A DNA stretch of 64,000 nt from an uncultured Clostridia bacterium. GTDB lineage: Bacteria; Bacillota; Clostridia; Oscillospirales; Acutalibacteraceae. The translations under genes were made by a program, and so were the position numbers. The DNA is taken from positions 160,385 through 224,384 of the forward strand of contig CALHND010000005.1 of assembly GCA_938034875.1 (NCBI GenBank), in the 5' to 3' direction. The notes under the pieces are model-generated. The model was not told the origin of the DNA. It saw only the letters and a list, made by a program, of their open reading frames with translations, and searched no databases. Positions within the stretch are counted from its first letter, which is position 1, and the number at the start of each line of letters is the position of its first letter. This document shows positions 1-64,000 of the stretch, one piece after another.

Positions 1-410
1 CCGAAGCTATCCAAACCAAGTGCAGGCACTATCATAATTGCGCCGTTAAAATCAGTAACCGTTTCAAGTTCCGGCTTAGGTTCAAGAACATTGAACGTAC
101 CGCATTCAAGGTCGTCAAGACTTTGTATATAATGAAACTCCATGTTTCGCGTACCTTTTATACACCGAGGCAATGCAACACGTTTACCATCTTCAAAGGC
201 ACGTTTTATTATTTCAAAGGTGTCAACCTCAATAGGTGTAGATGCGTAAATCATCACTGTATGCGCGTTATCATACTGGTGAAGAGAAACCACGCGTCTT
301 GCGATTCGGCTGTCCATGGTGCTCTTTTGTTCTGGAAGCATCGCCATTCGCCGCCGTTTTCTCTTTTCGCGCAGGTTTTTCTTGTATTCTCTTAAATCTA
401 TTCCGGGCAT
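1..410 (-). CDS. 5-formyltetrahydrofolate cyclo-ligase (MTHFS); the gene's 3' end lies beyond the window start
   Basis: Minus-strand translation MPGIDLREYKKNLREKRKRRR...AIMIVPALGLDSF matches the MTHFS family (the C-terminal VPALGLD motif region). The ATG is at 408-410. The ORF runs off the window edge. Confidence 0.6.
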   Translation of the reverse strand, partial: MPGIDLREYKKNLREKRKRRRMAMLPEQKSTMDSRIARRVVSLHQYDNAHTVMIYASTPIEVDTFEIIKRAFEDGKRVALPRCIKGTRNMEFHYIQSLDDLECGTFNVLEPKPELETVTDFNGAIMIVPALGLDSF

Positions 411-952
411 TTCATACCCTTTCTAAGCGAATCGGCTTCATCCTTGCCTGCCAAATATTCAGCCAGTGCAAGTCCGAATTCAATTGCTGCTCCGGCACCT
501 CTTGCCGTAATAATATTACCGTCTGTAATGCAGGGAGCGTCTACATACTCTGCTCCCTCCAAAAATTGCTCAAACCCGTCAAAACATGTTGCTTTTTTGC
601 CTGTCAAAAGCTTCTTTCTGCCAAGTATTGATGGTGCGGCACATATCGCTGCCAAAAGCTTTCCGTTTTCGGCTGCTTTATCTATAAATTTCTGCACAAC
701 TGCACTTTTTTCAAGGTTAAGAGTTCCCGGCATACCTCCGGGAAGAATTACGCCGTCAATGTTGTTTGGCTCTCCTATTTCGGCATCGGATACATCCGCA
801 CCTACGGCTATGCCGTGTGCACCGACAATGGCTCTGCCGCCGATACCTACTGTGACAACACCAACACCTGCTCTGCGCAGAATATCTATTGGCGCAATAG
901 CCTCAGTTTCCTCGAAACCGTCGGCAAGAAAACAGTATATCATTAAATTCAC
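398..952 (-). CDS. DJ-1/PfpI family protein
   Basis: 184 aa; the AICAAP nucleophile-elbow motif and overall ThiJ/DJ-1 fold signature (IAPIDILRRAG, ILPGG). Confidence 0.8.
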   Translation of the reverse strand: MNLMIYCFLADGFEETEAIAPIDILRRAGVGVVTVGIGGRAIVGAHGIAVGADVSDAEIGEPNNIDGVILPGGMPGTLNLEKSAVVQKFIDKAAENGKLLAAICAAPSILGRKKLLTGKKATCFDGFEQFLEGAEYVDAPCITDGNIITARGAGAAIEFGLALAEYLAGKDEADSLRKGMKCPE

Positions 953-967
953 TCCTAATCACAGTTA

Positions 968-1627
968 TTACATCGCCGCATTTATGGCTTCAAAAACCTC
1001 GTCTGCTATCTCGTCAATCGGACGCATATTTTGGCCGTCAGTGCAACGAATAACCGTCCAGCCGAGGTACTTTGCAGCGAATAGCGCGCAGTTGTAACAA
1101 TGATCAAGATAAGCAACATCGCGCTCGTGAATATCCTTTTTCTGTTCGTCTCCGCTGTAACGCTCACTCATGAGACGCTGTGATACAGCTACGGGAACAT
1201 CGAGAAAAATTACTGCGGTTGGCCGTGGGATACCTATTTTTTCAAATTCAATTTCGTACAGCCAATCAAGATAGCATTCCCATTCCTCGCGTGGCATTTT
1301 GGACATTTGGTGAACAGCATTTGATGTTGTGTATCGGTCGCAAAGTATGGTTTTGCCGCCGTTGTAGTCATTCTGCCAATGTCGTTTAAAGCTGGCAAAA
1401 CGGTCAACTGCATACAACAAAGATGTAGCATATGCGTTGACATCGCCTGCTGTGCTGCCAAATTCACCGTTAAGATACATTTTTACCAGTGTGCTCGATG
1501 GATCATCGTAGTCAGGGAATTTTACAAATCGCACGCTATCTCCAAGTCGGTTGCGCAACAATTCTGTCTGCGTTGACTTTCCGCTGCCATCAAGTCCTTC
1601 TATAACAATAAGTTTTCCGCTCATCAT
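968..1627 (-). CDS. thymidylate kinase-like (dTMP kinase family) protein
   Basis: P-loop LIVIEGLDGSGKSTQ near the N-terminus and a later DRY motif. 219 aa. Overlaps thyX by 4 nt. Confidence 0.65.
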   Translation of the reverse strand: MMSGKLIVIEGLDGSGKSTQTELLRNRLGDSVRFVKFPDYDDPSSTLVKMYLNGEFGSTAGDVNAYATSLLYAVDRFASFKRHWQNDYNGGKTILCDRYTTSNAVHQMSKMPREEWECYLDWLYEIEFEKIGIPRPTAVIFLDVPVAVSQRLMSERYSGDEQKKDIHERDVAYLDHCYNCALFAAKYLGWTVIRCTDGQNMRPIDEIADEVFEAINAAM

Positions 1628-2394
1628 TTTTTCTCCGCTATGCTCTTAAAGAGCGCTCTGACTTCATTGGGCATGCCACACGACATCTTTCCCTCGGTGC
1701 ATTTGCCCCTTACGCATGGTGGGCCTGCATGTGAAAACATATTAGGCGCAACCCCGATGCACAAACGGTACATTTCGGTAGCAACCTCGCGTATTTCCCA
1801 CTGTGCGCGATTGCAGCAACGGTGCGAAAAGAAATTAAGCAGGCTGCGAGCGTTCATGGTAACAATCATTTTAGTTGTGCAGGCATTTGGCAGCACAAAA
1901 CGGGCATCTTCGATCGCCTTTTTTTCGGCGGCACGCAGTGCTGATTTTTCGTCCATGCCTGATGCTATCATATCGGCTTTATGCCGAGCTGTAAGAATTT
2001 CCGCCAACTCGTCATATTCACGCTGTGCGTTTTCCATTGACTTTATATATATTTCTTTTGCTCTTTCATCCTTTTCAATTTCCGGAGGAAGAACATATTC
2101 AAACTGCAATTCCTTAACATAGCGCTGGCTTTGTACACTGAATGATGCAATGCGATGGCGAGTAATTTGCGCTAGCAATGCACGCGAAACACCCTCTATA
2201 CCAAAGGTGAACGATGCATGTTCAATTGGACTTTCGTGTCCAATTTGCGCAAGCATATCTACAAATCCTGCTGCCTTTTCCTCATCCAATCCGTCGTGTA
2301 TGGTATCGATGGTTGCACCGGAATAGCACAGCTTGGCCGCCATGGCAACCGTAATCTCGGGCTCTGGCGTATGTGCAAGTAATGTAACCTTCAT
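1624..2394 (-). CDS. thyX: FAD-dependent thymidylate synthase ThyX
   Basis: ThyX signature ITRHRIASFSVQSQRY (RHR ... SxRY) and a conserved N-terminal fold; 256 aa. Confidence 0.85.
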   Translation of the reverse strand: MKVTLLAHTPEPEITVAMAAKLCYSGATIDTIHDGLDEEKAAGFVDMLAQIGHESPIEHASFTFGIEGVSRALLAQITRHRIASFSVQSQRYVKELQFEYVLPPEIEKDERAKEIYIKSMENAQREYDELAEILTARHKADMIASGMDEKSALRAAEKKAIEDARFVLPNACTTKMIVTMNARSLLNFFSHRCCNRAQWEIREVATEMYRLCIGVAPNMFSHAGPPCVRGKCTEGKMSCGMPNEVRALFKSIAEKK

Positions 2395-2581
2395 TCACAA
2401 TCCCTCATATTCATGGCATATGACGCCAATATATATTTTTATACATTATATCAAATTTACTTATATATATCAACTTTTTTATACTTTAAATTTGATTCAA
2501 CCTACATTGACATAAAAAAAATTGGGAATATAATTAATACGTAGTAATATTTCAATTTAAATACAGAGGTAGTTTATTTTT

Positions 2582-3487
2582 ATGGTATTAACCAACAAGC
2601 TAAATTTTGTTCCTGTAACCGTTAATCATGCAAAGCTGTTAAAGCGCACTTTTGAGACACAAAGCTACCGCACCTGCGGCTTTACCGTAGGCAGCGCAAT
2701 AATGTGGCGAAAAATATATAATCTTAAAATTTGTGAGTACGCAGACACCGTCATTTTATGTGCTGATTACCCTAACGAAGGGCGCTGTTTTTCTATTCCC
2801 TTGGGCAACGGAGATATAAAATCGGCCATGCTTGCCGTGTATGAAAGTTGCCGCCAAAACGGCGATAAATGCATATTTAGCGATGTTCCAGAAGGTGGGC
2901 TTGAGCTGCTTAAAGAGGTTTTTGGCGAAGAAAACTGTGCAGCTGTCCACTCTGATGAATGGGACGATTATGTTTATTTGGCTGATGACCTATCATCATA
3001 TGCGGGCAAAAAGTTCAACGGTCAGCGAAACCATGTAAACAAATTTAATCGGCTATATCAAGACGCTCAATTTTTACCAATTAACAAAGATAATTACGAT
3101 CTTGCTTCTCATTTTTTGCGTGAATACATTACTGAAAACAGCGACGGAACTCTTTCGGGCGAAGTCGAAAGTTGTGCCGATATAGAACTCATGAAGCACT
3201 ACTTTGAACTTGGACTTCACGGTGCCATTTTATGCGTTGACAATAAAATCATTTCAATTTCGGTTGGCGAACAGATTGGAGATACACTGTTCATTCACAT
3301 AGAAAAGGGAGATACTAAATATCAAGGTGTTTATCAAGTAATGGTTCTTCGCTTTGCGCAGAAGTATGCAAAAAACGCCGTTTACATCAACCGAGAGGAA
3401 GATGACGGTGTGGAGGGCTTGCGAAAATCAAAGCTTTCATATCATCCTGTAACCATGATTAAAAAGTATTCCGTAGAAATTAAGTGA
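2582..3487 (+). CDS. hypothetical protein (possibly GNAT-fold / DUF2156-like)
   Basis: 301-aa ORF with good coding appearance. No diagnostic motif recognised. Confidence 0.45.
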   Translation: MVLTNKLNFVPVTVNHAKLLKRTFETQSYRTCGFTVGSAIMWRKIYNLKICEYADTVILCADYPNEGRCFSIPLGNGDIKSAMLAVYESCRQNGDKCIFSDVPEGGLELLKEVFGEENCAAVHSDEWDDYVYLADDLSSYAGKKFNGQRNHVNKFNRLYQDAQFLPINKDNYDLASHFLREYITENSDGTLSGEVESCADIELMKHYFELGLHGAILCVDNKIISISVGEQIGDTLFIHIEKGDTKYQGVYQVMVLRFAQKYAKNAVYINREEDDGVEGLRKSKLSYHPVTMIKKYSVEIK

Positions 3488-3613
3488 CATAATAACAGAA
3501 AATATTGTATATTATCCCATATTCACTTTTTAACCGATATATGTTAAAATTAACATGTAATCAAATGCAGGTTGATCCTGCAGTAAAAATATAACGCATG
3601 GGGGACAAGAAAA

Positions 3614-4714
3614 ATGGCTGATGACATTTACGGCAAGCTTGGCATAATCAGTATGCCCGGTTGTGACAAACTCACCGGAAAAGTTGACAAATACCTTACT
3701 GAATGGAGAGAGGCTGAAGAGGACACTTTCGTCATACCCTCTGTTTGCCCAAGATTCGGCACAGGTGAAGCAAAGGCTCTCATCAAACACACCATCCGCG
3801 GATATGACCTCTACATCATATGTGACTGCTTTAACTACGGCGTTACCTACCGTATGTACGGCATGGATGTTCCTATGAGCCCGGATGATCATTATCAGGA
3901 TGTTAAGCGTATTATAGCTGCTATGGGTGGCAAGGCCAGACGAATCACCGTTATCATGCCCATGCTTTACGAGGGACGCCAGCACCGCAGAGTTGCTCGC
4001 GAATCGCTTGACTGCGCACTTGCTCTTCAGGAGCTGACCAATATGGGCGTTACCAATATTATTACTTTTGACGCTCACGATAACCGCGTTCAAAACGCTG
4101 TTCCGCTGGAAGGCTTTGAAAACGTTCACCCAACCTACCAGATGATTAAAGCTCTGGTTAAGAATGTCCCCGACATTCAGATTGATCGCGATCACCTTAT
4201 GATCGTTTCTCCGGACGAGGGCGGAATGAGCCGCTGCATCTACTATTCATCGGTACTCGGTCTTGAACTGGGTATGTTCTATAAGCGTAGAAATTACTCG
4301 GTTATAGTAAACGGACGCAACCCGATCGAAGCTCACGAATTCCTGGGTCAAGATGTTGAAGGCAAGGATATCATAATCGTTGATGATATGATTTCTTCCG
4401 GCGATTCAGTCATAGACATTGCTGAAAAGCTTAAAGCTAAAAAAGCCCGCCGAATTTTTGTTTTTGTTACATTCGGTCTGTTTGTTGAAGGTTTTGATAA
4501 CTTTGACAAAGCTTACGAACAGGGTGCGATTGATAGAGTATTCTCCACCAACCTGGTTTACTCTAAACCGGAGCTTTTGACAAAACCGTGGTATGTTCAG
4601 GTTGATATGGCAAAGTACATTGCACTCATCGTCAACACGCTCAACCACGATGAATCAATCAGCGAACTGCTTAATCCGATTAATAAGATAAAAAAATTCC
4701 TCAATATGAAGTAA
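3614..4714 (+). CDS. prs: ribose-phosphate pyrophosphokinase (PRPP synthetase, long class)
   Basis: PRPP-binding motif IIVDDMISSGDS and the divalent-cation site region DAHD; 366 aa. RBS GGGGGA upstream. Confidence 0.85.
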   Translation: MADDIYGKLGIISMPGCDKLTGKVDKYLTEWREAEEDTFVIPSVCPRFGTGEAKALIKHTIRGYDLYIICDCFNYGVTYRMYGMDVPMSPDDHYQDVKRIIAAMGGKARRITVIMPMLYEGRQHRRVARESLDCALALQELTNMGVTNIITFDAHDNRVQNAVPLEGFENVHPTYQMIKALVKNVPDIQIDRDHLMIVSPDEGGMSRCIYYSSVLGLELGMFYKRRNYSVIVNGRNPIEAHEFLGQDVEGKDIIIVDDMISSGDSVIDIAEKLKAKKARRIFVFVTFGLFVEGFDNFDKAYEQGAIDRVFSTNLVYSKPELLTKPWYVQVDMAKYIALIVNTLNHDESISELLNPINKIKKFLNMK

Positions 4715-4720
4715 TAAAAA

Positions 4721-4753
4721 AGGCTCTCCAAAATTCTGGAGAGCCTTTTCATT
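4721..4753 (+). terminator. rho-independent terminator after prs
   Basis: Hairpin GGCTCTCCaaaattcTGGAGAGCC followed by TTTTCATTT. Confidence 0.6.
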
Positions 4754-4816
4754 TGATTGTATTTTTAAGTTGATTATAGTATAATTATAAAAAACGCTAA
4801 AAGGGAGATTATATTT

Positions 4817-5674
4817 ATGAACAAGGTCACGCTGGTAGTTATGGCGGCAGGAATGGGTAGCCGTTTTGGCGGCATGAAGCAAATCAATCCCGTAGGCCCT
4901 AACGGCGAGATACTGCTCGATTTTTCGGTTTATGATGCTGTGAAAGCAGGTTTTTCTAAGGTTGTTTTCATAATTCGAGAGGAAAACGAGGCTGATTTCC
5001 GACGTGTTATCGGAGACCGTCTTTCGAAAAAAGTCGATGTGGAATATGTTTATCAGGACACTTCAATTCTCCCCGAGGGTCGCAAAAAACCGTTTGGCAC
5101 GGGTCACGCGGTGCTTTGCTGCATGAACAAAGTTAACGAGCCGTTTGCCGTTATCAACGCTGACGATTACTACGGTGCAAGTGCATTTTGCCAGATGTAT
5201 GAGCATTTGAAAAATGCAAAAGGCACAGATTTTGCAATGGTCGCATTTGACCTTAAAAACACTCTTACCGAAAATGGTACCGTTTCTCGTGGTATATGCG
5301 AGTTGGACGGCAATTATTTAAAAAGCGTAACAGAGCGCACCAAAATAAAGGATATGCACTACACCGAGGATGGCGAAAACTGGGTTAGTTTGCCCGATGA
5401 TACAATGGCGTCCATGAATTTCTGGGGTTTCACTCCCGACTTTTTCCCTGCGCTAAAAGCTGATTTTGAAAATTTTCTTGCTACCGCCAACCTAGAAAAA
5501 GATGAATTTTATCTTCCTTTCGCTGCCGACAAAATGCTGCAAAGCGGCATGGCAACAGTAAAAGTACTAAAAAGCCACGACAAATGGTACGGAATGACAT
5601 ACCGCGAGGACATTGACGCTGTTAAAGAGGCTCTGACCGCCAAAATTACAGCAGGCGAATACGACGGAATATAA
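4817..5674 (+). CDS. sugar-phosphate nucleotidyltransferase family protein
   Basis: N-terminal MAAGMGSRFGG resembles the GxGxR nucleotidyltransferase signature; 285 aa. Confidence 0.6.
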   Translation: MNKVTLVVMAAGMGSRFGGMKQINPVGPNGEILLDFSVYDAVKAGFSKVVFIIREENEADFRRVIGDRLSKKVDVEYVYQDTSILPEGRKKPFGTGHAVLCCMNKVNEPFAVINADDYYGASAFCQMYEHLKNAKGTDFAMVAFDLKNTLTENGTVSRGICELDGNYLKSVTERTKIKDMHYTEDGENWVSLPDDTMASMNFWGFTPDFFPALKADFENFLATANLEKDEFYLPFAADKMLQSGMATVKVLKSHDKWYGMTYREDIDAVKEALTAKITAGEYDGI

Positions 5675-5709
5675 ATTTAACCACACTACATAAACGGAGG
5701 TGACCAAAA

Positions 5710-7539
5710 TTGGCTGATAAAAGACTTTCTCGACTGCTTGCAAAGGCACGGAGACTGCCGCTGTCCCCCGGCGTATATATAATGAAAAACAGCTCCGGCA
5801 AAATAATATATATCGGAAAAGCGAAAAAGCTGCAAAACCGAGTCAGCCAATATTTTGGCACGCAAAATCGCCATGCTGAAAAGGTGCGGCAAATGGTCGC
5901 TAATGTTGACGATTTTGATTATATTGTGTGCGACAGTGAGTTTGAAGCGTTGGTGCTGGAATGTTCGCTGATAAAGCAGAATATGCCCAAATACAATATT
6001 TTACTGAAGGACGCAAAGGGTTTTCACTACATTCGTGTGACCCCTCCCCCGTGGACCACTATAAAAGCGGCAAAAATGATCAAAGATGATGGTGCACAAT
6101 ATCTTGGACCGTATTATTCATCCTATGTTGTAAAACATTCGGTCGACACTGCGCTAAAAGCATTTAAGTTACCGCAATGCAATAAAACAGCCGCCGATTT
6201 TTCACGCAGGAATCATGCTCGACCATGTCTTAATTATCACATCGGTCAGTGCTCTGCACCCTGCTGCGGAAAAATCAAACAGTCAGCATATGATGAAGCC
6301 GCCGCTTCCGCAGTTGAATTTTTAATAAAGGGAAGCAACGATACTGTAAAAATACTGACTGAGCAAATGAATCAAGCCGCAGAAAACCTTGAATTTGAGC
6401 GTGCGGCTCGGTTGCGTGACCGTATAAATGCGCTCAAAAGCATGAGCGAGAGGCAAAAAGTAGTTGAATCGACCGTTGCCGAGCAGGATATTATTGCGCT
6501 GGCTAATTCATATGAAAAATCATGCGTTGAATTGTTCCGTTTTCGTGGTGGTCTGCTTACCGACAGAGAAAATTTCTTTTTTGACAGCTATGACAGTCCC
6601 GAACATATGCGCTACGAGTTTATAACACAGTTTTATTCGGGCGCAGGGGAAATACCACGCCAAATCACCATTGACGGTGAGGTCGCAGACCACGAACTGA
6701 TAGAGCGTTTTTTAACAGAAAAGCTTGGTAAAAAGGTAACTGTTGCAATTCCCCAGCGAGGTGAACAGGCTAAACTGGTTGCAATGTGCCATGAAAACGC
6801 CGCTGAACATTTAGCGGACAAGCTGGGTAGACGCGGCCACGAAACAGCCGCACTTGAGGAAATTGCACGTTTGCTTGGGCTTGCTACTCCACCGCGCATA
6901 ATTGAATCATACGATATTTCGCACACCGCCGGCAGCGACATTGTTGCCGGAATGGTTGTTTTTCGTGATGGTGCGCCTTTAAAAAGCGCTTATCGTAAAT
7001 TTACGATCAAATCTCTTGCAAATCAAGATGACTGTGCCGCAATGGCAGAGGTAATTACACGGCGATTTGAGGAATATAAAAAGGGCGAGGACGATTCATT
7101 TTCGGTACTGCCTGATTTAATACTGCTTGACGGAGGCAAAGGTCAGGTAGATGCCGTCAACACCGTTTTTATGCAAATGGGCATAAATGTGCCGCTTTTC
7201 GGCATGGTAAAAGACGATAAGCACCGTACTCGTGCCATAGTTTCAACAAATGGCGAAATTGCACTTAAATCAACACGTGCCGCATACACTTTTGTCTCTA
7301 CAATTCAGGAGGAAGTGCACCGATTTGCGATCAGCTTCCACCGAAAAAAGCAAAGCGCAAAAATAGGTTCCACTCTGACAAAAATTGAAGGCGTTGGTGA
7401 CGTTCGTGCAAAAGCGCTGCTGCGTCATTTCGGCACGATTGAAAACGTAAAACACGCCGAAATAGAAGATATTATAAAAGTTAAAGGCATGAATTCAACA
7501 GTTGCAAAAGCGATTTTTGAACATTTTCATAAAAAGTAA
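5710..7539 (+). CDS. uvrC: excinuclease ABC subunit C
   Basis: GIY-YIG motif (GVYIMKNSSGKIIYIGKAKKLQNRV), UvrBC-interaction region, and C-terminal RNaseH-like/HhH domains. 609 aa. Apparent TTG start with GGAGGTG RBS. Confidence 0.9.
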   Translation: MADKRLSRLLAKARRLPLSPGVYIMKNSSGKIIYIGKAKKLQNRVSQYFGTQNRHAEKVRQMVANVDDFDYIVCDSEFEALVLECSLIKQNMPKYNILLKDAKGFHYIRVTPPPWTTIKAAKMIKDDGAQYLGPYYSSYVVKHSVDTALKAFKLPQCNKTAADFSRRNHARPCLNYHIGQCSAPCCGKIKQSAYDEAAASAVEFLIKGSNDTVKILTEQMNQAAENLEFERAARLRDRINALKSMSERQKVVESTVAEQDIIALANSYEKSCVELFRFRGGLLTDRENFFFDSYDSPEHMRYEFITQFYSGAGEIPRQITIDGEVADHELIERFLTEKLGKKVTVAIPQRGEQAKLVAMCHENAAEHLADKLGRRGHETAALEEIARLLGLATPPRIIESYDISHTAGSDIVAGMVVFRDGAPLKSAYRKFTIKSLANQDDCAAMAEVITRRFEEYKKGEDDSFSVLPDLILLDGGKGQVDAVNTVFMQMGINVPLFGMVKDDKHRTRAIVSTNGEIALKSTRAAYTFVSTIQEEVHRFAISFHRKKQSAKIGSTLTKIEGVGDVRAKALLRHFGTIENVKHAEIEDIIKVKGMNSTVAKAIFEHFHKK

Positions 7540-7616
7540 ATTAAGTTGCTTACACATTAAAAAATGATTTAAGATGCCACATACAATATTTAATTTTAAA
7601 ATTTGCATATTTAAAA

Positions 7617-7650
7617 AGACCCGACATCAGATGCTGTCAGGTCTTTTTTT
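7617..7650. terminator. bidirectional rho-independent terminator between uvrC(+) and the DHHW gene(-)
   Basis: AAAAAGACCcGACAtcagatgcTGTCaGGTCTTTTTTT: a stem flanked by an A-run and a T-run. Confidence 0.55.
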
Positions 7651-7672
7651 GTATAATGCTCAATTAGATTTT

Positions 7673-8773
7673 TTACTTCATAGTAACACTGTTGTTCAGA
7701 ACGAGGGTGCTGTAAAGGAATAAAACATCTGCGTTTTCAAAATCAACATAATTTCCGATAAGCTCGCTGGAAATATAACGGATGTCAATCAACGTAATCT
7801 CGGCGTAACCCTCTGTAAGCAACGGCGCAATGCTGCTGCCAAAAGAATCCCTAAAAATAATCAATTTTTTGTCGGTTTTTGCATTTGCGTTTTTAATATT
7901 TATTAGTGACTTTGATCCCGAAAGATACATCTCATAAGGGTCTCTTCCGTTTGCCTTTTCCATGTCATAAACAGGAATATTAGTTTCTGTCTCAAAGTCG
8001 TAAACTTGACAGCCGTCAATAGTGTTGCTGGTCATATAATACATCTGTTCAGATGGAAGCGGCAGCGCCGACTGTCCGTAATACACACCGTAAAATGGGT
8101 TATCAAGCAGATTTGTGGTGTACTTACCGCTGATTGTTGCGCCCATCTCTGAGGCAAGCTTTTGAGCTACATCAACTATTTTTTCCTGACGCCAATGAGT
8201 GTCGGTTTTATAATAATCCTCAAGCTCAAGGCAATCGAAAATGTCGATGTACTGCATATATTCTGTCCTGTCTTTTAGATAACTGACGAACTTTTCGTAA
8301 TCGATTGACGGATAGCCGTTTTGGTTTGCCATAAAGTAATTTTTGTCGGGTATAATCGAAAAATACACATTTGTACCGTCGATGTTTAAATATTTTTCGT
8401 AAATACGCTTAAATTTAGCCAGCGCATTATCAAGCGATTCGGTATTCATGGGATATTCGATTTTTGACAAATATCCGTCATTTATATAAATATTATTCAT
8501 GTCCTTTTGTCCGAAAAGGTAGAATGCAGACAGCGCTTTCAGTCGTCTGAACGAATCTCTTAGCGGGAATTGGTCGGTGGTATAACTTTCGAAATCCTGC
8601 ATGAAATCGCCGCTAAAAATTTCATCCACGCTAACTTCCGGCATTGTTGCAAGCGGGCGTCTTTCGCTTTCGGACATAGCATCTGCCGGCTTTAAATAAC
8701 ACCAAGTCGAAAATACAAAGAAAAATACCGCCGCCGACAACACAGTTATAATGTTTTTTATTTTTGTTGACAT
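7673..8773 (-). CDS. DHHW family protein (DltD/AlgX-like accessory protein of an MBOAT acyltransferase)
   Basis: N-terminal TM segment and a YYKTDTHW (DHHW-type) motif. It lies immediately downstream of an MBOAT gene. Confidence 0.75.
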   Translation of the reverse strand: MSTKIKNIITVLSAAVFFFVFSTWCYLKPADAMSESERRPLATMPEVSVDEIFSGDFMQDFESYTTDQFPLRDSFRRLKALSAFYLFGQKDMNNIYINDGYLSKIEYPMNTESLDNALAKFKRIYEKYLNIDGTNVYFSIIPDKNYFMANQNGYPSIDYEKFVSYLKDRTEYMQYIDIFDCLELEDYYKTDTHWRQEKIVDVAQKLASEMGATISGKYTTNLLDNPFYGVYYGQSALPLPSEQMYYMTSNTIDGCQVYDFETETNIPVYDMEKANGRDPYEMYLSGSKSLINIKNANAKTDKKLIIFRDSFGSSIAPLLTEGYAEITLIDIRYISSELIGNYVDFENADVLFLYSTLVLNNSVTMK

Positions 8774-8785
8774 TGATATCCTCCT

Positions 8786-10183
8786 TTAAAATCTGAAATA
8801 CAAAAACGGGTTGAAAGATCCATCCGCAATATAGCCGGTTATGATACACAAAAGCACAACCAAAAATATAGGTTCTGCAGTATTTAATATTTTTTCGCCT
8901 AATTTGCTGTTGCGCAGTCGCTTTATGCTGTTCGGAATGAGCGGTGTTGCTCCAATTACAGCAATTATTAGTATTACAGCATAACTTTGAAGATAATAAA
9001 CCGCCTGCACTGAAACGGCAGGAAATCCGCCTGCGCCAAACATGGATTTGATATAGAACCAAGCATTACCTATGCTGGAAGCATCGAAAATAACAAAGCT
9101 TACAATTACGACAAGCAAAACATAAGCATGGCGCAAAAATTTAAGTTTTGAAAGTATTTTTGAAAGCCACATTTTTTCTATAATCAGTAATATTCCGAAA
9201 TATAATCCCCATATTATAAAATTCCATGCGGCACCGTGCCAGAAGCCCGTTAACAGCCATACTATCATCAAATTGCACAGCCAGCGTAAAAGTTTTACTC
9301 TGTTTCCGCCAAGTGGGATGTAAACATAATCTCTAAACCATGTACCGAGGGACATATGCCACCGGCGCCAAAAATCCGTTACGCTTTTTGCAATGTACGG
9401 ATAATTAAAGTTTTCAAGAAAATTAAACCCAAATATTTTTCCGAGTCCGATTGCCATATCACTGTATCCAGAAAAGTCAAAGTAAACATGCAGGCAATAC
9501 GCTACTGCATACAGCCAAAAGAACATTACCGATTTGTCATTTGATTCGCGGAATATGCTGCAAAGCTCGCCAAGCGTATTTGCAATAAGCACCTTTTTGC
9601 CCAAACCAATTACAAATCGTCTGACACCGAGCGCACATTTTTCCATAGAGTGCTCTCTGTGTTCCAGCTGGGCGGCAATGTCCGAATATCTGACGATTGG
9701 GCCGGCAATAAGCTGCGGAAACATCGTAATATACGCCGCCAAATTAACAAAATTGCGCTGTGCCGGCACTTCCCTGCGGTAAACATCCACTGTGTAGCTT
9801 AAAATTTGAAACGTGTAAAAGCTGATTCCGATAGGCAATGCTATTCTTAAAAGCGGAACGGACAATCCCGTTACAGCATTAAAGTTTTCTACAAAAAAAT
9901 CTGCATATTTGTAGTAACCAAGCATGCCAATACTGAAAGCAACGGAGGCCGCCAAGTAAATTTTTGCTCGACGACCTCCGCTTTTCTCTATCAGCATTCC
10001 AAATATATATCCCTGTAATATCGACAAAAGCATTAAAACGACAAGCTTTGGCTCGCCCCATGCGTAAAACACAAGGCTGGACACCATTAGAACTGCGTTT
10101 TTAAGGCTTTTTGGGGATATAAAATACAGTAACAACACACAAGGAAGAAAGTAGTACAGAAACGGAATGCTTGAAAAAACCAT
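8786..10183 (-). CDS. MBOAT family O-acyltransferase (DltB/AlgI/PatA-like)
   Basis: Polytopic membrane protein with MBOAT region FWRRWHMSLGTWFRDYVYIPLGGNR and the conserved His (FWHGAAWNF); 465 aa. Confidence 0.85.
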   Translation of the reverse strand: MVFSSIPFLYYFLPCVLLLYFISPKSLKNAVLMVSSLVFYAWGEPKLVVLMLLSILQGYIFGMLIEKSGGRRAKIYLAASVAFSIGMLGYYKYADFFVENFNAVTGLSVPLLRIALPIGISFYTFQILSYTVDVYRREVPAQRNFVNLAAYITMFPQLIAGPIVRYSDIAAQLEHREHSMEKCALGVRRFVIGLGKKVLIANTLGELCSIFRESNDKSVMFFWLYAVAYCLHVYFDFSGYSDMAIGLGKIFGFNFLENFNYPYIAKSVTDFWRRWHMSLGTWFRDYVYIPLGGNRVKLLRWLCNLMIVWLLTGFWHGAAWNFIIWGLYFGILLIIEKMWLSKILSKLKFLRHAYVLLVVIVSFVIFDASSIGNAWFYIKSMFGAGGFPAVSVQAVYYLQSYAVILIIAVIGATPLIPNSIKRLRNSKLGEKILNTAEPIFLVVLLCIITGYIADGSFNPFLYFRF

Positions 10184-10203
10184 ACTTTTCTCCTCTTATT
10201 TAA

Positions 10204-10776
10204 TTATAACAGCGATTCCTCACAAGCCAGGGTTGCTGACTCATACGCTGCAAGTGTCTTTGTTTTGAATGTGTTTATCAATTCCTCATTGCCAAACGCA
10301 GATACTACATAGTTATCAACGGTTATTACAATGAGCTTGTCCGGGAATCCGCACATCCACTGTCTGTTTTTAATGTTTTCCTTAATCGAATCTACAACAT
10401 TAGTAACATCATCCGCATTTTTTATACGATATACTGCGGAGGTAAAGGTGTTTGCATTCATCATGTGAATCATAGAAGCGGCATCGTCAATTAAAGCTGC
10501 CGAATCCTGCGGCAAACCAAGTGTTGTGTCCAGTGCTTCTGCATTATCAGTTGGAAACTTGGCGGGGTGATCAATAAGCTCGCCTGACATATCTCCGCCA
10601 ACAACTGCAAATTTCTCATCCTCGGCATAGCTACCCCATACATTGTTAAGCAGAGTTTCTGAATCTGCGATTTCTGTCTTTGATGCGGTGTCTTTATTTC
10701 CATCTTCAGTTTTGCCGCATGCCGCAATTGCGAACACCAAGGCTACTGCTAAAACTAATGCGAATATCTTTTTCAT
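10204..10776 (-). CDS. lipoprotein (DUF4358-like), cotranscribed with sigma/anti-sigma
   Basis: Signal peptide plus lipobox LVFAIAAC-G; 190 aa. Confidence 0.55.
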   Translation of the reverse strand: MKKIFALVLAVALVFAIAACGKTEDGNKDTASKTEIADSETLLNNVWGSYAEDEKFAVVGGDMSGELIDHPAKFPTDNAEALDTTLGLPQDSAALIDDAASMIHMMNANTFTSAVYRIKNADDVTNVVDSIKENIKNRQWMCGFPDKLIVITVDNYVVSAFGNEELINTFKTKTLAAYESATLACEESLL

Positions 10777-10796
10777 GATTATTCCTCCGTGGTTTT

Positions 10797-11348
10797 TTAT
10801 TTTGTTGTTTTATTAATAATCCATTTCTGGTTATTGCTATAAGAAAGTATGACTTTGTCCGTTGTTTTTTGGTTGGCCAACGACATCTCGAATCGGGTTA
10901 TTTGCTCGCTTGCCTCAACAGTCCAAATTATAAAAACATCATTTTCTGTTTCCAAATTAACGCCCTCGTATATTAAGGTGCTGGTTTCACTATCAAAAAC
11001 CTGCATGGTGCCGCTCGAAACAGATATATTGGTATTATTCGCAACATCGATATTAAGAGAAGCTGAAAACTGCGCCGCCTGTTCTTGGTTCCTACGCCGT
11101 GCAGCTGCAACTGCATTTGACTCGGAAATTACAAGCGGCCGTGATGTAAGCTGTTTATCTAGCACCGTAATTATTGTATCCCCTTTCGGAAAGTACAAAA
11201 ACGCGGCTGCAATAATTAATAAAAAACACGCTGCTGCCGCGCACCATCTTTGCCAATGAATTATCTTGGCCGCCGGTACGTTATGCGCATCATTAATCAG
11301 GTCGTCGTCTATTTCTGTTATTGCGTTAACCAATGTTTCATGCTTCAT
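10797..11348 (-). CDS. putative anti-sigma factor (single-pass membrane protein)
   Basis: Overlaps the stop of the upstream sigma gene (ATGA). A short cytoplasmic N-terminus precedes one TM (WCAAAACFLLIIAAAFLYF) and an extracytoplasmic domain. Confidence 0.45.
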   Translation of the reverse strand: MKHETLVNAITEIDDDLINDAHNVPAAKIIHWQRWCAAAACFLLIIAAAFLYFPKGDTIITVLDKQLTSRPLVISESNAVAAARRRNQEQAAQFSASLNIDVANNTNISVSSGTMQVFDSETSTLIYEGVNLETENDVFIIWTVEASEQITRFEMSLANQKTTDKVILSYSNNQKWIINKTTK

Positions 11349-11905
11349 ACAGTGATTCCCACCTCCTCTAAATACTGCTTTAATTTATTTCGTGTTCTAA
11401 ATAAAACGGACTTTACTTTGCTTTCGCTTACTTTAAATAAAGCAGCTATTTGCGAAATTGAATCGCAATAAAAGTAACGGCACACAAAAATCCGTCGCAC
11501 CTGTTCGGGTTGCGTTCGCAAAAAATCACTTATGCTACGGCCTATCATTGCGTTATCCGTCTGGCTTTCCACGGTGAATGAGCCTGAAACGCATCCGTCT
11601 AATTCGTCCAGCGATAAAGCAAATTCAGCTGCTGCGCGTTTATCGGCATGACAGGCTTTATACCGATTGATTGCTAAATTTCTCGTAATCTTTGCGAGAA
11701 ATGCCGAAAGTGAGGTGGGGTGCTGCGGAGGTATAGCCTTCCACGCTTGCATATAAGTATCGTTTACACATTCTTCGCTTTCGAGCTCACTGCCCAAAAT
11801 GTTTAATGATATTTTCATACAATATGATCCGTATTTTGCGGAAGTCTCCTCAATAGCCTGCTCGTTGCGCTGTAAATACAGCTCTACGATTTCGCTATCA
11901 TTCAT
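11345..11905 (-). CDS. RNA polymerase sigma-70 family (ECF-type) sigma factor
   Basis: Region 2 (VNDTYMQAWKAIP) and region 4 HTH (ISQIAALFKVSESKVKSVLFRTRNKL). Preferred start MNDSEIVELYL with RBS AGGAAAGGAG. The longer frame extends to 11950. Confidence 0.8.
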   Translation of the reverse strand: MNDSEIVELYLQRNEQAIEETSAKYGSYCMKISLNILGSELESEECVNDTYMQAWKAIPPQHPTSLSAFLAKITRNLAINRYKACHADKRAAAEFALSLDELDGCVSGSFTVESQTDNAMIGRSISDFLRTQPEQVRRIFVCRYFYCDSISQIAALFKVSESKVKSVLFRTRNKLKQYLEEVGITV

Positions 11906-12221
11906 TGCAGTCTCCTTTCCTCTGTTTCGCCGTCCTAATAATATAGACAAGAAAATTTAAGTTTGGTTGCACAGAAAAATATATTTTTTTATTTTTTTAT
12001 AAATAATTTAATTTTGTTCGCTACAAGCTATTAAATAAACTATATTATATGTAACAGTAAAGGTCAATAAACAAATAATACCCCGTTACAAAATCGACTT
12101 TACTTTTAAAAACAAGTTGTTGCCCATTGTGCTTTACATGGATTTAATTCAGGAGTATTATCGGTATGGAATTAATAAAAGCGGCGGTCACAAATTAATG
12201 TGATCGCCGCTAATGTTTATA

Positions 12222-12992
12222 TCATAGTTTTCTTTTATTAAAAACGGAAACAGCAACTATTACGTTTATTGCAACAAGCAAGAGAGTAATTATCAGCGAG
12301 ATAATAAACTCTTTTGGCTGTGCAATTCCGGTCAATATTTCCATGCCGTTGCTCAGTTTAAGCGGAAGAAAGTTTTGTGTTTTTTGAAACATACTGAGGA
12401 TATACAATGCTAAAACGCAGCCTCCTGTTCCAAGCAAAACTCCTGTATTTGAGTTTGCAATTGCTGAAAACAGTATTACAAGTGAAATTACCCATACCCC
12501 AAACACATAATAGAAAAACGTTGCCGTAAAGAGATGATTTGCAATGCCGTTGTCCCAGAAATACGCGTTATAGCCGTATGTCACGGTATATGTGAGCGCG
12601 TAACCGGCTGTCCACAGCAATAACATTATAACTGCTTTAGCACTTATCACCTTCCATCTTGAAAGACCTTTTGTCAGCACGGGTATCAGCGTACCTCTAT
12701 GATATTCATTTGTCATACAACCGCAAAGCATTAAAACAAATATTATCAGCACCATGGGAATGTTTTTGTAAAACTGTGTCCATGAAGTAAGTGCTGTAAC
12801 CTCAATTTCAGATATAACCATTCCGCTTTCGGCAAGTGTGTCGGACATTAGTTCCATCATCCACGGTGTAAGCTTGGCAATAGCAGGATTCATTATGCCA
12901 AACAGCACAAAAATGATAAGCAGGATGATAAGCCGCCCACTTCTGAGCTGCTCCAGCCATTCTTTTTTTAAAAAAGCCACAAATGCTTTCAT
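12222..12992 (-). CDS. ABC-2 type transporter permease
   Basis: Six predicted TM helices; translationally coupled to the upstream ATPase. Confidence 0.6.
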   Translation of the reverse strand: MKAFVAFLKKEWLEQLRSGRLIILLIIFVLFGIMNPAIAKLTPWMMELMSDTLAESGMVISEIEVTALTSWTQFYKNIPMVLIIFVLMLCGCMTNEYHRGTLIPVLTKGLSRWKVISAKAVIMLLLWTAGYALTYTVTYGYNAYFWDNGIANHLFTATFFYYVFGVWVISLVILFSAIANSNTGVLLGTGGCVLALYILSMFQKTQNFLPLKLSNGMEILTGIAQPKEFIISLIITLLLVAINVIVAVSVFNKRKL

Positions 12993-13885
12993 TTGCCAAT
13001 CACCTCCATAAATACCGATTCAAGCGTCGGCTCACATTTTTCAAGGCGTGTAAATGAAATGTTTTGTTCAATCAGCAATTTCATGACATTTTCAATTTTA
13101 TCTCCGCTTTGAAAAAGCAGATGGCAACCGTTAATTAGCTCGGCCGTGGGAAAAGCCTGAGTAAGCAAGTAAGCATCTTGAGGGCTTTCAAGCTCAAGTT
13201 CAAAAGAATTACACTTGCGGTTTTGCTTAATGTTTTCAACTGAGCCGCTTTTTACGATATATCCGTTATGTAAAAAAGCAATTTCGTCACATATGCGCTC
13301 TACGTCCGACAAAATGTGTGTGGAAAACAGCACCGTTGTGTATTTCTTTGCCGAAACAAGAATATCAAGAATTTCTTTTCGACCGACAGGGTCAAGAGCA
13401 GAGGTCGGTTCATCGCATATCAGTAACATCGGCTCTCCAAGAAGAGCCTGCGCAATTCCAAGCCTTTGCTTCATCCCCCGAGAAAATCCTTTGATTCGGC
13501 TCTTTTCATTTGAAAGTCCGACAAGAGACAGCAATTCCTCGGATTTACTTAAAGCGGATTTTTTATCCATACAAAGAATGTCGCCGCAAAACATAAGATA
13601 CTCGGACGGTGTCATAAAGTTGTAAAATTCAGGAACATCCGGCAAATATCCTATATAGCGGTTGGTATTTGTCTGACCGTAATGTACCGTCTCACCGTTA
13701 ACTTTTACTGTGCCGTCGTCTTTTGATAAAAGTCCCAAAATTATTTTCATGCAGGTTGTTTTTCCGGCGCCATTTTGTCCGACAAAACCAAAAATCGTGT
13801 GTTCGGGCACACAAAAGCTAAGATCTTTTAACACCTCACGGCTTCCAAAGCTCTTTTTTACATTAGAAAGTTCTAAAATATCCAC
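12989..13885 (-). CDS. ABC transporter ATP-binding protein
   Basis: Walker A GQNGAGKTT, ABC signature FSRGMKQRL, Walker [13 protein letters not shown]. Confidence 0.85.
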   Translation of the reverse strand: MDILELSNVKKSFGSREVLKDLSFCVPEHTIFGFVGQNGAGKTTCMKIILGLLSKDDGTVKVNGETVHYGQTNTNRYIGYLPDVPEFYNFMTPSEYLMFCGDILCMDKKSALSKSEELLSLVGLSNEKSRIKGFSRGMKQRLGIAQALLGEPMLLICDEPTSALDPVGRKEILDILVSAKKYTTVLFSTHILSDVERICDEIAFLHNGYIVKSGSVENIKQNRKCNSFELELESPQDAYLLTQAFPTAELINGCHLLFQSGDKIENVMKLLIEQNISFTRLEKCEPTLESVFMEVIGK

Positions 13886-13888
13886 TTA

Positions 13889-14089
13889 TTAATCCTCTTT
13901 TCCAAGCAGAAAATACAGTATTGGTCCGATAAACTGCATTCCTACTATGCTGACAATAAGCCAAAGTGCACGGTTGCCTCGTTTATATGTTTTGTGGGTT
14001 AAAATGTGGTGAATCGTGTATCCTAAAAGCACAAGTTCCGCTATGGCAAGCGGAATCAAAAACGGTAGTAAATCGATTAGTTTATCCAT
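13889..14089 (-). CDS. PLDc_N-like small membrane protein
   Basis: 66 aa, two TM helices with an LWLIVSIVGMQFIGPILYFLLGK motif typical of the PLD-nuclease N-terminal domain family. Sits upstream of the ABC genes. Confidence 0.5.
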   Translation of the reverse strand: MDKLIDLLPFLIPLAIAELVLLGYTIHHILTHKTYKRGNRALWLIVSIVGMQFIGPILYFLLGKED

Positions 14090-14333
14090 AAAATCATTCC
14101 TCCGATTGTAAAGTTGTTTTATTATTTTAATGCAGTGTATGTATGAAAAGATAACAAATGCTTAATATACACAACATATATTTCATTTTCAGACGTTAGG
14201 GTAACAGATTTATTGATATTGCCGACTATTTCATTGTAGTTATTTATAATGTAGTTTTAAATATCAGTGACAATCAGTGCTTTTTTCTGCATATCACAAC
14301 CTTGCCGGAAATGCATTTTTTAAGCAAGTTTAT

Positions 14334-14630
14334 TTATTTAATAAGACAATTTACAGCTATGATTATCATAAACACAATGATTCCCATAATGGATACAAAA
14401 AGGCCTTTGCTTTTTGAGTTCTCGTTTTCTTTCATGAAAAAGCCGTATATTGCCCCACCCACACCAAGTGCAAAAGGTAACAGTATAGCAACCAATTTGG
14501 GTGCGGCAGTATTCCCGGATGAGCCAATGGAAAACTGAATAATAACCGACTCGGGAAGTATGAAGAAGGACAGGATTGCAAAGCCAATGGATGCAACAAT
14601 CATCAGTATAGGAACAATATTTCTTTTCAT
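14334..14630 (-). CDS. small membrane protein, hypothetical
   Basis: 98 aa, three hydrophobic helices. Confidence 0.35.
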   Translation of the reverse strand: MKRNIVPILMIVASIGFAILSFFILPESVIIQFSIGSSGNTAAPKLVAILLPFALGVGGAIYGFFMKENENSKSKGLFVSIMGIIVFMIIIAVNCLIK

Positions 14631-14660
14631 ATGTAAGCGTTCGCTTTCAGTTTTATTTTA

Positions 14661-15128
14661 TTACAGCTTGGATTTTTCGTAATTGTACGGAATACTCGTG
14701 CCGATAAGAACATCTTCAATTTTATCCACAATCAGCCAATCATCCATATTTGTTTGTTTTTCAAAATTTAAGGCAGGACTAATCGTTGTGGCGGAATCAA
14801 ATGACACAAGACAAATACACTTCTTACGCCACCTAGTTTCCTGCTTTTGCGTTAATATAAGTTTAGCCTTATTGTCAGAAAAGACCTTATCAATTTCATC
14901 TTCGGTCAGTTTCACATAGTTTTTCACATCGGTAACTTTTGCGGTTGCCGTTATTTTCAACGAACCTTTTTCCATGAAATACAATGTATCGCCACTAAAA
15001 ACTCTGCTATGAGGAATCTTTCGGCCTGCGGCACTCCGTATTACCATAGTCTTTTGTCCGGACATAATCCTATCCAATTCTCGTTCTCCGGATTTTCCCG
15101 CATTATCTGTATAAACAACATGGATCAT
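14661..15128 (-). CDS. ASCH (PUA-like) domain protein
   Basis: IMSGQKTMVIRSA ... GDTLYF matches the ASCH beta-barrel signature; 155 aa. Confidence 0.45.
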   Translation of the reverse strand: MIHVVYTDNAGKSGERELDRIMSGQKTMVIRSAAGRKIPHSRVFSGDTLYFMEKGSLKITATAKVTDVKNYVKLTEDEIDKVFSDNKAKLILTQKQETRWRKKCICLVSFDSATTISPALNFEKQTNMDDWLIVDKIEDVLIGTSIPYNYEKSKL

Positions 15129-15751
15129 AAATTTTCTCCTTTGTCTACAAAATTTATATGCTTATAAACTTATTCGCAATATGGTAAGCATGGCATCACG
15201 GGTTACACCGAGATATTCGTCATGTCTTTCATGGAGCACCTTCGTTCGATTAATAATTCAATTGCAATTTGCTCACTTTCGCACGAGCCTATACTAATTC
15301 AAATATATCATACTCCCATATGGAACGCAAATCAATGTTTTATAAGCATTTATGCAGAATTTTTATCAAATGTCACAGCAATGTCGAAATGCATTCTACA
15401 AACCAAAATGAACCGCTTTAAGCTACCTTATCGGTATTGCGTAGCAGCCTTTTGTTGTATTAAAAAACTCCCGGATAAAAAATTCGGGAGCATTGAATTA
15501 AAGTCCTTTTGTTTTTATAAATCATAAAGTTTCGCAGAAGATCCTTTTGTGAATGATTTTTTTAAATACATATTAGTTTAGCTTCAGAAAGTAGAAAAAC
15601 AAATCGTTTTGTTATAATTACCTTTTTGAATTTGCTTAAAGTGGCTTCATTTTGAGAACCGTTTAATGCAGTACACTTTATAGCATAAATTGTTACTATA
15701 CTGATTTTTTCACTCTTAAACGTCTCATTTTTAATTTAAATATATATAAAA

Positions 15752-15795
15752 GACTATATTTTAGAGAATTACCCCTAAAATATAGCCTCTTAATT
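15752..15795 (-). terminator. terminator after the cohesin-like gene
   Basis: Minus-strand hairpin GGCTATATTTTA-ggggtaattctc-TAAAATATAGTC followed by TTTTAT. Confidence 0.5.
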
Positions 15796-15833
15796 TATTC
15801 GTACAATTGATTTGCAATAACTTTATTAAATAA

Positions 15834-17264
15834 TTATGCCTTTTTCTTTTTAATAATAACAATGGTTGCTACACCTGCAATAACTACTATTGCGGCAACT
15901 ACAATTATTATCCAAAGCATATTATTTTTATCATTATTAGTAGATTTGTTGCCTGTACCGTTCACGGCAGTATCAGAAGGAGTCCCAACGTTTGTAGATA
16001 ATATAGGAATAACCTCTTCTTTAACATCTCCACAAGCTGTACAGGTTACAGTTTTGAGTCCTTCTTCTAAATCGGTAGCTTCTTTTGTTACTACTTCATC
16101 GCCGTATGTGTGTCCCTTTGCTTCAATGGTTTCCTTTGTCTTGGTGCCGCAATTGGAACAAGTGCATTCTTCTTCGCCGGCTGTCGTACAGGTTGCTTCA
16201 AGAATTACAACCGCATCTGTGAACTTGTGGCCGGTTGCTTTAATTGTCTTTGTGGTGTTTTTATTACAACGAGTACATTTGCCGGTTTCCGTTCCGGTAC
16301 TTGTACAAGTAGGCTCCTTTGTTACGGTTGATTTTGAGAATTGGTGACCAAGCGCACTTATAGCCTTTGTTTGAGTCTTATCACACTTTGTGCAAGTTCC
16401 TGTTTTCTCGCCTTTTTCGGTACAGGTGGCTTCCTTTGTTGTAGTCCATTTTTCCACTGAATGTCCAGTTGCTGCGATTGCTTTTGTTTCTGTATTCTGG
16501 CAAACTGAACAAGTTCTTGTACTTTCGCCTTTTGTTTCGCAGTCGGGTGCCTTTGTCTGTGTCCATGCACCGTATGTGTGACTGTTTGTTTTGGCTATGG
16601 TTTCAGTTTTTGTTCCGGAACAAACAGTACATGTATAGGTCTTTGTTCCTGCCTCCTTGCAGCTTGCGGCCTTTGTTACTTTGCCGCTGTCCCATGTATG
16701 AGCCTTGCTTTCAGTTGCTCCACAATTCGAACAGGTGTGGGTGTGATTAGTAGAATTTGTATTAGTATATTCACCGAAATCATGAGCTGCACAGCTTACG
16801 TTAATTGTTGCAGTTGTGTTACCAAAGGTGTTTTTGCCACCATCTGCATCTCGTGATTCGCTAAAATTCAATGTAACAGTTTTATTTCCCGTAGTTGCAT
16901 TGTCTTTAATTTTAAATTTAATGGTAGCAATTTTACCTGTTTTGGTATTGTTTGTTGTAGCAAGAGATTCTGCCCAACGAAGTGTATAAGGTGAACTAAT
17001 TGTCGGTGAAGGTGTAGTCCAACCCGCTAAAAGTCCAGAGTCGCTTACTCCTGTGAGCTCCAACCCATCGCCCCACGAAACAGTAAATTTCATTGTAATA
17101 AGTCCGGGGTTAGAATTAAGATTTACGTTTAATGAAACAGTTTCGCCTTGCTTGCCTTGTGCTCCGGAAAGAGCCAAGCTGCCTGATCCTGCTGCCGAAG
17201 CCGGAAACACCAATAACGCTAATGTTAAAACTAATGTTGCTATGATTGCTAATACTTTTTTCAT
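15834..17264 (-). CDS. membrane-anchored cohesin-like domain protein with Cys-rich tandem repeats
   Basis: Signal peptide. An N-terminal ~135-aa domain (GETVSLNVNLNSNPGLITMKFTVSWGDGLELTGV ... GKIATIKFKIKDNATTGNKTVTLNF) matches the cohesin beta-sandwich pattern. Then ~7 repeats of ~33 aa (A-TGH-xF...TKE-TCT..G..TG.C..C...TK.I). C-terminal TM plus KKKKA stop-transfer. Confidence 0.6.
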   Translation of the reverse strand: MKKVLAIIATLVLTLALLVFPASAAGSGSLALSGAQGKQGETVSLNVNLNSNPGLITMKFTVSWGDGLELTGVSDSGLLAGWTTPSPTISSPYTLRWAESLATTNNTKTGKIATIKFKIKDNATTGNKTVTLNFSESRDADGGKNTFGNTTATINVSCAAHDFGEYTNTNSTNHTHTCSNCGATESKAHTWDSGKVTKAASCKEAGTKTYTCTVCSGTKTETIAKTNSHTYGAWTQTKAPDCETKGESTRTCSVCQNTETKAIAATGHSVEKWTTTKEATCTEKGEKTGTCTKCDKTQTKAISALGHQFSKSTVTKEPTCTSTGTETGKCTRCNKNTTKTIKATGHKFTDAVVILEATCTTAGEEECTCSNCGTKTKETIEAKGHTYGDEVVTKEATDLEEGLKTVTCTACGDVKEEVIPILSTNVGTPSDTAVNGTGNKSTNNDKNNMLWIIIVVAAIVVIAGVATIVIIKKKKA

Positions 17265-17277
17265 GAGTAATTCTCCT

Positions 17278-19350
17278 TTAACCTATTTGAATATTCCAAC
17301 CAGCGAGGTGGCGGTCTAACATAACGCCGTCCCAGTCGGTTATTTCGCCATCGCCGTCAATATCCAATGCATCAATCACACTAATATCAACATCCCAGCC
17401 TGCTAAATATCGTGCCAGCACAACGCCGTCCCAGTCGGTTATTACACCGTCGCTGTCAACGTCGCCCAATTCGCACATCGGCTGTCCGCACACATCACAA
17501 ATGTCGTCATCACCATAAATATGACCGGTTTCTCTTTCAAAACTGCACTCATTACAAGTGGCATCACAGTCATTATCAAAGGTATGACCTATTGTACCCG
17601 TTTTTTCCCAACCGCATTCGTTACAGGTGCTATCAAAGCAGTCAGTATACGAATGCTCATCAGCGCATGTATTATAATGCCAAGTAGCATTTATTAAATT
17701 ATCGTTGTAACCATAACAACAAATCTCTTCTCTATCCTCTTCAGAACCGACGTACCATACATCAGTGAGATTTGTACAGTCCGAAAATGCTGATTCGCCA
17801 ATAAAAGTTGCATTAACGGGAAGTTGAATTTTTGTGAGGCTGAAGCATCTAGAAAATGTATAATTTCCGATAATTGTAACCTTATTGGGTATTACGATGC
17901 TTGTGATACTCTGGCAGCCGAAAAACGCTCGACTACCCAAGCTGGTTAAACTGTCGGAAAGGGTTACATTTGTAAGTTCTGCGCAGGCTTCGAACGCTTC
18001 GTCACCGATACTTGTTACGCTATCGGGAATGGCAATTTCGGTAAGACCTGTACATTCAAGAAATGCTCTGTTACCGATACTTGTTACGCTATCGGGAATA
18101 GTAATGCTTGTTATTTCGTAGTTGACAAAAAAAGCGTATTCACCAATGCTCGTCACGGTGCTGTCGGTAGGAATAGTGCTGTTTTTGCAACCTGCAACTA
18201 AAATTTTATTTTCAGTGTCGATAATGCAGTTCCCTGAGCTGTGATATACCGTGTTGCCGCTGTCTACCGTCATGCTTTCGAGCCCGACACAGCCGCCAAA
18301 AGCATTTTCGCCAATATTTGTTACGCTATCGGGAATAGTAATTCCTTCAAGCTCTTCTGCATAGACAAAGGCATAGTCTGCTATCGTTAATGTGCTGTCT
18401 TTTACAATATATGTATCGCAAATAGAGTACTTTGCACTAATTAAATGACTACCAATATACAAAACATCGTTTTCCCAATTATCTTCGTTGAGATAATATT
18501 CGGTATCCAAAAACGCGTCAATTCCAATGTTTGTTACGCTATCGGGAATAGTAATCCCTTTAAGCTCTTCTACATAGTAAAAGGCAAAGTCTGCTATCGT
18601 CAATGTGCCGTCTTTTACAACATATGTATCGCAATCAGAGTACTTTGCACTAATTAAATGGCTTCCAATATATAAGATATCGTTTTCCCAATTATCTTCG
18701 TTGAGATAATATCCGGTGCCCGAAAAAGCCGACATTTCGATGCTAGTTACGCTGTCGGTAAGGGTAATGCTTTCAAGTGCAGAACACTCCGCAAAAGCAT
18801 AAGCTCCGATGCTTGTTACACTATCGGGAATAATGATACTTGTGAGGTTTATGCAAAATTCAAATGCACCACGTTCAATGCTTGTTACGCCATTAGGAAT
18901 TGTTACGCTGGTAAGATCTTCGCAACCAACAAACATAAGTTCTCCTATGCTTGTTACGCCATCAGGAATTGTTGCGCTGGTAAGGCTGTCGCACCAACCA
19001 AAAGCAATGTCACCTATGCTTGTTACGCTGTCGGGAATGGTAATGCTTGTGATGCTCTCACAATACAAAAATGCACCTTTACCTATGCTCGTCACACCAT
19101 CAGGAATTGTTACGCTAGTAAGGTTTGTGCATTGAAAAAATGCTCTAACACCTATACTTGTTACCTCATAACCGCCTAATGTTGAAGGGATTGTCACATT
19201 ACCACTGATGTCTGTGCTAACATTCATAATGGTTGCTTTTCCATCAATTATAATGTATTTGTAATACCCTTCCGTTTCCGCGTTTGCGGTTAGGCTCACC
19301 GTCCCCATAACCACCACCAACGTCAAAATAATTGCTAGGATTCTTTTCAA
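17278..19350 (-). CDS. BspA-type leucine-rich repeat protein with a C-terminal type-I dockerin
   Basis: Signal peptide. About 20 LRR units of ~23 aa ([22 protein letters not shown]). A Cys-rich segment. The C-terminus is [24 protein letters not shown] ... [24 protein letters not shown], a duplicated Ca-binding dockerin loop. Confidence 0.8.
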   Translation of the reverse strand: MKRILAIILTLVVVMGTVSLTANAETEGYYKYIIIDGKATIMNVSTDISGNVTIPSTLGGYEVTSIGVRAFFQCTNLTSVTIPDGVTSIGKGAFLYCESITSITIPDSVTSIGDIAFGWCDSLTSATIPDGVTSIGELMFVGCEDLTSVTIPNGVTSIERGAFEFCINLTSIIIPDSVTSIGAYAFAECSALESITLTDSVTSIEMSAFSGTGYYLNEDNWENDILYIGSHLISAKYSDCDTYVVKDGTLTIADFAFYYVEELKGITIPDSVTNIGIDAFLDTEYYLNEDNWENDVLYIGSHLISAKYSICDTYIVKDSTLTIADYAFVYAEELEGITIPDSVTNIGENAFGGCVGLESMTVDSGNTVYHSSGNCIIDTENKILVAGCKNSTIPTDSTVTSIGEYAFFVNYEITSITIPDSVTSIGNRAFLECTGLTEIAIPDSVTSIGDEAFEACAELTNVTLSDSLTSLGSRAFFGCQSITSIVIPNKVTIIGNYTFSRCFSLTKIQLPVNATFIGESAFSDCTNLTDVWYVGSEEDREEICCYGYNDNLINATWHYNTCADEHSYTDCFDSTCNECGWEKTGTIGHTFDNDCDATCNECSFERETGHIYGDDDICDVCGQPMCELGDVDSDGVITDWDGVVLARYLAGWDVDISVIDALDIDGDGEITDWDGVMLDRHLAGWNIQIG
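17700..19250. repeat. tandem ~69-bp coding repeats (LRR units)
   Basis: The recurrent string cctatgcttgttacgct.tcgggaat.gt.atgcttgt appears many times. Confidence 0.7.
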
Positions 19351-19367
19351 TTTATACTACCTCTCCC

Positions 19368-21557
19368 TTATGCTATTTTTATATCCCAACCGGCGAGATA
19401 GCGGTCTAACATAACGCCGTCCCAGTCGGTTATTTCACCGTCTCCGTCAATATCCAATGCTTTCAATTCCGAAATTTCTACATCCCATCCTGCTAAATAT
19501 CGTGCCAGCATAACGCCGTCCCAGTCGGTTATTACACCGTCGCCGTCAACGTCGCCCAATATGTACTTTGTACGTCCGCATAAATCACAAATATCATCGT
19601 CGCCAAAATCGTGTTCAATTTCTCTTATTTCTCCGCATTTTTCGCAGCTGGGATCGCATACATCTTTGTATTCATGCTCGGTTTGTCTTTCATAACTACA
19701 TTCGTTACAATTAGGGTCGCAATCATTGTCAAATGTATGGTCGCTTACATCGCTTCTTACCCAGTCGCAATTCTCGCAAGTAGCGTCGTCACAACCCGTA
19801 TACGAATGCTCTGTTACACAGGTGTTATAATGCCATGTAACGGTTTCCAGCTCGTTATTATCCGAAAAGATAGATATTTTTTGTCTATCACTTTGAGAAC
19901 CGGTATACCACAAATCAGTCAAACTGGTGCATTCAAGAAATGCACCTTCACCTATGCTTGTTACGCCCTTTCCAATTATTACGTTGGTAAGGCCTGTGCA
20001 TTCAAAAAATGCTCCTTCGCCTATGCTTGTTACGCTGTCAGGAATTGTGATGCCTGTAAGGCCCTCGCAATATTCAAACATACAGTTTCCTATGCTTTTT
20101 ACGCCATTAGAAATTGTTACACTGGTAAGAGATGTACAGCCAGAAAACACACAATCACCTATGCTTGTTACATTGGCGGGAATAGTGACGCTTTTAAGCT
20201 GAGTGCACATGGCAAATGCACCTTCCCCTATGCTTGTTACGCTATTAGGAATTGTGATGCTTGTAAGGCTCTCGCAAAATTCAAACATACCGTTTCCTAT
20301 GCTTTTTATGCCATTAGAAATTGTTGCACTGGTAAGAGCTATACAGCAAGAAAACACATAATCACCCATGCTTGTTACATTGGCTGGAATAGTGATGCTT
20401 TTAAGCTGAGTGCAGCTGGCAAATGCACCTTCCCCTATGCTTGTTACGCTGTCGGGAATTGTGATGCTTGTAAGGCTCTCGCAACCGACAAATGCACCAT
20501 AACCTATGTTTTTTACGCCATTAGAAATTGTTACACTGGTAAGAGCAGTACATAAGGCAAACGCAGAATCACCTATGCTTGTTACGCTATCGGGGATTGT
20601 TATGCTTGTAAGGCTCACGCAACCGCCAAATGCACCTTCGCCTATGCTTGTTACGCCATTAGGAATTGTTGCACTGGTAAGTGCTGTACATAAAGCAAAC
20701 GCATAATCACCTATACTTGTTACACTATTAGGAATTGTGACACTTTTAAGACTTTCGCAACCATAAAACGCAAATGTATTTATACTTGTCACTTTGTTCG
20801 GAATGGTGACGCTGGTAAGAGCATAACACTCAGCAAACGCACCTTCGCCTAAATATGTTACACTGTTAGGGATTGTGGCACTTTTAAGACTTTCGCATAA
20901 ATTAAACGCATAATCACCTATACTTGTCACGCTGTTCGGAATGGTGATGCTGGTGAAAGCACACTCACTAAACGCAGCATAGCCTATATATGTTACACTG
21001 TTAGGGATTGTAACACTTTTAAGACCTTTGCATAAATCAAATGCATAATCACCTATACTTTTTACACTGCTCGGAATGGTGACGCTGGTAAGAGCAGAAC
21101 ACTCAGCAAACACACCTTCGCTTAAATTTGTTACACTGTTAGGGATTGTGGCACTTTTAAGACTTTCGCATAAAGCAAACGCATAATCACCTATACTTTT
21201 TACACTGCTTGGAATGGTGACGCTGGCGAGATTACTACACCCAGCAAACGCATAATCACCTATATATGTCACACTGTTAGGAATAGTGATGCTGGTGATA
21301 TTATAACGATTACCAAACGCAGCTTCGCCTATGCTTGTTACCGTATTGCTGCCGAATTTTGAAGGAATTGATACATTGCCGCTTATGGCTTCGTTAACAT
21401 ACACAATAGTTGCTTTTGAGTTAGCCACTGTATATAAATAATCTCCACTGGAATAATATTCGCTGGTATCCGCACTCGCGCTTAGTCCGGCCATCCCAAA
21501 AGGCAAAATGGAAACAACCAATACAAACGCTAAAACAATTGATAAAAATTTCTTCAT
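19368..21557 (-). CDS. BspA-type leucine-rich repeat protein with a C-terminal type-I dockerin (paralog)
   Basis: Same architecture as the neighbouring gene; 729 aa. Dockerin segments [24 protein letters not shown] and [24 protein letters not shown]. Confidence 0.8.
19900..21420. repeat. tandem ~69-bp coding repeats (LRR units), paralogous array
   Basis: The same unit as in 17700-19250, repeated more than 20 times. Confidence 0.7.
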
Positions 21558-22485
21558 TTCTGATCTTTCCTTCGTTTATTTGGCTTAATGGCCAAATTAA
21601 TAATTTGATTGAATAACGATAACGCCGTAAAAGTACTGTGATTATGCTACATCCAACGGTTTAAGATATCCACGTCAACATTTGCAATAACTTTGTCTCT
21701 ACAGCAGGTTATGGCCTCTGTAATATGACCGTCGGTTATTACAGGGCCTTCTGACTGCTTTTAATTTAACTTTGTATTTCCACATCGGTTTTGTTTACTA
21801 TTAAGCTGTCGCCAGGAGTAGATTAAAACCGGCAAAACATGACATTATTACAAAAGAAGAAATAATAGCAAGTGTTTTATTTTACATAATCTCATTTCTC
21901 CTTTTAAAGAAGGGACTTGCAGTGCACAAACGTTACCTCAATAAACCCAACGTCGAAGCAATTGCAGTTTTTTGAAAATATTTATAATAGTACCAAATAT
22001 GGCAATTTTTGTCAACAGTTATTTTGGTGTATTTCATTGATATTGAAATATAGATTGTTTATTTTATTATTGTGTGGTTTTACACAACTTCCAAATCTAA
22101 ATTTAATATGAGTATTTCATACAAACTCAAAAGCGTTTCTGTCGATTTACTCCTTTTGATGCTTTTGCGATAAAAGATATGTATGGATATAAAATTACGC
22201 AGGAGTTTGAGAAAAAGTAGCATCGGACGGTACAAACATCACTAAGAAACCAGCTCAGTTGGTAAACTATTATTATCGATTAAATATATTCGTAAAAACA
22301 TTCTTATATACTTTAAAAAGTGTTGAAGGTGCTTGTGTGGAATGCATATAATATTTATACTGCAAAAACTATTAAATACAGAAAAAAAAACCATTTACCT
22401 AAACTTAATGATACGGTATTAATGCCAACTATATCTAATGAACAGATAATTATTAAGGTGATATAACTGTATGAGGTGACTAATA

Positions 22486-22689
22486 ATGAATGAAAATGCA
22501 TTGACTACATTTAAAAAATTTCTAAGACCGTCTTTGTTTATTCTTGGCGGGTCGTTGCTCGGATTTTTGTACTATATACTCTTTGGTTGTACTAACGGGT
22601 GTGCAATCCAATCGAATCCGTATCTGATGGTTGTTTACGGAGCCGTTATGGCGTTTCTTATTTCGGTAATAATTAAAAAGGAGAAATGA
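22486..22689 (+). CDS. small two-TM membrane protein upstream of ccdA
   Basis: 67 aa, two hydrophobic helices and a CTNGC motif. The stop abuts the ccdA start. Confidence 0.35.
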   Translation: MNENALTTFKKFLRPSLFILGGSLLGFLYYILFGCTNGCAIQSNPYLMVVYGAVMAFLISVIIKKEK

Positions 22690-22693
22690 CAAA

Positions 22694-23359
22694 ATGCAAT
22701 ACATTATTTTATTTCTAGAAGGCATTATTACTTTTATTTCTCCCTGCCTTTTACCAATGCTTCCGATATACATTTCGTATTTTGCAGGAGGAGAAAAAGA
22801 GCGACCGTTAAAGAAAACATTAATCAATGCGTTTGGTTTTGTTCTGGGATTTACCGTAGTTTTTGTAATGCTCGGCGCTTTGGCTGGTACTGTCGGCAGC
22901 TTTTTAAGGCAACATACCGTCGCTGTTAATCTTATAACCGGACTTATTGTTGTATTCTTTGGGCTTAATTTCATGGGCGTATTCAAGTTGAATTTATTTC
23001 ATGGTATAAAGAATCCGTTTGCCGGAAAAGAACTTGGTTTTATTTCGGCGGTTCTATTCGGAATCATTTTCTCTATCGGTTGGACACCATGTGTAGGAGC
23101 GTTTCTGGGCTCTGCATTGATGCTTGCATCACAACAAGGTCATGTGATTAAAGGTATTCTTATGTTGCTTATCTATTCACTTGGACTCGGCATTCCGTTT
23201 ATCGCAAGCGCGTTGCTTATTGATAAACTTAAGGGTGTGTTTGGATGGATAAAAAATCATTACACAGTGATAAATATAGTCTGTGGCGGGTTGCTTACCG
23301 CTATCGGCATTTTAATGATGACAGGCTTGCTTGGACGATTCCTAGCATTACTCGGATAA
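22694..23359 (+). CDS. ccdA: cytochrome c-type biogenesis / thiol-disulfide transporter CcdA (DsbD core)
   Basis: Conserved FISPCLLPMLPIY and a second Cys in WTPCVGAFLG. Six TM helices. 221 aa. Confidence 0.8.
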   Translation: MQYIILFLEGIITFISPCLLPMLPIYISYFAGGEKERPLKKTLINAFGFVLGFTVVFVMLGALAGTVGSFLRQHTVAVNLITGLIVVFFGLNFMGVFKLNLFHGIKNPFAGKELGFISAVLFGIIFSIGWTPCVGAFLGSALMLASQQGHVIKGILMLLIYSLGLGIPFIASALLIDKLKGVFGWIKNHYTVINIVCGGLLTAIGILMMTGLLGRFLALLG

Positions 23360-23372
23360 AGGAGACTTTTAA

Positions 23373-23969
23373 ATGAATAAAACAACAAAGTTGCTTGCGG
23401 TCGTACTAATAGCGGTGATTGCGTTTATTGGTGTATATTTCTTATACACCAATTTATCCGGCAGGTATACCACAGATAATCTGCTGACCGAACAACAGCA
23501 AACAGATAAAACGGATGCCGCAGGCAGCCATCAGTCACAAGAATATTCACATAACCCTGCTCCCGACTTTTCGGTTATTGACGGTAATGGCAATAAAATA
23601 AAGCTGTCTGACATGAAGGGCAAACCAGTCGTTATTAACTTCTGGGCGACATGGTGTTATTACTGTAAGGTAGAGATGCCGGATTTTGAGGAGATGTATA
23701 AGCAGTACGGCGAAGACGTGCAGTTTATGATGGTCGATTTGACCGATGGAAAACGCGAAACCCTTGATGGTGCAAAAAAGCATATAAGTGATAACGGATT
23801 CACTTTCCCTGTATATTTTGATACCGATTCAGAAGCCGCGAAAGCATACAGCATTTCAGGAATACCTGCGACATATTTTATTGATGCCGAAGGTAATCTT
23901 ATTACCTATGTAAACGGTATGGTTGATGCGGAATTAATTGAAAAAGGAATTAAAATGATTACCAAATAA
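23373..23969 (+). CDS. TlpA/ResA-like thiol-disulfide oxidoreductase (membrane-anchored thioredoxin)
   Basis: N-terminal TM anchor and thioredoxin fold with the CxxC active site (VINFWATWCYYCKVEMP). Confidence 0.8.
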   Translation: MNKTTKLLAVVLIAVIAFIGVYFLYTNLSGRYTTDNLLTEQQQTDKTDAAGSHQSQEYSHNPAPDFSVIDGNGNKIKLSDMKGKPVVINFWATWCYYCKVEMPDFEEMYKQYGEDVQFMMVDLTDGKRETLDGAKKHISDNGFTFPVYFDTDSEAAKAYSISGIPATYFIDAEGNLITYVNGMVDAELIEKGIKMITK

Positions 23970-24035
23970 CTTCATTCAATAGAAAAAACGAAGTGATTGC
24001 TTTGACCAAAGAAACCCTTACTAAAGAAAGACTAA

Positions 24036-24380
24036 AAAGCGACTTATGTGTGACCGCCTGCTTTAGTGAGACGGTTTGCAGAATCATACTCGTATTCAGA
24101 GTAACCATTGGACAACATATTACCATCCGAATCGTGAGATACTGTCTTGCCGTTGAATACTGCCAGGCGGTTATTGGTATCATAGCCAAAACGGTCATTA
24201 GGTGCATCGGTAATATTACCTGCGGCATCGTAGGTGTAATTTTCTTCAGATACTACACAATCACAGCTAAGGCTGATAATCTGACGCTTTGTTACCTTGT
24301 TTAAATTATTATCATTTTAACATATTTTGGTATTTTTTTTGCAAGATAAAAAAGAACGGTTGGATCTTACACCAACCGTT
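24036..24380 (-). repeat. RHS junction repeat, copy A (YD-coding segment + leader + terminator hairpin)
   Basis: Near-identical to 29140-29405 (copy C) over ~250 nt except a ~30-nt divergent patch. The minus-strand reading ...YTYDAAGNITDAPNDRFGYD...SNGYSEYEYDSANRLTKAGGHT hits a stop at ~24047. Confidence 0.75.
24047..24290 (-). pseudogene. truncated RHS/YD-repeat fragment (relic cassette head)
   Basis: About 65 codons of YD-repeat sequence with no start codon upstream (in-frame TAA in the leader) and a premature end. Confidence 0.6.
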
Positions 24381-24453
24381 CTAGTTAGAAAGGAGTCTTT
24401 TAAAACGAAAACTTGAATAATTTTTGTTAACACAAAAGAACCGTACCTCTGTG

Positions 24454-25095
24454 TTAAGTGTCAAAGGCTATATGAAGTTTTTTTATATAATATAGTTTAA
24501 TTGCATCAAAAACTCCTAATATAACAAACACCGATGACAGAAGTATCAATAGTGCACTACAAAGCAGCAATGCAACATTTTGATCCATAGCAACATTTAA
24601 TTTTTTTAAAATTATATATGTAGCAATTGATATTGATCCTGATATATAAGCTAATGAACCATTTTTACTTTTAGTTGACGTTGCTTTTTCCTTTTTTATG
24701 TATTTCAAAGTAAATAGTATTGTCAGTGTCGCCACTAAAATGAGTGGTAAAGATAACAAAATTAAGCTTAATTGCACTTTGTTATACATAGAATACAATA
24801 TCATTGCAAATAGTAAATAATTAATAGCAGTAAACACATTTAAACATATACTAGATTTAATTGTACGAATAACAGTATACTTTTTTGTTAGAATAACAAT
24901 TAAAATAAATGAAAAAAATATTGAAAACGCTATTACAGCAGAGAACACTTTGTAAACATGGCCTAATATTATACCACATACAATACTAATAATTGGAAAA
25001 AAATTGACCAAAAATAAATTTAAACGCATTTTTCTAGGCTCTTTATCCAAGGTGTTTTCAATAAAAACTCTAATGCTATCTTCCAACTCAATCAC
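24454..25095 (-). CDS. polytopic membrane protein, putative immunity protein
   Basis: 213 aa, ~6 TM helices, very AT-rich. Lies directly downstream of a Gly-zipper peptide ORF and ends at the conserved terminator hairpin. Confidence 0.4.
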   Translation of the reverse strand: MIELEDSIRVFIENTLDKEPRKMRLNLFLVNFFPIISIVCGIILGHVYKVFSAVIAFSIFFSFILIVILTKKYTVIRTIKSSICLNVFTAINYLLFAMILYSMYNKVQLSLILLSLPLILVATLTILFTLKYIKKEKATSTKSKNGSLAYISGSISIATYIILKKLNVAMDQNVALLLCSALLILLSSVFVILGVFDAIKLYYIKKLHIAFDT

Positions 25096-25097
25096 TC

Positions 25098-25298
25098 CTA
25101 ATCAAACCATCCGCGTATTCCGTCAACAACCCAATCTAATCCTTCTTTACCCCAGTCAACTACTGTTTTTCCATTGATCTTTAAGACATCGGAAAGCGCA
25201 TAACTTACTAAGCCTACTCCTACACCAACGGCAATACCAATCGCTGTTCCCACACCAGGAGTTGCTACTGTTCCGATGGCTCCAAAGATTTTTGTCAA
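25098..25298 (-). CDS. glycine-zipper peptide (putative displaced pore-forming toxin tip or bacteriocin-like)
   Basis: GAIGTVATPGVGTAIGIAVGVGVGLVSYAL contains repeated GxxxG/AxxxG motifs. It resembles the C-terminal tip of the RHS module at 27805-28100. The start is non-ATG (TTG). Confidence 0.35.
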   Translation of the reverse strand: MTKIFGAIGTVATPGVGTAIGIAVGVGVGLVSYALSDVLKINGKTVVDWGKEGLDWVVDGIRGWFD

Positions 25299-25344
25299 GA
25301 CCCAGAACTGCCCGCTGTTTTAGAACCGTTCCTGTGTATTCCGA

Positions 25345-25707
25345 TTACTGCCGAACCTGTTCAGCTGGGTTAATTCTAATATACCAATTATCATCAATTA
25401 ATGTGACATCAAAATCTTGACCAATATAATTCAATAAATAAGCAAGTGATTCTCCCTCTTCTTCTACGTAAAACATTACTACTTCATGATTATTGCATAG
25501 AAAAACAAAAAATAATGAACTTTGTGTTTTCCCTATTTCATATGGTCGACATTGATTTAGAAAAAGACAAATAGTTTCATATTCTTTTTCAGTAAGGTAC
25601 TCATCTCTTTTAGGAATTTCTGGACTAAAAATTGATTTTCTATTTATAGAATAAAGGTAATCGAATATTTCGTTATCTTTTAGTATACTAGTAATTTCTG
25701 TGAACAA
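25345..25707 (-). CDS. small cytoplasmic protein, putative immunity/orphan cassette ORF
   Basis: 120-aa AT-rich ORF inside the degenerate cassette B; no recognisable motif. Confidence 0.3.
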   Translation of the reverse strand: MFTEITSILKDNEIFDYLYSINRKSIFSPEIPKRDEYLTEKEYETICLFLNQCRPYEIGKTQSSLFFVFLCNNHEVVMFYVEEEGESLAYLLNYIGQDFDVTLIDDNWYIRINPAEQVRQ

Positions 25708-25848
25708 TTCTCTTTTGTTAAAAAAACTTCTTCTACAGAATCAGGGGTACTGTAAACTTGGGGATCATACTCATCTTCATGAAAACATGAACATAATACA
25801 AAACTTATAAATATCAATATTACAATAACAAATATAATTATTTTGCTT

Positions 25849-26052
25849 CTATGGGAGTGTTCTGTTGATACCAGGTTTGGCGTTTGGATAGTCATCATAA
25901 TAGAAATCTATTCCTTTCTTTATTGCGATATGGTCTTTCTCTGAATCTCCATAATATATTGAAGCATCTCGCACTTCTTCCGAAAAAATGTTTTTTAATC
26001 CTTTCGAAGGAACTCCTCCACCCCAGTACAATGTAACATCGCCAATACCCAT
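25849..26052 (-). pseudogene. degenerate toxin-tip fragment of cassette B
   Basis: Reading out of the junction frame gives ...GNITYGYLGSAMGIGDVTLYWGGGVPSKGLK... A frame-shifting indel relative to copies A and C places a stop 11 codons after the junction. Confidence 0.35.
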
Positions 26053-26072
26053 TGCGCTACCTAAATATCCAT

Positions 26073-26250
26073 AGGTAATATTGCCGGCCGCTTCGAGGTG
26101 TAATTTTCTTCAGATACTACACAATCACAGCTAAGGCTGATAATCTGACGCTTTGTTACCTTGTTTAAATTATTATCATTTTAACATATTTTGGTATTTT
26201 CTGCAAGATAAAAAAGAACGGTTGGTTTTTAATCCAACCGTTCTTTTTTC
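26073..26250 (-). repeat. RHS junction repeat, copy B (shortened)
   Basis: Shares ggtgtaattttcttcagatactacacaatcacagctaaggctgataatctgacgctttgttaccttgtttaaattattatcattttaacatattttggtattttctgcaagataaaaaagaacggttgg with copy A, including the terminator hairpin. Confidence 0.75.
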
Positions 26251-26344
26251 AAATTGTTACAAAGGAGACTCATTCCCTGTCTCCCATTCGTTTTGATATC
26301 CACATCATTCGTAAACGCAATTTATTTGTTTCTCAAAGCATAAT

Positions 26345-27676
26345 TTATTTATTCGTTGTTTTAGGAACAATTTCAATATAATCAACAAAAAACAAATATT
26401 TATTATTATTCACCTTAAGCTCTCTAACACGATATGCATCAGCATCTGCAATTTCACTTTGCGTTAAAACAAATCCTAAATAATATTCGCTTACTGGGCT
26501 TTTTAAACAATAATACTCCCCTAAATCAAGGTCTTCCTCTATCGAAAGAATGTCAACAGTTTGACTATTGTCACTGAATACAATTTCAACCAGATGAATA
26601 CAATTATTTTCAACTATCAATCCAAGTGAATCCACAAAAATCTCATCTTTGTACAAATTAAAATAATCTAATATTATAGCATCTTCATAATGCAGAGTTA
26701 CTGCACGACTTAATTTTTTTTCAAAATCACTGATGTCACTATCATTTTTTACATTCAAAAAGCAACCTACCACTGAAAAAACAACAACTATAACAATGCC
26801 AATTCTTTTTACCAATTTACTTTTTTTTATTCTTTTTTCAGTTTTATTATCATATATTTGAAAATTTGTATCTGGAAGAACTTCTACATCAAATAAGGAA
26901 ACCGGCTGTTCCTGTTCTATTGCCATAAGATATTTTTTAGAAAGGGTTGCATAGTCCATCCGAGGCGCAATGGAGATAATATTTTCAAAAAAGCTTTTTG
27001 CCTCCTTAAAATCTCCATTTTCATAACAAGCTATTGCATAAAAAAAATCATTTTGCAGTTTTCGCAGTTTTATATACCACACATTAGGTTTAAGTCCCAA
27101 ATTTCTTTCCTTGCATACAATTTTACACGCTTCGTAATTTTTATCCAAAAAATACCTATAATAGCTCCATACAGAATTAGATGAACTCAGGAAAGATTTT
27201 GATGGATAGTTTTCTTTATATTCATCATATTTTTTTAATAGAATTTGCAGTTTTTCAAAATCTCTTAATTCAAAATATATTAGAGCTAAAATACCTAAAT
27301 ATGAATACTTGCCCATTATTGAACTCTTTTTTTTTCGCATTTGAGTAGTTGCAATATTAACAGTTGTTTGATAATCACCCGTGCACATGGCAGCATTAAT
27401 ACGATAATCTAATGGCGGTATAAAAAATTTTCCTTTTATTAGTTCCTGAAATCCTATTGCATCGAGCTTTACAAACAAAACAGACGCTATTGTTTTATTA
27501 GCAACTATTCTTATAAGAAGTTTTACAGGAAAATAGAGTGCTGTACAAAACAATATAGACCAAACATTAGGATAAACAAATATACACGGAATAACTATGG
27601 CTATATAACATATTAAAATAAGAATACATTTGAAATAATATTGGCGCAATATGGCTTTTTGTGATGATGATTTCAT
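26345..27676 (-). CDS. membrane protein, putative immunity protein for the adjacent RHS toxin tip
   Basis: 443 aa. Two N-terminal TM helices and a mid-protein TM. AT-rich. Lies immediately downstream of the toxin module and is followed by the conserved hairpin. Confidence 0.45.
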   Translation of the reverse strand: MKSSSQKAILRQYYFKCILILICYIAIVIPCIFVYPNVWSILFCTALYFPVKLLIRIVANKTIASVLFVKLDAIGFQELIKGKFFIPPLDYRINAAMCTGDYQTTVNIATTQMRKKKSSIMGKYSYLGILALIYFELRDFEKLQILLKKYDEYKENYPSKSFLSSSNSVWSYYRYFLDKNYEACKIVCKERNLGLKPNVWYIKLRKLQNDFFYAIACYENGDFKEAKSFFENIISIAPRMDYATLSKKYLMAIEQEQPVSLFDVEVLPDTNFQIYDNKTEKRIKKSKLVKRIGIVIVVVFSVVGCFLNVKNDSDISDFEKKLSRAVTLHYEDAIILDYFNLYKDEIFVDSLGLIVENNCIHLVEIVFSDNSQTVDILSIEEDLDLGEYYCLKSPVSEYYLGFVLTQSEIADADAYRVRELKVNNNKYLFFVDYIEIVPKTTNK

Positions 27677-27804
27677 TATGAATCTCCTATCAAAACGAAT
27701 AAATATTTATGTACACATCCCATCAACAAGAGAGTGATGGGATGTGTTTTACAATTTAATTTTCACGATTGAAATCTATACCGTAAACAACTGGACAAAT
27801 TTAT

Positions 27805-29187
27805 CTATCCAGCGGTTGCGGTTGCACCAGTACTTGTTATCCAATTCCAAAAACTTGATGCCCAAGCGGAAATTTGATTACCCACGGTTGTGAGAGATTG
27901 CCCCGCATTCGCCCATGCTGTTGCTGCAGCTCCAATAGCAATAGGGTCATTCCAAGCTCCCATTCCGCAAGTTGCAATAGTTTCAGCCACTGCTACTCCT
28001 GCAACTGCTGAAAGTCCTACAGCAATTCCTAAATTTAAGAATATACTGCCCCAATCGGTAGACTCTTCTTTTCCAGGAACAGTGCCTGTCTCAGATTTAG
28101 AACCCTTGTTTTGATTATTTTTATTATTCCAAGAAGTCATCTCAACACTCGTTGACACTGAATTACCAAAGTTATCCGATGTATTAATGGTATAACCAAC
28201 AGACAAAGACGAGCCAGGAACCCCAGAAATATATACTGCCACTGTAGAATATCCATCAATATCAGCAGAGTATTCTATTTTAATTCCATCATCACTAACC
28301 GACATACTTCCATTCGACATATCAAATGAAATGCTACCCAGAATATCTATTTGATCAGAAACCACTGCAGATATTTCAGCATTTCCTAGTCCACTGCTCG
28401 CCTGTACAGAAAAACTTCCCTTACCATTCATTCCTATCAGGAACGAGAAACTCATCCCATTAGAAACACTGAAAATATTTTTAAAACTCATAAGTTGATC
28501 TAATGTACTTGCTAACAAATTGGTTGCAATTTTCAAATCATTTGGAGATTCAATATTACCCAAAATTTTATATAAAGAGTCAAAATCAACCGATCCTCTC
28601 TCCTCAGCCGCCAACCCAAACGGGTCAACATAGGAAACGGGGTTGCCGTTGACGTAGGAATAACGGTTAAGCGATGTGGAATTGGATATTTCACCGTGAA
28701 GAATATCGGCATTGATGAAACGGCGCATTACAGGACTGTAGTAACGAGCTCGCATATAATACAAGCCGTTTTTATCGGTAATTACACCGTCACGACCGTT
28801 GTAACCGAAGATTACGAAGCTATTACCTGTTCTGGAAATAAGCTTACCATAGGTATCATACTTAAAGGTATCGGTAATGTTGCCGTTGATATCGGTTATA
28901 GCTACTGTACTGCCTCTATAATCGAAATGGTAGGTCTTAAAACAACCTTCCTTTTCTTCGCCAATAAGACCGTGACCGTAAACATACTTGGTTGTAATAT
29001 CATTTGTAGTCTTTTGTAACAACTGACTTAACTTACAGTTGGTATTATAGGTATAAGTAGTATCAGCATCAGAGCAAAGATTGCGGATTCGTACATCCTC
29101 TGCATTATAAGTATATGTGTGGCCATCTGCTTTGATTAATCGATTTGCAGAATCATACTCGTATTCAGAGTAACCATTGGACAACAT
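27805..29187 (-). CDS. orphan RHS/YD-repeat C-terminal module with a variable toxin tip
   Basis: YD repeats (YTYNAEDVRI, YGHGLIGEE, YHFDYRGS) run into the RHS core end PVSYVDPFGL at ~28626. A ~270-aa variable C-terminal domain follows, rich in Ser/Gly, with a Gly-zipper-like end (GIAVGLSAVAGVAVAETIATCGMGAW...IAIGAAATAWANAG). The coding frame extends upstream to ~29400 with no start codon: the leader contains an in-frame TAA. Confidence 0.65.
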   Translation of the reverse strand: MLSNGYSEYEYDSANRLIKADGHTYTYNAEDVRIRNLCSDADTTYTYNTNCKLSQLLQKTTNDITTKYVYGHGLIGEEKEGCFKTYHFDYRGSTVAITDINGNITDTFKYDTYGKLISRTGNSFVIFGYNGRDGVITDKNGLYYMRARYYSPVMRRFINADILHGEISNSTSLNRYSYVNGNPVSYVDPFGLAAEERGSVDFDSLYKILGNIESPNDLKIATNLLASTLDQLMSFKNIFSVSNGMSFSFLIGMNGKGSFSVQASSGLGNAEISAVVSDQIDILGSISFDMSNGSMSVSDDGIKIEYSADIDGYSTVAVYISGVPGSSLSVGYTINTSDNFGNSVSTSVEMTSWNNKNNQNKGSKSETGTVPGKEESTDWGSIFLNLGIAVGLSAVAGVAVAETIATCGMGAWNDPIAIGAAATAWANAGQSLTTVGNQISAWASSFWNWITSTGATATAG

Positions 29188-29405
29188 ATTGCCATCTGAA
29201 TCGTAAGATACGGTCTTGCCGTTAAACCGTATGAGTTTGTTATAGAAATCATAGCCAAAACGGTCATTAGGTGCATCGGTAATATTACCTGCGGCATCGT
29301 AGGTGTAATTTTCTTCAGATACTACACAATCACAGCTAAGGCTGATAATCTGACGCTTTGTTACCTTGTTTAAATTATTATCATTTTAACATATTTTGGT
29401 ATTTT
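29140..29405 (-). repeat. RHS junction repeat, copy C (head of the intact cassette)
   Basis: See copy A. Here the repeat is embedded in continuous YD coding sequence. Confidence 0.75.
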
Positions 29406-29585
29406 CTGTAAAGTGTTTTTCCTCGACAATTCTCGACAATAGGTCGTAAGCATACTCAAAGCCCGTAATCACGACACCACCCGATGTTTTTTCCACCGTA
29501 GAGGTAATTCGCTGTTTATTATCATAAACTGTAGTTGTAACACTACCGTCAGGCTTGGTTGCCCCTACTACCCTGTTATTTTCAT
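29405..29585 (-). pseudogene. internal RHS YD-repeat fragment
   Basis: The minus strand reads KDENNRVVGATKPDGSVTTTVYDNKQRITSTVEKTSGGVVITGFEYAYDLLSRIVEEKHFTENTKIC*. A stop codon sits immediately upstream. Confidence 0.55.
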
Positions 29586-30644
29586 CTTTTCAGAAAAGCT
29601 GAACTGCTTAATTTCTCAACTTCATCGACTTGCACAACTTTTCTCAAAAAGCAGTAAAACATTTGCAACAGTTATCTTAGATAAAGCAAATAATGAAAAG
29701 TGAAAAGCAGTAGGCATAAAAACCTACTTCTTTTTATTTGGCAGAGACGGAGAGTCTGATACAAAATGCACAAGGTATTCATGCTTGCGTTTGATAAGTA
29801 AACACCCTCGGAATTTTCTATTTGTTCCGCGTGCAAGGGTGAACATTTCTTATTGACGATGATAAATGGTTTCTGTGATTCGGGTGTTCCTGTGAAACAA
29901 ATGCTCGAACATTATTTTGCCGTTACGCCTGTCACCGTATGAGCCCGTGAAAACGGACTTTCTCTCTACATAATATATGGTTAAAGAATTATTTTTTAAT
30001 TTATATGAAAACTATTGACATTCATACCAATGTGTGCCATTGTAAATTTATGTATTTAAAAGGCGAAAGTTCTTATGGTTCCCTATTTTCCGCGCACTAT
30101 CGCAGATAGAAGGAAAAAAAGCCCTTCCGAATTCTTATTAGATGTTTTTTATGTTACAAAAGGGCTTATGTTATTACAGGTTAAAGAAATAACCGGCATT
30201 GGAACCCCATTAATACAAAACCGGGCAACCAGAGGCTGGATACGAAAACCTATTGAAAAAGGTATTCCGTCGACCATCTGGCAAAGATTATGCTTTTCGA
30301 TATGTTGCGGGGAGTTTTACAAATTAAAAATATAGCCTGTATTATACCTATATCAACGGACAGACAAATGACAGGGACGATGACATAATTCTCGAATTGC
30401 AGCTGTATGTTTACATATACGAAATACTTCACAGCGTGGATATAAAACGATTCTGTCTGGTGGAAAATTAGAGGCTATTATTAAACAAGCCGTTAAAAGC
30501 TATAAACAACCATACAATGGTGCTTTTAAGAAATTGGTGTCTGGCTTACCCATTATTTTAATTTATTATGCTTCTGCTATTAAAAAAGCAAAAGCTGATA
30601 GAATGTTAAACTAGAGAAATATTTATGAAGGGAGGTAGAGCTAT

Positions 30645-31298
30645 ATGTTGGAATGGTGGAACAGTCTTACGCTATTTGGTCAGATTTATGCAGCAATCGC
30701 TATACCTGCAACCATTATTTTAGTGCTTCAGTCCCTTTTGTTGTTTTTAGATTTAGGCTTTGACCATGACGCGGACTTTAGCGGAGGAGATCACGACGTT
30801 GGTGAGGGAGATCATGGTTTTGACGGTGACGACGGTCTTTCCCTATTTACTATAAGGGGAATAGTGGCATTTTTCTCAATAGGTGGATGGACAGGACTTG
30901 CTTGTGAAATGGCTGGATCAGGTGCAATTTTATCCATACTGATTGCTTTTGGTGCAGGAACTATAGCATTAGTCGGCATTGCTGTTTTGTTTAAGTATTC
31001 CTTAAAGCTTCAGAGTCAGGGCAATTTGGATATTCATAATGCTTTAGATAAAGTGGGAAAGGTATATATTCCTATACCCGGTAACAGAAACGGAATGGGC
31101 AAAATATCCGTTATGTTTCAGGCAAAATACACGGAACTTGACGCTGTTACCGAAGACAAGCAAAGCTTAAAAACTGGTGAGATGGCAAAAATAACAGCCT
31201 TAATTGACGAACAGACTGTTTTGGTTACCCGCAAAATTTCTAACAAAGAAGATTCCCGTAAGACATCATTAAATGAAATTGGAGGTATCTCAAAATGA
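30645..31298 (+). CDS. NfeD-like membrane protein (flotillin-associated, YuaF-type)
   Basis: N-terminal TM helices, an acidic DHD-rich loop and a C-terminal OB-like soluble domain. The stop overlaps the flotillin start (ATGA). Confidence 0.65.
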   Translation: MLEWWNSLTLFGQIYAAIAIPATIILVLQSLLLFLDLGFDHDADFSGGDHDVGEGDHGFDGDDGLSLFTIRGIVAFFSIGGWTGLACEMAGSGAILSILIAFGAGTIALVGIAVLFKYSLKLQSQGNLDIHNALDKVGKVYIPIPGNRNGMGKISVMFQAKYTELDAVTEDKQSLKTGEMAKITALIDEQTVLVTRKISNKEDSRKTSLNEIGGISK

Positions 31299-32707
31299 AC
31301 CCAGTAATTATCGTGTTAATATCCGTGGCGGCGGTTTTAATCTTTACAACCTTTGTAGTAATTCTATCAAGGTACCGTAAATGTCCATCCGACAAAATTT
31401 TGGTGGTTTACGGAAAAATAGGCACCAATAAGGACGGTACATACAGAAGTGCAAAATGTATTCACGGCGGTGCGGCCTTTATAGTACCTGTGCTTCAATC
31501 CTATGAATACATGGATTTAACACCAATGTCCATATCCGTTGACTTAAAAAATGCCCTTTCAAAGCAAAATATCCGTATTGATGTCCCTTCAAGATTTACC
31601 GTTGGTATTTCGGTTGAGCAGGGAGTCATGCAAAATGCGGCAGAGCGCCTTTTGGGCTTAAAGCTTACGGAAATTCAGGAGCTGGCAAAGGATATTATCT
31701 TCGGTCAGCTAAGACTAATTATTGCGACAATGGATATTGAGGAAATCAATACCGACCGTGACAAGTTTTTGGCTGCCGTGTCTAATAACGTAGAGTCAGA
31801 GCTTAAGAAGATTGGTCTTCGCCTTATAAACGTTAACGTAACCGATATTACCGACGAATCGGGATATATCGTTGCGTTAGGTAAGGAAGCGGCGGCTAAG
31901 GCCATTAACGATGCAAAAATTTCTGTTGCAGAGGCTGACCGTCAGGGTGCTATTGGTGAAGCCAACGCTAAAAGAGACCAGAGAATTTCCGTATCCCTTG
32001 CCGATTCAGCAGCTATACAGGGTGAAAACGAAGCTAGGGCACTGGTCGCAGACTCAAACGCAACCTTGAATGAAAAGCAGGCCGAAGCCCTTCGTCGTTC
32101 AACCGCATCGGAAAAAATTCAAGCCGCCAAAGCGTTGCTTGAAGCATATTCTGCAGAGCAGGAAGCGGAAAAGGCGCGTTTTGCTCGCGAACAGGCCACC
32201 TTGGAAGCCGATATTATTGTTAAGGCCGAAATAGATAAGAGAAGAAAAGAAGTGGAGGCCGAAGCCGAAGCCGAACAGCTAAGACGCCGCGCAAGAGGTG
32301 AAGCCGATGCCATATTCGCAAAAATGGAAGCCGAAGCGCGTGGTTTACAGGAAATTATGACCAAGCAAGCACTCGGCCTTTCGAAAATTGTGGAAGCTGC
32401 AGGCGGAAATGCCAACGATGCCGTTAAGCTTATGATCGCGGAGAAAATTGAAGATCTTGTTAAAACTCAGGTTGAAGCAATTAAGAATATCAAGATTGAC
32501 AAGGTCACCGTTTGGGATAGTATGGGCGGCAAGGATGGTACTCCGGCAACAGCAAACTTTCTGTCGGGTATGATGAAGTCAATTCCTCCGATGAACGAAA
32601 TGTTCAATATGGCAGGAATGGAGCTTCCCGAATTCTTGGGAAAGAATAAAAACGAAATTACAGAAATGATAGAAAACGAGATAATTGCGGAAGCAAAACA
32701 CGAATAA
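31295..32707 (+). CDS. flotillin family protein (SPFH/band-7; FloT/YuaG-like)
   Basis: N-terminal membrane hairpin and SPFH domain, followed by long Ala/Glu-rich coiled-coil EA repeats (EAEAEAEQLRRRARGEADAI). 470 aa. Confidence 0.85.
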   Translation: MNPVIIVLISVAAVLIFTTFVVILSRYRKCPSDKILVVYGKIGTNKDGTYRSAKCIHGGAAFIVPVLQSYEYMDLTPMSISVDLKNALSKQNIRIDVPSRFTVGISVEQGVMQNAAERLLGLKLTEIQELAKDIIFGQLRLIIATMDIEEINTDRDKFLAAVSNNVESELKKIGLRLINVNVTDITDESGYIVALGKEAAAKAINDAKISVAEADRQGAIGEANAKRDQRISVSLADSAAIQGENEARALVADSNATLNEKQAEALRRSTASEKIQAAKALLEAYSAEQEAEKARFAREQATLEADIIVKAEIDKRRKEVEAEAEAEQLRRRARGEADAIFAKMEAEARGLQEIMTKQALGLSKIVEAAGGNANDAVKLMIAEKIEDLVKTQVEAIKNIKIDKVTVWDSMGGKDGTPATANFLSGMMKSIPPMNEMFNMAGMELPEFLGKNKNEITEMIENEIIAEAKHE

Positions 32708-32773
32708 ACAACATAGATAAAAACAAAATTTGTCAGTTAAAGGCTGCATCTTAGCGGCTTTTAATTGCGGGAA

Positions 32774-32820
32774 AATACCGGCATAGTTTGATAGCTAATA
32801 TCTAACATGCCGGTTTTTCT
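32774..32820 (+). terminator. rho-independent terminator after flotillin
   Basis: AAATACCGGCAT-(21 nt)-ATGCCGGTTTTTCTTG. Confidence 0.6.
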
Positions 32821-33214
32821 TGTTTTGGAGTGAATGCAGAACCTGATGAATTATAATTTAAACACTTTTTAAACCATTTTTATACGTTGTACTCATTAGC
32901 TATACAAGAACTGACGCAGAGAAAATGATAGTATATTGGATATTTGGAGAAACTTAAGGCAAGCGGAGAAACCCAGCTTCTGACCGCTGACCCTAGGACT
33001 TTTTGAAATGCCACCGTTCACCACGATGGCAAAAATACAAGTCAAGAACGGAGCAGAAATTTAGGTTGGATTTTAAGACCCAACCTCTTTTTTGCCCCTT
33101 TGCAATCTATAATTTGCAAAGATGTACACCACTCCAAAAAAGTGATCATCCCTCCTGTAAATTGTAAATGAAAGAGGTATTGACGAATATATTGCATCGT
33201 GATATAGTGACAAT

Positions 33215-33541
33215 GTGACACGTCGCACTAAAACGAGAGGCGATGTTTTAAATATCGAAAAACTGTTAAAATCATACATTCCTATGACAGAAACTGCTTA
33301 TTATATATTACTTTCACTTAGTAGTAAAAGGCACGGATATGGAGTCATCAAATTTGTTGAGGAACTAACAGAAAGCAGAATAAAGCTTGTATCTGGCACG
33401 GTTTAAAGTACGTTGACGAAGATGCAAAAAGACGGAATCATCACTATTTATTCTGATGAACAGCGAAAAACAGTATATCAGATTACTTCAATTGGAAATC
33501 AACTAATTAAGGTTGAAATCGGCCGAATCAAAAAGCTTTAT
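33215..33541 (+). pseudogene. PadR family transcriptional regulator interrupted by an in-frame TAA
   Basis: Reads ...HGYGVIKFVEELTESRIKLVSGTV*STLTKMQKDGIITIY... The TAA at 33404-33406 falls where PadR proteins carry the conserved Tyr of the GTLYPTL motif. A TAT/TAC to TAA change is a single-base difference. Confidence 0.6.
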
Positions 33542-33572
33542 TCAGATACAGTTTCACAGGAGGAATATTTTA

Positions 33573-34793
33573 ATGATTAGAAAATTTAGACCGTTTTGGA
33601 GCTATGATATTTTAAAAACAGAGGCATGGTTAAATAAGATGAGCTTAAACGGGTATCACTTGAAACATATTAATTTTATATCTAGAATATTTGTTTTTGA
33701 AAAAGATAAAAGTATGAATATTCGTTATCATATTTGCTATGAAAAAAGTTTTAATGGACAACTTTCAGCCCAAATGGTTAATGCCGGGTGGGAATGTCTT
33801 TTAACCAACTCTCGATTCTGTGTTCTCAGAACCACCTGCGAAAACCCAACTGCGACCCCGTCTTATGAAAATATTTTGGAGAGAAACAGAAAGATTAAAC
33901 TTGTTGTTGGTATTATATTATTGATAATAATTTGTTTGCAACTGCCAATGCTTCTGATATTTGGTATTGTATTCCTTATTGTGCTTACTGGAAACTTTAC
34001 TGTGGAATATAGTGAATCTCTTGAAAATGCTCCCCAAGCAATAGATGTTATTTTAGGGACACTAATACCTTTTGCCGTCTTATTATCTATTTCTTGGCTT
34101 GTTTATACTTTCTTTAAATTAAGAGCATCCAATAAGTATATTGAAACTAATTATTCTGTCATGCCTAATCTAAGCTTTACAATACCAACTGCTGGACTTA
34201 TGAGTAAAATTGATGAAAAATTATTAATTAAATCCAAAAAAATGATTCGGAAAGGAAAACTGGCTTGGTTCTATGCCCCCGATAAAGCTGAACATTGGCT
34301 TGAGGAGATGGAATTAAAAGGATACAATTTGTATCGAATGAGTAAAACAGGAAGCAGTTTTTATTTTATAAAAGGCGCACCAAGAAAGATGAAATATGCC
34401 GTTGATTATCAAAATAAGACGGGACCTTCATATTTTGCTTTTAATACTGAATGTGGTTGGAAACTGGTGTTTACATCTTTATCAAGATCTCAAGCCATCA
34501 CAGTATGGTCGCATGAATATATTGAAGACGAAAATATACCGGAATTTTATAGTGATGATCAATCAAAAATAAAGCACGCAAAAAGATTTGCTTTAACATA
34601 TTCACTTTGTTTCTTACCGGCATGTATTTTATATATTGCAATTATAATAATTGAGTTATATACCAGTAATGGCAACACTATCCCTTGGGCAACTTTGCTA
34701 ATTTTTACACTTTTAGTTATCGAGTCTGTAGCATTTGCATTTACAACAATATTTTATTATTTTAGGGTCAAGAAAAAGTTGGAAACCAAGTGA
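33573..34793 (+). CDS. DUF2812 domain membrane protein (tandem duplicated), PadR-associated
   Basis: Two DUF2812-like halves: the first has WSYDILKTEAWLNKMSLNGYHL and the second has APDKAEHWLEEMELKGYNL. TM segments lie between and after them. The six-frame ORF extends to 33513. Confidence 0.55.
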   Translation: MIRKFRPFWSYDILKTEAWLNKMSLNGYHLKHINFISRIFVFEKDKSMNIRYHICYEKSFNGQLSAQMVNAGWECLLTNSRFCVLRTTCENPTATPSYENILERNRKIKLVVGIILLIIICLQLPMLLIFGIVFLIVLTGNFTVEYSESLENAPQAIDVILGTLIPFAVLLSISWLVYTFFKLRASNKYIETNYSVMPNLSFTIPTAGLMSKIDEKLLIKSKKMIRKGKLAWFYAPDKAEHWLEEMELKGYNLYRMSKTGSSFYFIKGAPRKMKYAVDYQNKTGPSYFAFNTECGWKLVFTSLSRSQAITVWSHEYIEDENIPEFYSDDQSKIKHAKRFALTYSLCFLPACILYIAIIIIELYTSNGNTIPWATLLIFTLLVIESVAFAFTTIFYYFRVKKKLETK

Positions 34794-34931
34794 GTATCGA
34801 AAAAGCTCATTTGATTTATAAATCAAAGGTATCATCGGCAGAAGCCATGGCAGGATGGCTTGTTATACCGGAGTTTACAGGCATAAAAAGCAAGTGGTCT
34901 GAGCAGCTTTCACTGCTCAGACCACTTGCTT

Positions 34932-35020
34932 TGGCGGAGACGGAGAGATTCGAACTCTCGTGCGATTTCTCGCAAACGCATTTCGAGTGCGCCCCGTTAT
35001 GACCACTTCGATACGTCTCC
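34932..35020 (-). tRNA. tRNA-Ser (anticodon CGA), class II with a long variable arm
   Basis: The 7-bp acceptor stem GGAGACG/CGTCTCC folds. Anticodon stem GCGCA/TGCGT with loop CTCGAAA. Variable arm TGCGAgaaaTCGCA. T arm GAGAG-TTCGAAT-CTCTC. CCA is encoded. Confidence 0.8.
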
Positions 35021-35059
35021 ATATTATAAATCGGCGAGAATGACTCGCGCGACCTTAAT

Positions 35060-35088
35060 ATTATAATTACATTTTCCATTCATGTCAA
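35060..35088 (-). promoter_or_regulatory. sigma-A type promoter for tRNA-Ser(CGA)
   Basis: Minus strand TTGACA-17 nt-TATAAT about 35 nt upstream of the tRNA 5' end. Confidence 0.5.
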
Positions 35089-35565
35089 GATAATTTGCAT
35101 ATACGGCTGTATTTGTTCAGCCAAATGGTCTGAATGGTTAATATTATTATGATGTTCATGCGATAAGTTGTACTTTGACTGCAATCTTTGCACGAGCCGA
35201 GCCCTGCATTTTCTCGAGCAAACAACATAACCCCGTAATGCGTCCCTCTTTTGTAACTGATTTAACTGGAATCCCTCCCTCCACGGGTGATTTACTTTGC
35301 CTACCACCGCAAATAACATTTGCGACTGCTCATTCACCACACCTAAAAACATTATTTGTGCATTCCAGCACAACGGCCAGACTTCGCATTTTATCCGCTC
35401 GAATTTCAGCTTTTTAAAACCGGCTGAAAGCCCCATGCCCTTTTTTATATTTTACCACTAAATTTCCTATCTAATAACCTCATTAATTTGTTCAAAAGAC
35501 TTGAAATAGCATGAAAAAAGGGTTAAAATTAATTATATTGTATTTTTTGAAAGGATATGTTATAA

Positions 35566-36141
35566 ATGGCAAAAGTTTTAGTTGAAACCTCTGCTCGCCA
35601 CATTCACCTATCACGTAAGGCACTGGACATTCTGTTTGGCGAGGGCTACGAGCTCACCCCCAAAAAGGAGCTTTCTCAGCCCGGTCAGTTTGCGTGTGAA
35701 GAAAGAGTCACCGTTGTCGGCCCTAAAAAGGAGCTTGCCGGTGTATCAATTCTCGGACCCGTACGCCCCGATACTCAACTTGAGCTGTCCCTTACAGACG
35801 CTCGTTCAATCGGTATAAGCGCACCTATTCGTGAATCAGGCGATATTAAAGGATCTGCCGGCTGCAAGCTGGTCGGACCTAAAGGAGAGCTTGAAATTAG
35901 CGAAGGAGTTATCATTGCTAAGCGCCACATTCACATGACTCCCGAAGATGCTGAGCTTTTTGGTGTAAAGGATACTCAGGTCGTAAAGGTCGCTGTTGAA
36001 TCGAACGATCGCAGCCTCATTTTTGGTGATGTAGTTGTTCGCGTCAGCCCGAAATATGCTCTCGCTATGCACATCGACACCGACGAATCCAATGCCGCGG
36101 GCATGGCTCCAGGCACAATGGGCGAAGTTATTACAGACTGA
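35566..36141 (+). CDS. pduL: phosphate propanoyltransferase PduL family
   Basis: Two tandem PduL repeats (SARHIHLS ... GPVR and AKRHIHMTPEDAELFG...). 191 aa. Confidence 0.8.
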   Translation: MAKVLVETSARHIHLSRKALDILFGEGYELTPKKELSQPGQFACEERVTVVGPKKELAGVSILGPVRPDTQLELSLTDARSIGISAPIRESGDIKGSAGCKLVGPKGELEISEGVIIAKRHIHMTPEDAELFGVKDTQVVKVAVESNDRSLIFGDVVVRVSPKYALAMHIDTDESNAAGMAPGTMGEVITD

Positions 36142-36270
36142 TTTTGCATAAACTAAACAGAAACATTAAATTTTAATTTTTCTGTTTACATATGCTTTGC
36201 CCCATTTTGAACCGCAAAAATAATAAAACCGCCATTTCAGCACATAATATTGCCGAAAGGCGGTTTTTTT

Positions 36271-36639
36271 ATGGAAATGTTTATGGAATACCTTTGGGCA
36301 TTCGTGATAGGCGGCGCATTTTGCGTGGTTGGACAGCTACTTATTGACTTTACAAAGCTGACCCCCGCACGAATTTTGGTCGGTTATGTAGTCGCCGGTG
36401 TTATAATCAGCGCATTAGGTCTGTATCAGCCGCTGGTTGAATTTGCAGGTGCGGGCGCAACTGTGCCGCTGACCGGATTTGGTCATTTACTTGCAAAGGG
36501 AGTACGACAGGCGATAGGCAGCGATGGTTTCATCGGTATTTTGACCGGCGGACTTACGGCAGCAGCCGGCGGAATTGCGGCAAGCGTATTTTTCGGATAT
36601 GTCGTTTCCCTGATTGCAAAGCCAAAAATGCGAAACTAA
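36271..36639 (+). CDS. SpoVAC/SpoVAEB family sporulation membrane protein
   Basis: ~120 aa with four hydrophobic helices and Gly-rich motifs (GFGHLLAKG, GILTGGLTAAAGG) typical of the SpoVAC/SpoVAEB family. The ORF track starts at 36250. Confidence 0.55.
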   Translation: MEMFMEYLWAFVIGGAFCVVGQLLIDFTKLTPARILVGYVVAGVIISALGLYQPLVEFAGAGATVPLTGFGHLLAKGVRQAIGSDGFIGILTGGLTAAAGGIAASVFFGYVVSLIAKPKMRN

Positions 36640-36686
36640 TATATTAAAACTCCGCCGAAAACATTCGGCGGAGTTTTTTCAGTAAA

Positions 36687-38462
36687 TTACCATGATGCAT
36701 TCGAAATCTCAGCAATTTGTTTCCAGTTTTCTTTAATCAAATTGGCCGCTTTTATGTGACTGGTATTATACAAACGAAAATCGCTATTTTCTTCGTACAA
36801 TTGTATATCAGATACTATGAACCATTCATAGTCATCAGTGTAATCCTCTTCATAATCACCATAATTATAAGCTGAATTAACAAGAGCCTCGGCGGCTTCT
36901 TGTTTGAACTCTGGCTCATTAAGCAGGTCAACAAGATACGGCACCCCTGCATCACCAAGATAACCGAAATATTCCACATCAAGATCATTCACTACTCCTG
37001 CACGGTATGCTTCATGATTGTAGTAGGCAATGACTGTGTTCACATCTGCAACCGAAACGGCAACACCGATCGCTGCAATTATTGCGGCGCAAACCTTGAA
37101 ATACGGGAAGCGACGAACGCAGAGTCGAATTAAAGCACAAATAAAAACTACTGCAAGCATGGCACTGAAAATGGTCGTATAAACCCTCATTTTTGCCAGC
37201 CCAAAATTATTCATATACAGCGCTAGCTTTGCACATACTGTGAAAATAATAGCGAGCGAAAATGCGATTATAAACACACATAGTCCTTTGGTAGCGCGGG
37301 GAACTTCTCCTCGCTCATTTTTTCGTGTTAGTATAAACGTAATGCCGACCAAAATTAGATTTATTGCGCATATTACAGTCATTTCAAAGAATCCACGACG
37401 AGCGTACTCTGCCACTGTAAAATTTTCCGGTAATAGTCCCGAAAATGCGCTAAAAAAGTATGTCATCTGCGACAGTATATATACTGCATATACAAACGAA
37501 ACAACCCCAAAAAAACTGTTGACAGCAATGGGATTAAGTCCCTTGACTTTTGTTGTTTTGTTGTCGTCATGACGCACAACTATCTTTTTTGTCGCTGCAA
37601 ATATTGAGGTGAAAACCAGAACGAAAAATACGCAACCAAGCACTATTGACCCAAATAACCGAGGCAGGTCGGAAAATATTGTGTTCTTAAGCAGTTGCTC
37701 AAACGCAGCATCGGAGGCCACTAGAAGAGGCAATATTATAATCAGCGCCGGCACAGCACACGCCAAGCCTATAAGCGCCGCAGTGTAACGCTTGCGCCTT
37801 AACGAAATGTTATTTTCCGATGCACACACTGACCCGAAAAATGTTTCCATGCGCTCAAACGGCGTTACAAACATAATACGCAAAACATCAAGTGCACCAC
37901 GCCAACCGTTTTGTGAATATTGACCGCTTTTTGTAAAATCAATAAGTGAAATTGTAAGCAGTATCCACACAGCGATTACCTGAATGAACTTTGATTCTAA
38001 GCTGTTATAAACAGTAAATGTGGCTGCAATGGCCACAGCACAAATGGCACAATAACCACCGAACAGGGTAAAACGGTTGCCTCCGCAAGCATAAAAGCAT
38101 ATGAACACCGTAACCAGTACAGTTGATATTGAATATCCCATGTTGAATCCGCCAAACAGCCCCAAATCAACCGATACAATTGACAGCACACAGAAAATTA
38201 TTGCAAAAACGGCATCTCGTGCGGTAATGGGTACACGCAGCTTTGGTTTTGGAACATATGCTGAGTAATATCCATTACCCTGTGCCGGCTGTGCATTTTG
38301 TGCCGGCTGCGCAAAAGGCGGCGCTGTTGCGTAAGGCGTCTGAGGCGGCAAATTTTGTTGTGACTGATACGCGGTATCTGACGAATATACTGGTTTTATA
38401 TTTCTACTTGGCGGCGCTTCGTTTGGAGCATTAACATTATTAAACTGATTATCCATGGTCAT
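36687..38462 (-). CDS. large polytopic membrane protein (DUF4153-like) with a Pro/Gln-rich N-terminus
   Basis: 591 aa. A low-complexity N-terminus (PPQTPYATAPPFAQPAQNAQPAQG), 10 or more TM helices and an acidic C-terminal tail. It overlaps the stop of the XRE gene. Confidence 0.45.
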   Translation of the reverse strand: MTMDNQFNNVNAPNEAPPSRNIKPVYSSDTAYQSQQNLPPQTPYATAPPFAQPAQNAQPAQGNGYYSAYVPKPKLRVPITARDAVFAIIFCVLSIVSVDLGLFGGFNMGYSISTVLVTVFICFYACGGNRFTLFGGYCAICAVAIAATFTVYNSLESKFIQVIAVWILLTISLIDFTKSGQYSQNGWRGALDVLRIMFVTPFERMETFFGSVCASENNISLRRKRYTAALIGLACAVPALIIILPLLVASDAAFEQLLKNTIFSDLPRLFGSIVLGCVFFVLVFTSIFAATKKIVVRHDDNKTTKVKGLNPIAVNSFFGVVSFVYAVYILSQMTYFFSAFSGLLPENFTVAEYARRGFFEMTVICAINLILVGITFILTRKNERGEVPRATKGLCVFIIAFSLAIIFTVCAKLALYMNNFGLAKMRVYTTIFSAMLAVVFICALIRLCVRRFPYFKVCAAIIAAIGVAVSVADVNTVIAYYNHEAYRAGVVNDLDVEYFGYLGDAGVPYLVDLLNEPEFKQEAAEALVNSAYNYGDYEEDYTDDYEWFIVSDIQLYEENSDFRLYNTSHIKAANLIKENWKQIAEISNASW

Positions 38463-38634
38463 CCTCCTTAAATTCCAGTATATCTCCAGGCTGGCATCCC
38501 AGTTCTTTGCAAATGGCCTCCAGCGTAGAAAACCGTATTGCCCTTGCCTTGCCCGTCTTTAAAATCGAAAGGTTTGCAGGTGTAATGTCAATTTTCTCGG
38601 CAAGTTCGAGCGATGAAATTTTATTCTTTGCCAT
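38449..38634 (-). CDS. XRE-family (YozG-like) helix-turn-helix transcriptional regulator
   Basis: MAKNKISSLELAEKIDITPANLSILKTGKARAIRFSTLEAICKELGCQPGDILEF matches the ~65-aa Cro/C1 HTH family. Confidence 0.7.
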   Translation of the reverse strand: MAKNKISSLELAEKIDITPANLSILKTGKARAIRFSTLEAICKELGCQPGDILEFKEDDHG

Positions 38635-38673
38635 TACTACATCTAAATTTACTACAATCATATCTTTTTCCGC

Positions 38674-39186
38674 CTATATGGTAAGTTCATTTTCGTTTTT
38701 TATATTGACAGCATAATCAAACGCGTTCTTCACTACTCTGAGTATAATTGCAATGAAGCCTGCCGCGGCGCAAACTATAATTAACGGCAAATAATATATC
38801 CCTGCCACTAATGTAATAACTGCTACCGCAACACAGCACCACGAAAGTCCACGCAATGCTGACACATTTTTAGCGGTAAAAACATCACCGCGGCGTATTC
38901 TGAAGAGCATCCGTATAAGTAAAAACAGCGCAACAGCCGCAAACGGCATACACGCATAAAATGCAATGCAAACGATTTTTGTCAGGTAATCAAGCGTATA
39001 AATTCCTAAATTCCTGACTTCGCCGAAATACCAGTGAATTAAAGACGGAATTGTAAAGCAAATTACCGCAAGAATAGCGGACAAAGCGAAACATAAAACA
39101 AGTGACAGCGTAACTGAGAAACTTTTTTTAATCATACTTTCACTCCCTTTTATTCCCATATTATAACTATTATTATCGTTTGTCAA
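38674..39186 (-). CDS. DUF2975-like membrane protein
   Basis: 170 aa, 4 TM helices. Sits immediately upstream of the YozG-like regulator, which is a recurrent pairing. Confidence 0.45.
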   Translation of the reverse strand: MTNDNNSYNMGIKGSESMIKKSFSVTLSLVLCFALSAILAVICFTIPSLIHWYFGEVRNLGIYTLDYLTKIVCIAFYACMPFAAVALFLLIRMLFRIRRGDVFTAKNVSALRGLSWCCVAVAVITLVAGIYYLPLIIVCAAAGFIAIILRVVKNAFDYAVNIKNENELTI

Positions 39187-39263
39187 TAATTATTATCTGT
39201 TTTAGAAAAATAATAGTAAAAAATCACCGCTGCACATTACTGTGTAGCGGTATAAATTAATTC

Positions 39264-39785
39264 TTATTTATTTTTAAGCAATGCCTCTCGCTTTTTATAG
39301 TCAGGCATGTATTTTTCTATCAAACGGTAAAAATTCGCAGAATGATTATGGTAAGCGATATGTGCAAGCTCATGCACGACTACATAATCAATCGCCCGTT
39401 CGGGATAGCGCATAAGCTCATATGAAAAGCACAGCGAATTTTTACCCGAACAGCTACCAAATCTTTTTTTCGCCGATGTTATTTTAACTGCGCTTGGTGT
39501 AAGCCCCATTATTGCCGCAAAATGAGCCACCTTTGGCGGTATTTTCTCTTTTGCCAGTGATTTTAACGCGGCTACATCCTCATGTGACAGCTCGATTTTA
39601 TTCTCAACTCGCTCTCGCATTATAGCGATCTTACTCTCTACCCATTTTTCATGCCGTTTTACAAATCGGTCTATACTGATTTTGGGCATAAGAAGCGGTG
39701 CTCGCACAATTACGGTCAAATCGCGCCCAACTTCAAGCGAAACAGTACGGCGCTTTGAACGAACCAATGTGTATTCAATCATCAT
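39264..39785 (-). CDS. M48-family / DUF45 (YgjP-like) metal-dependent hydrolase
   Basis: Zinc motif HELAH inside YVVVHELAHIAYHNHSANF; 173 aa. Confidence 0.7.
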   Translation of the reverse strand: MMIEYTLVRSKRRTVSLEVGRDLTVIVRAPLLMPKISIDRFVKRHEKWVESKIAIMRERVENKIELSHEDVAALKSLAKEKIPPKVAHFAAIMGLTPSAVKITSAKKRFGSCSGKNSLCFSYELMRYPERAIDYVVVHELAHIAYHNHSANFYRLIEKYMPDYKKREALLKNK

Positions 39786-40126
39786 TTAAATGTAACCGGG
39801 ATCTCGTTGCGTTTAGCGGCAAGATATTCTTTGTATCGCTCTAAAAGCCATTCCTGCGTTTTTTCTCTGCCCTCTTCGGTCAAAGGAAATTGCGCTGATT
39901 TATACTCACCCGGTTCATTTTTTGTCAGCACATCATACGACTGAGCTAAAATAAAGCAGTTGTCGGCATCCTCCTTGTTAACGCTCAACTTGTAACAAAA
40001 GGCGTTGAAGCTGAGAGATACTGAGTCGACGGAGCCGGTGTATGTATTACCATGGCTTGAAAATTTATCTCCACTGAGCCAGACAATTTTTGGCACAAAT
40101 ATTTTTTCTCTGATATCCTTTTTCAT
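39782..40126 (-). CDS. hypothetical protein
   Basis: 114-aa ORF translationally coupled (ATGA) to the DUF45 gene. Confidence 0.4.
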   Translation of the reverse strand: MKKDIREKIFVPKIVWLSGDKFSSHGNTYTGSVDSVSLSFNAFCYKLSVNKEDADNCFILAQSYDVLTKNEPGEYKSAQFPLTEEGREKTQEWLLERYKEYLAAKRNEIPVTFK

Positions 40127-40272
40127 GTTCGTTACCTCAAATCAAAATCGTTATTATCTAATAAATTTTATAACAATATCATTTTAAACCATACTGCCTA
40201 TGTTTTCAATAATTTATTGCACATGATATCATTGTGTGTTAAAATATATATATAAACAAATTACTCAGGGAG

Positions 40273-41109
40273 ATGTTTAAAATGGGTTGCAATCATGACT
40301 GCTCAAGTTGCTCGGAAAATTGCTCAGATAGAAAGTCTGAGAGCCTCATTGCTGAGCAAAATCATATGTCAAATGTTAAAAATGTTATTGCTGTCGTCAG
40401 CGGCAAAGGTGGCGTAGGTAAATCGCTGGTCACCTCCATGCTTGCTGTTACCATGCAAAGAAAAGGATTTACTACCGCCATTCTTGACGGCGATATTACC
40501 GGTCCATCCATTCCAAAGGAATTCGGTGTTCACGAAAAAGCTCAGGGTACCGAGGATGGCCTTTATCCTACCCTTACAAAGTCGGGTATTCGCATCATGT
40601 CAACTAATTTGTTGCTCGAAAACGAGACCGACCCTGTAATTTGGCGCGGTCCCGTAATAGCCGGCATGGTTAAACAGTTTTGGACCGATGTTGTTTGGGG
40701 AGAAGTCGATTATATGTTTGTCGACATGCCTCCAGGAACAGGCGATGTCCCGCTGACTGTTTTCCAGTCGCTTCCGATAAAAGGCATTGTTGTTGTCACT
40801 TCTCCGCAGGAATTGGTCAGCATGATTGTTGAAAAGGCAGTCAAAATGGCTAACATGATGAATATTCCGGTACTCGGTATCGTCGAAAATATGTCATATT
40901 TTGAATGTACCGATTGTGGCAAACGTCACAACATTTACGGCGAAAGTCACATTGACGAAATCGCCTCAAAGCATAATATTAAAGAGGTTGCCAAACTTCC
41001 CATTTGCGCCGACATTGCACGCTGGTGCGATGAGGGACTGATGGAGCTGTACGAAGGCGACTGGCTCGATAAACTGTCCGACTCAATCGAGGAGGCGGTG
41101 ACCGAGTGA
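40273..41109 (+). CDS. Mrp/NBP35 family Fe-S cluster carrier ATPase (ApbC)
   Basis: N-terminal Cys-rich CxxC motif, deviant Walker A VIAVVSGKGGVGKS and a conserved CTDCGKRH motif. Confidence 0.85.
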   Translation: MFKMGCNHDCSSCSENCSDRKSESLIAEQNHMSNVKNVIAVVSGKGGVGKSLVTSMLAVTMQRKGFTTAILDGDITGPSIPKEFGVHEKAQGTEDGLYPTLTKSGIRIMSTNLLLENETDPVIWRGPVIAGMVKQFWTDVVWGEVDYMFVDMPPGTGDVPLTVFQSLPIKGIVVVTSPQELVSMIVEKAVKMANMMNIPVLGIVENMSYFECTDCGKRHNIYGESHIDEIASKHNIKEVAKLPICADIARWCDEGLMELYEGDWLDKLSDSIEEAVTE

Positions 41110-41552
41110 GCCATGCTAAAAAAGCGGCGGAGCTTTTCCGTCAGGGTTACAACTGCTCACAAGCGGTATGTGCCGCGTTTTGCGATGTTTCCGGACTTGA
41201 TGAAAAGACAGCTCTGATGTTATCATCATCGTTTGGTGGTGGAATGGGTCGCATGAGAGAAGTTTGCGGTGCTGTAAGTGGTATGTTTATGGTCGCAGGC
41301 CAGCTTTATGGCTACTCTGACCCATGCGATAATCAAGCAAAAAAGGAGCACTATGCGCTCATACAGAGCATGGCGGCTAAATTTAAGGAGCAAAACGGTT
41401 CTATCATCTGCCGCGAATTGCTCGGAATTGCGCCAGACGGACCTGTACCTACCGAGCGTAACGCTGAATTTTATAAAAAGCGTCCATGTGTAGAATTAGT
41501 CGCAATGTGCGCCCAAATCATGGACGAAACAATTGCTGAAAAAGGACTTTAA
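41106..41552 (+). CDS. C_GCAxxG_C_C family redox protein
   Basis: GYNCSQAVCAAFCD ... CGAVSGMFMV ... RPCVELVAMCAQ; 148 aa. Confidence 0.7.
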   Translation: MSHAKKAAELFRQGYNCSQAVCAAFCDVSGLDEKTALMLSSSFGGGMGRMREVCGAVSGMFMVAGQLYGYSDPCDNQAKKEHYALIQSMAAKFKEQNGSIICRELLGIAPDGPVPTERNAEFYKKRPCVELVAMCAQIMDETIAEKGL

Positions 41553-41621
41553 TTTTATATTTCCTACTTAACAACAACAGTGCGTGAGGTTAATTATCTC
41601 GCGCACTGTTTTTTTATAATT

Positions 41622-42200
41622 TTATTTGCCCAATTTTCTCATTTGCCAAATATCTGTTGGGTTGGGTATGTAGTTTTCGAGGTACTGGGTCAATTCGTCG
41701 GCAGAACTGAAGTCTGCACACAGCTTTCTACCCTGTTCGGTCAAAAATTCGCCGTCAACAGCCGTGTCAAGCATGGCAAACATATTATCATAGTACCCGT
41801 TTGTGTTAAGCGCTGCAACCGCTTTTGCATGTCTGCCGAGCTGCTTTAGCGTTAAGACCTCAAAAAATTCCTCAAAAGTGCCTATACCGCCGGCGGTGAC
41901 AATAAAAGCATCAGAAAGATCCTCCATGATTGCCTTTCGCTCACGCATTGTTTCTGTTTTAATAATTTGGTTGCAATGCGGAAAAAGCACTCCGTCGGGA
42001 AAAAACGATGGTACTACGCCGATAATTTCTGCGCCGGCACGGTAAAATCCGCGTGCAGTAGCACCCATCATTCCGCTGGCCCCTGCACCAAAAACAAGCG
42101 TATGTCCGCGCGCGCCTAACATTTCTCCAAGTTCTTCTCCTGCTTTGATATAAGAAACGTCGATATCATCCGACGCACTACCGAAAATGCAAATCTTCAT
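41622..42200 (-). CDS. LOG family protein (TIGR00730; cytokinin riboside 5'-monophosphate phosphoribohydrolase-like)
   Basis: ICIFGSAS ... GAGASGMMGATARG ... a PGGxGTxEE-like stretch (AGGIGTFEEFFEV). Confidence 0.75.
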   Translation of the reverse strand: MKICIFGSASDDIDVSYIKAGEELGEMLGARGHTLVFGAGASGMMGATARGFYRAGAEIIGVVPSFFPDGVLFPHCNQIIKTETMRERKAIMEDLSDAFIVTAGGIGTFEEFFEVLTLKQLGRHAKAVAALNTNGYYDNMFAMLDTAVDGEFLTEQGRKLCADFSSADELTQYLENYIPNPTDIWQMRKLGK

Positions 42201-42328
42201 CGTAAATCTCCCTTTTTATCCATGTGGCTAATATTATAACACATAATTGGATGCAATAGAATATAATTTTTATATATAATATAAACGGCAGACACAATTA
42301 TTTTGTGTCTGCCGTTTTTTAATGTTAA

Positions 42329-43060
42329 TTACAAAATGCAGTTAAGAAAATCGCGTGTGCGCTGTTCTTTAGGCGCAGTAAAAATTTCGCTCGGGGATCC
42401 TTGCTCCACAATAACGCCGTCGGACATAAATATTACTCGGTCAGCTACATCGCGTGCAAATCCCATTTCGTGAGTTACGACAACCATTGTCATCCCCTGC
42501 TCTGCAAGCTCCTTCATTACTGCAAGAACTTCACCAACCATTTCCGGATCGAGCGCCGATGTCGGTTCGTCGAACAGCATTATGTCGGGATTCATGGCAA
42601 GAGAGCGTGCAATTGCTACACGCTGCTGCTGTCCTCCCGAAAGCTGACGCGGATATGAATCAGCCTTATCCTCAAGTCCGACACGACGAAGAAGATCGTA
42701 AGCTCGCTTCTCAGCTTCCGCTTTCGACATTATTTTAAGGTCGACAGGCGCAAGCATTATATTTTTTTTAACGGTCAGGTGCGAAAACAGGTTAAACTGC
42801 TGAAACACCATTCCGATATTTTCCCTAACCTTATTTATATTAAGTTTTTTATCCGAAATCTCATATCCGTCAACCTCAATTGTACCTTCGGTTGACTCCT
42901 CCAGACGATTAAGACAACGCAAAAAGGTCGATTTGCCCGAACCCGATGGTCCGATAAGGCAAACAACCTCGCCCTCGTCAATTTCTAAATCAATGCCGTT
43001 AAGAACATTGAGATCTCCGAAGGATTTATGAAGATTTTTTACTACTACTTTTTTTGTCAT
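42329..43060 (-). CDS. amino acid ABC transporter ATP-binding protein (GlnQ-like)
   Basis: Walker [10 protein letters not shown], signature [13 protein letters not shown], Walker [13 protein letters not shown]. Start at [10 protein letters not shown]. Confidence 0.85.
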
Positions 43061-43721
43061 ATCTGAACTTCTTCTCCACAAACTTTGAAACAACCATAAG
43101 AGCTGATATAACTACTAAATAGCATATACCTACAAATATATATGTTTCAAAATAAATATAAGTGCTTGCGGAATACTGCTTTGCCTGATTGCATATTTCC
43201 TCCAAAGCAATAACCGAAAGAATGGATGTATCCTTAACTGTAATGATAAACTGGTTTACGATAGACGGTATTGTAATTTTAAACGCCTGCGGTAAAACTA
43301 TGCGCGCCATCGTTCTTGAAGCAGGAATTCCGAGACTGCGTGCAGCCTCAACCTGTCCGACATCAACAGCCTGGATACCGCTGCGAAAAATTTCTGACAG
43401 ATAAGCCCCTGCGTTTAAACTAAGAGTAATAACGCCCGCCATGAACTCCGATATAATAAAATTGGGGCTAACAGGCCTAATCATCATCGGTACACCGTAG
43501 TATACAATAAAAGCTTGTACAATCATTGGTGTGCCGCGTATAAGCCAAACATATACGGCGGAAATTGACCTCAGCACTTTGCTCTTTGACAATCCGAACA
43601 AGCATGAAATTAGACCAACTGCCATGCCGATTGCAAGCGAAACAACTGAAATCAATACAGTGACCTTTAAGCCACTTAAAATCATGGGCGTTGCTTCTTT
43701 TAATACAACTTCAAACTGCAT
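43026..43721 (-). CDS. amino acid ABC transporter permease (polar amino acid family)
   Basis: Five TM helices and an EAA-like loop ([21 protein letters not shown]). Confidence 0.8.
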
Positions 43722-43807
43722 ATCTTTTAATCACTCAAATACATCAAAATTGATTCGCATGGCAACTGTGTACCATGCGAATCATGCGGTTAACTGCCAA
43801 TATATGA

Positions 43808-44587
43808 TTACAGGCCGTATTTTGCCAGAATCATATCATATTCGCCGCTTGCCTTAATATTTGCAAGACCGGCATTAAATTTTTGAATCAATTCTGCGTT
43901 TGTGCCCTTCTTAACGGCAAAACCGTACTGGCTGGGGTTAAACTTTTCACCGACTGTCTTAAGAGCGACGCCGTTTTTAATGGCGTGGCTGATAACTGAA
44001 AAATCCTCGAAACAAGCAACACAGTTTCCGTTGAGAATTGCTTGATACTGCTCATTAGAGCCCTCAAAAGCCTTTGTTGTGTAGCCGTATTTATCCTTAT
44101 TTTGCTCCGCAAACTTACCGCCCATTGTGCCATTTTTTGCGGCAACAGCCTTGCCATTTAAATCCTCAAGGCTTTTTATATCGCTGTCGGCGGCAACAAC
44201 CATAACCTGGCCGTCCTCAAAATATCCATCAGAAAAATCAAAGATTTTTTTGCGTTCATCATTTATAGTCATACCCGCAATAACGCCGTCTGCTTGGCCT
44301 GCCTGAACCTTTGCAAGAGCTGGGTCAAATCCAACATTAAGCATTTCATATTTAATGTTCTGATCCTTTGCAACAGCTTCCATAATATCCATGTCAATGC
44401 CTACATATTTGCCGGTTTTCTGGTCATATGACTCGAAGGGTGCAAATGCATTATCAGAAACGATTGTGTAAACCTTTTCTCCAGTGTCAGCGTCAGTTTT
44501 AGTGGCTTTGTTACCACAGCCTGCTGCGCATGCTATTAACATAAGCAGTGAAAGAGCGAGAGCAAGTATACGAGAAACTTTTTTCAT
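43808..44587 (-). CDS. amino acid ABC transporter substrate-binding lipoprotein
   Basis: Lipobox LIACAAGCG and a periplasmic binding fold (SBP_bac_3-like). Confidence 0.8.
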   Translation of the reverse strand: MKKVSRILALALSLLMLIACAAGCGNKATKTDADTGEKVYTIVSDNAFAPFESYDQKTGKYVGIDMDIMEAVAKDQNIKYEMLNVGFDPALAKVQAGQADGVIAGMTINDERKKIFDFSDGYFEDGQVMVVAADSDIKSLEDLNGKAVAAKNGTMGGKFAEQNKDKYGYTTKAFEGSNEQYQAILNGNCVACFEDFSVISHAIKNGVALKTVGEKFNPSQYGFAVKKGTNAELIQKFNAGLANIKASGEYDMILAKYGL

Positions 44588-44683
44588 ATTATTACCCCTC
44601 CATGAAATATTAATTTTATTTTACATTATATTTATTAGTATGTCAAGAAAAGGCATGACAGTTCTGAGTCTCATAATAAATTG

Positions 44684-45223
44684 TTATTGCACGACAGAAT
44701 TCATATATTTTTCAAAACGGAACATGCCCTCAAAATATTTAATATCCGGAAATTCATCTTCAGTTTCATTTGGATCTTTATGATATTTATTAAAAAACTC
44801 CACAATATGAAAACCGCAACAATTCACATAAAAATGAATATTGCGTTTTTGAAAATACGGAGTGCATGTCTCCCATATTTTTGTTTCAGGGTGCAATTGT
44901 TCAATTGATTCCCAAATCTTGTGACCAACTCCCCTGCTTTGCTCCCCAACTTTTACATACAAAAAATCAAGATGGTTGTGCTGTTTTTTATCATCAATTA
45001 TTACAATTGCACCGCCGACTACATTTCCATCCAAAACCGCTTCATAAGCTCTGGCGCCGTTAGCCATGAGGGAACGGTCAATATGGCTTTCGGGAAGGAT
45101 TTCTTCGTTCATTTCGCCAAATTCCTCAACTGCGCCCTTCTGAAATGCAGCCTGCATGTCCTGTTTGAACTGTTTTACATGTTCCTCGCAAAGAGGAATA
45201 AGCTCAAACCCCATATTATTCAT
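44684..45223 (-). CDS. GNAT family N-acetyltransferase
   Basis: Acetyl-CoA binding motif region QSRGVGHKIWE; 179 aa. Confidence 0.65.
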   Translation of the reverse strand: MNNMGFELIPLCEEHVKQFKQDMQAAFQKGAVEEFGEMNEEILPESHIDRSLMANGARAYEAVLDGNVVGGAIVIIDDKKQHNHLDFLYVKVGEQSRGVGHKIWESIEQLHPETKIWETCTPYFQKRNIHFYVNCCGFHIVEFFNKYHKDPNETEDEFPDIKYFEGMFRFEKYMNSVVQ

Positions 45224-45521
45224 CTCCTAATTACAATTAAATTAACAATTAAATTATCGCCAGTCAAAAATCACCTTTGCATAAAAGTGCACGATTAGGC
45301 TATACTTTCTACACCGCTGTCATTAATAAAATGTTTCTATTATAAAAAACGATACCACATATTCGTACTGGTTGCAAGTATGGAGAAGCTCTCCTTTTAA
45401 TGTTATCCGTGAAAAAATATATGTCGCGGCGCTTGTGACTCACCCTCGCATTTGTCACCTGTGTTTAAATTGCATAAGCACAAAAAAACAAGCGGAGACG
45501 CAAAATACGTCTTCGCTTGTT

Positions 45522-45611
45522 TGGCGCAGAAGGAGGGATTTGAACCCTCGCGCCGGTTACCCGACCTACTCCCTTAGCAGGGGAGCCCCTTCACCACTTG
45601 GGTACTTCTGC
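45522..45611 (-). tRNA. tRNA-Ser (anticodon GCU)
   Basis: GCAGAAG acceptor stem. Anticodon loop CTGCTAA. Long variable arm. T arm GAGGG-TTCAAAT-CCCTC. CCA encoded. Very similar to Bacillus tRNA-Ser(GCU). Confidence 0.85.
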
Positions 45612-45665
45612 ATGGTGAAAAACTTTTGTAAAATATTTATCAGGCTGTTGCCTGTTAAAGTCGTT

Positions 45666-45754
45666 TGGCGGAGAGAGTGGGATTCGAACCCACGGTGCCT
45701 TGCGACACGACGGTTTTCAAGACCGTTCCGTTATGACCACTTCGGTATCTCTCC
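45666..45754 (-). tRNA. tRNA-Ser (anticodon UGA)
   Basis: GGAGAGA acceptor stem. Anticodon stem ACGGT/ACCGT with loop CTTGAAA. Long variable arm. T arm GTGGG-TTCGAAT-CCCAC. CCA encoded. Confidence 0.85.
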
Positions 45755-45783
45755 GTAGATGCACCCCCGTAGATGCAAAAAAT

Positions 45784-45812
45784 ATATTATCATATTAAAG
45801 ACTGTCTGTCAA
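45784..45812 (-). promoter_or_regulatory. sigma-A type promoter for the tRNA-Ser(UGA)/tRNA-Ser(GCU) pair
   Basis: Minus strand TTGACA-17 nt-TAATAT about 30 nt upstream of the first tRNA. Confidence 0.45.
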
Positions 45813-46066
45813 GCATCAATCGGGATTTTATGATTAAAAAATCAAATTGCCAAAATATGTTTAACCGCTTCTTTTTTTCACATTATTTCATTTGGATTTT
45901 TTGTTTTCATGATAAATATTTTTAGTGAAACCATATTGTTAAAACAGCAATTAATACTGTCTGTATATTTAAAAATTTCTTGATTTATATTAAAAAAGGT
46001 TTATAATACTAACATAATATATTCTTGTCATATCTTATGACGAAATTAAAAAAAGGAGTAGTTTAA

Positions 46067-47047
46067 ATGGATTACAATAAAAGGCCGGACGATATGGCCC
46101 GAATTACCACCAAAGAACTCGCTGACAAATTTATTGAAGAACAGGTTGAGCTCATTCGGAAGCAGGTTGGAGACAGAAAAGTATTGCTTGCTCTTTCCGG
46201 CGGTGTTGATTCATCAGTTGTTGCCGCATTACTCATTAAAGCAATTGGCAAACAGCTTGTTTGCGTTCATGTAAACCACGGTCTCATGCGCAAAGGTGAA
46301 AGCGAATCGGTCATCGAAGTTTTCAAAAACCAGCTTGACGCTAACCTAATTTACATTGATGCTACCGACCGTTTTCTAGATAAACTGGCCGGCGTTTCCG
46401 ACCCTGAAACAAAGCGTAAAATCATCGGTGCTGAGTTTATCGTTGTTTTTGACGAGGAAGCTCGCAAACTTACTGACGTTGATTTTCTTGCACAGGGAAC
46501 AATTTACCCCGATATTCTTGAAAGCGACGGCGTTAAAGCACACCACAACGTCGGCGGTCTGCCTGAAGATATGCATTTTGAACTTGTTGAGCCGGTTAAG
46601 CTGTTGTATAAAGATGAAGTTCGCGTTGTCGGTTCTGCCCTCGGTCTCCCCGACTCAATGGTCAACCGTCAGCCCTTCCCCGGCCCTGGACTTGGCGTTC
46701 GCTGCCTCGGCGCTATTACTCGCGACAGACTTCACGCTTTGCGCGAAGCTGATGCAATTTTAAGAGACGAATTTGATAAAAATGGTCTTGCGGGAAAAGT
46801 ATGGCAGTATTTTATCGCAGTTCCTGATATCAAAAGCGTTGGTGTTAAAGATTCAAAGCGTTACGAAGGTTGGCCTGCTATTATCCGAGCCGTTAACACA
46901 ACCGACGCAATGAGCGCAACCATTGAAGAAATCCCATACGCTATTTTGCATAAAATCACCGACCGCATCACAAATGAGGTCGACGGAATAAACCGCGTTT
47001 TATATGATCTTACTCCAAAGCCAATCGGCACCATTGAGTGGGAGTAA
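46067..47047 (+). CDS. guaA: GMP synthase ATP-pyrophosphatase subunit (GuaA C-terminal domain, standalone)
   Basis: PP-loop [15 protein letters not shown]. The C-terminal dimerisation domain ends in ...PIGTIEWE, as in GuaA. 326 aa, with no glutamine amidotransferase domain. Confidence 0.8.
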
Positions 47048-47140
47048 TAGCAAAACGCCGCAAAGCCTTGATATGACTGGATTTTTCAGTTTCAAAAAAG
47101 GCGTTTGGCAACGTTTTGGCAACATCTGAATTATTTATAT

Positions 47141-47183
47141 AAAAAGAGCTAACTGATTTTTGAAGTCAGTTAGCTCTTTTTTT
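47141..47183. terminator. bidirectional terminator between guaA-like(+) and merR-like(-)
   Basis: AAAAAGAGCTAACTGAtttttgaagTCAGTTAGCTCTTTTTTT. Confidence 0.55.
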
Positions 47184-47376
47184 CCTTTGCATATGTAGAT
47201 AATTACCAACTCAAAAAATCAAATGTATTGGCCTTTTGTAATTTCACCGCTACGATACTTTTTCAGCTTGCTCTGCCCCGGCGGCCATTTACAAAATAGA
47301 ATCAGATGCTATTCTGCTATTCTCAAGCTTAAAAGCAGCACCGTTTTCGGTTGCGGTTATTGTAGCTAAATTTTGA

Positions 47377-48099
47377 TTATTTTTTGCAATATGCTTCTAT
47401 TGCTGCAGAGGCAAACTCTGCAGTACCATCAGCATGCTTATCAATGTTATTCTTGAAGCGTTCATCAAGTACATACATCTGACCGAGACCAGCTAAAATC
47501 TCATTTGTACAAAGATAGTAATTTTCGTCTATATAGCTCTGCAGCGATTTCACAAGGTTCTGAGCCTCGGTAGAATCTGGCTCTTCACCATTTTTCATAC
47601 ATACTGCAAACTCTGCGAAGATATCATTCAATCCCTCGACAAAGTTATTCCATTTGTCTTTTGAATAATCCTTCGTTTTTTCTGCATATTCCTTGTATGC
47701 GTTAGTTTTGCCCCATTTTTCTTTTGCCTCTGCTTTGTATTTTTCAAATTCGCTATTATCAAATGCTCCCATAATATTTTCTCCTTTTACAGCATCGTCA
47801 ATGGAAGAAATTAACCTCTCCAACCGTTCTTTTTTAAGTAAGAGCAGGTTCTTTTGTGCTTTCATTGCCTTTTCCTTATCATAATTCGGGGATGATAAAA
47901 TCTCTGCAATGCTCTTTAAAGAAAAATCCAGTTCACGATAAAAAAGAATCTCTTGCATGCGAAGAAGTGAGCTTTCGTCGTAATAACGATAGCCTGTGGT
48001 ACTGTCAACATAGGCAGGTGCCAGCAATCCTATTTCATCGTAATAATGCAGTGTGCGCACACTTACACCAGCAAACTCGGCAAATTCTTTAATTTGCAT
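47377..48099 (-). CDS. MerR family transcriptional regulator with a TipAS-like C-terminal domain
   Basis: N-terminal HTH MQIKEFAEFAGVSVRTLHYYDEIGLL, a coiled-coil, then a ~140-aa C-terminal sensor domain. The ORF track extends to 48135. Confidence 0.8.
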   Translation of the reverse strand: MQIKEFAEFAGVSVRTLHYYDEIGLLAPAYVDSTTGYRYYDESSLLRMQEILFYRELDFSLKSIAEILSSPNYDKEKAMKAQKNLLLLKKERLERLISSIDDAVKGENIMGAFDNSEFEKYKAEAKEKWGKTNAYKEYAEKTKDYSKDKWNNFVEGLNDIFAEFAVCMKNGEEPDSTEAQNLVKSLQSYIDENYYLCTNEILAGLGQMYVLDERFKNNIDKHADGTAEFASAAIEAYCKK

Positions 48100-48272
48100 T
48101 TTCAATTTTATCACCTCACAAAACAGAGTATACACTATGACGGAGCGTGAGAGTCAATACCTTTTTTAAAGTTCGCTTTTTATTTAAAGCAGAACTGTTT
48201 TACAGATTTTACTGTATACGGCACTGAGTGGGAAATATGGAACTTTCGACATCTTAATTAAGTCTTTACTGC

Positions 48273-49664
48273 TCATTTTATTTGGCCTAATACATCCTCA
48301 ATATTCGCAACAATTCCATAATCGGCATACTCAAATAACGTCGCATCTTTGTCAGGGTTTATAGCGATAACCGTGCCCGACTGTTGCATACCGACAATAT
48401 GGTGAACCGCTCCCGATACGCCTATTGCAATATATACCGGCGGACTTACTGTTTTCCCGGTAAGTCCCACCTGTAAGCTATACGGCAGGATATTGTTATC
48501 AACTGATTTTCTCGTGGTTGACATATTGGCACCAATTTGATCAGCAAATGCCTTAATTTTTTCAAGACTATCTTTAGCACCCCAACCTGCCGCAACAACA
48601 ATATCTCCGCTGTTTTGAGTTGTTCTTACGGTTGCCATCGCAGGTATGGTAACACTTTCTATTTTTGCAATTATACTGCCCGAAAGCGCAGGACGGTACA
48701 TATACAAAGATTTTCCGTCGGTTTCGAGCAATGTGCAGTCTGCACAAAGACCTAATCCGAGTTTAGCGGCAACCTGCGCCGATAATTTTTTAGAGAGAGC
48801 ATCGCTACCCCAAAGCACAGCGTTTGGTTTAAACTCGGTTATTTTTTCGGCCAACTCATCCGCATTGCCAATAGGCAACACGGTTATATCATCGCTTATT
48901 GTCTCGGCAAAACTTCGCGGAGTCTCTCCAACTATACATACTTTGGAAAGCTTTGTATCTGAGCTGTTTAAAACCTCAACCTTTTCTCTGTCTTTTTTAA
49001 GTCCCGCGTCGATAGCATTTTGCAGTTCGGAAAATGAAATGAACTTGCATTTTCTTTTGCCCGATTCGTTATTAAAGGTTTTTAAAACCCTTGTAGGCGA
49101 GCCTTTAAGACCACATTTTTCCTCTTCTGCGCCAATATCGCAAGCATTCCAAACCTCTACCTCACCTATTTTTGAAAAAATACTTGGTAGTCTTAAATTA
49201 TTTATTCTTTCTATGGTAAGTAGTGCCGGCAGTGTAACTGTTTGGTTGCCCATATCTCGTGTGGTGCAGCTAACGCTCTCACCTATTTCATTAATACTCA
49301 TAACATTGGTTATAAGACTTGTGTTTGCCATTACTGAAAGCATAATTCCAGTCTGTGCGGTATCTCCGACAAGGGTCTGTCTTCCGCAGAAAATAAGATC
49401 AGGTTTTATTTTTTTTACCGCCAAAGACAAGGCATATGCGGTAGCAATCGTATCCGCACCCGCAAAGGCCTTATCTGATAAAAGTATAGCATTTTTAGCA
49501 CCAAGGCGGGTCAATTTCAAAAGAAAATCCTTTACAGTTAGCGGACCCATGCTAATAATTACAACCTCGGCATTTTTTATTTTTAAAGCCGCCTCGTACG
49601 CGCAGGCATCAAATAGATTAATTTCACCGTCAATTCCCTGACGAATACAAACAAGTATTTTCAT
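48273..49664 (-). CDS. fused electron transfer flavoprotein beta-alpha (EtfB-EtfA single polypeptide)
   Basis: The N-terminal ~200 aa are EtfB-like (KILVCIRQG ... PDLIFCGRQ ... GLKGSPT). The C-terminal ~260 aa are EtfA-like with the FAD-binding region PPVYIAIGVSGAVHHIVGMQQSGTVIAINPDKDA. Confidence 0.75.
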   Translation of the reverse strand: MKILVCIRQGIDGEINLFDACAYEAALKIKNAEVVIISMGPLTVKDFLLKLTRLGAKNAILLSDKAFAGADTIATAYALSLAVKKIKPDLIFCGRQTLVGDTAQTGIMLSVMANTSLITNVMSINEIGESVSCTTRDMGNQTVTLPALLTIERINNLRLPSIFSKIGEVEVWNACDIGAEEEKCGLKGSPTRVLKTFNNESGKRKCKFISFSELQNAIDAGLKKDREKVEVLNSSDTKLSKVCIVGETPRSFAETISDDITVLPIGNADELAEKITEFKPNAVLWGSDALSKKLSAQVAAKLGLGLCADCTLLETDGKSLYMYRPALSGSIIAKIESVTIPAMATVRTTQNSGDIVVAAGWGAKDSLEKIKAFADQIGANMSTTRKSVDNNILPYSLQVGLTGKTVSPPVYIAIGVSGAVHHIVGMQQSGTVIAINPDKDATLFEYADYGIVANIEDVLGQIK

Positions 49665-49665
49665 A

Positions 49666-51135
49666 TTATCTCTCACTGTATATAGGTGCTAATGCATCGT
49701 GTATCTTCTTATAAACTTCGAATACCTTACGATATTTAGGTGTATTTTCGGGGTTTGGATATGTGATATCAGCCTGTTTCACACACTTTAGAACTGCGTC
49801 TTCCGCATCCTTAAATACTCCTGACGCAATACCTGCAAGCATAGCCGAACCAAAAGAAGAGTCACTGCTTTCGGTAGTTTTAAGAGCAATACCTAAAGTA
49901 TCGGCAATCATTTGACGCCAAAGTTTACCCTTTGTACCACCACCGATGGAGGTTGCCACCGAATTATAAGGTATATTAAGACTATCAAGGTAAATCTTAC
50001 TGTCAAGTAAAGAATATGCCACGCCCTCTAAAACAGCCCTTGTAAAATGCGCCTTAGTGTGGGTAGCACGAACGCCAGTAAAACTTCCGCAAAGCATTGG
50101 GTCGGCATAAGGAGTTAATTCGCCATTTAAATATGGATGAAAAATCATACCATCACATCCAATAGGAAGTTTAGCAGCTTCGTCATCAAGTACTTTGTAA
50201 TCTCCTCCGAAGGTATCTCTATACCAACGATAGGATGATGCGCAAGATTTTGTAGCAGTACCCGGATACCAAAGTCCCTCTGCAATATGGGAATAGTTCA
50301 CCAAATGTCTATCAGGATAAGGCTTATCTGTAATAACACAAATTCTACCTGCTGTTGCAAGTTTTACCGTTACATCACCTTTTTTAACTGCACCACTTGC
50401 GAAAACCTCCATAACAGTATCAGTTGTACCGCAAACAACAGGTGTGCCAACCTTTAAGTTTGTGGCTTTTGCCGCTTTTTCGGTTACATTACCAATAATA
50501 TCAGTAGGCTTTACAATGGGCGGAAGCATATCTGGTGTTATGCTCGCAAGAGCACAAAGTTCACTATCCCACTGCATTTTATTGCAATCAAACAGCATAC
50601 TGCCCTCTGCTTCAATAAAATCAGTGCAGAAAACATCTGTTAAAAAGTAACGAACATAATCCTTTTCAAAAAATATGTAGCTTACCTGTTCAAACATTTG
50701 GGGTTCGTTCGCCTTAAGCCATATAAGTTGAGGAAGGGTCCAGATAGTATCAGGCTTATGAAATGTTATTTTAAATATGTCTTCTCCTAATTTTTCTCTT
50801 AACTTATCCGCTTCAGCTCGGCTTCTTGTATCGGTCCAATGAATAGCGTTTCTGAGCGGTTTAAAATTTTTATCACATACAATAGATGTGTGTGTGGCAG
50901 AGTCAAGTGCGACAGCCAAAATATCCCCTGCATCTATACCGCTTTTAGAAAGCAACGACTTACTGTTTTCGCAAAGAGCTTCAATCCAATGTTGAGGGTT
51001 TTGCTCGCAGGCGCCGTTTTCAGGATAAAGCGTTGGATATTCTACAGTATTTTCAGCAATAATACTGCCGTTTGTATCAATAAGCGTTGCCTTTGAAGCT
51101 CCGCCGCCAAAATCTATGCCTAAAAGGTATTTCAT
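49666..51135 (-). CDS. FGGY family carbohydrate kinase
   Basis: N-terminal LGIDFGGGASKATL and C-terminal GGG motif (ATSIGGGTKGKLWRQMIADTLG); 489 aa. Confidence 0.8.
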   Translation of the reverse strand: MKYLLGIDFGGGASKATLIDTNGSIIAENTVEYPTLYPENGACEQNPQHWIEALCENSKSLLSKSGIDAGDILAVALDSATHTSIVCDKNFKPLRNAIHWTDTRSRAEADKLREKLGEDIFKITFHKPDTIWTLPQLIWLKANEPQMFEQVSYIFFEKDYVRYFLTDVFCTDFIEAEGSMLFDCNKMQWDSELCALASITPDMLPPIVKPTDIIGNVTEKAAKATNLKVGTPVVCGTTDTVMEVFASGAVKKGDVTVKLATAGRICVITDKPYPDRHLVNYSHIAEGLWYPGTATKSCASSYRWYRDTFGGDYKVLDDEAAKLPIGCDGMIFHPYLNGELTPYADPMLCGSFTGVRATHTKAHFTRAVLEGVAYSLLDSKIYLDSLNIPYNSVATSIGGGTKGKLWRQMIADTLGIALKTTESSDSSFGSAMLAGIASGVFKDAEDAVLKCVKQADITYPNPENTPKYRKVFEVYKKIHDALAPIYSER

Positions 51136-51408
51136 TTTAAATATCCCTTTCTAAAATAAATATAGAAAACATAATCGAAATTGTTATAAACATTAAATTT
51201 CATATTAAGCCATAAAGATAAGCAATACAAGCATCTGATTTATTTAGAACGCAGAACACCCACTCGGTTTCGTTGTAATCGAGACTTTTAAGCTCTGCAC
51301 CAATCTTAATAATTATTGCTGTTATAAATTTGATTTTATTGTAATTATAATACTACCTATTTTAGCACAATAGAGATATGCAAAAAAGCATATCTCTATT
51401 TTTATTTT

Positions 51409-52215
51409 TTATCTGTGTACTATCCAGTCGTGTTCGGGGTCGTTACTGCGGTTAAAGCCCTGATAATCGCCCGCCATAATCCATAAGAAATAGCTATTAT
51501 AACCGGGGGTGGCAACAGTGGTGTGGTAACCGTATGGGAATTCAACCAATTCGTCATTCTTAACTCTGTAAGCCTCATCAATTTTGCCGTCTGCGGTATA
51601 AAGGCACTGCACAGCAAAACCCTGCTTGGGGTCAAACAGGAAGTAGTAAATTTCTTCTGCGATACACTCGGTAGGCATTTTGTCCTCATCATGTTTATGG
51701 GGCGGGAAACCTGCCCAGTTACCTTCGGTACAAAAGCACTCACCAATAGTAAGTACTTTAGCGTTAGAATTTCCATCAATAAGGAAACTGGTCTCTCTTT
51801 CAAAAGGCTGCGTACCCAAAACCTTTAATACAGCATGGTCTTCACGAAGAACTTGAGGCTCGGTCTTCTCTGAAACAGGAGTACCGCATACAGCAATCTT
51901 AATATGGTCAATTGCCTCTATTACCAATTCTTGCTCGCGGGGCATATAAAAACTTTCAGCCTTACGGTTTTCAAAGACCGACATTCTTGTACCTACATTT
52001 TTGTAGGTTTCGTCGTTTACATCTACATTGCAATGACCTTCGAGCATAATAAATGCAAATTCCTTGTCCTCAGTATAAAACGATAATTTCTGTCCTGCAT
52101 CAAGTTCGATTATACCAAACTCAAGTTTTTTCAAAGAACATTCACCTATTTTGCATACAGGAGTATATCCGTTTGTAGGTACATAAGTCTTTTTATAATT
52201 ATAACTCATAACCAT
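51409..52215 (-). CDS. iolB: 5-deoxy-glucuronate isomerase
   Basis: Strong similarity to Bacillus IolB: NVGTRMSVFENRKA, EGNWAGFPPHKHDEDKMPTE, NDPEHDWIVHR. 268 aa. Confidence 0.8.
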   Translation of the reverse strand: MVMSYNYKKTYVPTNGYTPVCKIGECSLKKLEFGIIELDAGQKLSFYTEDKEFAFIMLEGHCNVDVNDETYKNVGTRMSVFENRKAESFYMPREQELVIEAIDHIKIAVCGTPVSEKTEPQVLREDHAVLKVLGTQPFERETSFLIDGNSNAKVLTIGECFCTEGNWAGFPPHKHDEDKMPTECIAEEIYYFLFDPKQGFAVQCLYTADGKIDEAYRVKNDELVEFPYGYHTTVATPGYNSYFLWIMAGDYQGFNRSNDPEHDWIVHR

Positions 52216-53110
52216 TCTCCTTTAAGAATTTCTTAGTAGTATCAAAATCGGGTGCACTTTCACGAGCGCCAACACCGGTACACTTAAGTCCTGATACCGC
52301 ACTTGAGAAATGACAGCATTTAAGGTAATCATAACCCTTTACAACCGCTGCCGCAAATGCGCCGTGAAACACATCGCCCGAACCATTCGAATCTACAACA
52401 ACAACAGGATAAATTGGGTACGAGGTGGTTTCCTTGCCGTCATAAATGATGCCGCCTTTTTTACCTTGTGTTATTACAACAACTTCAGGATTATAGGTTT
52501 CATATAATTTTTTAGCCGCTTCTTCAACAGTTTTGCAACCCGTATGACCAAGCGAAAACTCCTCGGACGGAATCATAATATCAGTGAGAGCCAACAATCT
52601 CTCAACGCCCTCATAAAGTCCGCCGCAGTCATAAAGTACCTTTGTGCCATTTTCCCTTGCGATTTTAGCACCGTCAACAGCAGCATTCATTTCGTTGCCG
52701 TCAACCATAAGTATCTCGGCATCGCGAATAGCCTGCTTTCCAGCATCGTTCAGCTCTAAAGGCGGCAAATTGCCCTTATCAAAAACGCAGGTACGGCTTG
52801 TGCTGTCTGCACAAAGCCAAAGCACCGATGCAAAGGAACGATAACCTGATTTTACATCAATGTACTTTGTTTCAACGCCGTATTTTTCAAGATCCTCTTT
52901 AAGAAATTTACCGCCGTTATCGTCAGATAAAACACCGATATATGCAGTATCCTCACCTAACTTTTGAGCCGCTACAAGTCCGGTAGCAGTAGGGCCGCCG
53001 CCAGCAGTTTTGCTGGCGGTGGCTCTCATTTTTGTATCTTCAGTTGGGTAAGTAGGAATATTGTAAAGGGTATCAAAAACATTAGCACCTATTCCAACTA
53101 TTTTAACCAT
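52199..53110 (-). CDS. PfkB family sugar kinase (IolC/KdgK-like)
   Basis: Ribokinase-family motifs (GGGPTATG ... DSNGSGDVFHGAFAAA). Start at MVKIVGIG. Confidence 0.75.
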   Translation of the reverse strand: MVKIVGIGANVFDTLYNIPTYPTEDTKMRATASKTAGGGPTATGLVAAQKLGEDTAYIGVLSDDNGGKFLKEDLEKYGVETKYIDVKSGYRSFASVLWLCADSTSRTCVFDKGNLPPLELNDAGKQAIRDAEILMVDGNEMNAAVDGAKIARENGTKVLYDCGGLYEGVERLLALTDIMIPSEEFSLGHTGCKTVEEAAKKLYETYNPEVVVITQGKKGGIIYDGKETTSYPIYPVVVVDSNGSGDVFHGAFAAAVVKGYDYLKCCHFSSAVSGLKCTGVGARESAPDFDTTKKFLKENGYEL

Positions 53111-53114
53111 ATTT

Positions 53115-53954
53115 TTATGCCTTTCCGTCTGCACCGACCAACTCAATTCTTGAAATACAGAAATCCCTAACGGCCTCAATAGGCGCTTTCATAAAGTTAT
53201 CAATAGCAATTGCTCTATCAGGTTTTTTTAGTTCTTCAAAACAGCAATCAAGAAAAGCATAGCAAATATCGGTTGCAAAATTCATTTTGCGAATACCCGC
53301 CTTAACTGCCTTTTTGATTTCCTCATCAGGGACACCCGAACCACCATGCAAAACAAGGGCGGTATTATCGGTAGCCTTTCTAATAGCCTCAATTCGCTCA
53401 ATATCAAGTTTGGGGGGCTTGGAATACTTGCCGTGAGCGGTGCCTACAGCAACAGCCAGACAAGCAACGCCTGTTTCTTCTACAAATTTCTTTGCATCCT
53501 CAGAAGTTGTAAACTCGTCCATATTGGTATCGGCAGTTGTTCCTACGTGACCTAATTCACCCTCAACCTGAACATCCACAAACTTGCAGGTCTCAACAAC
53601 ACGCTTTGTAAGAGCAATGTTCTCCTCAAAGGGGAGTGTTGAACCGTCAAGCATGATGCCTGTAGCACCGTAACGCAAGGAACGGGTTGTTTCAAGCTCG
53701 GAAGGACCGTGGTCGAGATGGAAGCAGACCGGAACACTTGCTCTTTTTGCAGCAGCAAGAATAACGGGAGATAAATAATATCCCGTTTCTTCCTTCATAA
53801 GTCGCGGGTAAACCTGCATAATGATAGGAGCTTTTTTCTCCTCGGCAGCTTTTATAACACCCATTGCGCTTTCCATGTTATATACATTAAAAGCAGGGAT
53901 ACAAAAGCTACCCTTTTCGGCTAAATCAAGTACATATTTTAAGTTGACTAACAT
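53115..53954 (-). CDS. class II fructose-bisphosphate aldolase family protein (IolJ/GatY-like)
   Basis: IPAFNVYNME ... FHLDHG ... ALVLHGGSG; 279 aa. Confidence 0.8.
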   Translation of the reverse strand: MLVNLKYVLDLAEKGSFCIPAFNVYNMESAMGVIKAAEEKKAPIIMQVYPRLMKEETGYYLSPVILAAAKRASVPVCFHLDHGPSELETTRSLRYGATGIMLDGSTLPFEENIALTKRVVETCKFVDVQVEGELGHVGTTADTNMDEFTTSEDAKKFVEETGVACLAVAVGTAHGKYSKPPKLDIERIEAIRKATDNTALVLHGGSGVPDEEIKKAVKAGIRKMNFATDICYAFLDCCFEELKKPDRAIAIDNFMKAPIEAVRDFCISRIELVGADGKA

Positions 53955-53956
53955 AA

Positions 53957-55042
53957 TTATTCACCTAAAATCAAATCTTCGATTGAGATGATTTCAATAT
54001 CTTCAGCCACAGCCTTGAGTGATACATACTCACCAACACAAGCTGTTACTATTGTGTTTGCACCGATGCTCTTTGCATTAAAAATTCTTCTCTTTGCAAC
54101 AAGCTTTACAACCTCGGGCATATACTGTGCCATCAGGATATTACCTGCCCAAACGGTTTCTGCACGATTGAGAAGCATTTCGCCGAGCACAGCATAAGAC
54201 ATAATGATTTCTCTTGCCTCTTCGGTTTCCTCAAGGTCACGGGAAAGCTGATAAGGATCCTGGAAAACAACATCCTTGTAGCTGTTTTCAGCCTTTAACT
54301 TTCCATCCTTAATAAGAGCGGCAACAAAGGAAGTATATGTAACAACATTTGCATTTACTTCGATGCCATACTCTTTATATAGCTGCTTTATAGCCTTTGC
54401 ATCGTTGGGGTCGTAAACCACAACGGTCTTAAACTCGCCCAAGGTCTTTGCGCAAGCTTCCATTTGAGCCTTTGTTTCGTTAGCTGCGCCGATAAGGAAA
54501 TCAAGCTGAACGCCGCTTGCAGGTTCGTTTTCCAAAACTGTGAATTCTATGCCTGCCTTATCAAGCACCTTTATTGCCTTTTCAGCCTGCTCGCAAGCCA
54601 TGAATTTAGCATCTGCACCCAAGAAAATAAGAGTATCCTTTTTATCGGCATGAGCTTTGATAGCATCGCCCAAGCAAGAGCAGGTTGCAGTTTTGCCGTA
54701 AGCATTGCCTGTTTCAATGCAGTTAGCAACTAATGTATTTATATATTCGGGAAGTTTGCCCTCTAATGCTGCTTGTAATCTGGTTTCCTTAGTAAACATT
54801 ACAGGGTCCCAACCGGTTACACAGTCATGTACGCAAGCGCCGCAGGTGCAGCACTCGTAAATATTATCCATGATTTCCTCGAGTTCCATTGCCTCGCGGT
54901 TTACAAGAGAAATACCAAGTGCTCTTGCTCTTGCTGTATTTCTTTCCTGACCTGTTGCATTACCAATAGGACAAATATGATGGCACATCCAGCAAAAACG
55001 GCAGGAATCAACATGTTGTTTACATTTATTTGACATTATCAT
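53957..55042 (-). CDS. (Fe-S)-binding protein with CCG domains (GlcF/LutA-like)
   Basis: Two ferredoxin-type cysteine clusters (CRFCWMCHHICP and CCTCGACVHDC) followed by Cys-rich CCG-like regions. Confidence 0.7.
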   Translation of the reverse strand: MIMSNKCKQHVDSCRFCWMCHHICPIGNATGQERNTARARALGISLVNREAMELEEIMDNIYECCTCGACVHDCVTGWDPVMFTKETRLQAALEGKLPEYINTLVANCIETGNAYGKTATCSCLGDAIKAHADKKDTLIFLGADAKFMACEQAEKAIKVLDKAGIEFTVLENEPASGVQLDFLIGAANETKAQMEACAKTLGEFKTVVVYDPNDAKAIKQLYKEYGIEVNANVVTYTSFVAALIKDGKLKAENSYKDVVFQDPYQLSRDLEETEEAREIIMSYAVLGEMLLNRAETVWAGNILMAQYMPEVVKLVAKRRIFNAKSIGANTIVTACVGEYVSLKAVAEDIEIISIEDLILGE

Positions 55043-55062
55043 TGTTCTTTACCCCCTATCAA

Positions 55063-56499
55063 TTAAAGACCAAGTTTGAACGGATTCATGATACCGTTGG
55101 GGTCAAGTGTCTTCTTAAGATTTTCAAATACCTGCATTGCAGGGCCGTACTGTTCTTTCATAAGTCTACCAAGTTTAATACCAACACCGTGGTGGTCATT
55201 TACAACACCGCCGTGGGCAAGTGCTGTTCTAACACCGCAAGTCCAGATAGCCTGATGAAGCCTCAGAGCCTCAACCGGATCCTCGGGCACATCCTTACCA
55301 TCAACTATAAAACGGTCATAAATCATCGCTCCCCACTCATACCAGTGTGAGAAGTGAGCAATAAACTTAGCCTGTGGGAAGTTGGTTTCTATAGCTTCTT
55401 TCATAGCCCAGTAGATTTCTTCAATCTTACCGTAAGGAGCAATTGTATCCATAGTACCAAAGCACTGCGGAATATCCATCATATGACCCGGATAGAAGAA
55501 TGTAATCTTTTCCTTCCACCATTTCTCACCATACTCAGAACCTAAGTCCTCAGCACCATATTTAGCAAATGTTTCAAGCAGAATTTTCTCCTCAACATCA
55601 ACCATCTCTTTAACGCCTTCGTAAGCGATGTTCATAAATGCACCCTTACGCTCAACGCCTACTATTTTCTTAATAAGAGAAGCTGTTTCTGCCTCGTCAT
55701 AAAGACGCATAACAGATGGCTTGAATTTCTGTAAAAGTTCGCGTGAAGCCTTAAAAGCAGCTTCCAAATCCTGAAACAGGAAACCGCGGAAGCGTCTGTC
55801 TTCAGGCTGGTCGTATATTCGAATTTGTGCCTTTGTTATAACACCAAGTGTTCCCTCAGAACCGATGAAAATCTGGTTAAGGTCAGGACCTGCAGCGTGC
55901 TTGGGAGCAGAGCAGGTTTCAATGATATCACCATTAGGAAGAACTATCTCCATTTTGAGCACCATATCATCAATTTTACCGTACTTGGTGGAAACAACAC
56001 CGATACCTCTGTGTGCCAAGAAGCCGCCAACAGTGGAGCAAGTAAGCGAAGATGGATAGTGCATTGTAGCCTTACCAACCTCATTTGCCGCCCACTCGAT
56101 ATGCTTATAAATAGCGCCTGTACCGCATTCGATATACATACCCTCTGTGTTAACTTCGTAAATTTTGTTCATTCTTTTGGTGTCAAGAATAATACCACCA
56201 CAAACAGGGATGGCGCCGCCTTGTGTACCGCCGCCGGCACCCCAGGTAGTAACGGGCAATTTGTAGTAGTTAGCAATTTTAACAACCTTTGAAACCTCTT
56301 GTGCATTTTCCGGACAAACAACATACTGTGCCTCGGGCATATGGCAACCACGGTCTGCCCACATACGGGACAGCCAATAATAGTCAACGCTATGTGTTAC
56401 CTTGTCAATCGCTCTTGTTGAACAATTTTCTTTTCCTACTGCATCTTCAAGCTCGGTCAAGATCATTGCAAACAAAAAATCATTCATTTGATACTGCAT
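55063..56499 (-). CDS. FAD-binding oxidoreductase (GlcD / FAD-linked oxidase family)
   Basis: FAD-binding PCMH-type N-terminal domain (VVCPENAQEVSKVVKIANYYKLPVTTWGAGGGTQGG) and the C-terminal FAD-oxidase_C region ending HGVGIKLGRLM. 478 aa. Confidence 0.75.
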   Translation of the reverse strand: MQYQMNDFLFAMILTELEDAVGKENCSTRAIDKVTHSVDYYWLSRMWADRGCHMPEAQYVVCPENAQEVSKVVKIANYYKLPVTTWGAGGGTQGGAIPVCGGIILDTKRMNKIYEVNTEGMYIECGTGAIYKHIEWAANEVGKATMHYPSSLTCSTVGGFLAHRGIGVVSTKYGKIDDMVLKMEIVLPNGDIIETCSAPKHAAGPDLNQIFIGSEGTLGVITKAQIRIYDQPEDRRFRGFLFQDLEAAFKASRELLQKFKPSVMRLYDEAETASLIKKIVGVERKGAFMNIAYEGVKEMVDVEEKILLETFAKYGAEDLGSEYGEKWWKEKITFFYPGHMMDIPQCFGTMDTIAPYGKIEEIYWAMKEAIETNFPQAKFIAHFSHWYEWGAMIYDRFIVDGKDVPEDPVEALRLHQAIWTCGVRTALAHGGVVNDHHGVGIKLGRLMKEQYGPAMQVFENLKKTLDPNGIMNPFKLGL

Positions 56500-56529
56500 T
56501 TCAATTTATCCTTTTACTCAATTTTTTTA

Positions 56530-57933
56530 TTATTTAATGGTTTCATCAACCTTAAGGTTGGGAAAGTATTTGCAAAACTCTTTTATTTCTTTTCTATAGT
56601 CACCCTGAATTTCAACAAAGTGGTGTATATACGGACCATCTATAAGCCTATCTTCTACGGCTGGTAAATCTTTAAATTCACCCCATAAATATGTACCATG
56701 TGTCTGCGGACCTTCGGTAGTATTGCAAACAAGGGGAAGAATCATGTAATTTCCGCTTTCTTGATCTATACGAGCAACGGTATAAATTCCGTCTTTGGCT
56801 CTAAGCCATGCTCGCTGATTTACAAGACGAGCTTTTGTTCCCTCTGCTTTTTCACTTACGGGGAAAGGTCCGCAATGCCAGAGAAGTTCGGCATTTTTAT
56901 TTTCAGGATGACGGACAGTAAACTCACCGAAAAGTGGTCTTCCCTCACCTAATGTAGCACACTTAAGAAGGGCCATAGTCATAGCACAATGCATATCGCT
57001 TTCACATGCAACCATATATCCCATTTCGTTAAGCAAACCATACAGCGCACAAGGAGCAAGGCCGTTAAACATAACTGGGACAGCCGTCCAACATTCTGCC
57101 GAAATAACATCAAGATTGAATTCTTCAAACAGATGCTTATACATAGCTGTCATAGTAGCCATTGGCTTTATGTATTTTGGCGTTAAATCGTCAAGTTCAT
57201 AGTGGGTCAAGAAATACTGCTCATACTCGGCAATCTCATCCGCATAATCGATTTCGGCAGTTTTCATTCTCTGCTCAATAATAGCAAAGTTGATCGGAAT
57301 TATACGAACGCCGAATTTTTCCATTAATTCGCCTTCATTCCAAATAACCGAGAAGAAAGGAGCAGGTCGAGCACCGACCTGACCGATGCGCATACCTTTA
57401 AAGTTTTTCACCATACAAGTAACTCTTACGAAGCTTTCAAAGCCCTCTCTGAATTCAGTACTTTCAACTCTGCAGCAAGGCAGATGAGAGAACGGAATGT
57501 GGTATCTTTGCATTTGACGTGATACTCCGAAAAGTCCACACTGCGAGTCTGTAGGACGCATACCGTCAACATAATACTCATCATCAAGCGGTGCCCACAA
57601 CAGTACAGGTTTACCCAGAGCCTGAGCAATATCGGCAGCAGCCTCTTCATTACCAAAGTTGCAGTTAATAATCATAACTGCATCAACTTTCTCATTTTTA
57701 AAGCGCTCTATAACCTCTTTAGCAGAAGCATCGTCAAAAACAAGATCCTCGATACCAATCCCCTTATTATCAACAAAGCTTACTTTATCGTTTGCAAAGT
57801 TCTCCTCAATGTAATCCACAAATCTTTTGCCGCGCTGTTCCGCAGAATACCATGTAAGAAATGTGCCCCTGGGACGATCGGTAGTGTTACGTCGCATTGC
57901 AACAAGACCGATTTTCACATTGTAATCAAACAT
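56530..57933 (-). CDS. L-fucose/L-arabinose isomerase family protein (short FucI-like)
   Basis: 467-aa cytoplasmic protein with the three-domain aldose-ketose isomerase pattern (KIGLVAM ... VISAECWTA ... MVACESDMHCAMTMALLK). First gene of the operon. Confidence 0.55.
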   Translation of the reverse strand: MFDYNVKIGLVAMRRNTTDRPRGTFLTWYSAEQRGKRFVDYIEENFANDKVSFVDNKGIGIEDLVFDDASAKEVIERFKNEKVDAVMIINCNFGNEEAAADIAQALGKPVLLWAPLDDEYYVDGMRPTDSQCGLFGVSRQMQRYHIPFSHLPCCRVESTEFREGFESFVRVTCMVKNFKGMRIGQVGARPAPFFSVIWNEGELMEKFGVRIIPINFAIIEQRMKTAEIDYADEIAEYEQYFLTHYELDDLTPKYIKPMATMTAMYKHLFEEFNLDVISAECWTAVPVMFNGLAPCALYGLLNEMGYMVACESDMHCAMTMALLKCATLGEGRPLFGEFTVRHPENKNAELLWHCGPFPVSEKAEGTKARLVNQRAWLRAKDGIYTVARIDQESGNYMILPLVCNTTEGPQTHGTYLWGEFKDLPAVEDRLIDGPYIHHFVEIQGDYRKEIKEFCKYFPNLKVDETIK

Positions 57934-58094
57934 TTACACACCCCTTTTGAATATTTTTATATAATTTATATATATAAAATATACCAAAATCAAACACCTT
58001 CCGCAATAGGTTTCCGAAAAATAATTTCATTTTCTTGCTTTTTTTCAAGAATTATGTTAAAATAATGAAAATAATTTTCATATAGAGGTTGCTA

Positions 58095-58934
58095 ATGGAA
58101 TCAATCATACACAAAATAAGATTTATGCATTCACAGATGGGTCCTGCAGAAAAAAAAATCGCTGATTATATACTTGAAAATACTCAAGAAATAATCAGTG
58201 ATTCTATTAGTGATTTTGCAGAAAAATGCTGCTGCGGAGATGCAACGGTCGTCCGCTTTGCTCAAAGATTGGGATTCAGCGGATATCAATCTTTGAAAAT
58301 AGGTATTGCAAGTGAAATCAGCTCTGCATCAAAGGTTAGCAAGGAGATTACTAAAGACGACTCCTGCTTTGATATTTTCAAAAAGCGCATAAGCGATATA
58401 TCGGTATCACTTGCTAACACCGAAACTGTTTTAGATGCAGAAATATTGGAGCTTACCGCCAAAGCCATAATGAAATCTAAAAGAATTGTAGTTTTTGGAT
58501 TAGGCAACTCTGCCGCAATTGCTCAAGATGCTGCACACAAATTTTTAAGACTTGGCTTTAATGCGCAGGCATGTTGCGACAACCATATGCAAGCAATTAT
58601 AGCCACTCATCTTGACCGCGCAAGCGTTGTTATTGGTATTTCGCATTCAGGCTCATCAAAAGATATTGTAGACGCATTAGAGCTTTCAAAAATAGGAGGA
58701 GCTACCACAGTATGTATTACAAACTTTGGCAACTCCCCTATTGTTAAGGCTTGTGATTACTCTTTATTTACTCGAGCAGAAGAAACCCAACACTCCATTT
58801 TGGCAATGAGTTCTCGCATAGCACAGCTTACCATCCTTGACTCAATATATACATATATTGTAGTTAATTCTGATAAACAAGCCGAGCAGGAGATTTATAA
58901 AACCGAATTAGCACTTCAGAATAAAAAATATTAA
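58095..58934 (+). CDS. MurR/RpiR family transcriptional regulator (HTH_6 + SIS domain)
   Basis: HTH MGPAEKKIADYILENTQEII ... SIS domain VVFGLGNSAAIAQDAAHKFLRLG. Divergent from the catabolic operon. Confidence 0.8.
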   Translation: MESIIHKIRFMHSQMGPAEKKIADYILENTQEIISDSISDFAEKCCCGDATVVRFAQRLGFSGYQSLKIGIASEISSASKVSKEITKDDSCFDIFKKRISDISVSLANTETVLDAEILELTAKAIMKSKRIVVFGLGNSAAIAQDAAHKFLRLGFNAQACCDNHMQAIIATHLDRASVVIGISHSGSSKDIVDALELSKIGGATTVCITNFGNSPIVKACDYSLFTRAEETQHSILAMSSRIAQLTILDSIYTYIVVNSDKQAEQEIYKTELALQNKKY

Positions 58935-58940
58935 AGCATT

Positions 58941-61259
58941 TTATAAATCAACCGTTTTAACCGTTACACCGCAATTATCACTCATTGCAGTAAGTTTAAG
59001 TTTTTTCTGTCCATTGGCTACCTTTACTGCAACAAGAATCTTGCCCATGTACATTTTACGCTCTGTGTTTGCCACGTTATTGTGGTCACAGTTATCTGAA
59101 CCGGTACCGACTATTTTTGCTGGTGCCGAAGCTGAAAATTTAACAAACTCACTAGCATCGGGTACTATATTGCCATTTTCATCAAGGCATTCACAGGTGA
59201 ATAAAGCAATATCCTTACCGTTAGCCTCAAATTCATTACATAAAGTAAGGCTTAGCGAAACCGGTTTACCGGTTGTAGTGCGTTTATCCTCTGCCACAAC
59301 GCATCCGTTTATATATCCAATAACCTTAATTTCGCCTGCTTTATACTGAACATTCCACTCACCGTGACCATATTTTTCAATCTGCTTTTTACCTAAGCTT
59401 TCGCCGTTAAGGAAAAGCTCTAGCTCATCACAGTTGGTATAAACAGTTACTAAAACATCCTCACCCTGCATACCCTCAAAATTCCAATGAGGAACGATAT
59501 GTACCATAGGTTCATTTGTCCAATGAGATTTATTTTGATAAAATGCGCCCTTTTTTTGTAAAAACAAATCAAGAGCACCCGATACTGAGCAGATTCTTGG
59601 CCATGCAGCCTCTCCCCTATGTTCTACTGCCGCCCACTGGTAGCAACCGAATACATACGGACGCGCTTTCAGAAATTTATATGTTTTTTCACGTCCTAAA
59701 AACCACTGGTTAGTATCAACATCTTTATCCCTGATTCTATCTTCGCTATTTGTATCGAAATTCCAGTCCCTTGTAGTGCCCGTAGCACAGCACTCCGAAG
59801 AAAACAAAGGTTTATCAGGACTTATTTCGTGAACTTTATCAAAGATATCTAAATTATAATTTATTCCTACAACAGAACAGTCTCCATATATGGTAGATTT
59901 TTCAGGATTCCTTTCCTCAGCAGCAGTAATAAGTCTTGTACGATCAAATTTTCTTATATGTTCGGCTACCGCTTTATGTATCCTACGACCGACATCGGAT
60001 GTGTGGTAAGGCTCCTCGTTGCTGGTTGACCATAATATAACACTTGGGCGATTTCTATCACGCTTGATAAGCGATTCAAGCTGTTCCAACCCCTCTTTTG
60101 TGCTTTCAAACCAACGTGCTTCATCCATGACCAAAAGACCCATTTCATCGCAAGCATCAAGATATGCAGCAGTCTGTTGGTAATGGCTCGTTCTATATCC
60201 GTTGGCGCCCATTTCTTTTATAAGTTTTATTTTGTATTTAGCAATATTATCAGGCACTGCAAGTCCCGTAAGACCAAAATCCTGATGCGCACATACACCG
60301 TTTATAAATGTAGTTTTGCCATTGAGTAATAGCCCTCTGTCAGCCAAAATTTCAACCGTTCTGAAACCAATTCTGGTATAGTTTTCATCAATTTCCTGTC
60401 CGCCCATTTTTAAAATGGTTTTTACGGTATAAAGATTTGGATTATCGCAGTCCCAAAGCAAAGGGTTATGTACAGTTGCGTTATACTTTACGATTGCTTT
60501 ATCACGCGTACAAACAACAGCCTTTCCCTCGCCTGCTGCAACACAATTGCCGTTAGCATCAAGCAGTTGACTTTCTATTGTTACAGCGCTATCAACATAA
60601 CCGGAATTTACAATGGTAGTTTCAAAATTTATCTTCCATGTGTTTTCATCTATTTTCTCATATGGAGCGTACACACCCCAAAGGTCAATGGCTACGGGCT
60701 CGGTAATTGTAAGGTGTACATCGCGGTATATTCCGCCGCCCTGATACCACCAGCCCTCCCATTCCTCTGTATTTACATAGACTGCAATAATATTTTCCTT
60801 ATCATAAAAAACATTATCACTTATATCTATTTCAAAGGTATTATAAGAGGAGAAGTTATGATACATAAGGCAACCGTTGAGATAAACTGTAGACATACCT
60901 GCAATACCATCAAAACGCAGGGTTATTCTCTTGTTTTCACTACCCTCAGGAAGTTTAAAATGATTTCTGTACCAGGCATTATCATAATGAAGAAAGCCAA
61001 GCGCATTATTTTCATCACTTGATAAATCCTGGGCTATTACATAATCATGAGGAACGGTAACTGTTTCCCAACGATCGCTATGAAGCGGTTTTCCACAATA
61101 ATAGGGGTCAGAAGTATCCAGATAGTTATAAGCCGCAGGTCCCGAAAGTTTTCTTTCGGTTTTACTCTGCGTATATATTGGCCCCTTTTGTGTCGGTCTC
61201 GGTACAACTATATCTCCCTTATGAAAAAGCCATTGTGTAAGATTTATTTCGTTACGCAT
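58941..61259 (-). CDS. glycoside hydrolase family 2 protein (beta-galactosidase/beta-glucuronidase-like)
   Basis: GH2 sugar-binding, Ig-like and TIM-barrel order, with the acid/base region WSTSNEEPY and the nucleophile region. 772 aa with no signal peptide. Confidence 0.8.
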   Translation of the reverse strand: MRNEINLTQWLFHKGDIVVPRPTQKGPIYTQSKTERKLSGPAAYNYLDTSDPYYCGKPLHSDRWETVTVPHDYVIAQDLSSDENNALGFLHYDNAWYRNHFKLPEGSENKRITLRFDGIAGMSTVYLNGCLMYHNFSSYNTFEIDISDNVFYDKENIIAVYVNTEEWEGWWYQGGGIYRDVHLTITEPVAIDLWGVYAPYEKIDENTWKINFETTIVNSGYVDSAVTIESQLLDANGNCVAAGEGKAVVCTRDKAIVKYNATVHNPLLWDCDNPNLYTVKTILKMGGQEIDENYTRIGFRTVEILADRGLLLNGKTTFINGVCAHQDFGLTGLAVPDNIAKYKIKLIKEMGANGYRTSHYQQTAAYLDACDEMGLLVMDEARWFESTKEGLEQLESLIKRDRNRPSVILWSTSNEEPYHTSDVGRRIHKAVAEHIRKFDRTRLITAAEERNPEKSTIYGDCSVVGINYNLDIFDKVHEISPDKPLFSSECCATGTTRDWNFDTNSEDRIRDKDVDTNQWFLGREKTYKFLKARPYVFGCYQWAAVEHRGEAAWPRICSVSGALDLFLQKKGAFYQNKSHWTNEPMVHIVPHWNFEGMQGEDVLVTVYTNCDELELFLNGESLGKKQIEKYGHGEWNVQYKAGEIKVIGYINGCVVAEDKRTTTGKPVSLSLTLCNEFEANGKDIALFTCECLDENGNIVPDASEFVKFSASAPAKIVGTGSDNCDHNNVANTERKMYMGKILVAVKVANGQKKLKLTAMSDNCGVTVKTVDL

Positions 61260-61670
61260 TTTAATCTCCTACCATACTTTAAATTATATCATAGTGATAT
61301 TATTTTTAAATATAAGATGATCGGCATGTCCTGCAGTAATTTGGAACATACCATTTTCTAAAACAAATTTATAATCGTTATTCTAAAATCTAAGCATTTG
61401 TTATGTAATATCAATCCTTACAGTCTTGTCTTCATTGGACGTGATACTTTTTTATAATGCTATCAACTACTGTATAGGTCGCAAGCTAAAGATAATATTT
61501 CAAATTCTTTTGCCTTTAATTGTTATAACATGAAAAAGAGCTTTAGTCCATAGGTTTGAACGATTTTTTGTTTAAATTGCTTTTCATGCCGTACATCTCT
61601 TTCCTCATTATCCATTGTGTCTGAATTATACTATTCGCCTGCGGAGAAAAAATCTTGGTCGCATTTATTA

Positions 61671-61708
61671 AAAGCACCTATCCAATTAAGGATAGGTGCT
61701 TTTGGCTT
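61671..61708 (-). terminator. terminator after the SPxTG surface protein gene
   Basis: GCACCTATCCttaattGGATAGGTGC hairpin with flanking T-runs on the minus strand. Confidence 0.45.
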
Positions 61709-61719
61709 TTTATCTATTT

Positions 61720-63864
61720 TTATTTTAAATATTTCTTACGTTTTAATGAAAGAGCGTATACCCCACCAACTGAAATAAAGAGCAATGTTGCCCATAAAAT
61801 CATATTACTATTATCACCAGTTTCAGGACTGTTTGTATTGGGGTTAGCCGGTGTAGATGTTTTAACAACTTCGAACTCTGCATCAGCAGAACCATTAGTT
61901 GAAACAATACTTATTGTATGTTTTCCAACATCAAGTGTTTTAACATAATCCGATTTTAGTATAACAGTTGTACTTCCTTCTTTAAGAATGTACTTATTTG
62001 AAGAAACTTGTTTCCCATCTACTAGGACTTTTTGAAAATCTTTAAAATCAGCATCAGATTTAAATGTTGCTTCTTTTCCTTGTTCAACAGTTTGATTTGC
62101 ACCTTCAACAATTTTCGGATTATCCGCAACAGGCGGGGTTACAGTCTTTAATTCAAGAGCATTGATCGCATCTTCAATAGCTTTTGCATAACTGTTAACT
62201 TCTTCTTGTTCCGTAATATCTTTATCACGAACAACGTTATTAATTGCATTATCTACAGCAGAAAAATCTTTGTAGTCCTCTTTGTTTAATGCATTTGCTT
62301 TACTTATTGCCTTATCTACTTTAGAATAGTCAGCTCGCAATATATATTGTTCATCACATACGGAATACACAAAATTGTTCTTATTAAAATTGTCTACATA
62401 GCTAATCTCAAACTTGGTATATATGCATATCAATTGTTTTGAATCATTGATGATAAAGGAAGGCGATGATGGGAAATTTAGTCTATCTTTATTGTATAGC
62501 TTTTGTGAAAGGGCAACAAAATTTTGTGTTTCAGGTTTAGCATAATAAAAACAAGTATCTTGTTGTTTTATCTCTTGGATATTTCCTTCCCCATCCACCC
62601 ATTTTTCATCATCTGTTTTGGTGTAAGTTTTACCGCCAATATTTATTTGGTTATCATTTGTTTTAAGTGGTTCATACTGAATTGCCGCAATGTACTTTAT
62701 ATCACCATTTTCAGAAACAAAAGAGTACTTCGTATCACCTGTTTTTGACACATCTGCAACTTGTACAGGTGTTAAACCGTCTTTAGCAGAATTGTTTACT
62801 ACATAAATGTTATTTTTATTATAGTAAAACAAACCTGAAATATCAGAATCTATGATTGATGCATTTGATGCACCATCTGTAAGATTAGTTACGACATTTC
62901 CTTTATTGGTAGCCATTTTAATTATGTTATTTTTATACTTATCGGAGTAAAAAGAATAACTTTGTGTAACTACTTTATCAAGCATAATATCAGAAATATG
63001 GGTTTTATCTATCGCCTCTTCAAAGATGGTCGCAATTTTACATCCTGTTTCTTCATGCCTATATTCATAAATAGAGTAGTTTGAAATATAATCGCAATTT
63101 TTTGCAAAAACCATTGGTACAGGGTTTTCACTTGTATTATCTTCATTATTTTCTGAGTAAAAAGCATTTGTTTTAGGATTATAATACAATCCTTCTATTC
63201 CATATGCATTTTTATCATTTTGGGTATTATGACAAACTACCCAAGAAACAAGTATTTTATCGTCAACCTTGGTCACTTTTGGATTATAAGTGCTAATATT
63301 ATCTGAATCATAAAAAGAAGAATTAGAAATAGTGCTTTTAACTTTCATTGGTTCAAAAGCTGCAACAGAAATTCTCATAGCACTTGCTATATCATAGCCT
63401 GTTGATTTTTCATTAAAGCTTTTAGTTGAATCGCTCCATGCAACTAACACATCATCATTTGAATATATAAATGGATGCATATCCCATGTATTATCATCTT
63501 TAATGTATTTTGGAACAGCAAAGTAATTGCCATTATAAACGGAATAGCTAATTTGTGAATAATTGTATTTGTCCAGATCGTAATTGTCCATGGTAAATAC
63601 AAGCAGTTCTTTTTCAACACCGTATGTTTCCGGTAAAGATGCCAGCTTAGTTTCAAAAAAACTAGACGCACCAGTTAGTAATATTGTGTGCGATACATCA
63701 CCATTTTGTGCAAATGATGTTGTAGAAGTAAGACCTATTAATAATGATAGTGATAAAAAGAACGATATTATCCTTAATTTTCTTGGCTTTTTTGTTGTCA
63801 TAATTCCTCCATTTGTTGTTTTCAGGATAAAAAAGATAATCGTTGTCCTGAGTGTTATATCCAT
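61720..63864 (-). CDS. cell-wall anchored surface protein with an SPxTG sorting signal
   Basis: Signal peptide. 714 aa, AT-rich and Asn/Ser/Tyr-rich. The C-terminus is NSPETG, then a hydrophobic helix, then KRKKYLK (SPxTG-type sortase B-like signal, as in Clostridioides). A Big_2-like domain lies near the C-terminus. Confidence 0.55.
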   Translation of the reverse strand: MDITLRTTIIFFILKTTNGGIMTTKKPRKLRIISFFLSLSLLIGLTSTTSFAQNGDVSHTILLTGASSFFETKLASLPETYGVEKELLVFTMDNYDLDKYNYSQISYSVYNGNYFAVPKYIKDDNTWDMHPFIYSNDDVLVAWSDSTKSFNEKSTGYDIASAMRISVAAFEPMKVKSTISNSSFYDSDNISTYNPKVTKVDDKILVSWVVCHNTQNDKNAYGIEGLYYNPKTNAFYSENNEDNTSENPVPMVFAKNCDYISNYSIYEYRHEETGCKIATIFEEAIDKTHISDIMLDKVVTQSYSFYSDKYKNNIIKMATNKGNVVTNLTDGASNASIIDSDISGLFYYNKNNIYVVNNSAKDGLTPVQVADVSKTGDTKYSFVSENGDIKYIAAIQYEPLKTNDNQINIGGKTYTKTDDEKWVDGEGNIQEIKQQDTCFYYAKPETQNFVALSQKLYNKDRLNFPSSPSFIINDSKQLICIYTKFEISYVDNFNKNNFVYSVCDEQYILRADYSKVDKAISKANALNKEDYKDFSAVDNAINNVVRDKDITEQEEVNSYAKAIEDAINALELKTVTPPVADNPKIVEGANQTVEQGKEATFKSDADFKDFQKVLVDGKQVSSNKYILKEGSTTVILKSDYVKTLDVGKHTISIVSTNGSADAEFEVVKTSTPANPNTNSPETGDNSNMILWATLLFISVGGVYALSLKRKKYLK

Positions 63865-64000
63865 ATTTTGGTATAGACTGTGTTTATTGTACAGGAACTT
63901 TAATTAAAAGTAAAGCAAAACCGACTTTCTTATTGATAAATTAAAAAATTGCACTTAAATCACTGCAAATAGTCTAATATTATAAATAAAAAGGTTAAAA

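Follow-up and report, generated by a model that had tools for sequence, protein, structure and literature searches.

An eight-gene operon, conserved among uncultured gut Clostridia, for the probable splitting of an aldose by way of a ketose-1-phosphate

Two groups of sugar pathways serve as points of comparison for the locus considered here. In Clostridium acetobutylicum the FucI-family isomerase XylA-II lies beside XylB and has been experimentally proven (PMC2873477), and growth of C. saccharobutylicum on xylose needs an operon of xylB, FSA, TK, DUF4867 and FucI genes (PMC6158908). In sulfoglycolysis, the kinase YihV recognises the sulfonate through a K-N-R triad (PMC8006165), and the class II sulfofructose-1-phosphate aldolase belongs to the same family as AgaY, YdjI and the aldolase of the present operon (PMC10665668). 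The major yihQ carriers of the rumen include Acutalibacteraceae and Oscillospiraceae (PMC13219744). No description of the operon itself was found in the literature searched.

The operon occupies exactly positions 48,273-57,933 of a 64-kb window (the whole stretch of DNA analysed) and consists of eight ORFs that are all read from the minus strand, separated, from the isomerase (ISO) as the first gene to the ETF as the last, by 30, 20, 2, 4, -17, 273 and 1 nt. A preliminary description had counted nine genes, while its own list also comes to eight; the gene order and co-orientation which it gave are borne out over the whole interval, and its claim of overlaps or gaps under 35 nt holds for six junctions and is broken at the seventh, between the IolB-like and FGGY genes, where the gap is 273 nt. 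Its view of a non-canonical catabolic operon is supported, as this is a single operon directed at a sugar, in which an aldose-ketose isomerase, two kinases and a class II aldolase are indeed combined with a flavoprotein/ETF unit, and the upper inositol genes iolG, iolE and iolD are absent nearby (no IolG-, IolE- or IolD-type family among 20 further window ORFs scanned).

This eight-gene operon of uncultured gut Clostridia is real and tightly conserved. Among 81 non-redundant related loci from gut Oscillospirales MAGs the complete set is present in 42, and a further 27 are interrupted by contig ends. The gene order is permuted in some loci, the full set being retained through three orders, an arrangement far beyond chance. 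The flanks are unrelated and not conserved. A dedicated transporter and a conserved glycosidase are missing from most of the related loci. Minimal clusters (L004/L048, L047 and L053) hold the isomerase, the aldolase and the PfkB kinase, mostly with DUF4867, and the flavoprotein (FADox), Fe-S, IolB-like, FGGY and ETF genes are jointly absent from them, which defines two modules. The minimal clusters show the first to be self-sufficient, with a predicted course from aldose to ketose, to ketose-1-phosphate and on to DHAP and an aldehyde; the second is gained or lost as one unit and probably acts on the aldehyde or on a polyol phosphate. At locus L056 an ISO 81% identical to that of the operon stands beside an FSA/transaldolase-type enzyme, TIM and an FGGY kinase, a difference which parallels that between the TAL and EMP variants of sulfoglycolysis.

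ISO (56,530-57,933, minus strand) has no match in Pfam, and its sole NCBIfam match is the sulfoquinovose isomerase SftI (8.7e-29; 100.5 bits against a cut-off of 700). Its AF2 model (pLDDT 69) has the AraA/FucI fold: in the Foldseek ranking of PDB structures L-arabinose isomerases take the top 33 places, followed by L-fucose and D-arabinose isomerases. Identity of this protein is 80-93% over 80 loci. The PfkB-family kinase (52,199-53,110, minus strand; PF00294), the start of which was set at ATG 53,110 following the gene call of L085, is closest to sulfofructose kinase YihV (7ag6, 1.3e-35; next, ribokinase at 2e-22) and not to IolC, against whose profile it scores 97.6 with a cut-off of 300; it is a probable 1-kinase. 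The sugar-hydroxyl ligands D13 and S95 and the catalytic GxGD are conserved, whereas the sulfonate triad positions K27-N109-R138 read K-D-N in all 55 orthologues, so that compared with YihV the kinase has gained an Asp and no longer has the charge-balancing Arg. Since the anion-binding positions are Asp and Asn here, a uronate, which the preliminary description had considered, or any other anionic sugar is disfavoured. The aldolase (ALD; 53,115-53,954, minus strand; PF01116, 1.8e-85) is a class II, metal-dependent ketose-phosphate aldolase, matching AgaY (2.5e-50), the sulfofructose-1-phosphate aldolases 8q58/8q57 (about 4e-48) and YdjI (4e-47). D81-H82 is conserved in it, and Asp252 is found at the site of the "DPR" arginine of FBP/TBP aldolases, with a conserved P-x-R247 nearby. 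Because Arg247 is conserved near the distal pocket, the two kinases might alternatively produce a ketose bisphosphate.

FADox (55,063-56,499, minus strand; Pfam FAD_binding_4 and FAD-oxidase_C) is a FAD-dependent dehydrogenase whose active site resembles that of alkyl-DHAP synthase. It had been labelled a GlcD-family oxidase, a name at odds with its score of 195.6 against the GlcD cut-off of 567.9 and with its best solved relative, alkyl-DHAP synthase (ADPS, 1.1e-41; D-LDH follows at 1.9e-37 and LctD at 1.3e-28). Residues R265, Y394 and D435-H436-H437 align to R419, Y578 and the HHH loop of ADPS and are kept in every orthologue covering those columns; identity is 91-95% in most loci, and one cluster member is annotated by JGI as "alkyldihydroxyacetonephosphate synthase". 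Of the three metal ligands seen in D-LDH, FADox lacks two. As the metal ligands of D-2-hydroxyacid dehydrogenases are lacking and the ADPS residues present, a reaction of lactate or glycolate type is doubtful. The kinship of the flavoprotein/ETF unit to the electron-confurcating lactate dehydrogenase complex is supported.

The iron-sulfur subunit (53,957-55,042, minus strand) joins an N-terminal 2x[4Fe-4S] ferredoxin domain (Fer4_8, Fer4_17) to a GlpC/HdrD-like C-terminal half without conserved cysteines, and gives weak NCBIfam matches to TfrB, GlpC, LdhH and DsrK. In 54 orthologues the sole invariant cysteines are C14/17/20/24 and C64/67/70/74, i.e. two CxxCxxCxxxC motifs; the CCG motif is absent, and the former label "CCG Fe-S protein" should be abandoned. 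The ETF (48,273-49,676, minus strand; Pfam ETF and ETF_alpha) is a single chain composed of an EtfB-like half, a linker and a shortened EtfA half, with a likely start at ATG 49,664 that gives 463 aa identical to P0121. Every one of its best PDB matches is an ETF of the bifurcating kind (CarE/CarD, LctB/C and those of C. difficile and A. fermentans), the EtfB half reaching 1e-25 to 1e-30 against these and 1e-11 to 6e-7 against non-bifurcating EtfB, and its AF2 model (pLDDT 76) agrees with chains of EtfB as well as of EtfA.

The IolB/KduI-family cupin isomerase (51,409-52,215, minus strand; PF04962, 3.2e-70) resembles 2qjv, "IolB-like" (2.7e-33), and was earlier called a strong IolB match; it is barely over the TIGR04378 cut-off (222.9 against 205). 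The FGGY-family sugar/polyol kinase (49,666-51,135, minus strand; FGGY_N and FGGY_C) is XylB-like, with PDB matches to xylulokinase (3.5e-54) and gluconate kinase (1.7e-53); it scores 382.9 against TIGR01312 XylB (cut-off 380.25) and 149.7 against GlpK (cut-off 590). Like the lack, in most related loci, of a dedicated transporter or a conserved glycosidase, several observations count against the preferred reading given below: the IolB-like enzyme scores above the IolB equivalog threshold, the gene for it starts 17 nt before the PfkB gene ends, NagA and NagB-like genes lie within the operon in 8-9 related loci, and the FGGY kinase narrowly passes the XylB cut-off.

The 273-nt gap between the IolB-like and FGGY genes (51,136-51,408) is a deletion scar in an accessory-gene slot, holding on the operon strand remnants of genes intact in relatives: nt 72-152 translate to residues 5-31 of the relatives' aldose 1-epimerase (59% identity), nt 167-200 correspond to the 5' end of an AEC transporter gene and nt 220-255 to its 3' end. 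In relatives the slot contains the epimerase (19 loci), DUF4867 (about 31) and the AEC transporter (13-14), and in many loci the DUF4867 gene immediately precedes FGGY. Just past the IolB-like gene there is a stem-loop with a 13-bp stem (51,369-51,400), of which copies 91-95% identical occur at the equivalent position in L018, L009, L035, L022 and L058; the operon strand carries no T-tract there.

The divergent RpiR/SIS regulator described earlier as flanking the operon is confirmed at 58,089-58,934 on the plus strand (HTH_6, 1.3e-21; SIS, 3e-23). Regulators of this type typically sense sugar phosphates. In 41 related loci it likewise stands in divergent orientation, whilst 28 loci have an AraC-type regulator cluster. 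When 24 intergenic regions of the RpiR type are aligned, they point, in the control region (57,934-58,088), to the palindrome ATGAAAATTATTTTCAT (58,065-58,081) as the putative operator: it occurs in 21 of the 24 and once in the window. A second, related site TGAAATTATTTTTCG lies at 58,015-58,029, an extended -10-like element TGGTATATT at 57,978-57,986 and a ribosome-binding site at 57,939-57,948. The GH2 beta-galactosidase-like gene (58,941-61,259, minus strand; GH2 domains and DUF4982; 711.6 bits against NCBIfam GalA, cut-off 900), also named as a flank, is there, but it adjoins the cluster in only 3 related loci and is weakly associated.

An unlikely alternative is that of a D-xylose operon, where ISO would be a XylA-II-type isomerase with DUF4867 as companion, FGGY a xylulokinase, and the flavoprotein and Fe-S subunit GlcD/GlcF-like, acting on a C2 or C3 product, while PfkB and ALD would form a side route via xylulose-1-phosphate to DHAP and glycolaldehyde. 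Xylose is abundant in the habitats of these gut bacteria. As the xylose operon proven in clostridia consists of a FucI-family isomerase, DUF4867 and XylB, ISO and FGGY might be partners, and the XylB equivalog score, the DUF4867 gene directly upstream of FGGY and the 19 loci with an epimerase agree with this. Against it, ISO of L056 shares only 21% identity with the FucI-like protein encoded in the adjoining XylA-II-type gene set, and the two FGGY kinases there 28% with each other; ISO occurs without any FGGY in the minimal clusters, one ketose would meet two competing kinases, there is no aldehyde dehydrogenase for glycolate formation, the hydroxy-acid metal site is missing in FADox, and glycolaldehyde would leave the IolB-like enzyme without a role.

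Rather improbable as well is the inositol-type scheme, according to which a deoxy-sugar or uronate enters 5-deoxy-glucuronate-like chemistry and passes through IolB, IolC and IolJ to DHAP and malonate semialdehyde, with a GlcD-type oxidase coupled to the ETF. IolC and IolJ are members of the PfkB and PF01116 families, the genes for ALD, PfkB and the IolB-like protein directly follow one another, at spacings of 4 and -17 nt, and the IolB cut-off is exceeded. Nevertheless, the kinase misses the IolC cut-off, YihV being 13 orders of magnitude closer than other solved kinases, its residues that would face an anionic tail are invariably Asp and Asn, and minimal clusters keep ISO, kinase and aldolase without any IolB. 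Neither the IolB-IolC-IolJ lower pathway of the preliminary description nor its convergence on 5-deoxy-glucuronate/DKG-phosphate is supported. No cluster gene is able to make a 5-deoxy uronate, the window ORFs scanned hold no iolG/E/D-type genes, and among the flank families listed for the related loci the sole IolE-type match is the broad AP_endonuc_2, in 2 of 89 sampled proteins.

A new variant of sulfoglycolysis, in which sulfoquinovose is turned into sulfofructose, sulfofructose-1-phosphate and then DHAP and sulfolactaldehyde, with module 2 processing or desulfonating the C3 sulfonate, is very improbable. The nearest characterised relatives (SftI for ISO, YihV for PfkB, class II sulfofructose-1-phosphate aldolases for ALD and SftX for DUF4867) speak for it, as do the rumen yihQ carriers; the altered triad, the ISO score of 100 against the SftI cut-off of 700, the lack of a GH31 sulfoquinovosidase and of a TauE-type exporter among the flanking families listed for the related loci speak against it. 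That two unrelated neighbouring transcription units, one for the sugar isomerase, kinase and aldolase and the other for a lactate-type dehydrogenase and its ETF, merely adjoin is hardly credible: the 273-nt gap with its stem-loop and a weak promoter-like site does divide IolB-like from FGGY-ETF, and minimal clusters lack the flavoprotein and Fe-S genes, but the gap is a scar occupied by co-oriented genes in relatives, 42 loci hold the full set, also through three rearranged orders, and with FADox and Fe-S between ISO and ALD and ETF at the far end the genes for redox proteins and for sugar enzymes are intermingled.

The preferred reading, given a probability of about 0.4, is that gut Oscillospirales possess a two-module, regulator-controlled and self-contained catabolic operon for an uncharged aldose, candidates for which may be a hexose of gluco or fructo configuration, a 6-deoxyhexose or a pentose. 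The sugar is most likely split via a ketose-1-phosphate, one step being tied to the unusual flavoprotein/iron-sulfur/single-chain ETF unit. In the scheme that we infer, from the reaction order and the positions phosphorylated by the two kinases to the compounds on which the IolB-like enzyme and the flavoprotein act and the direction of electron flow, module 1 would start with the aldose 1-epimerase and be assisted by DUF4867 (both genes deleted in this window); ISO would convert the aldose to a 2-ketose, the YihV-like kinase phosphorylate it at C1 and the aldolase release DHAP and a hydroxy-aldehyde, a ketose-1-phosphate route resembling sulfo-EMP or fructolysis. In module 2 the IolB-like cupin would turn the 2-hydroxy-aldehyde into a ketol, and the XylB-like kinase would phosphorylate this or a related polyol. 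The ADPS-type flavoprotein, judged by its residue pattern and by analogy, may act in a redox step on a DHAP/glycerol-3-phosphate-like centre, with electrons passing through the 2x[4Fe-4S] subunit to the bifurcating-type ETF and on to NAD/ferredoxin or another flavoenzyme. By means of module 2 the second half of the sugar would be salvaged rather than excreted.

Eight consecutive open reading frames, all on the minus strand between 57933 and 48273, make up the operon. In order of transcription they encode an isomerase of the AraA/FucI superfamily (ISO, 56530-57933, 467 aa), a flavoprotein with FAD_binding_4 and FAD-oxidase_C domains (FADox, 55063-56499, 478 aa), a protein with a 4Fe-4S dicluster domain (53957-55042, 361 aa), a class II aldolase (ALD, 53115-53954, 279 aa), a PfkB family kinase (52199-53110, 303 aa), an IolB-like protein of the KduI/IolB cupin family (51409-52215, 268 aa), an FGGY family kinase (49666-51135, 489 aa) and an ETF in which an EtfB-like domain is followed by an EtfA FAD domain (48273-49676, 467 aa). 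The junction gaps along the operon are 30, 20, 2, 4, -17, 273 and 1 nt. Upstream lie a divergent RpiR/SIS regulator gene (58089-58934) and a GH2 gene (58941-61259), and the downstream neighbour is an unrelated MerR/TipAS gene. ORF and family evidence agrees with the coordinates, gene order and flanks of the preliminary description, but not with its count of nine genes nor with its statement that all gaps are shorter than 35 nt, as the junction between the IolB-like and FGGY genes measures 273 nt.

A scan of a single genome for each species found relatives of ISO in at least 443 species-level genomes, of which the 80 best (80-93% identical) were taken with 10-kb flanks, and gene content was determined by tblastn with the proteins of the window in 81 non-redundant loci. 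The full eight-gene set was present in 42 of the 81; 27 end at a contig boundary and a few others miss only the last gene, which lies beyond the 10-kb limit. The gene order of the window is kept in 35 loci, ISO stands last in four and between IolB and FGGY in two. Ruminant and human guts are the source of the nearest relatives, MAGs which carry the labels Acutalibacteraceae, Oscillospiraceae, Ruminococcaceae or Clostridia. No shared flanks were found, as among 89 flanking proteins sampled for a Pfam census no family exceeded three, and no transporter or glycosidase was enriched in the sampled flanks; the glycosidases seen beside the cluster vary by locus (GalA-like GH2, GH30 resembling beta-1,6-glucanase, BglX-like GH3). 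Because its flanks are unrelated, the cluster behaves as an autonomous unit which has moved between genomic contexts. A uronate substrate, proposed through a beta-glucuronidase-like GH2, was rejected: the GH2 scores as a GalA-type beta-galactosidase and adjoins the cluster in only three loci, and the kinase pocket is not cationic.

Minimal clusters consist of ISO, ALD and PfkB (loci L004/L048, L047 and L053) or of ISO, ALD and DUF4867 (L065); DUF4867 is present in all of them except L053, and FADox, the Fe-S protein, the IolB-like protein, FGGY and ETF are jointly missing. ISO, PfkB and ALD (module 1) are therefore a self-sufficient route, and the remaining five genes (module 2) are gained or lost as one unit. 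At a further locus (L056, 3170-14691) an ISO 81% identical to that of the operon stands in a different gene set. Its partners there are an FSA/transaldolase-type enzyme and an archaeal-type TIM, an FGGY kinase other than that of the operon, two MFS transporters, another FucI-like protein which is only distantly related, and also an M20 peptidase and a BglX-like GH3. In the EMP and TAL variants of sulfoglycolysis one isomerase is likewise combined with a kinase and aldolase or with a transaldolase-type enzyme (PMC12890257), which is the pattern seen here between the operon and L056.

The AF2 model of ISO (pLDDT 69) has L-arabinose isomerases as all of its best 33 matches (E 1e-14 to 1e-10); L-fucose and D-arabinose isomerases come next, and its fold is matched with a Foldseek probability of 1.00 by 41 AraA/FucI/D-arabinose isomerase chains. 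There is no Pfam match, Fucose_iso_C (PF02952) not being detected at E <= 0.001, and the earlier name “FucI-like” is correct at the level of the superfamily, the nearest structures being those of L-arabinose isomerases. The invariant residues E311, E337, H353 and H437 have a spacing which we take to be like that of the AraA metal ligands. Two proven Firmicutes enzymes of this superfamily, the xylose isomerase XylA-II (PMC2873477) and the sulfoquinovose isomerase SftI (PMC7491151), act on gluco-configured substrates.

The best solved relative of the PfkB kinase is the E. coli sulfofructose 1-kinase YihV (1.3e-35; ribokinase 2e-22), whose sugar-hydroxyl and catalytic residues D13, S95 and GxGD are kept. 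YihV recognises the sulfonate by the triad K27-N109-R138 (PMC8006165), and at these positions K-D-N is found in 55 of 55 orthologues. Judged from this triad, a sulfonate, carboxylate or phosphate as the distal group of the substrate is very unlikely; a hydroxyl or methyl is more likely, and an amine possible. The aldolase (PF01116 1.8e-85; TIGR00167 244.8 against a cut-off of 215.6) scores equally with AgaY, class II sulfofructose-1-phosphate aldolases and YdjI. Its Asp252 stands at the “DPR” position, occupied in FBP/TBP aldolases by the distal-phosphate Arg, and a conserved Arg247 lies five residues upstream. Two sequence types of this aldolase (about 60-66% and about 80-93% identical to that of the window) occupy the same position across L004-L084, and the neighbouring genes there are 85-95% identical, which suggests replacement of the ALD gene alone by recombination.

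On the basis of homology and modularity, a route from aldose through ketose and ketose-1-phosphate to DHAP and a hydroxy-aldehyde is well supported. The aldose, after the action of an epimerase where one is present, would be converted by the isomerase to a 2-ketose, which the YihV-like kinase would phosphorylate to a ketose-1-phosphate, and the class II aldolase would cleave the latter, the whole route presumably standing under a regulator of a sugar-phosphate-sensing family. The same ketose 1-kinase and aldolase logic is met in E. coli YdjH/YdjI, and mammalian fructolysis (ketohexokinase, aldolase B, triokinase) also yields DHAP and an aldehyde which needs a kinase of its own; both, however, use other substrates and have no counterpart of the IolB-like protein or the flavoprotein/ETF unit.

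The preliminary description placed an IolB-IolC-IolJ core in the operon, and an inositol-type reading keeps some weight. The IolB-like protein passes the IolB equivalog (TIGR04378, 222.9 bits, cut-off 205), by a margin too narrow for the “strong” match once claimed, and its gene overlaps that of PfkB. In both the operon and the inositol lower pathway an IolB-family isomerase adjoins a PfkB kinase and a class II aldolase, and the principle is alike: an aldehyde is isomerised, phosphorylated beside the ketone and cleaved to DHAP. Here, however, it is the AraA/FucI-like isomerase, and not IolB, with which kinase and aldolase are linked; the kinase is no IolC equivalog (TIGR04382, 97.6 bits, cut-off 300) and the minimal clusters lack IolB, and on these grounds inositol was rejected as the core explanation. 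No iolG, iolE or iolD was found in 20 further ORFs scanned in the window or in the gene clusters, core and accessory, of the related loci; among the families shown for their 89 sampled flanking proteins the sole IolE-type match was the broad AP_endonuc_2 family, in two proteins.

A xylose pathway is also attractive, since a proven clostridial xylose operon consists of XylA-II (FucI family), DUF4867 and XylB (PMC2873477, PMC6158908), and a FucI-superfamily isomerase, DUF4867 and a XylB-like FGGY kinase are found together in this cluster too. DUF4867, the metal-binding cupin SftX of sulfoglycolysis clusters, has FucI-family isomerases and FGGY kinases as its commonest genomic partners (PMC11968277). 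The FGGY kinase is essentially at the threshold of XylB (TIGR01312, 382.9 against 380.25); it scores 206.5 against 912 for the E. coli-type PRK15027 and lies far under the glycerol kinase cut-off, and in the PDB gluconate kinase is as good a match as xylulokinase. Against xylose, ISO belongs to a separate subfamily of high conservation and shares only 21% identity with the FucI-like protein of the XylA-II-type set which stands beside it in L056; it also occurs without FGGY, and the cluster holds five extra enzymes, including a second kinase and an aldolase.

Sulfoquinovose was considered because the nearest characterised relatives of four proteins belong to sulfoglycolysis. Module 1 is alike in logic and families to sulfo-EMP and sulfo-EMP2 (YihR mutarotase, SftI/SqvD or YihS, YihV or SqiK, YihT or SqiA, SftX): mutarotase, FucI-superfamily isomerase, PfkB 1-kinase, class II aldolase and DUF4867 are common to both, and half of the sugar is kept as DHAP with a C3 aldehyde left over. 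The reading nevertheless fails on the K-D-N triad and on context. The sole NCBIfam match of ISO, the sulfoquinovose isomerase SftI (NF048012), gives 100.5 bits against a cut-off of 700; the cluster has no sulfoquinovosidase, sulfonate exporter or sulfolactaldehyde reductase/dehydrogenase, and no GH31 or TauE was seen among the families shown for sampled flanks or conserved gene clusters of the related loci. The aldehyde would pass here to the IolB-like isomerase, the FGGY kinase and the flavoprotein/ETF unit instead. That two operons stand side by side by chance is excluded, as redox and sugar genes are interleaved in a conserved arrangement.

FADox is the most conserved protein of the operon (91-95% identity in most loci). 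Its FAD_binding_4 (3.5e-34) and FAD-oxidase_C (9.1e-23) domains are clear, but the GlcD type assigned earlier does not hold, with 195.6 bits against 567.9 for TIGR00387; the best solved relatives are alkyl-DHAP synthases (ADPS/AGPS, PDB 2uuu and 4bby; 1.1e-41). Residues 58-476 align to ADPS 139-583 or 208-652, so that the N-terminal domain of about 140-200 residues is missing. R265, Y394 and D435-H436-H437 align with ADPS Arg419, Tyr578 and the His615-617 (HHH) loop: the catalytic Arg, Tyr and His-His, which act on the DHAP moiety, are kept and the first His is replaced by Asp. The Arg and Tyr positions can be recognised from two mutant structures in the PDB, 4bc7 (R to H) and 4bca (Y to F), and the ADPS-type residues are present in every orthologue covering these columns. 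The active-site metal ligands of D-lactate dehydrogenases are presumably His-His-Glu (LDHD, D2HGDH), and in the alignment with mouse LDHD these positions read His, Tyr, His in FADox; it is not a typical GlcD or D-lactate dehydrogenase. Unlike ADPS, which serves ether-lipid synthesis, FADox belongs to sugar catabolism, and its Fe-S and ETF partners imply net redox chemistry. The 90%-identity cluster of FADox alone groups 2,944 sequences from gut samples of humans and ruminants. It also lists members of 263-264 aa, one named “5-deoxy-glucuronate isomerase”, which look like an oddity of clustering or gene calling and not biology.

The Fe-S protein was previously described as a CCG protein. Among 54 sequences the invariant cysteines are C14/17/20/24 and C64/67/70/74, forming two CxxCxxCxxxC motifs; beyond residue 74 no Cys is invariant, and there is neither a CCG tripeptide nor a Pfam CCG match. 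With these two ferredoxin-type motifs and no other conserved Cys, it is not of the CCG type but a two-cluster ferredoxin domain joined to a cysteine-free GlpC/HdrD-like domain. In ETF a single chain carries the Pfam domains ETF and ETF_alpha; its model fits EtfB and EtfA chains, domain I of EtfA being shortened. The EtfB half matches CarD, LctB and the EtfB of C. difficile and A. fermentans at 1e-25 to 1e-30 and non-bifurcating EtfB at 1e-11 to 6e-7, so that this half is far closer to the bifurcating type; the motif GRQTLVGDTAQTG presumably resembles the bifurcating-type motif. Fused bifurcating ETFs are reported from another organism (PMC12042025).

A close parallel is the electron-confurcating lactate dehydrogenase Ldh-EtfAB (LctBCD, PDB 7qh2) of Acetobacterium woodii, by which an anaerobe oxidises an alcohol of about -190 mV (PMC9232219). 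As in the operon, a FAD_binding_4/FAD-oxidase_C dehydrogenase is combined with a bifurcating-type ETF and [4Fe-4S]. In the operon, however, the dehydrogenase has ADPS-type residues in place of the lactate/metal site, the clusters are carried by a separate GlpC/HdrD-like subunit, ETF is single-chain with the shortened EtfA domain I, and the setting is a sugar operon.

RpiR/SIS regulators are a family typically sensing sugar phosphates. An RpiR regulator precedes the cluster in 41 loci, and an AraC-type regulator cluster occurs in 28. The palindrome ATGAAAATTATTTTCAT of the control region (58065-58081, unique in the window) is present in 21 of 24 RpiR-type loci; after it stand another related site and an extended -10-like element. 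A terminator/promoter scan gave sites no commoner than in shuffled sequence, and an Rfam search of 47-62 kb of the window gave no RNA elements. A non-coding 13-bp stem-loop lies directly 3' of the IolB-like gene (51369-51400), with copies 91-95% identical at the same position in L009, L018, L022, L035 and L058; it has no T-tract on the operon strand and a terminator score on the opposite strand only, and may serve in processing, attenuation or stabilisation of the transcript.

The slot between the IolB-like and FGGY genes carries co-oriented accessory genes in the relatives: aldose 1-epimerase in 19 loci, DUF4867 in about 31, an AEC/Mem_trans transporter in 13-14 and a mannose-6-phosphate-isomerase-like cupin in three. 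A FAD_oxidored protein lies between PfkB and IolB in two loci, and a NagB-like gene (deaminase, 105 bits, under the cut-off) with a NagA gene (deacetylase, 247 against an equivalog cut-off of 226) between FGGY and ETF in 8-9, including L066, L070, L071, L078 and L084. In the 273-nt gap of the window three remnants were found: about 80 nt which correspond to epimerase residues 5-31 when translated, and two stretches that match the transporter gene, one of about 35 nt at its start and one of about 35-60 nt at its end. The gap is a deletion scar, and the lineage of the window has therefore lost the epimerase, DUF4867 and the transporter.

A role for module 2 can be proposed from the chemistry of its families. 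IolB and KduI isomerise a 2-hydroxy-aldehyde to a ketol, and the IolB-like protein may do so with the left-over hydroxy-aldehyde; FGGY would then phosphorylate the ketol or a polyol, giving an end of the type CO-CH2-O-P or CHOH-CH2-O-P, which an ADPS-like active site would recognise. There FADox may perform a two-electron step, for example oxidation of a glycerol-3-phosphate-like centre, the electrons passing through the Fe-S subunit and ETF. Such a centre lies near -190 mV, which would make ETF coupling sensible in a fermenter, as it is for lactate (PMC9232219). Galactosylglycerol, hexitol phosphates, tartronate semialdehyde, conversion of glyceraldehyde to DHA and of lactaldehyde to acetol phosphate were considered as substrate schemes. 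In a bolder reading, to which we give a probability of only about one in ten, module 2 would make a 6-modified or 6-deoxy hexose usable in both its halves: the IolB-like protein and FGGY would convert X-CH2-CHOH-CHO to X-CH2-CO-CH2-O-P, and the ADPS-like FADox, by covalent flavin-N5 chemistry, would remove or replace X or oxidise a glycerol-3-phosphate-like precursor, yielding DHAP, with electrons exchanged via the Fe-S protein and the single-chain bifurcating-type ETF. Within the same improbable scheme X-CH2-CO-CH2-O-P would be a 1-substituted or 1-deoxy analogue of DHAP.

Elsewhere in the window, three adjacent surface-protein genes on the minus strand (15834-21557) encode a 476-aa protein containing a cohesin domain and two large leucine-rich-repeat proteins of BspA type (690 and 729 aa), each of which carries a type I dockerin at its C-terminus; these genes suggest that this gut Clostridium has a cellulosome-like assembly on its cell surface. 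Immediately past the GH2 gene the minus strand encodes a 714-aa protein (61720-63864, in a region of low G+C, 0.30) with no Pfam match, which begins with a signal-like segment and ends in a hydrophobic anchor. Two ORFs (443 and 460 aa; 26345-29187, minus strand), also without Pfam match, lie in the region of lowest G+C of the window (0.32).

Every protein family of the operon is already known, and public annotations are limited to “hypothetical”, “L-fucose isomerase-like”, “FAD-binding oxidoreductase/protein” and “alkyldihydroxyacetonephosphate synthase”. In the full-text literature searched, no paper describing the cluster was found, nor a description of an ADPS-like flavoprotein with an Fe-S protein and a single-chain ETF or of the altered YihV-type kinase; nor did the gene combination, a fused ETF together with a FAD-linked oxidase, or ADPS and ETF in anaerobes lead to any relevant paper when searched for. 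It can be said that this is a sugar catabolic operon, potentially with a new enzymatic step. If the 6-modified hexose scheme were true, the ADPS family would gain a type of reaction new to it, and sugar catabolism an ETF-coupled step of a new kind. With the flavoprotein/Fe-S/ETF unit, ETF-coupled and possibly electron-confurcating oxidation would reach beyond lactate and acyl-CoA to a step of a carbohydrate pathway, and a bacterial relative of ADPS would for the first time have a redox role. Naming the sugar would close a gap in what is understood of the feeding of uncultured Oscillospirales in the gut.
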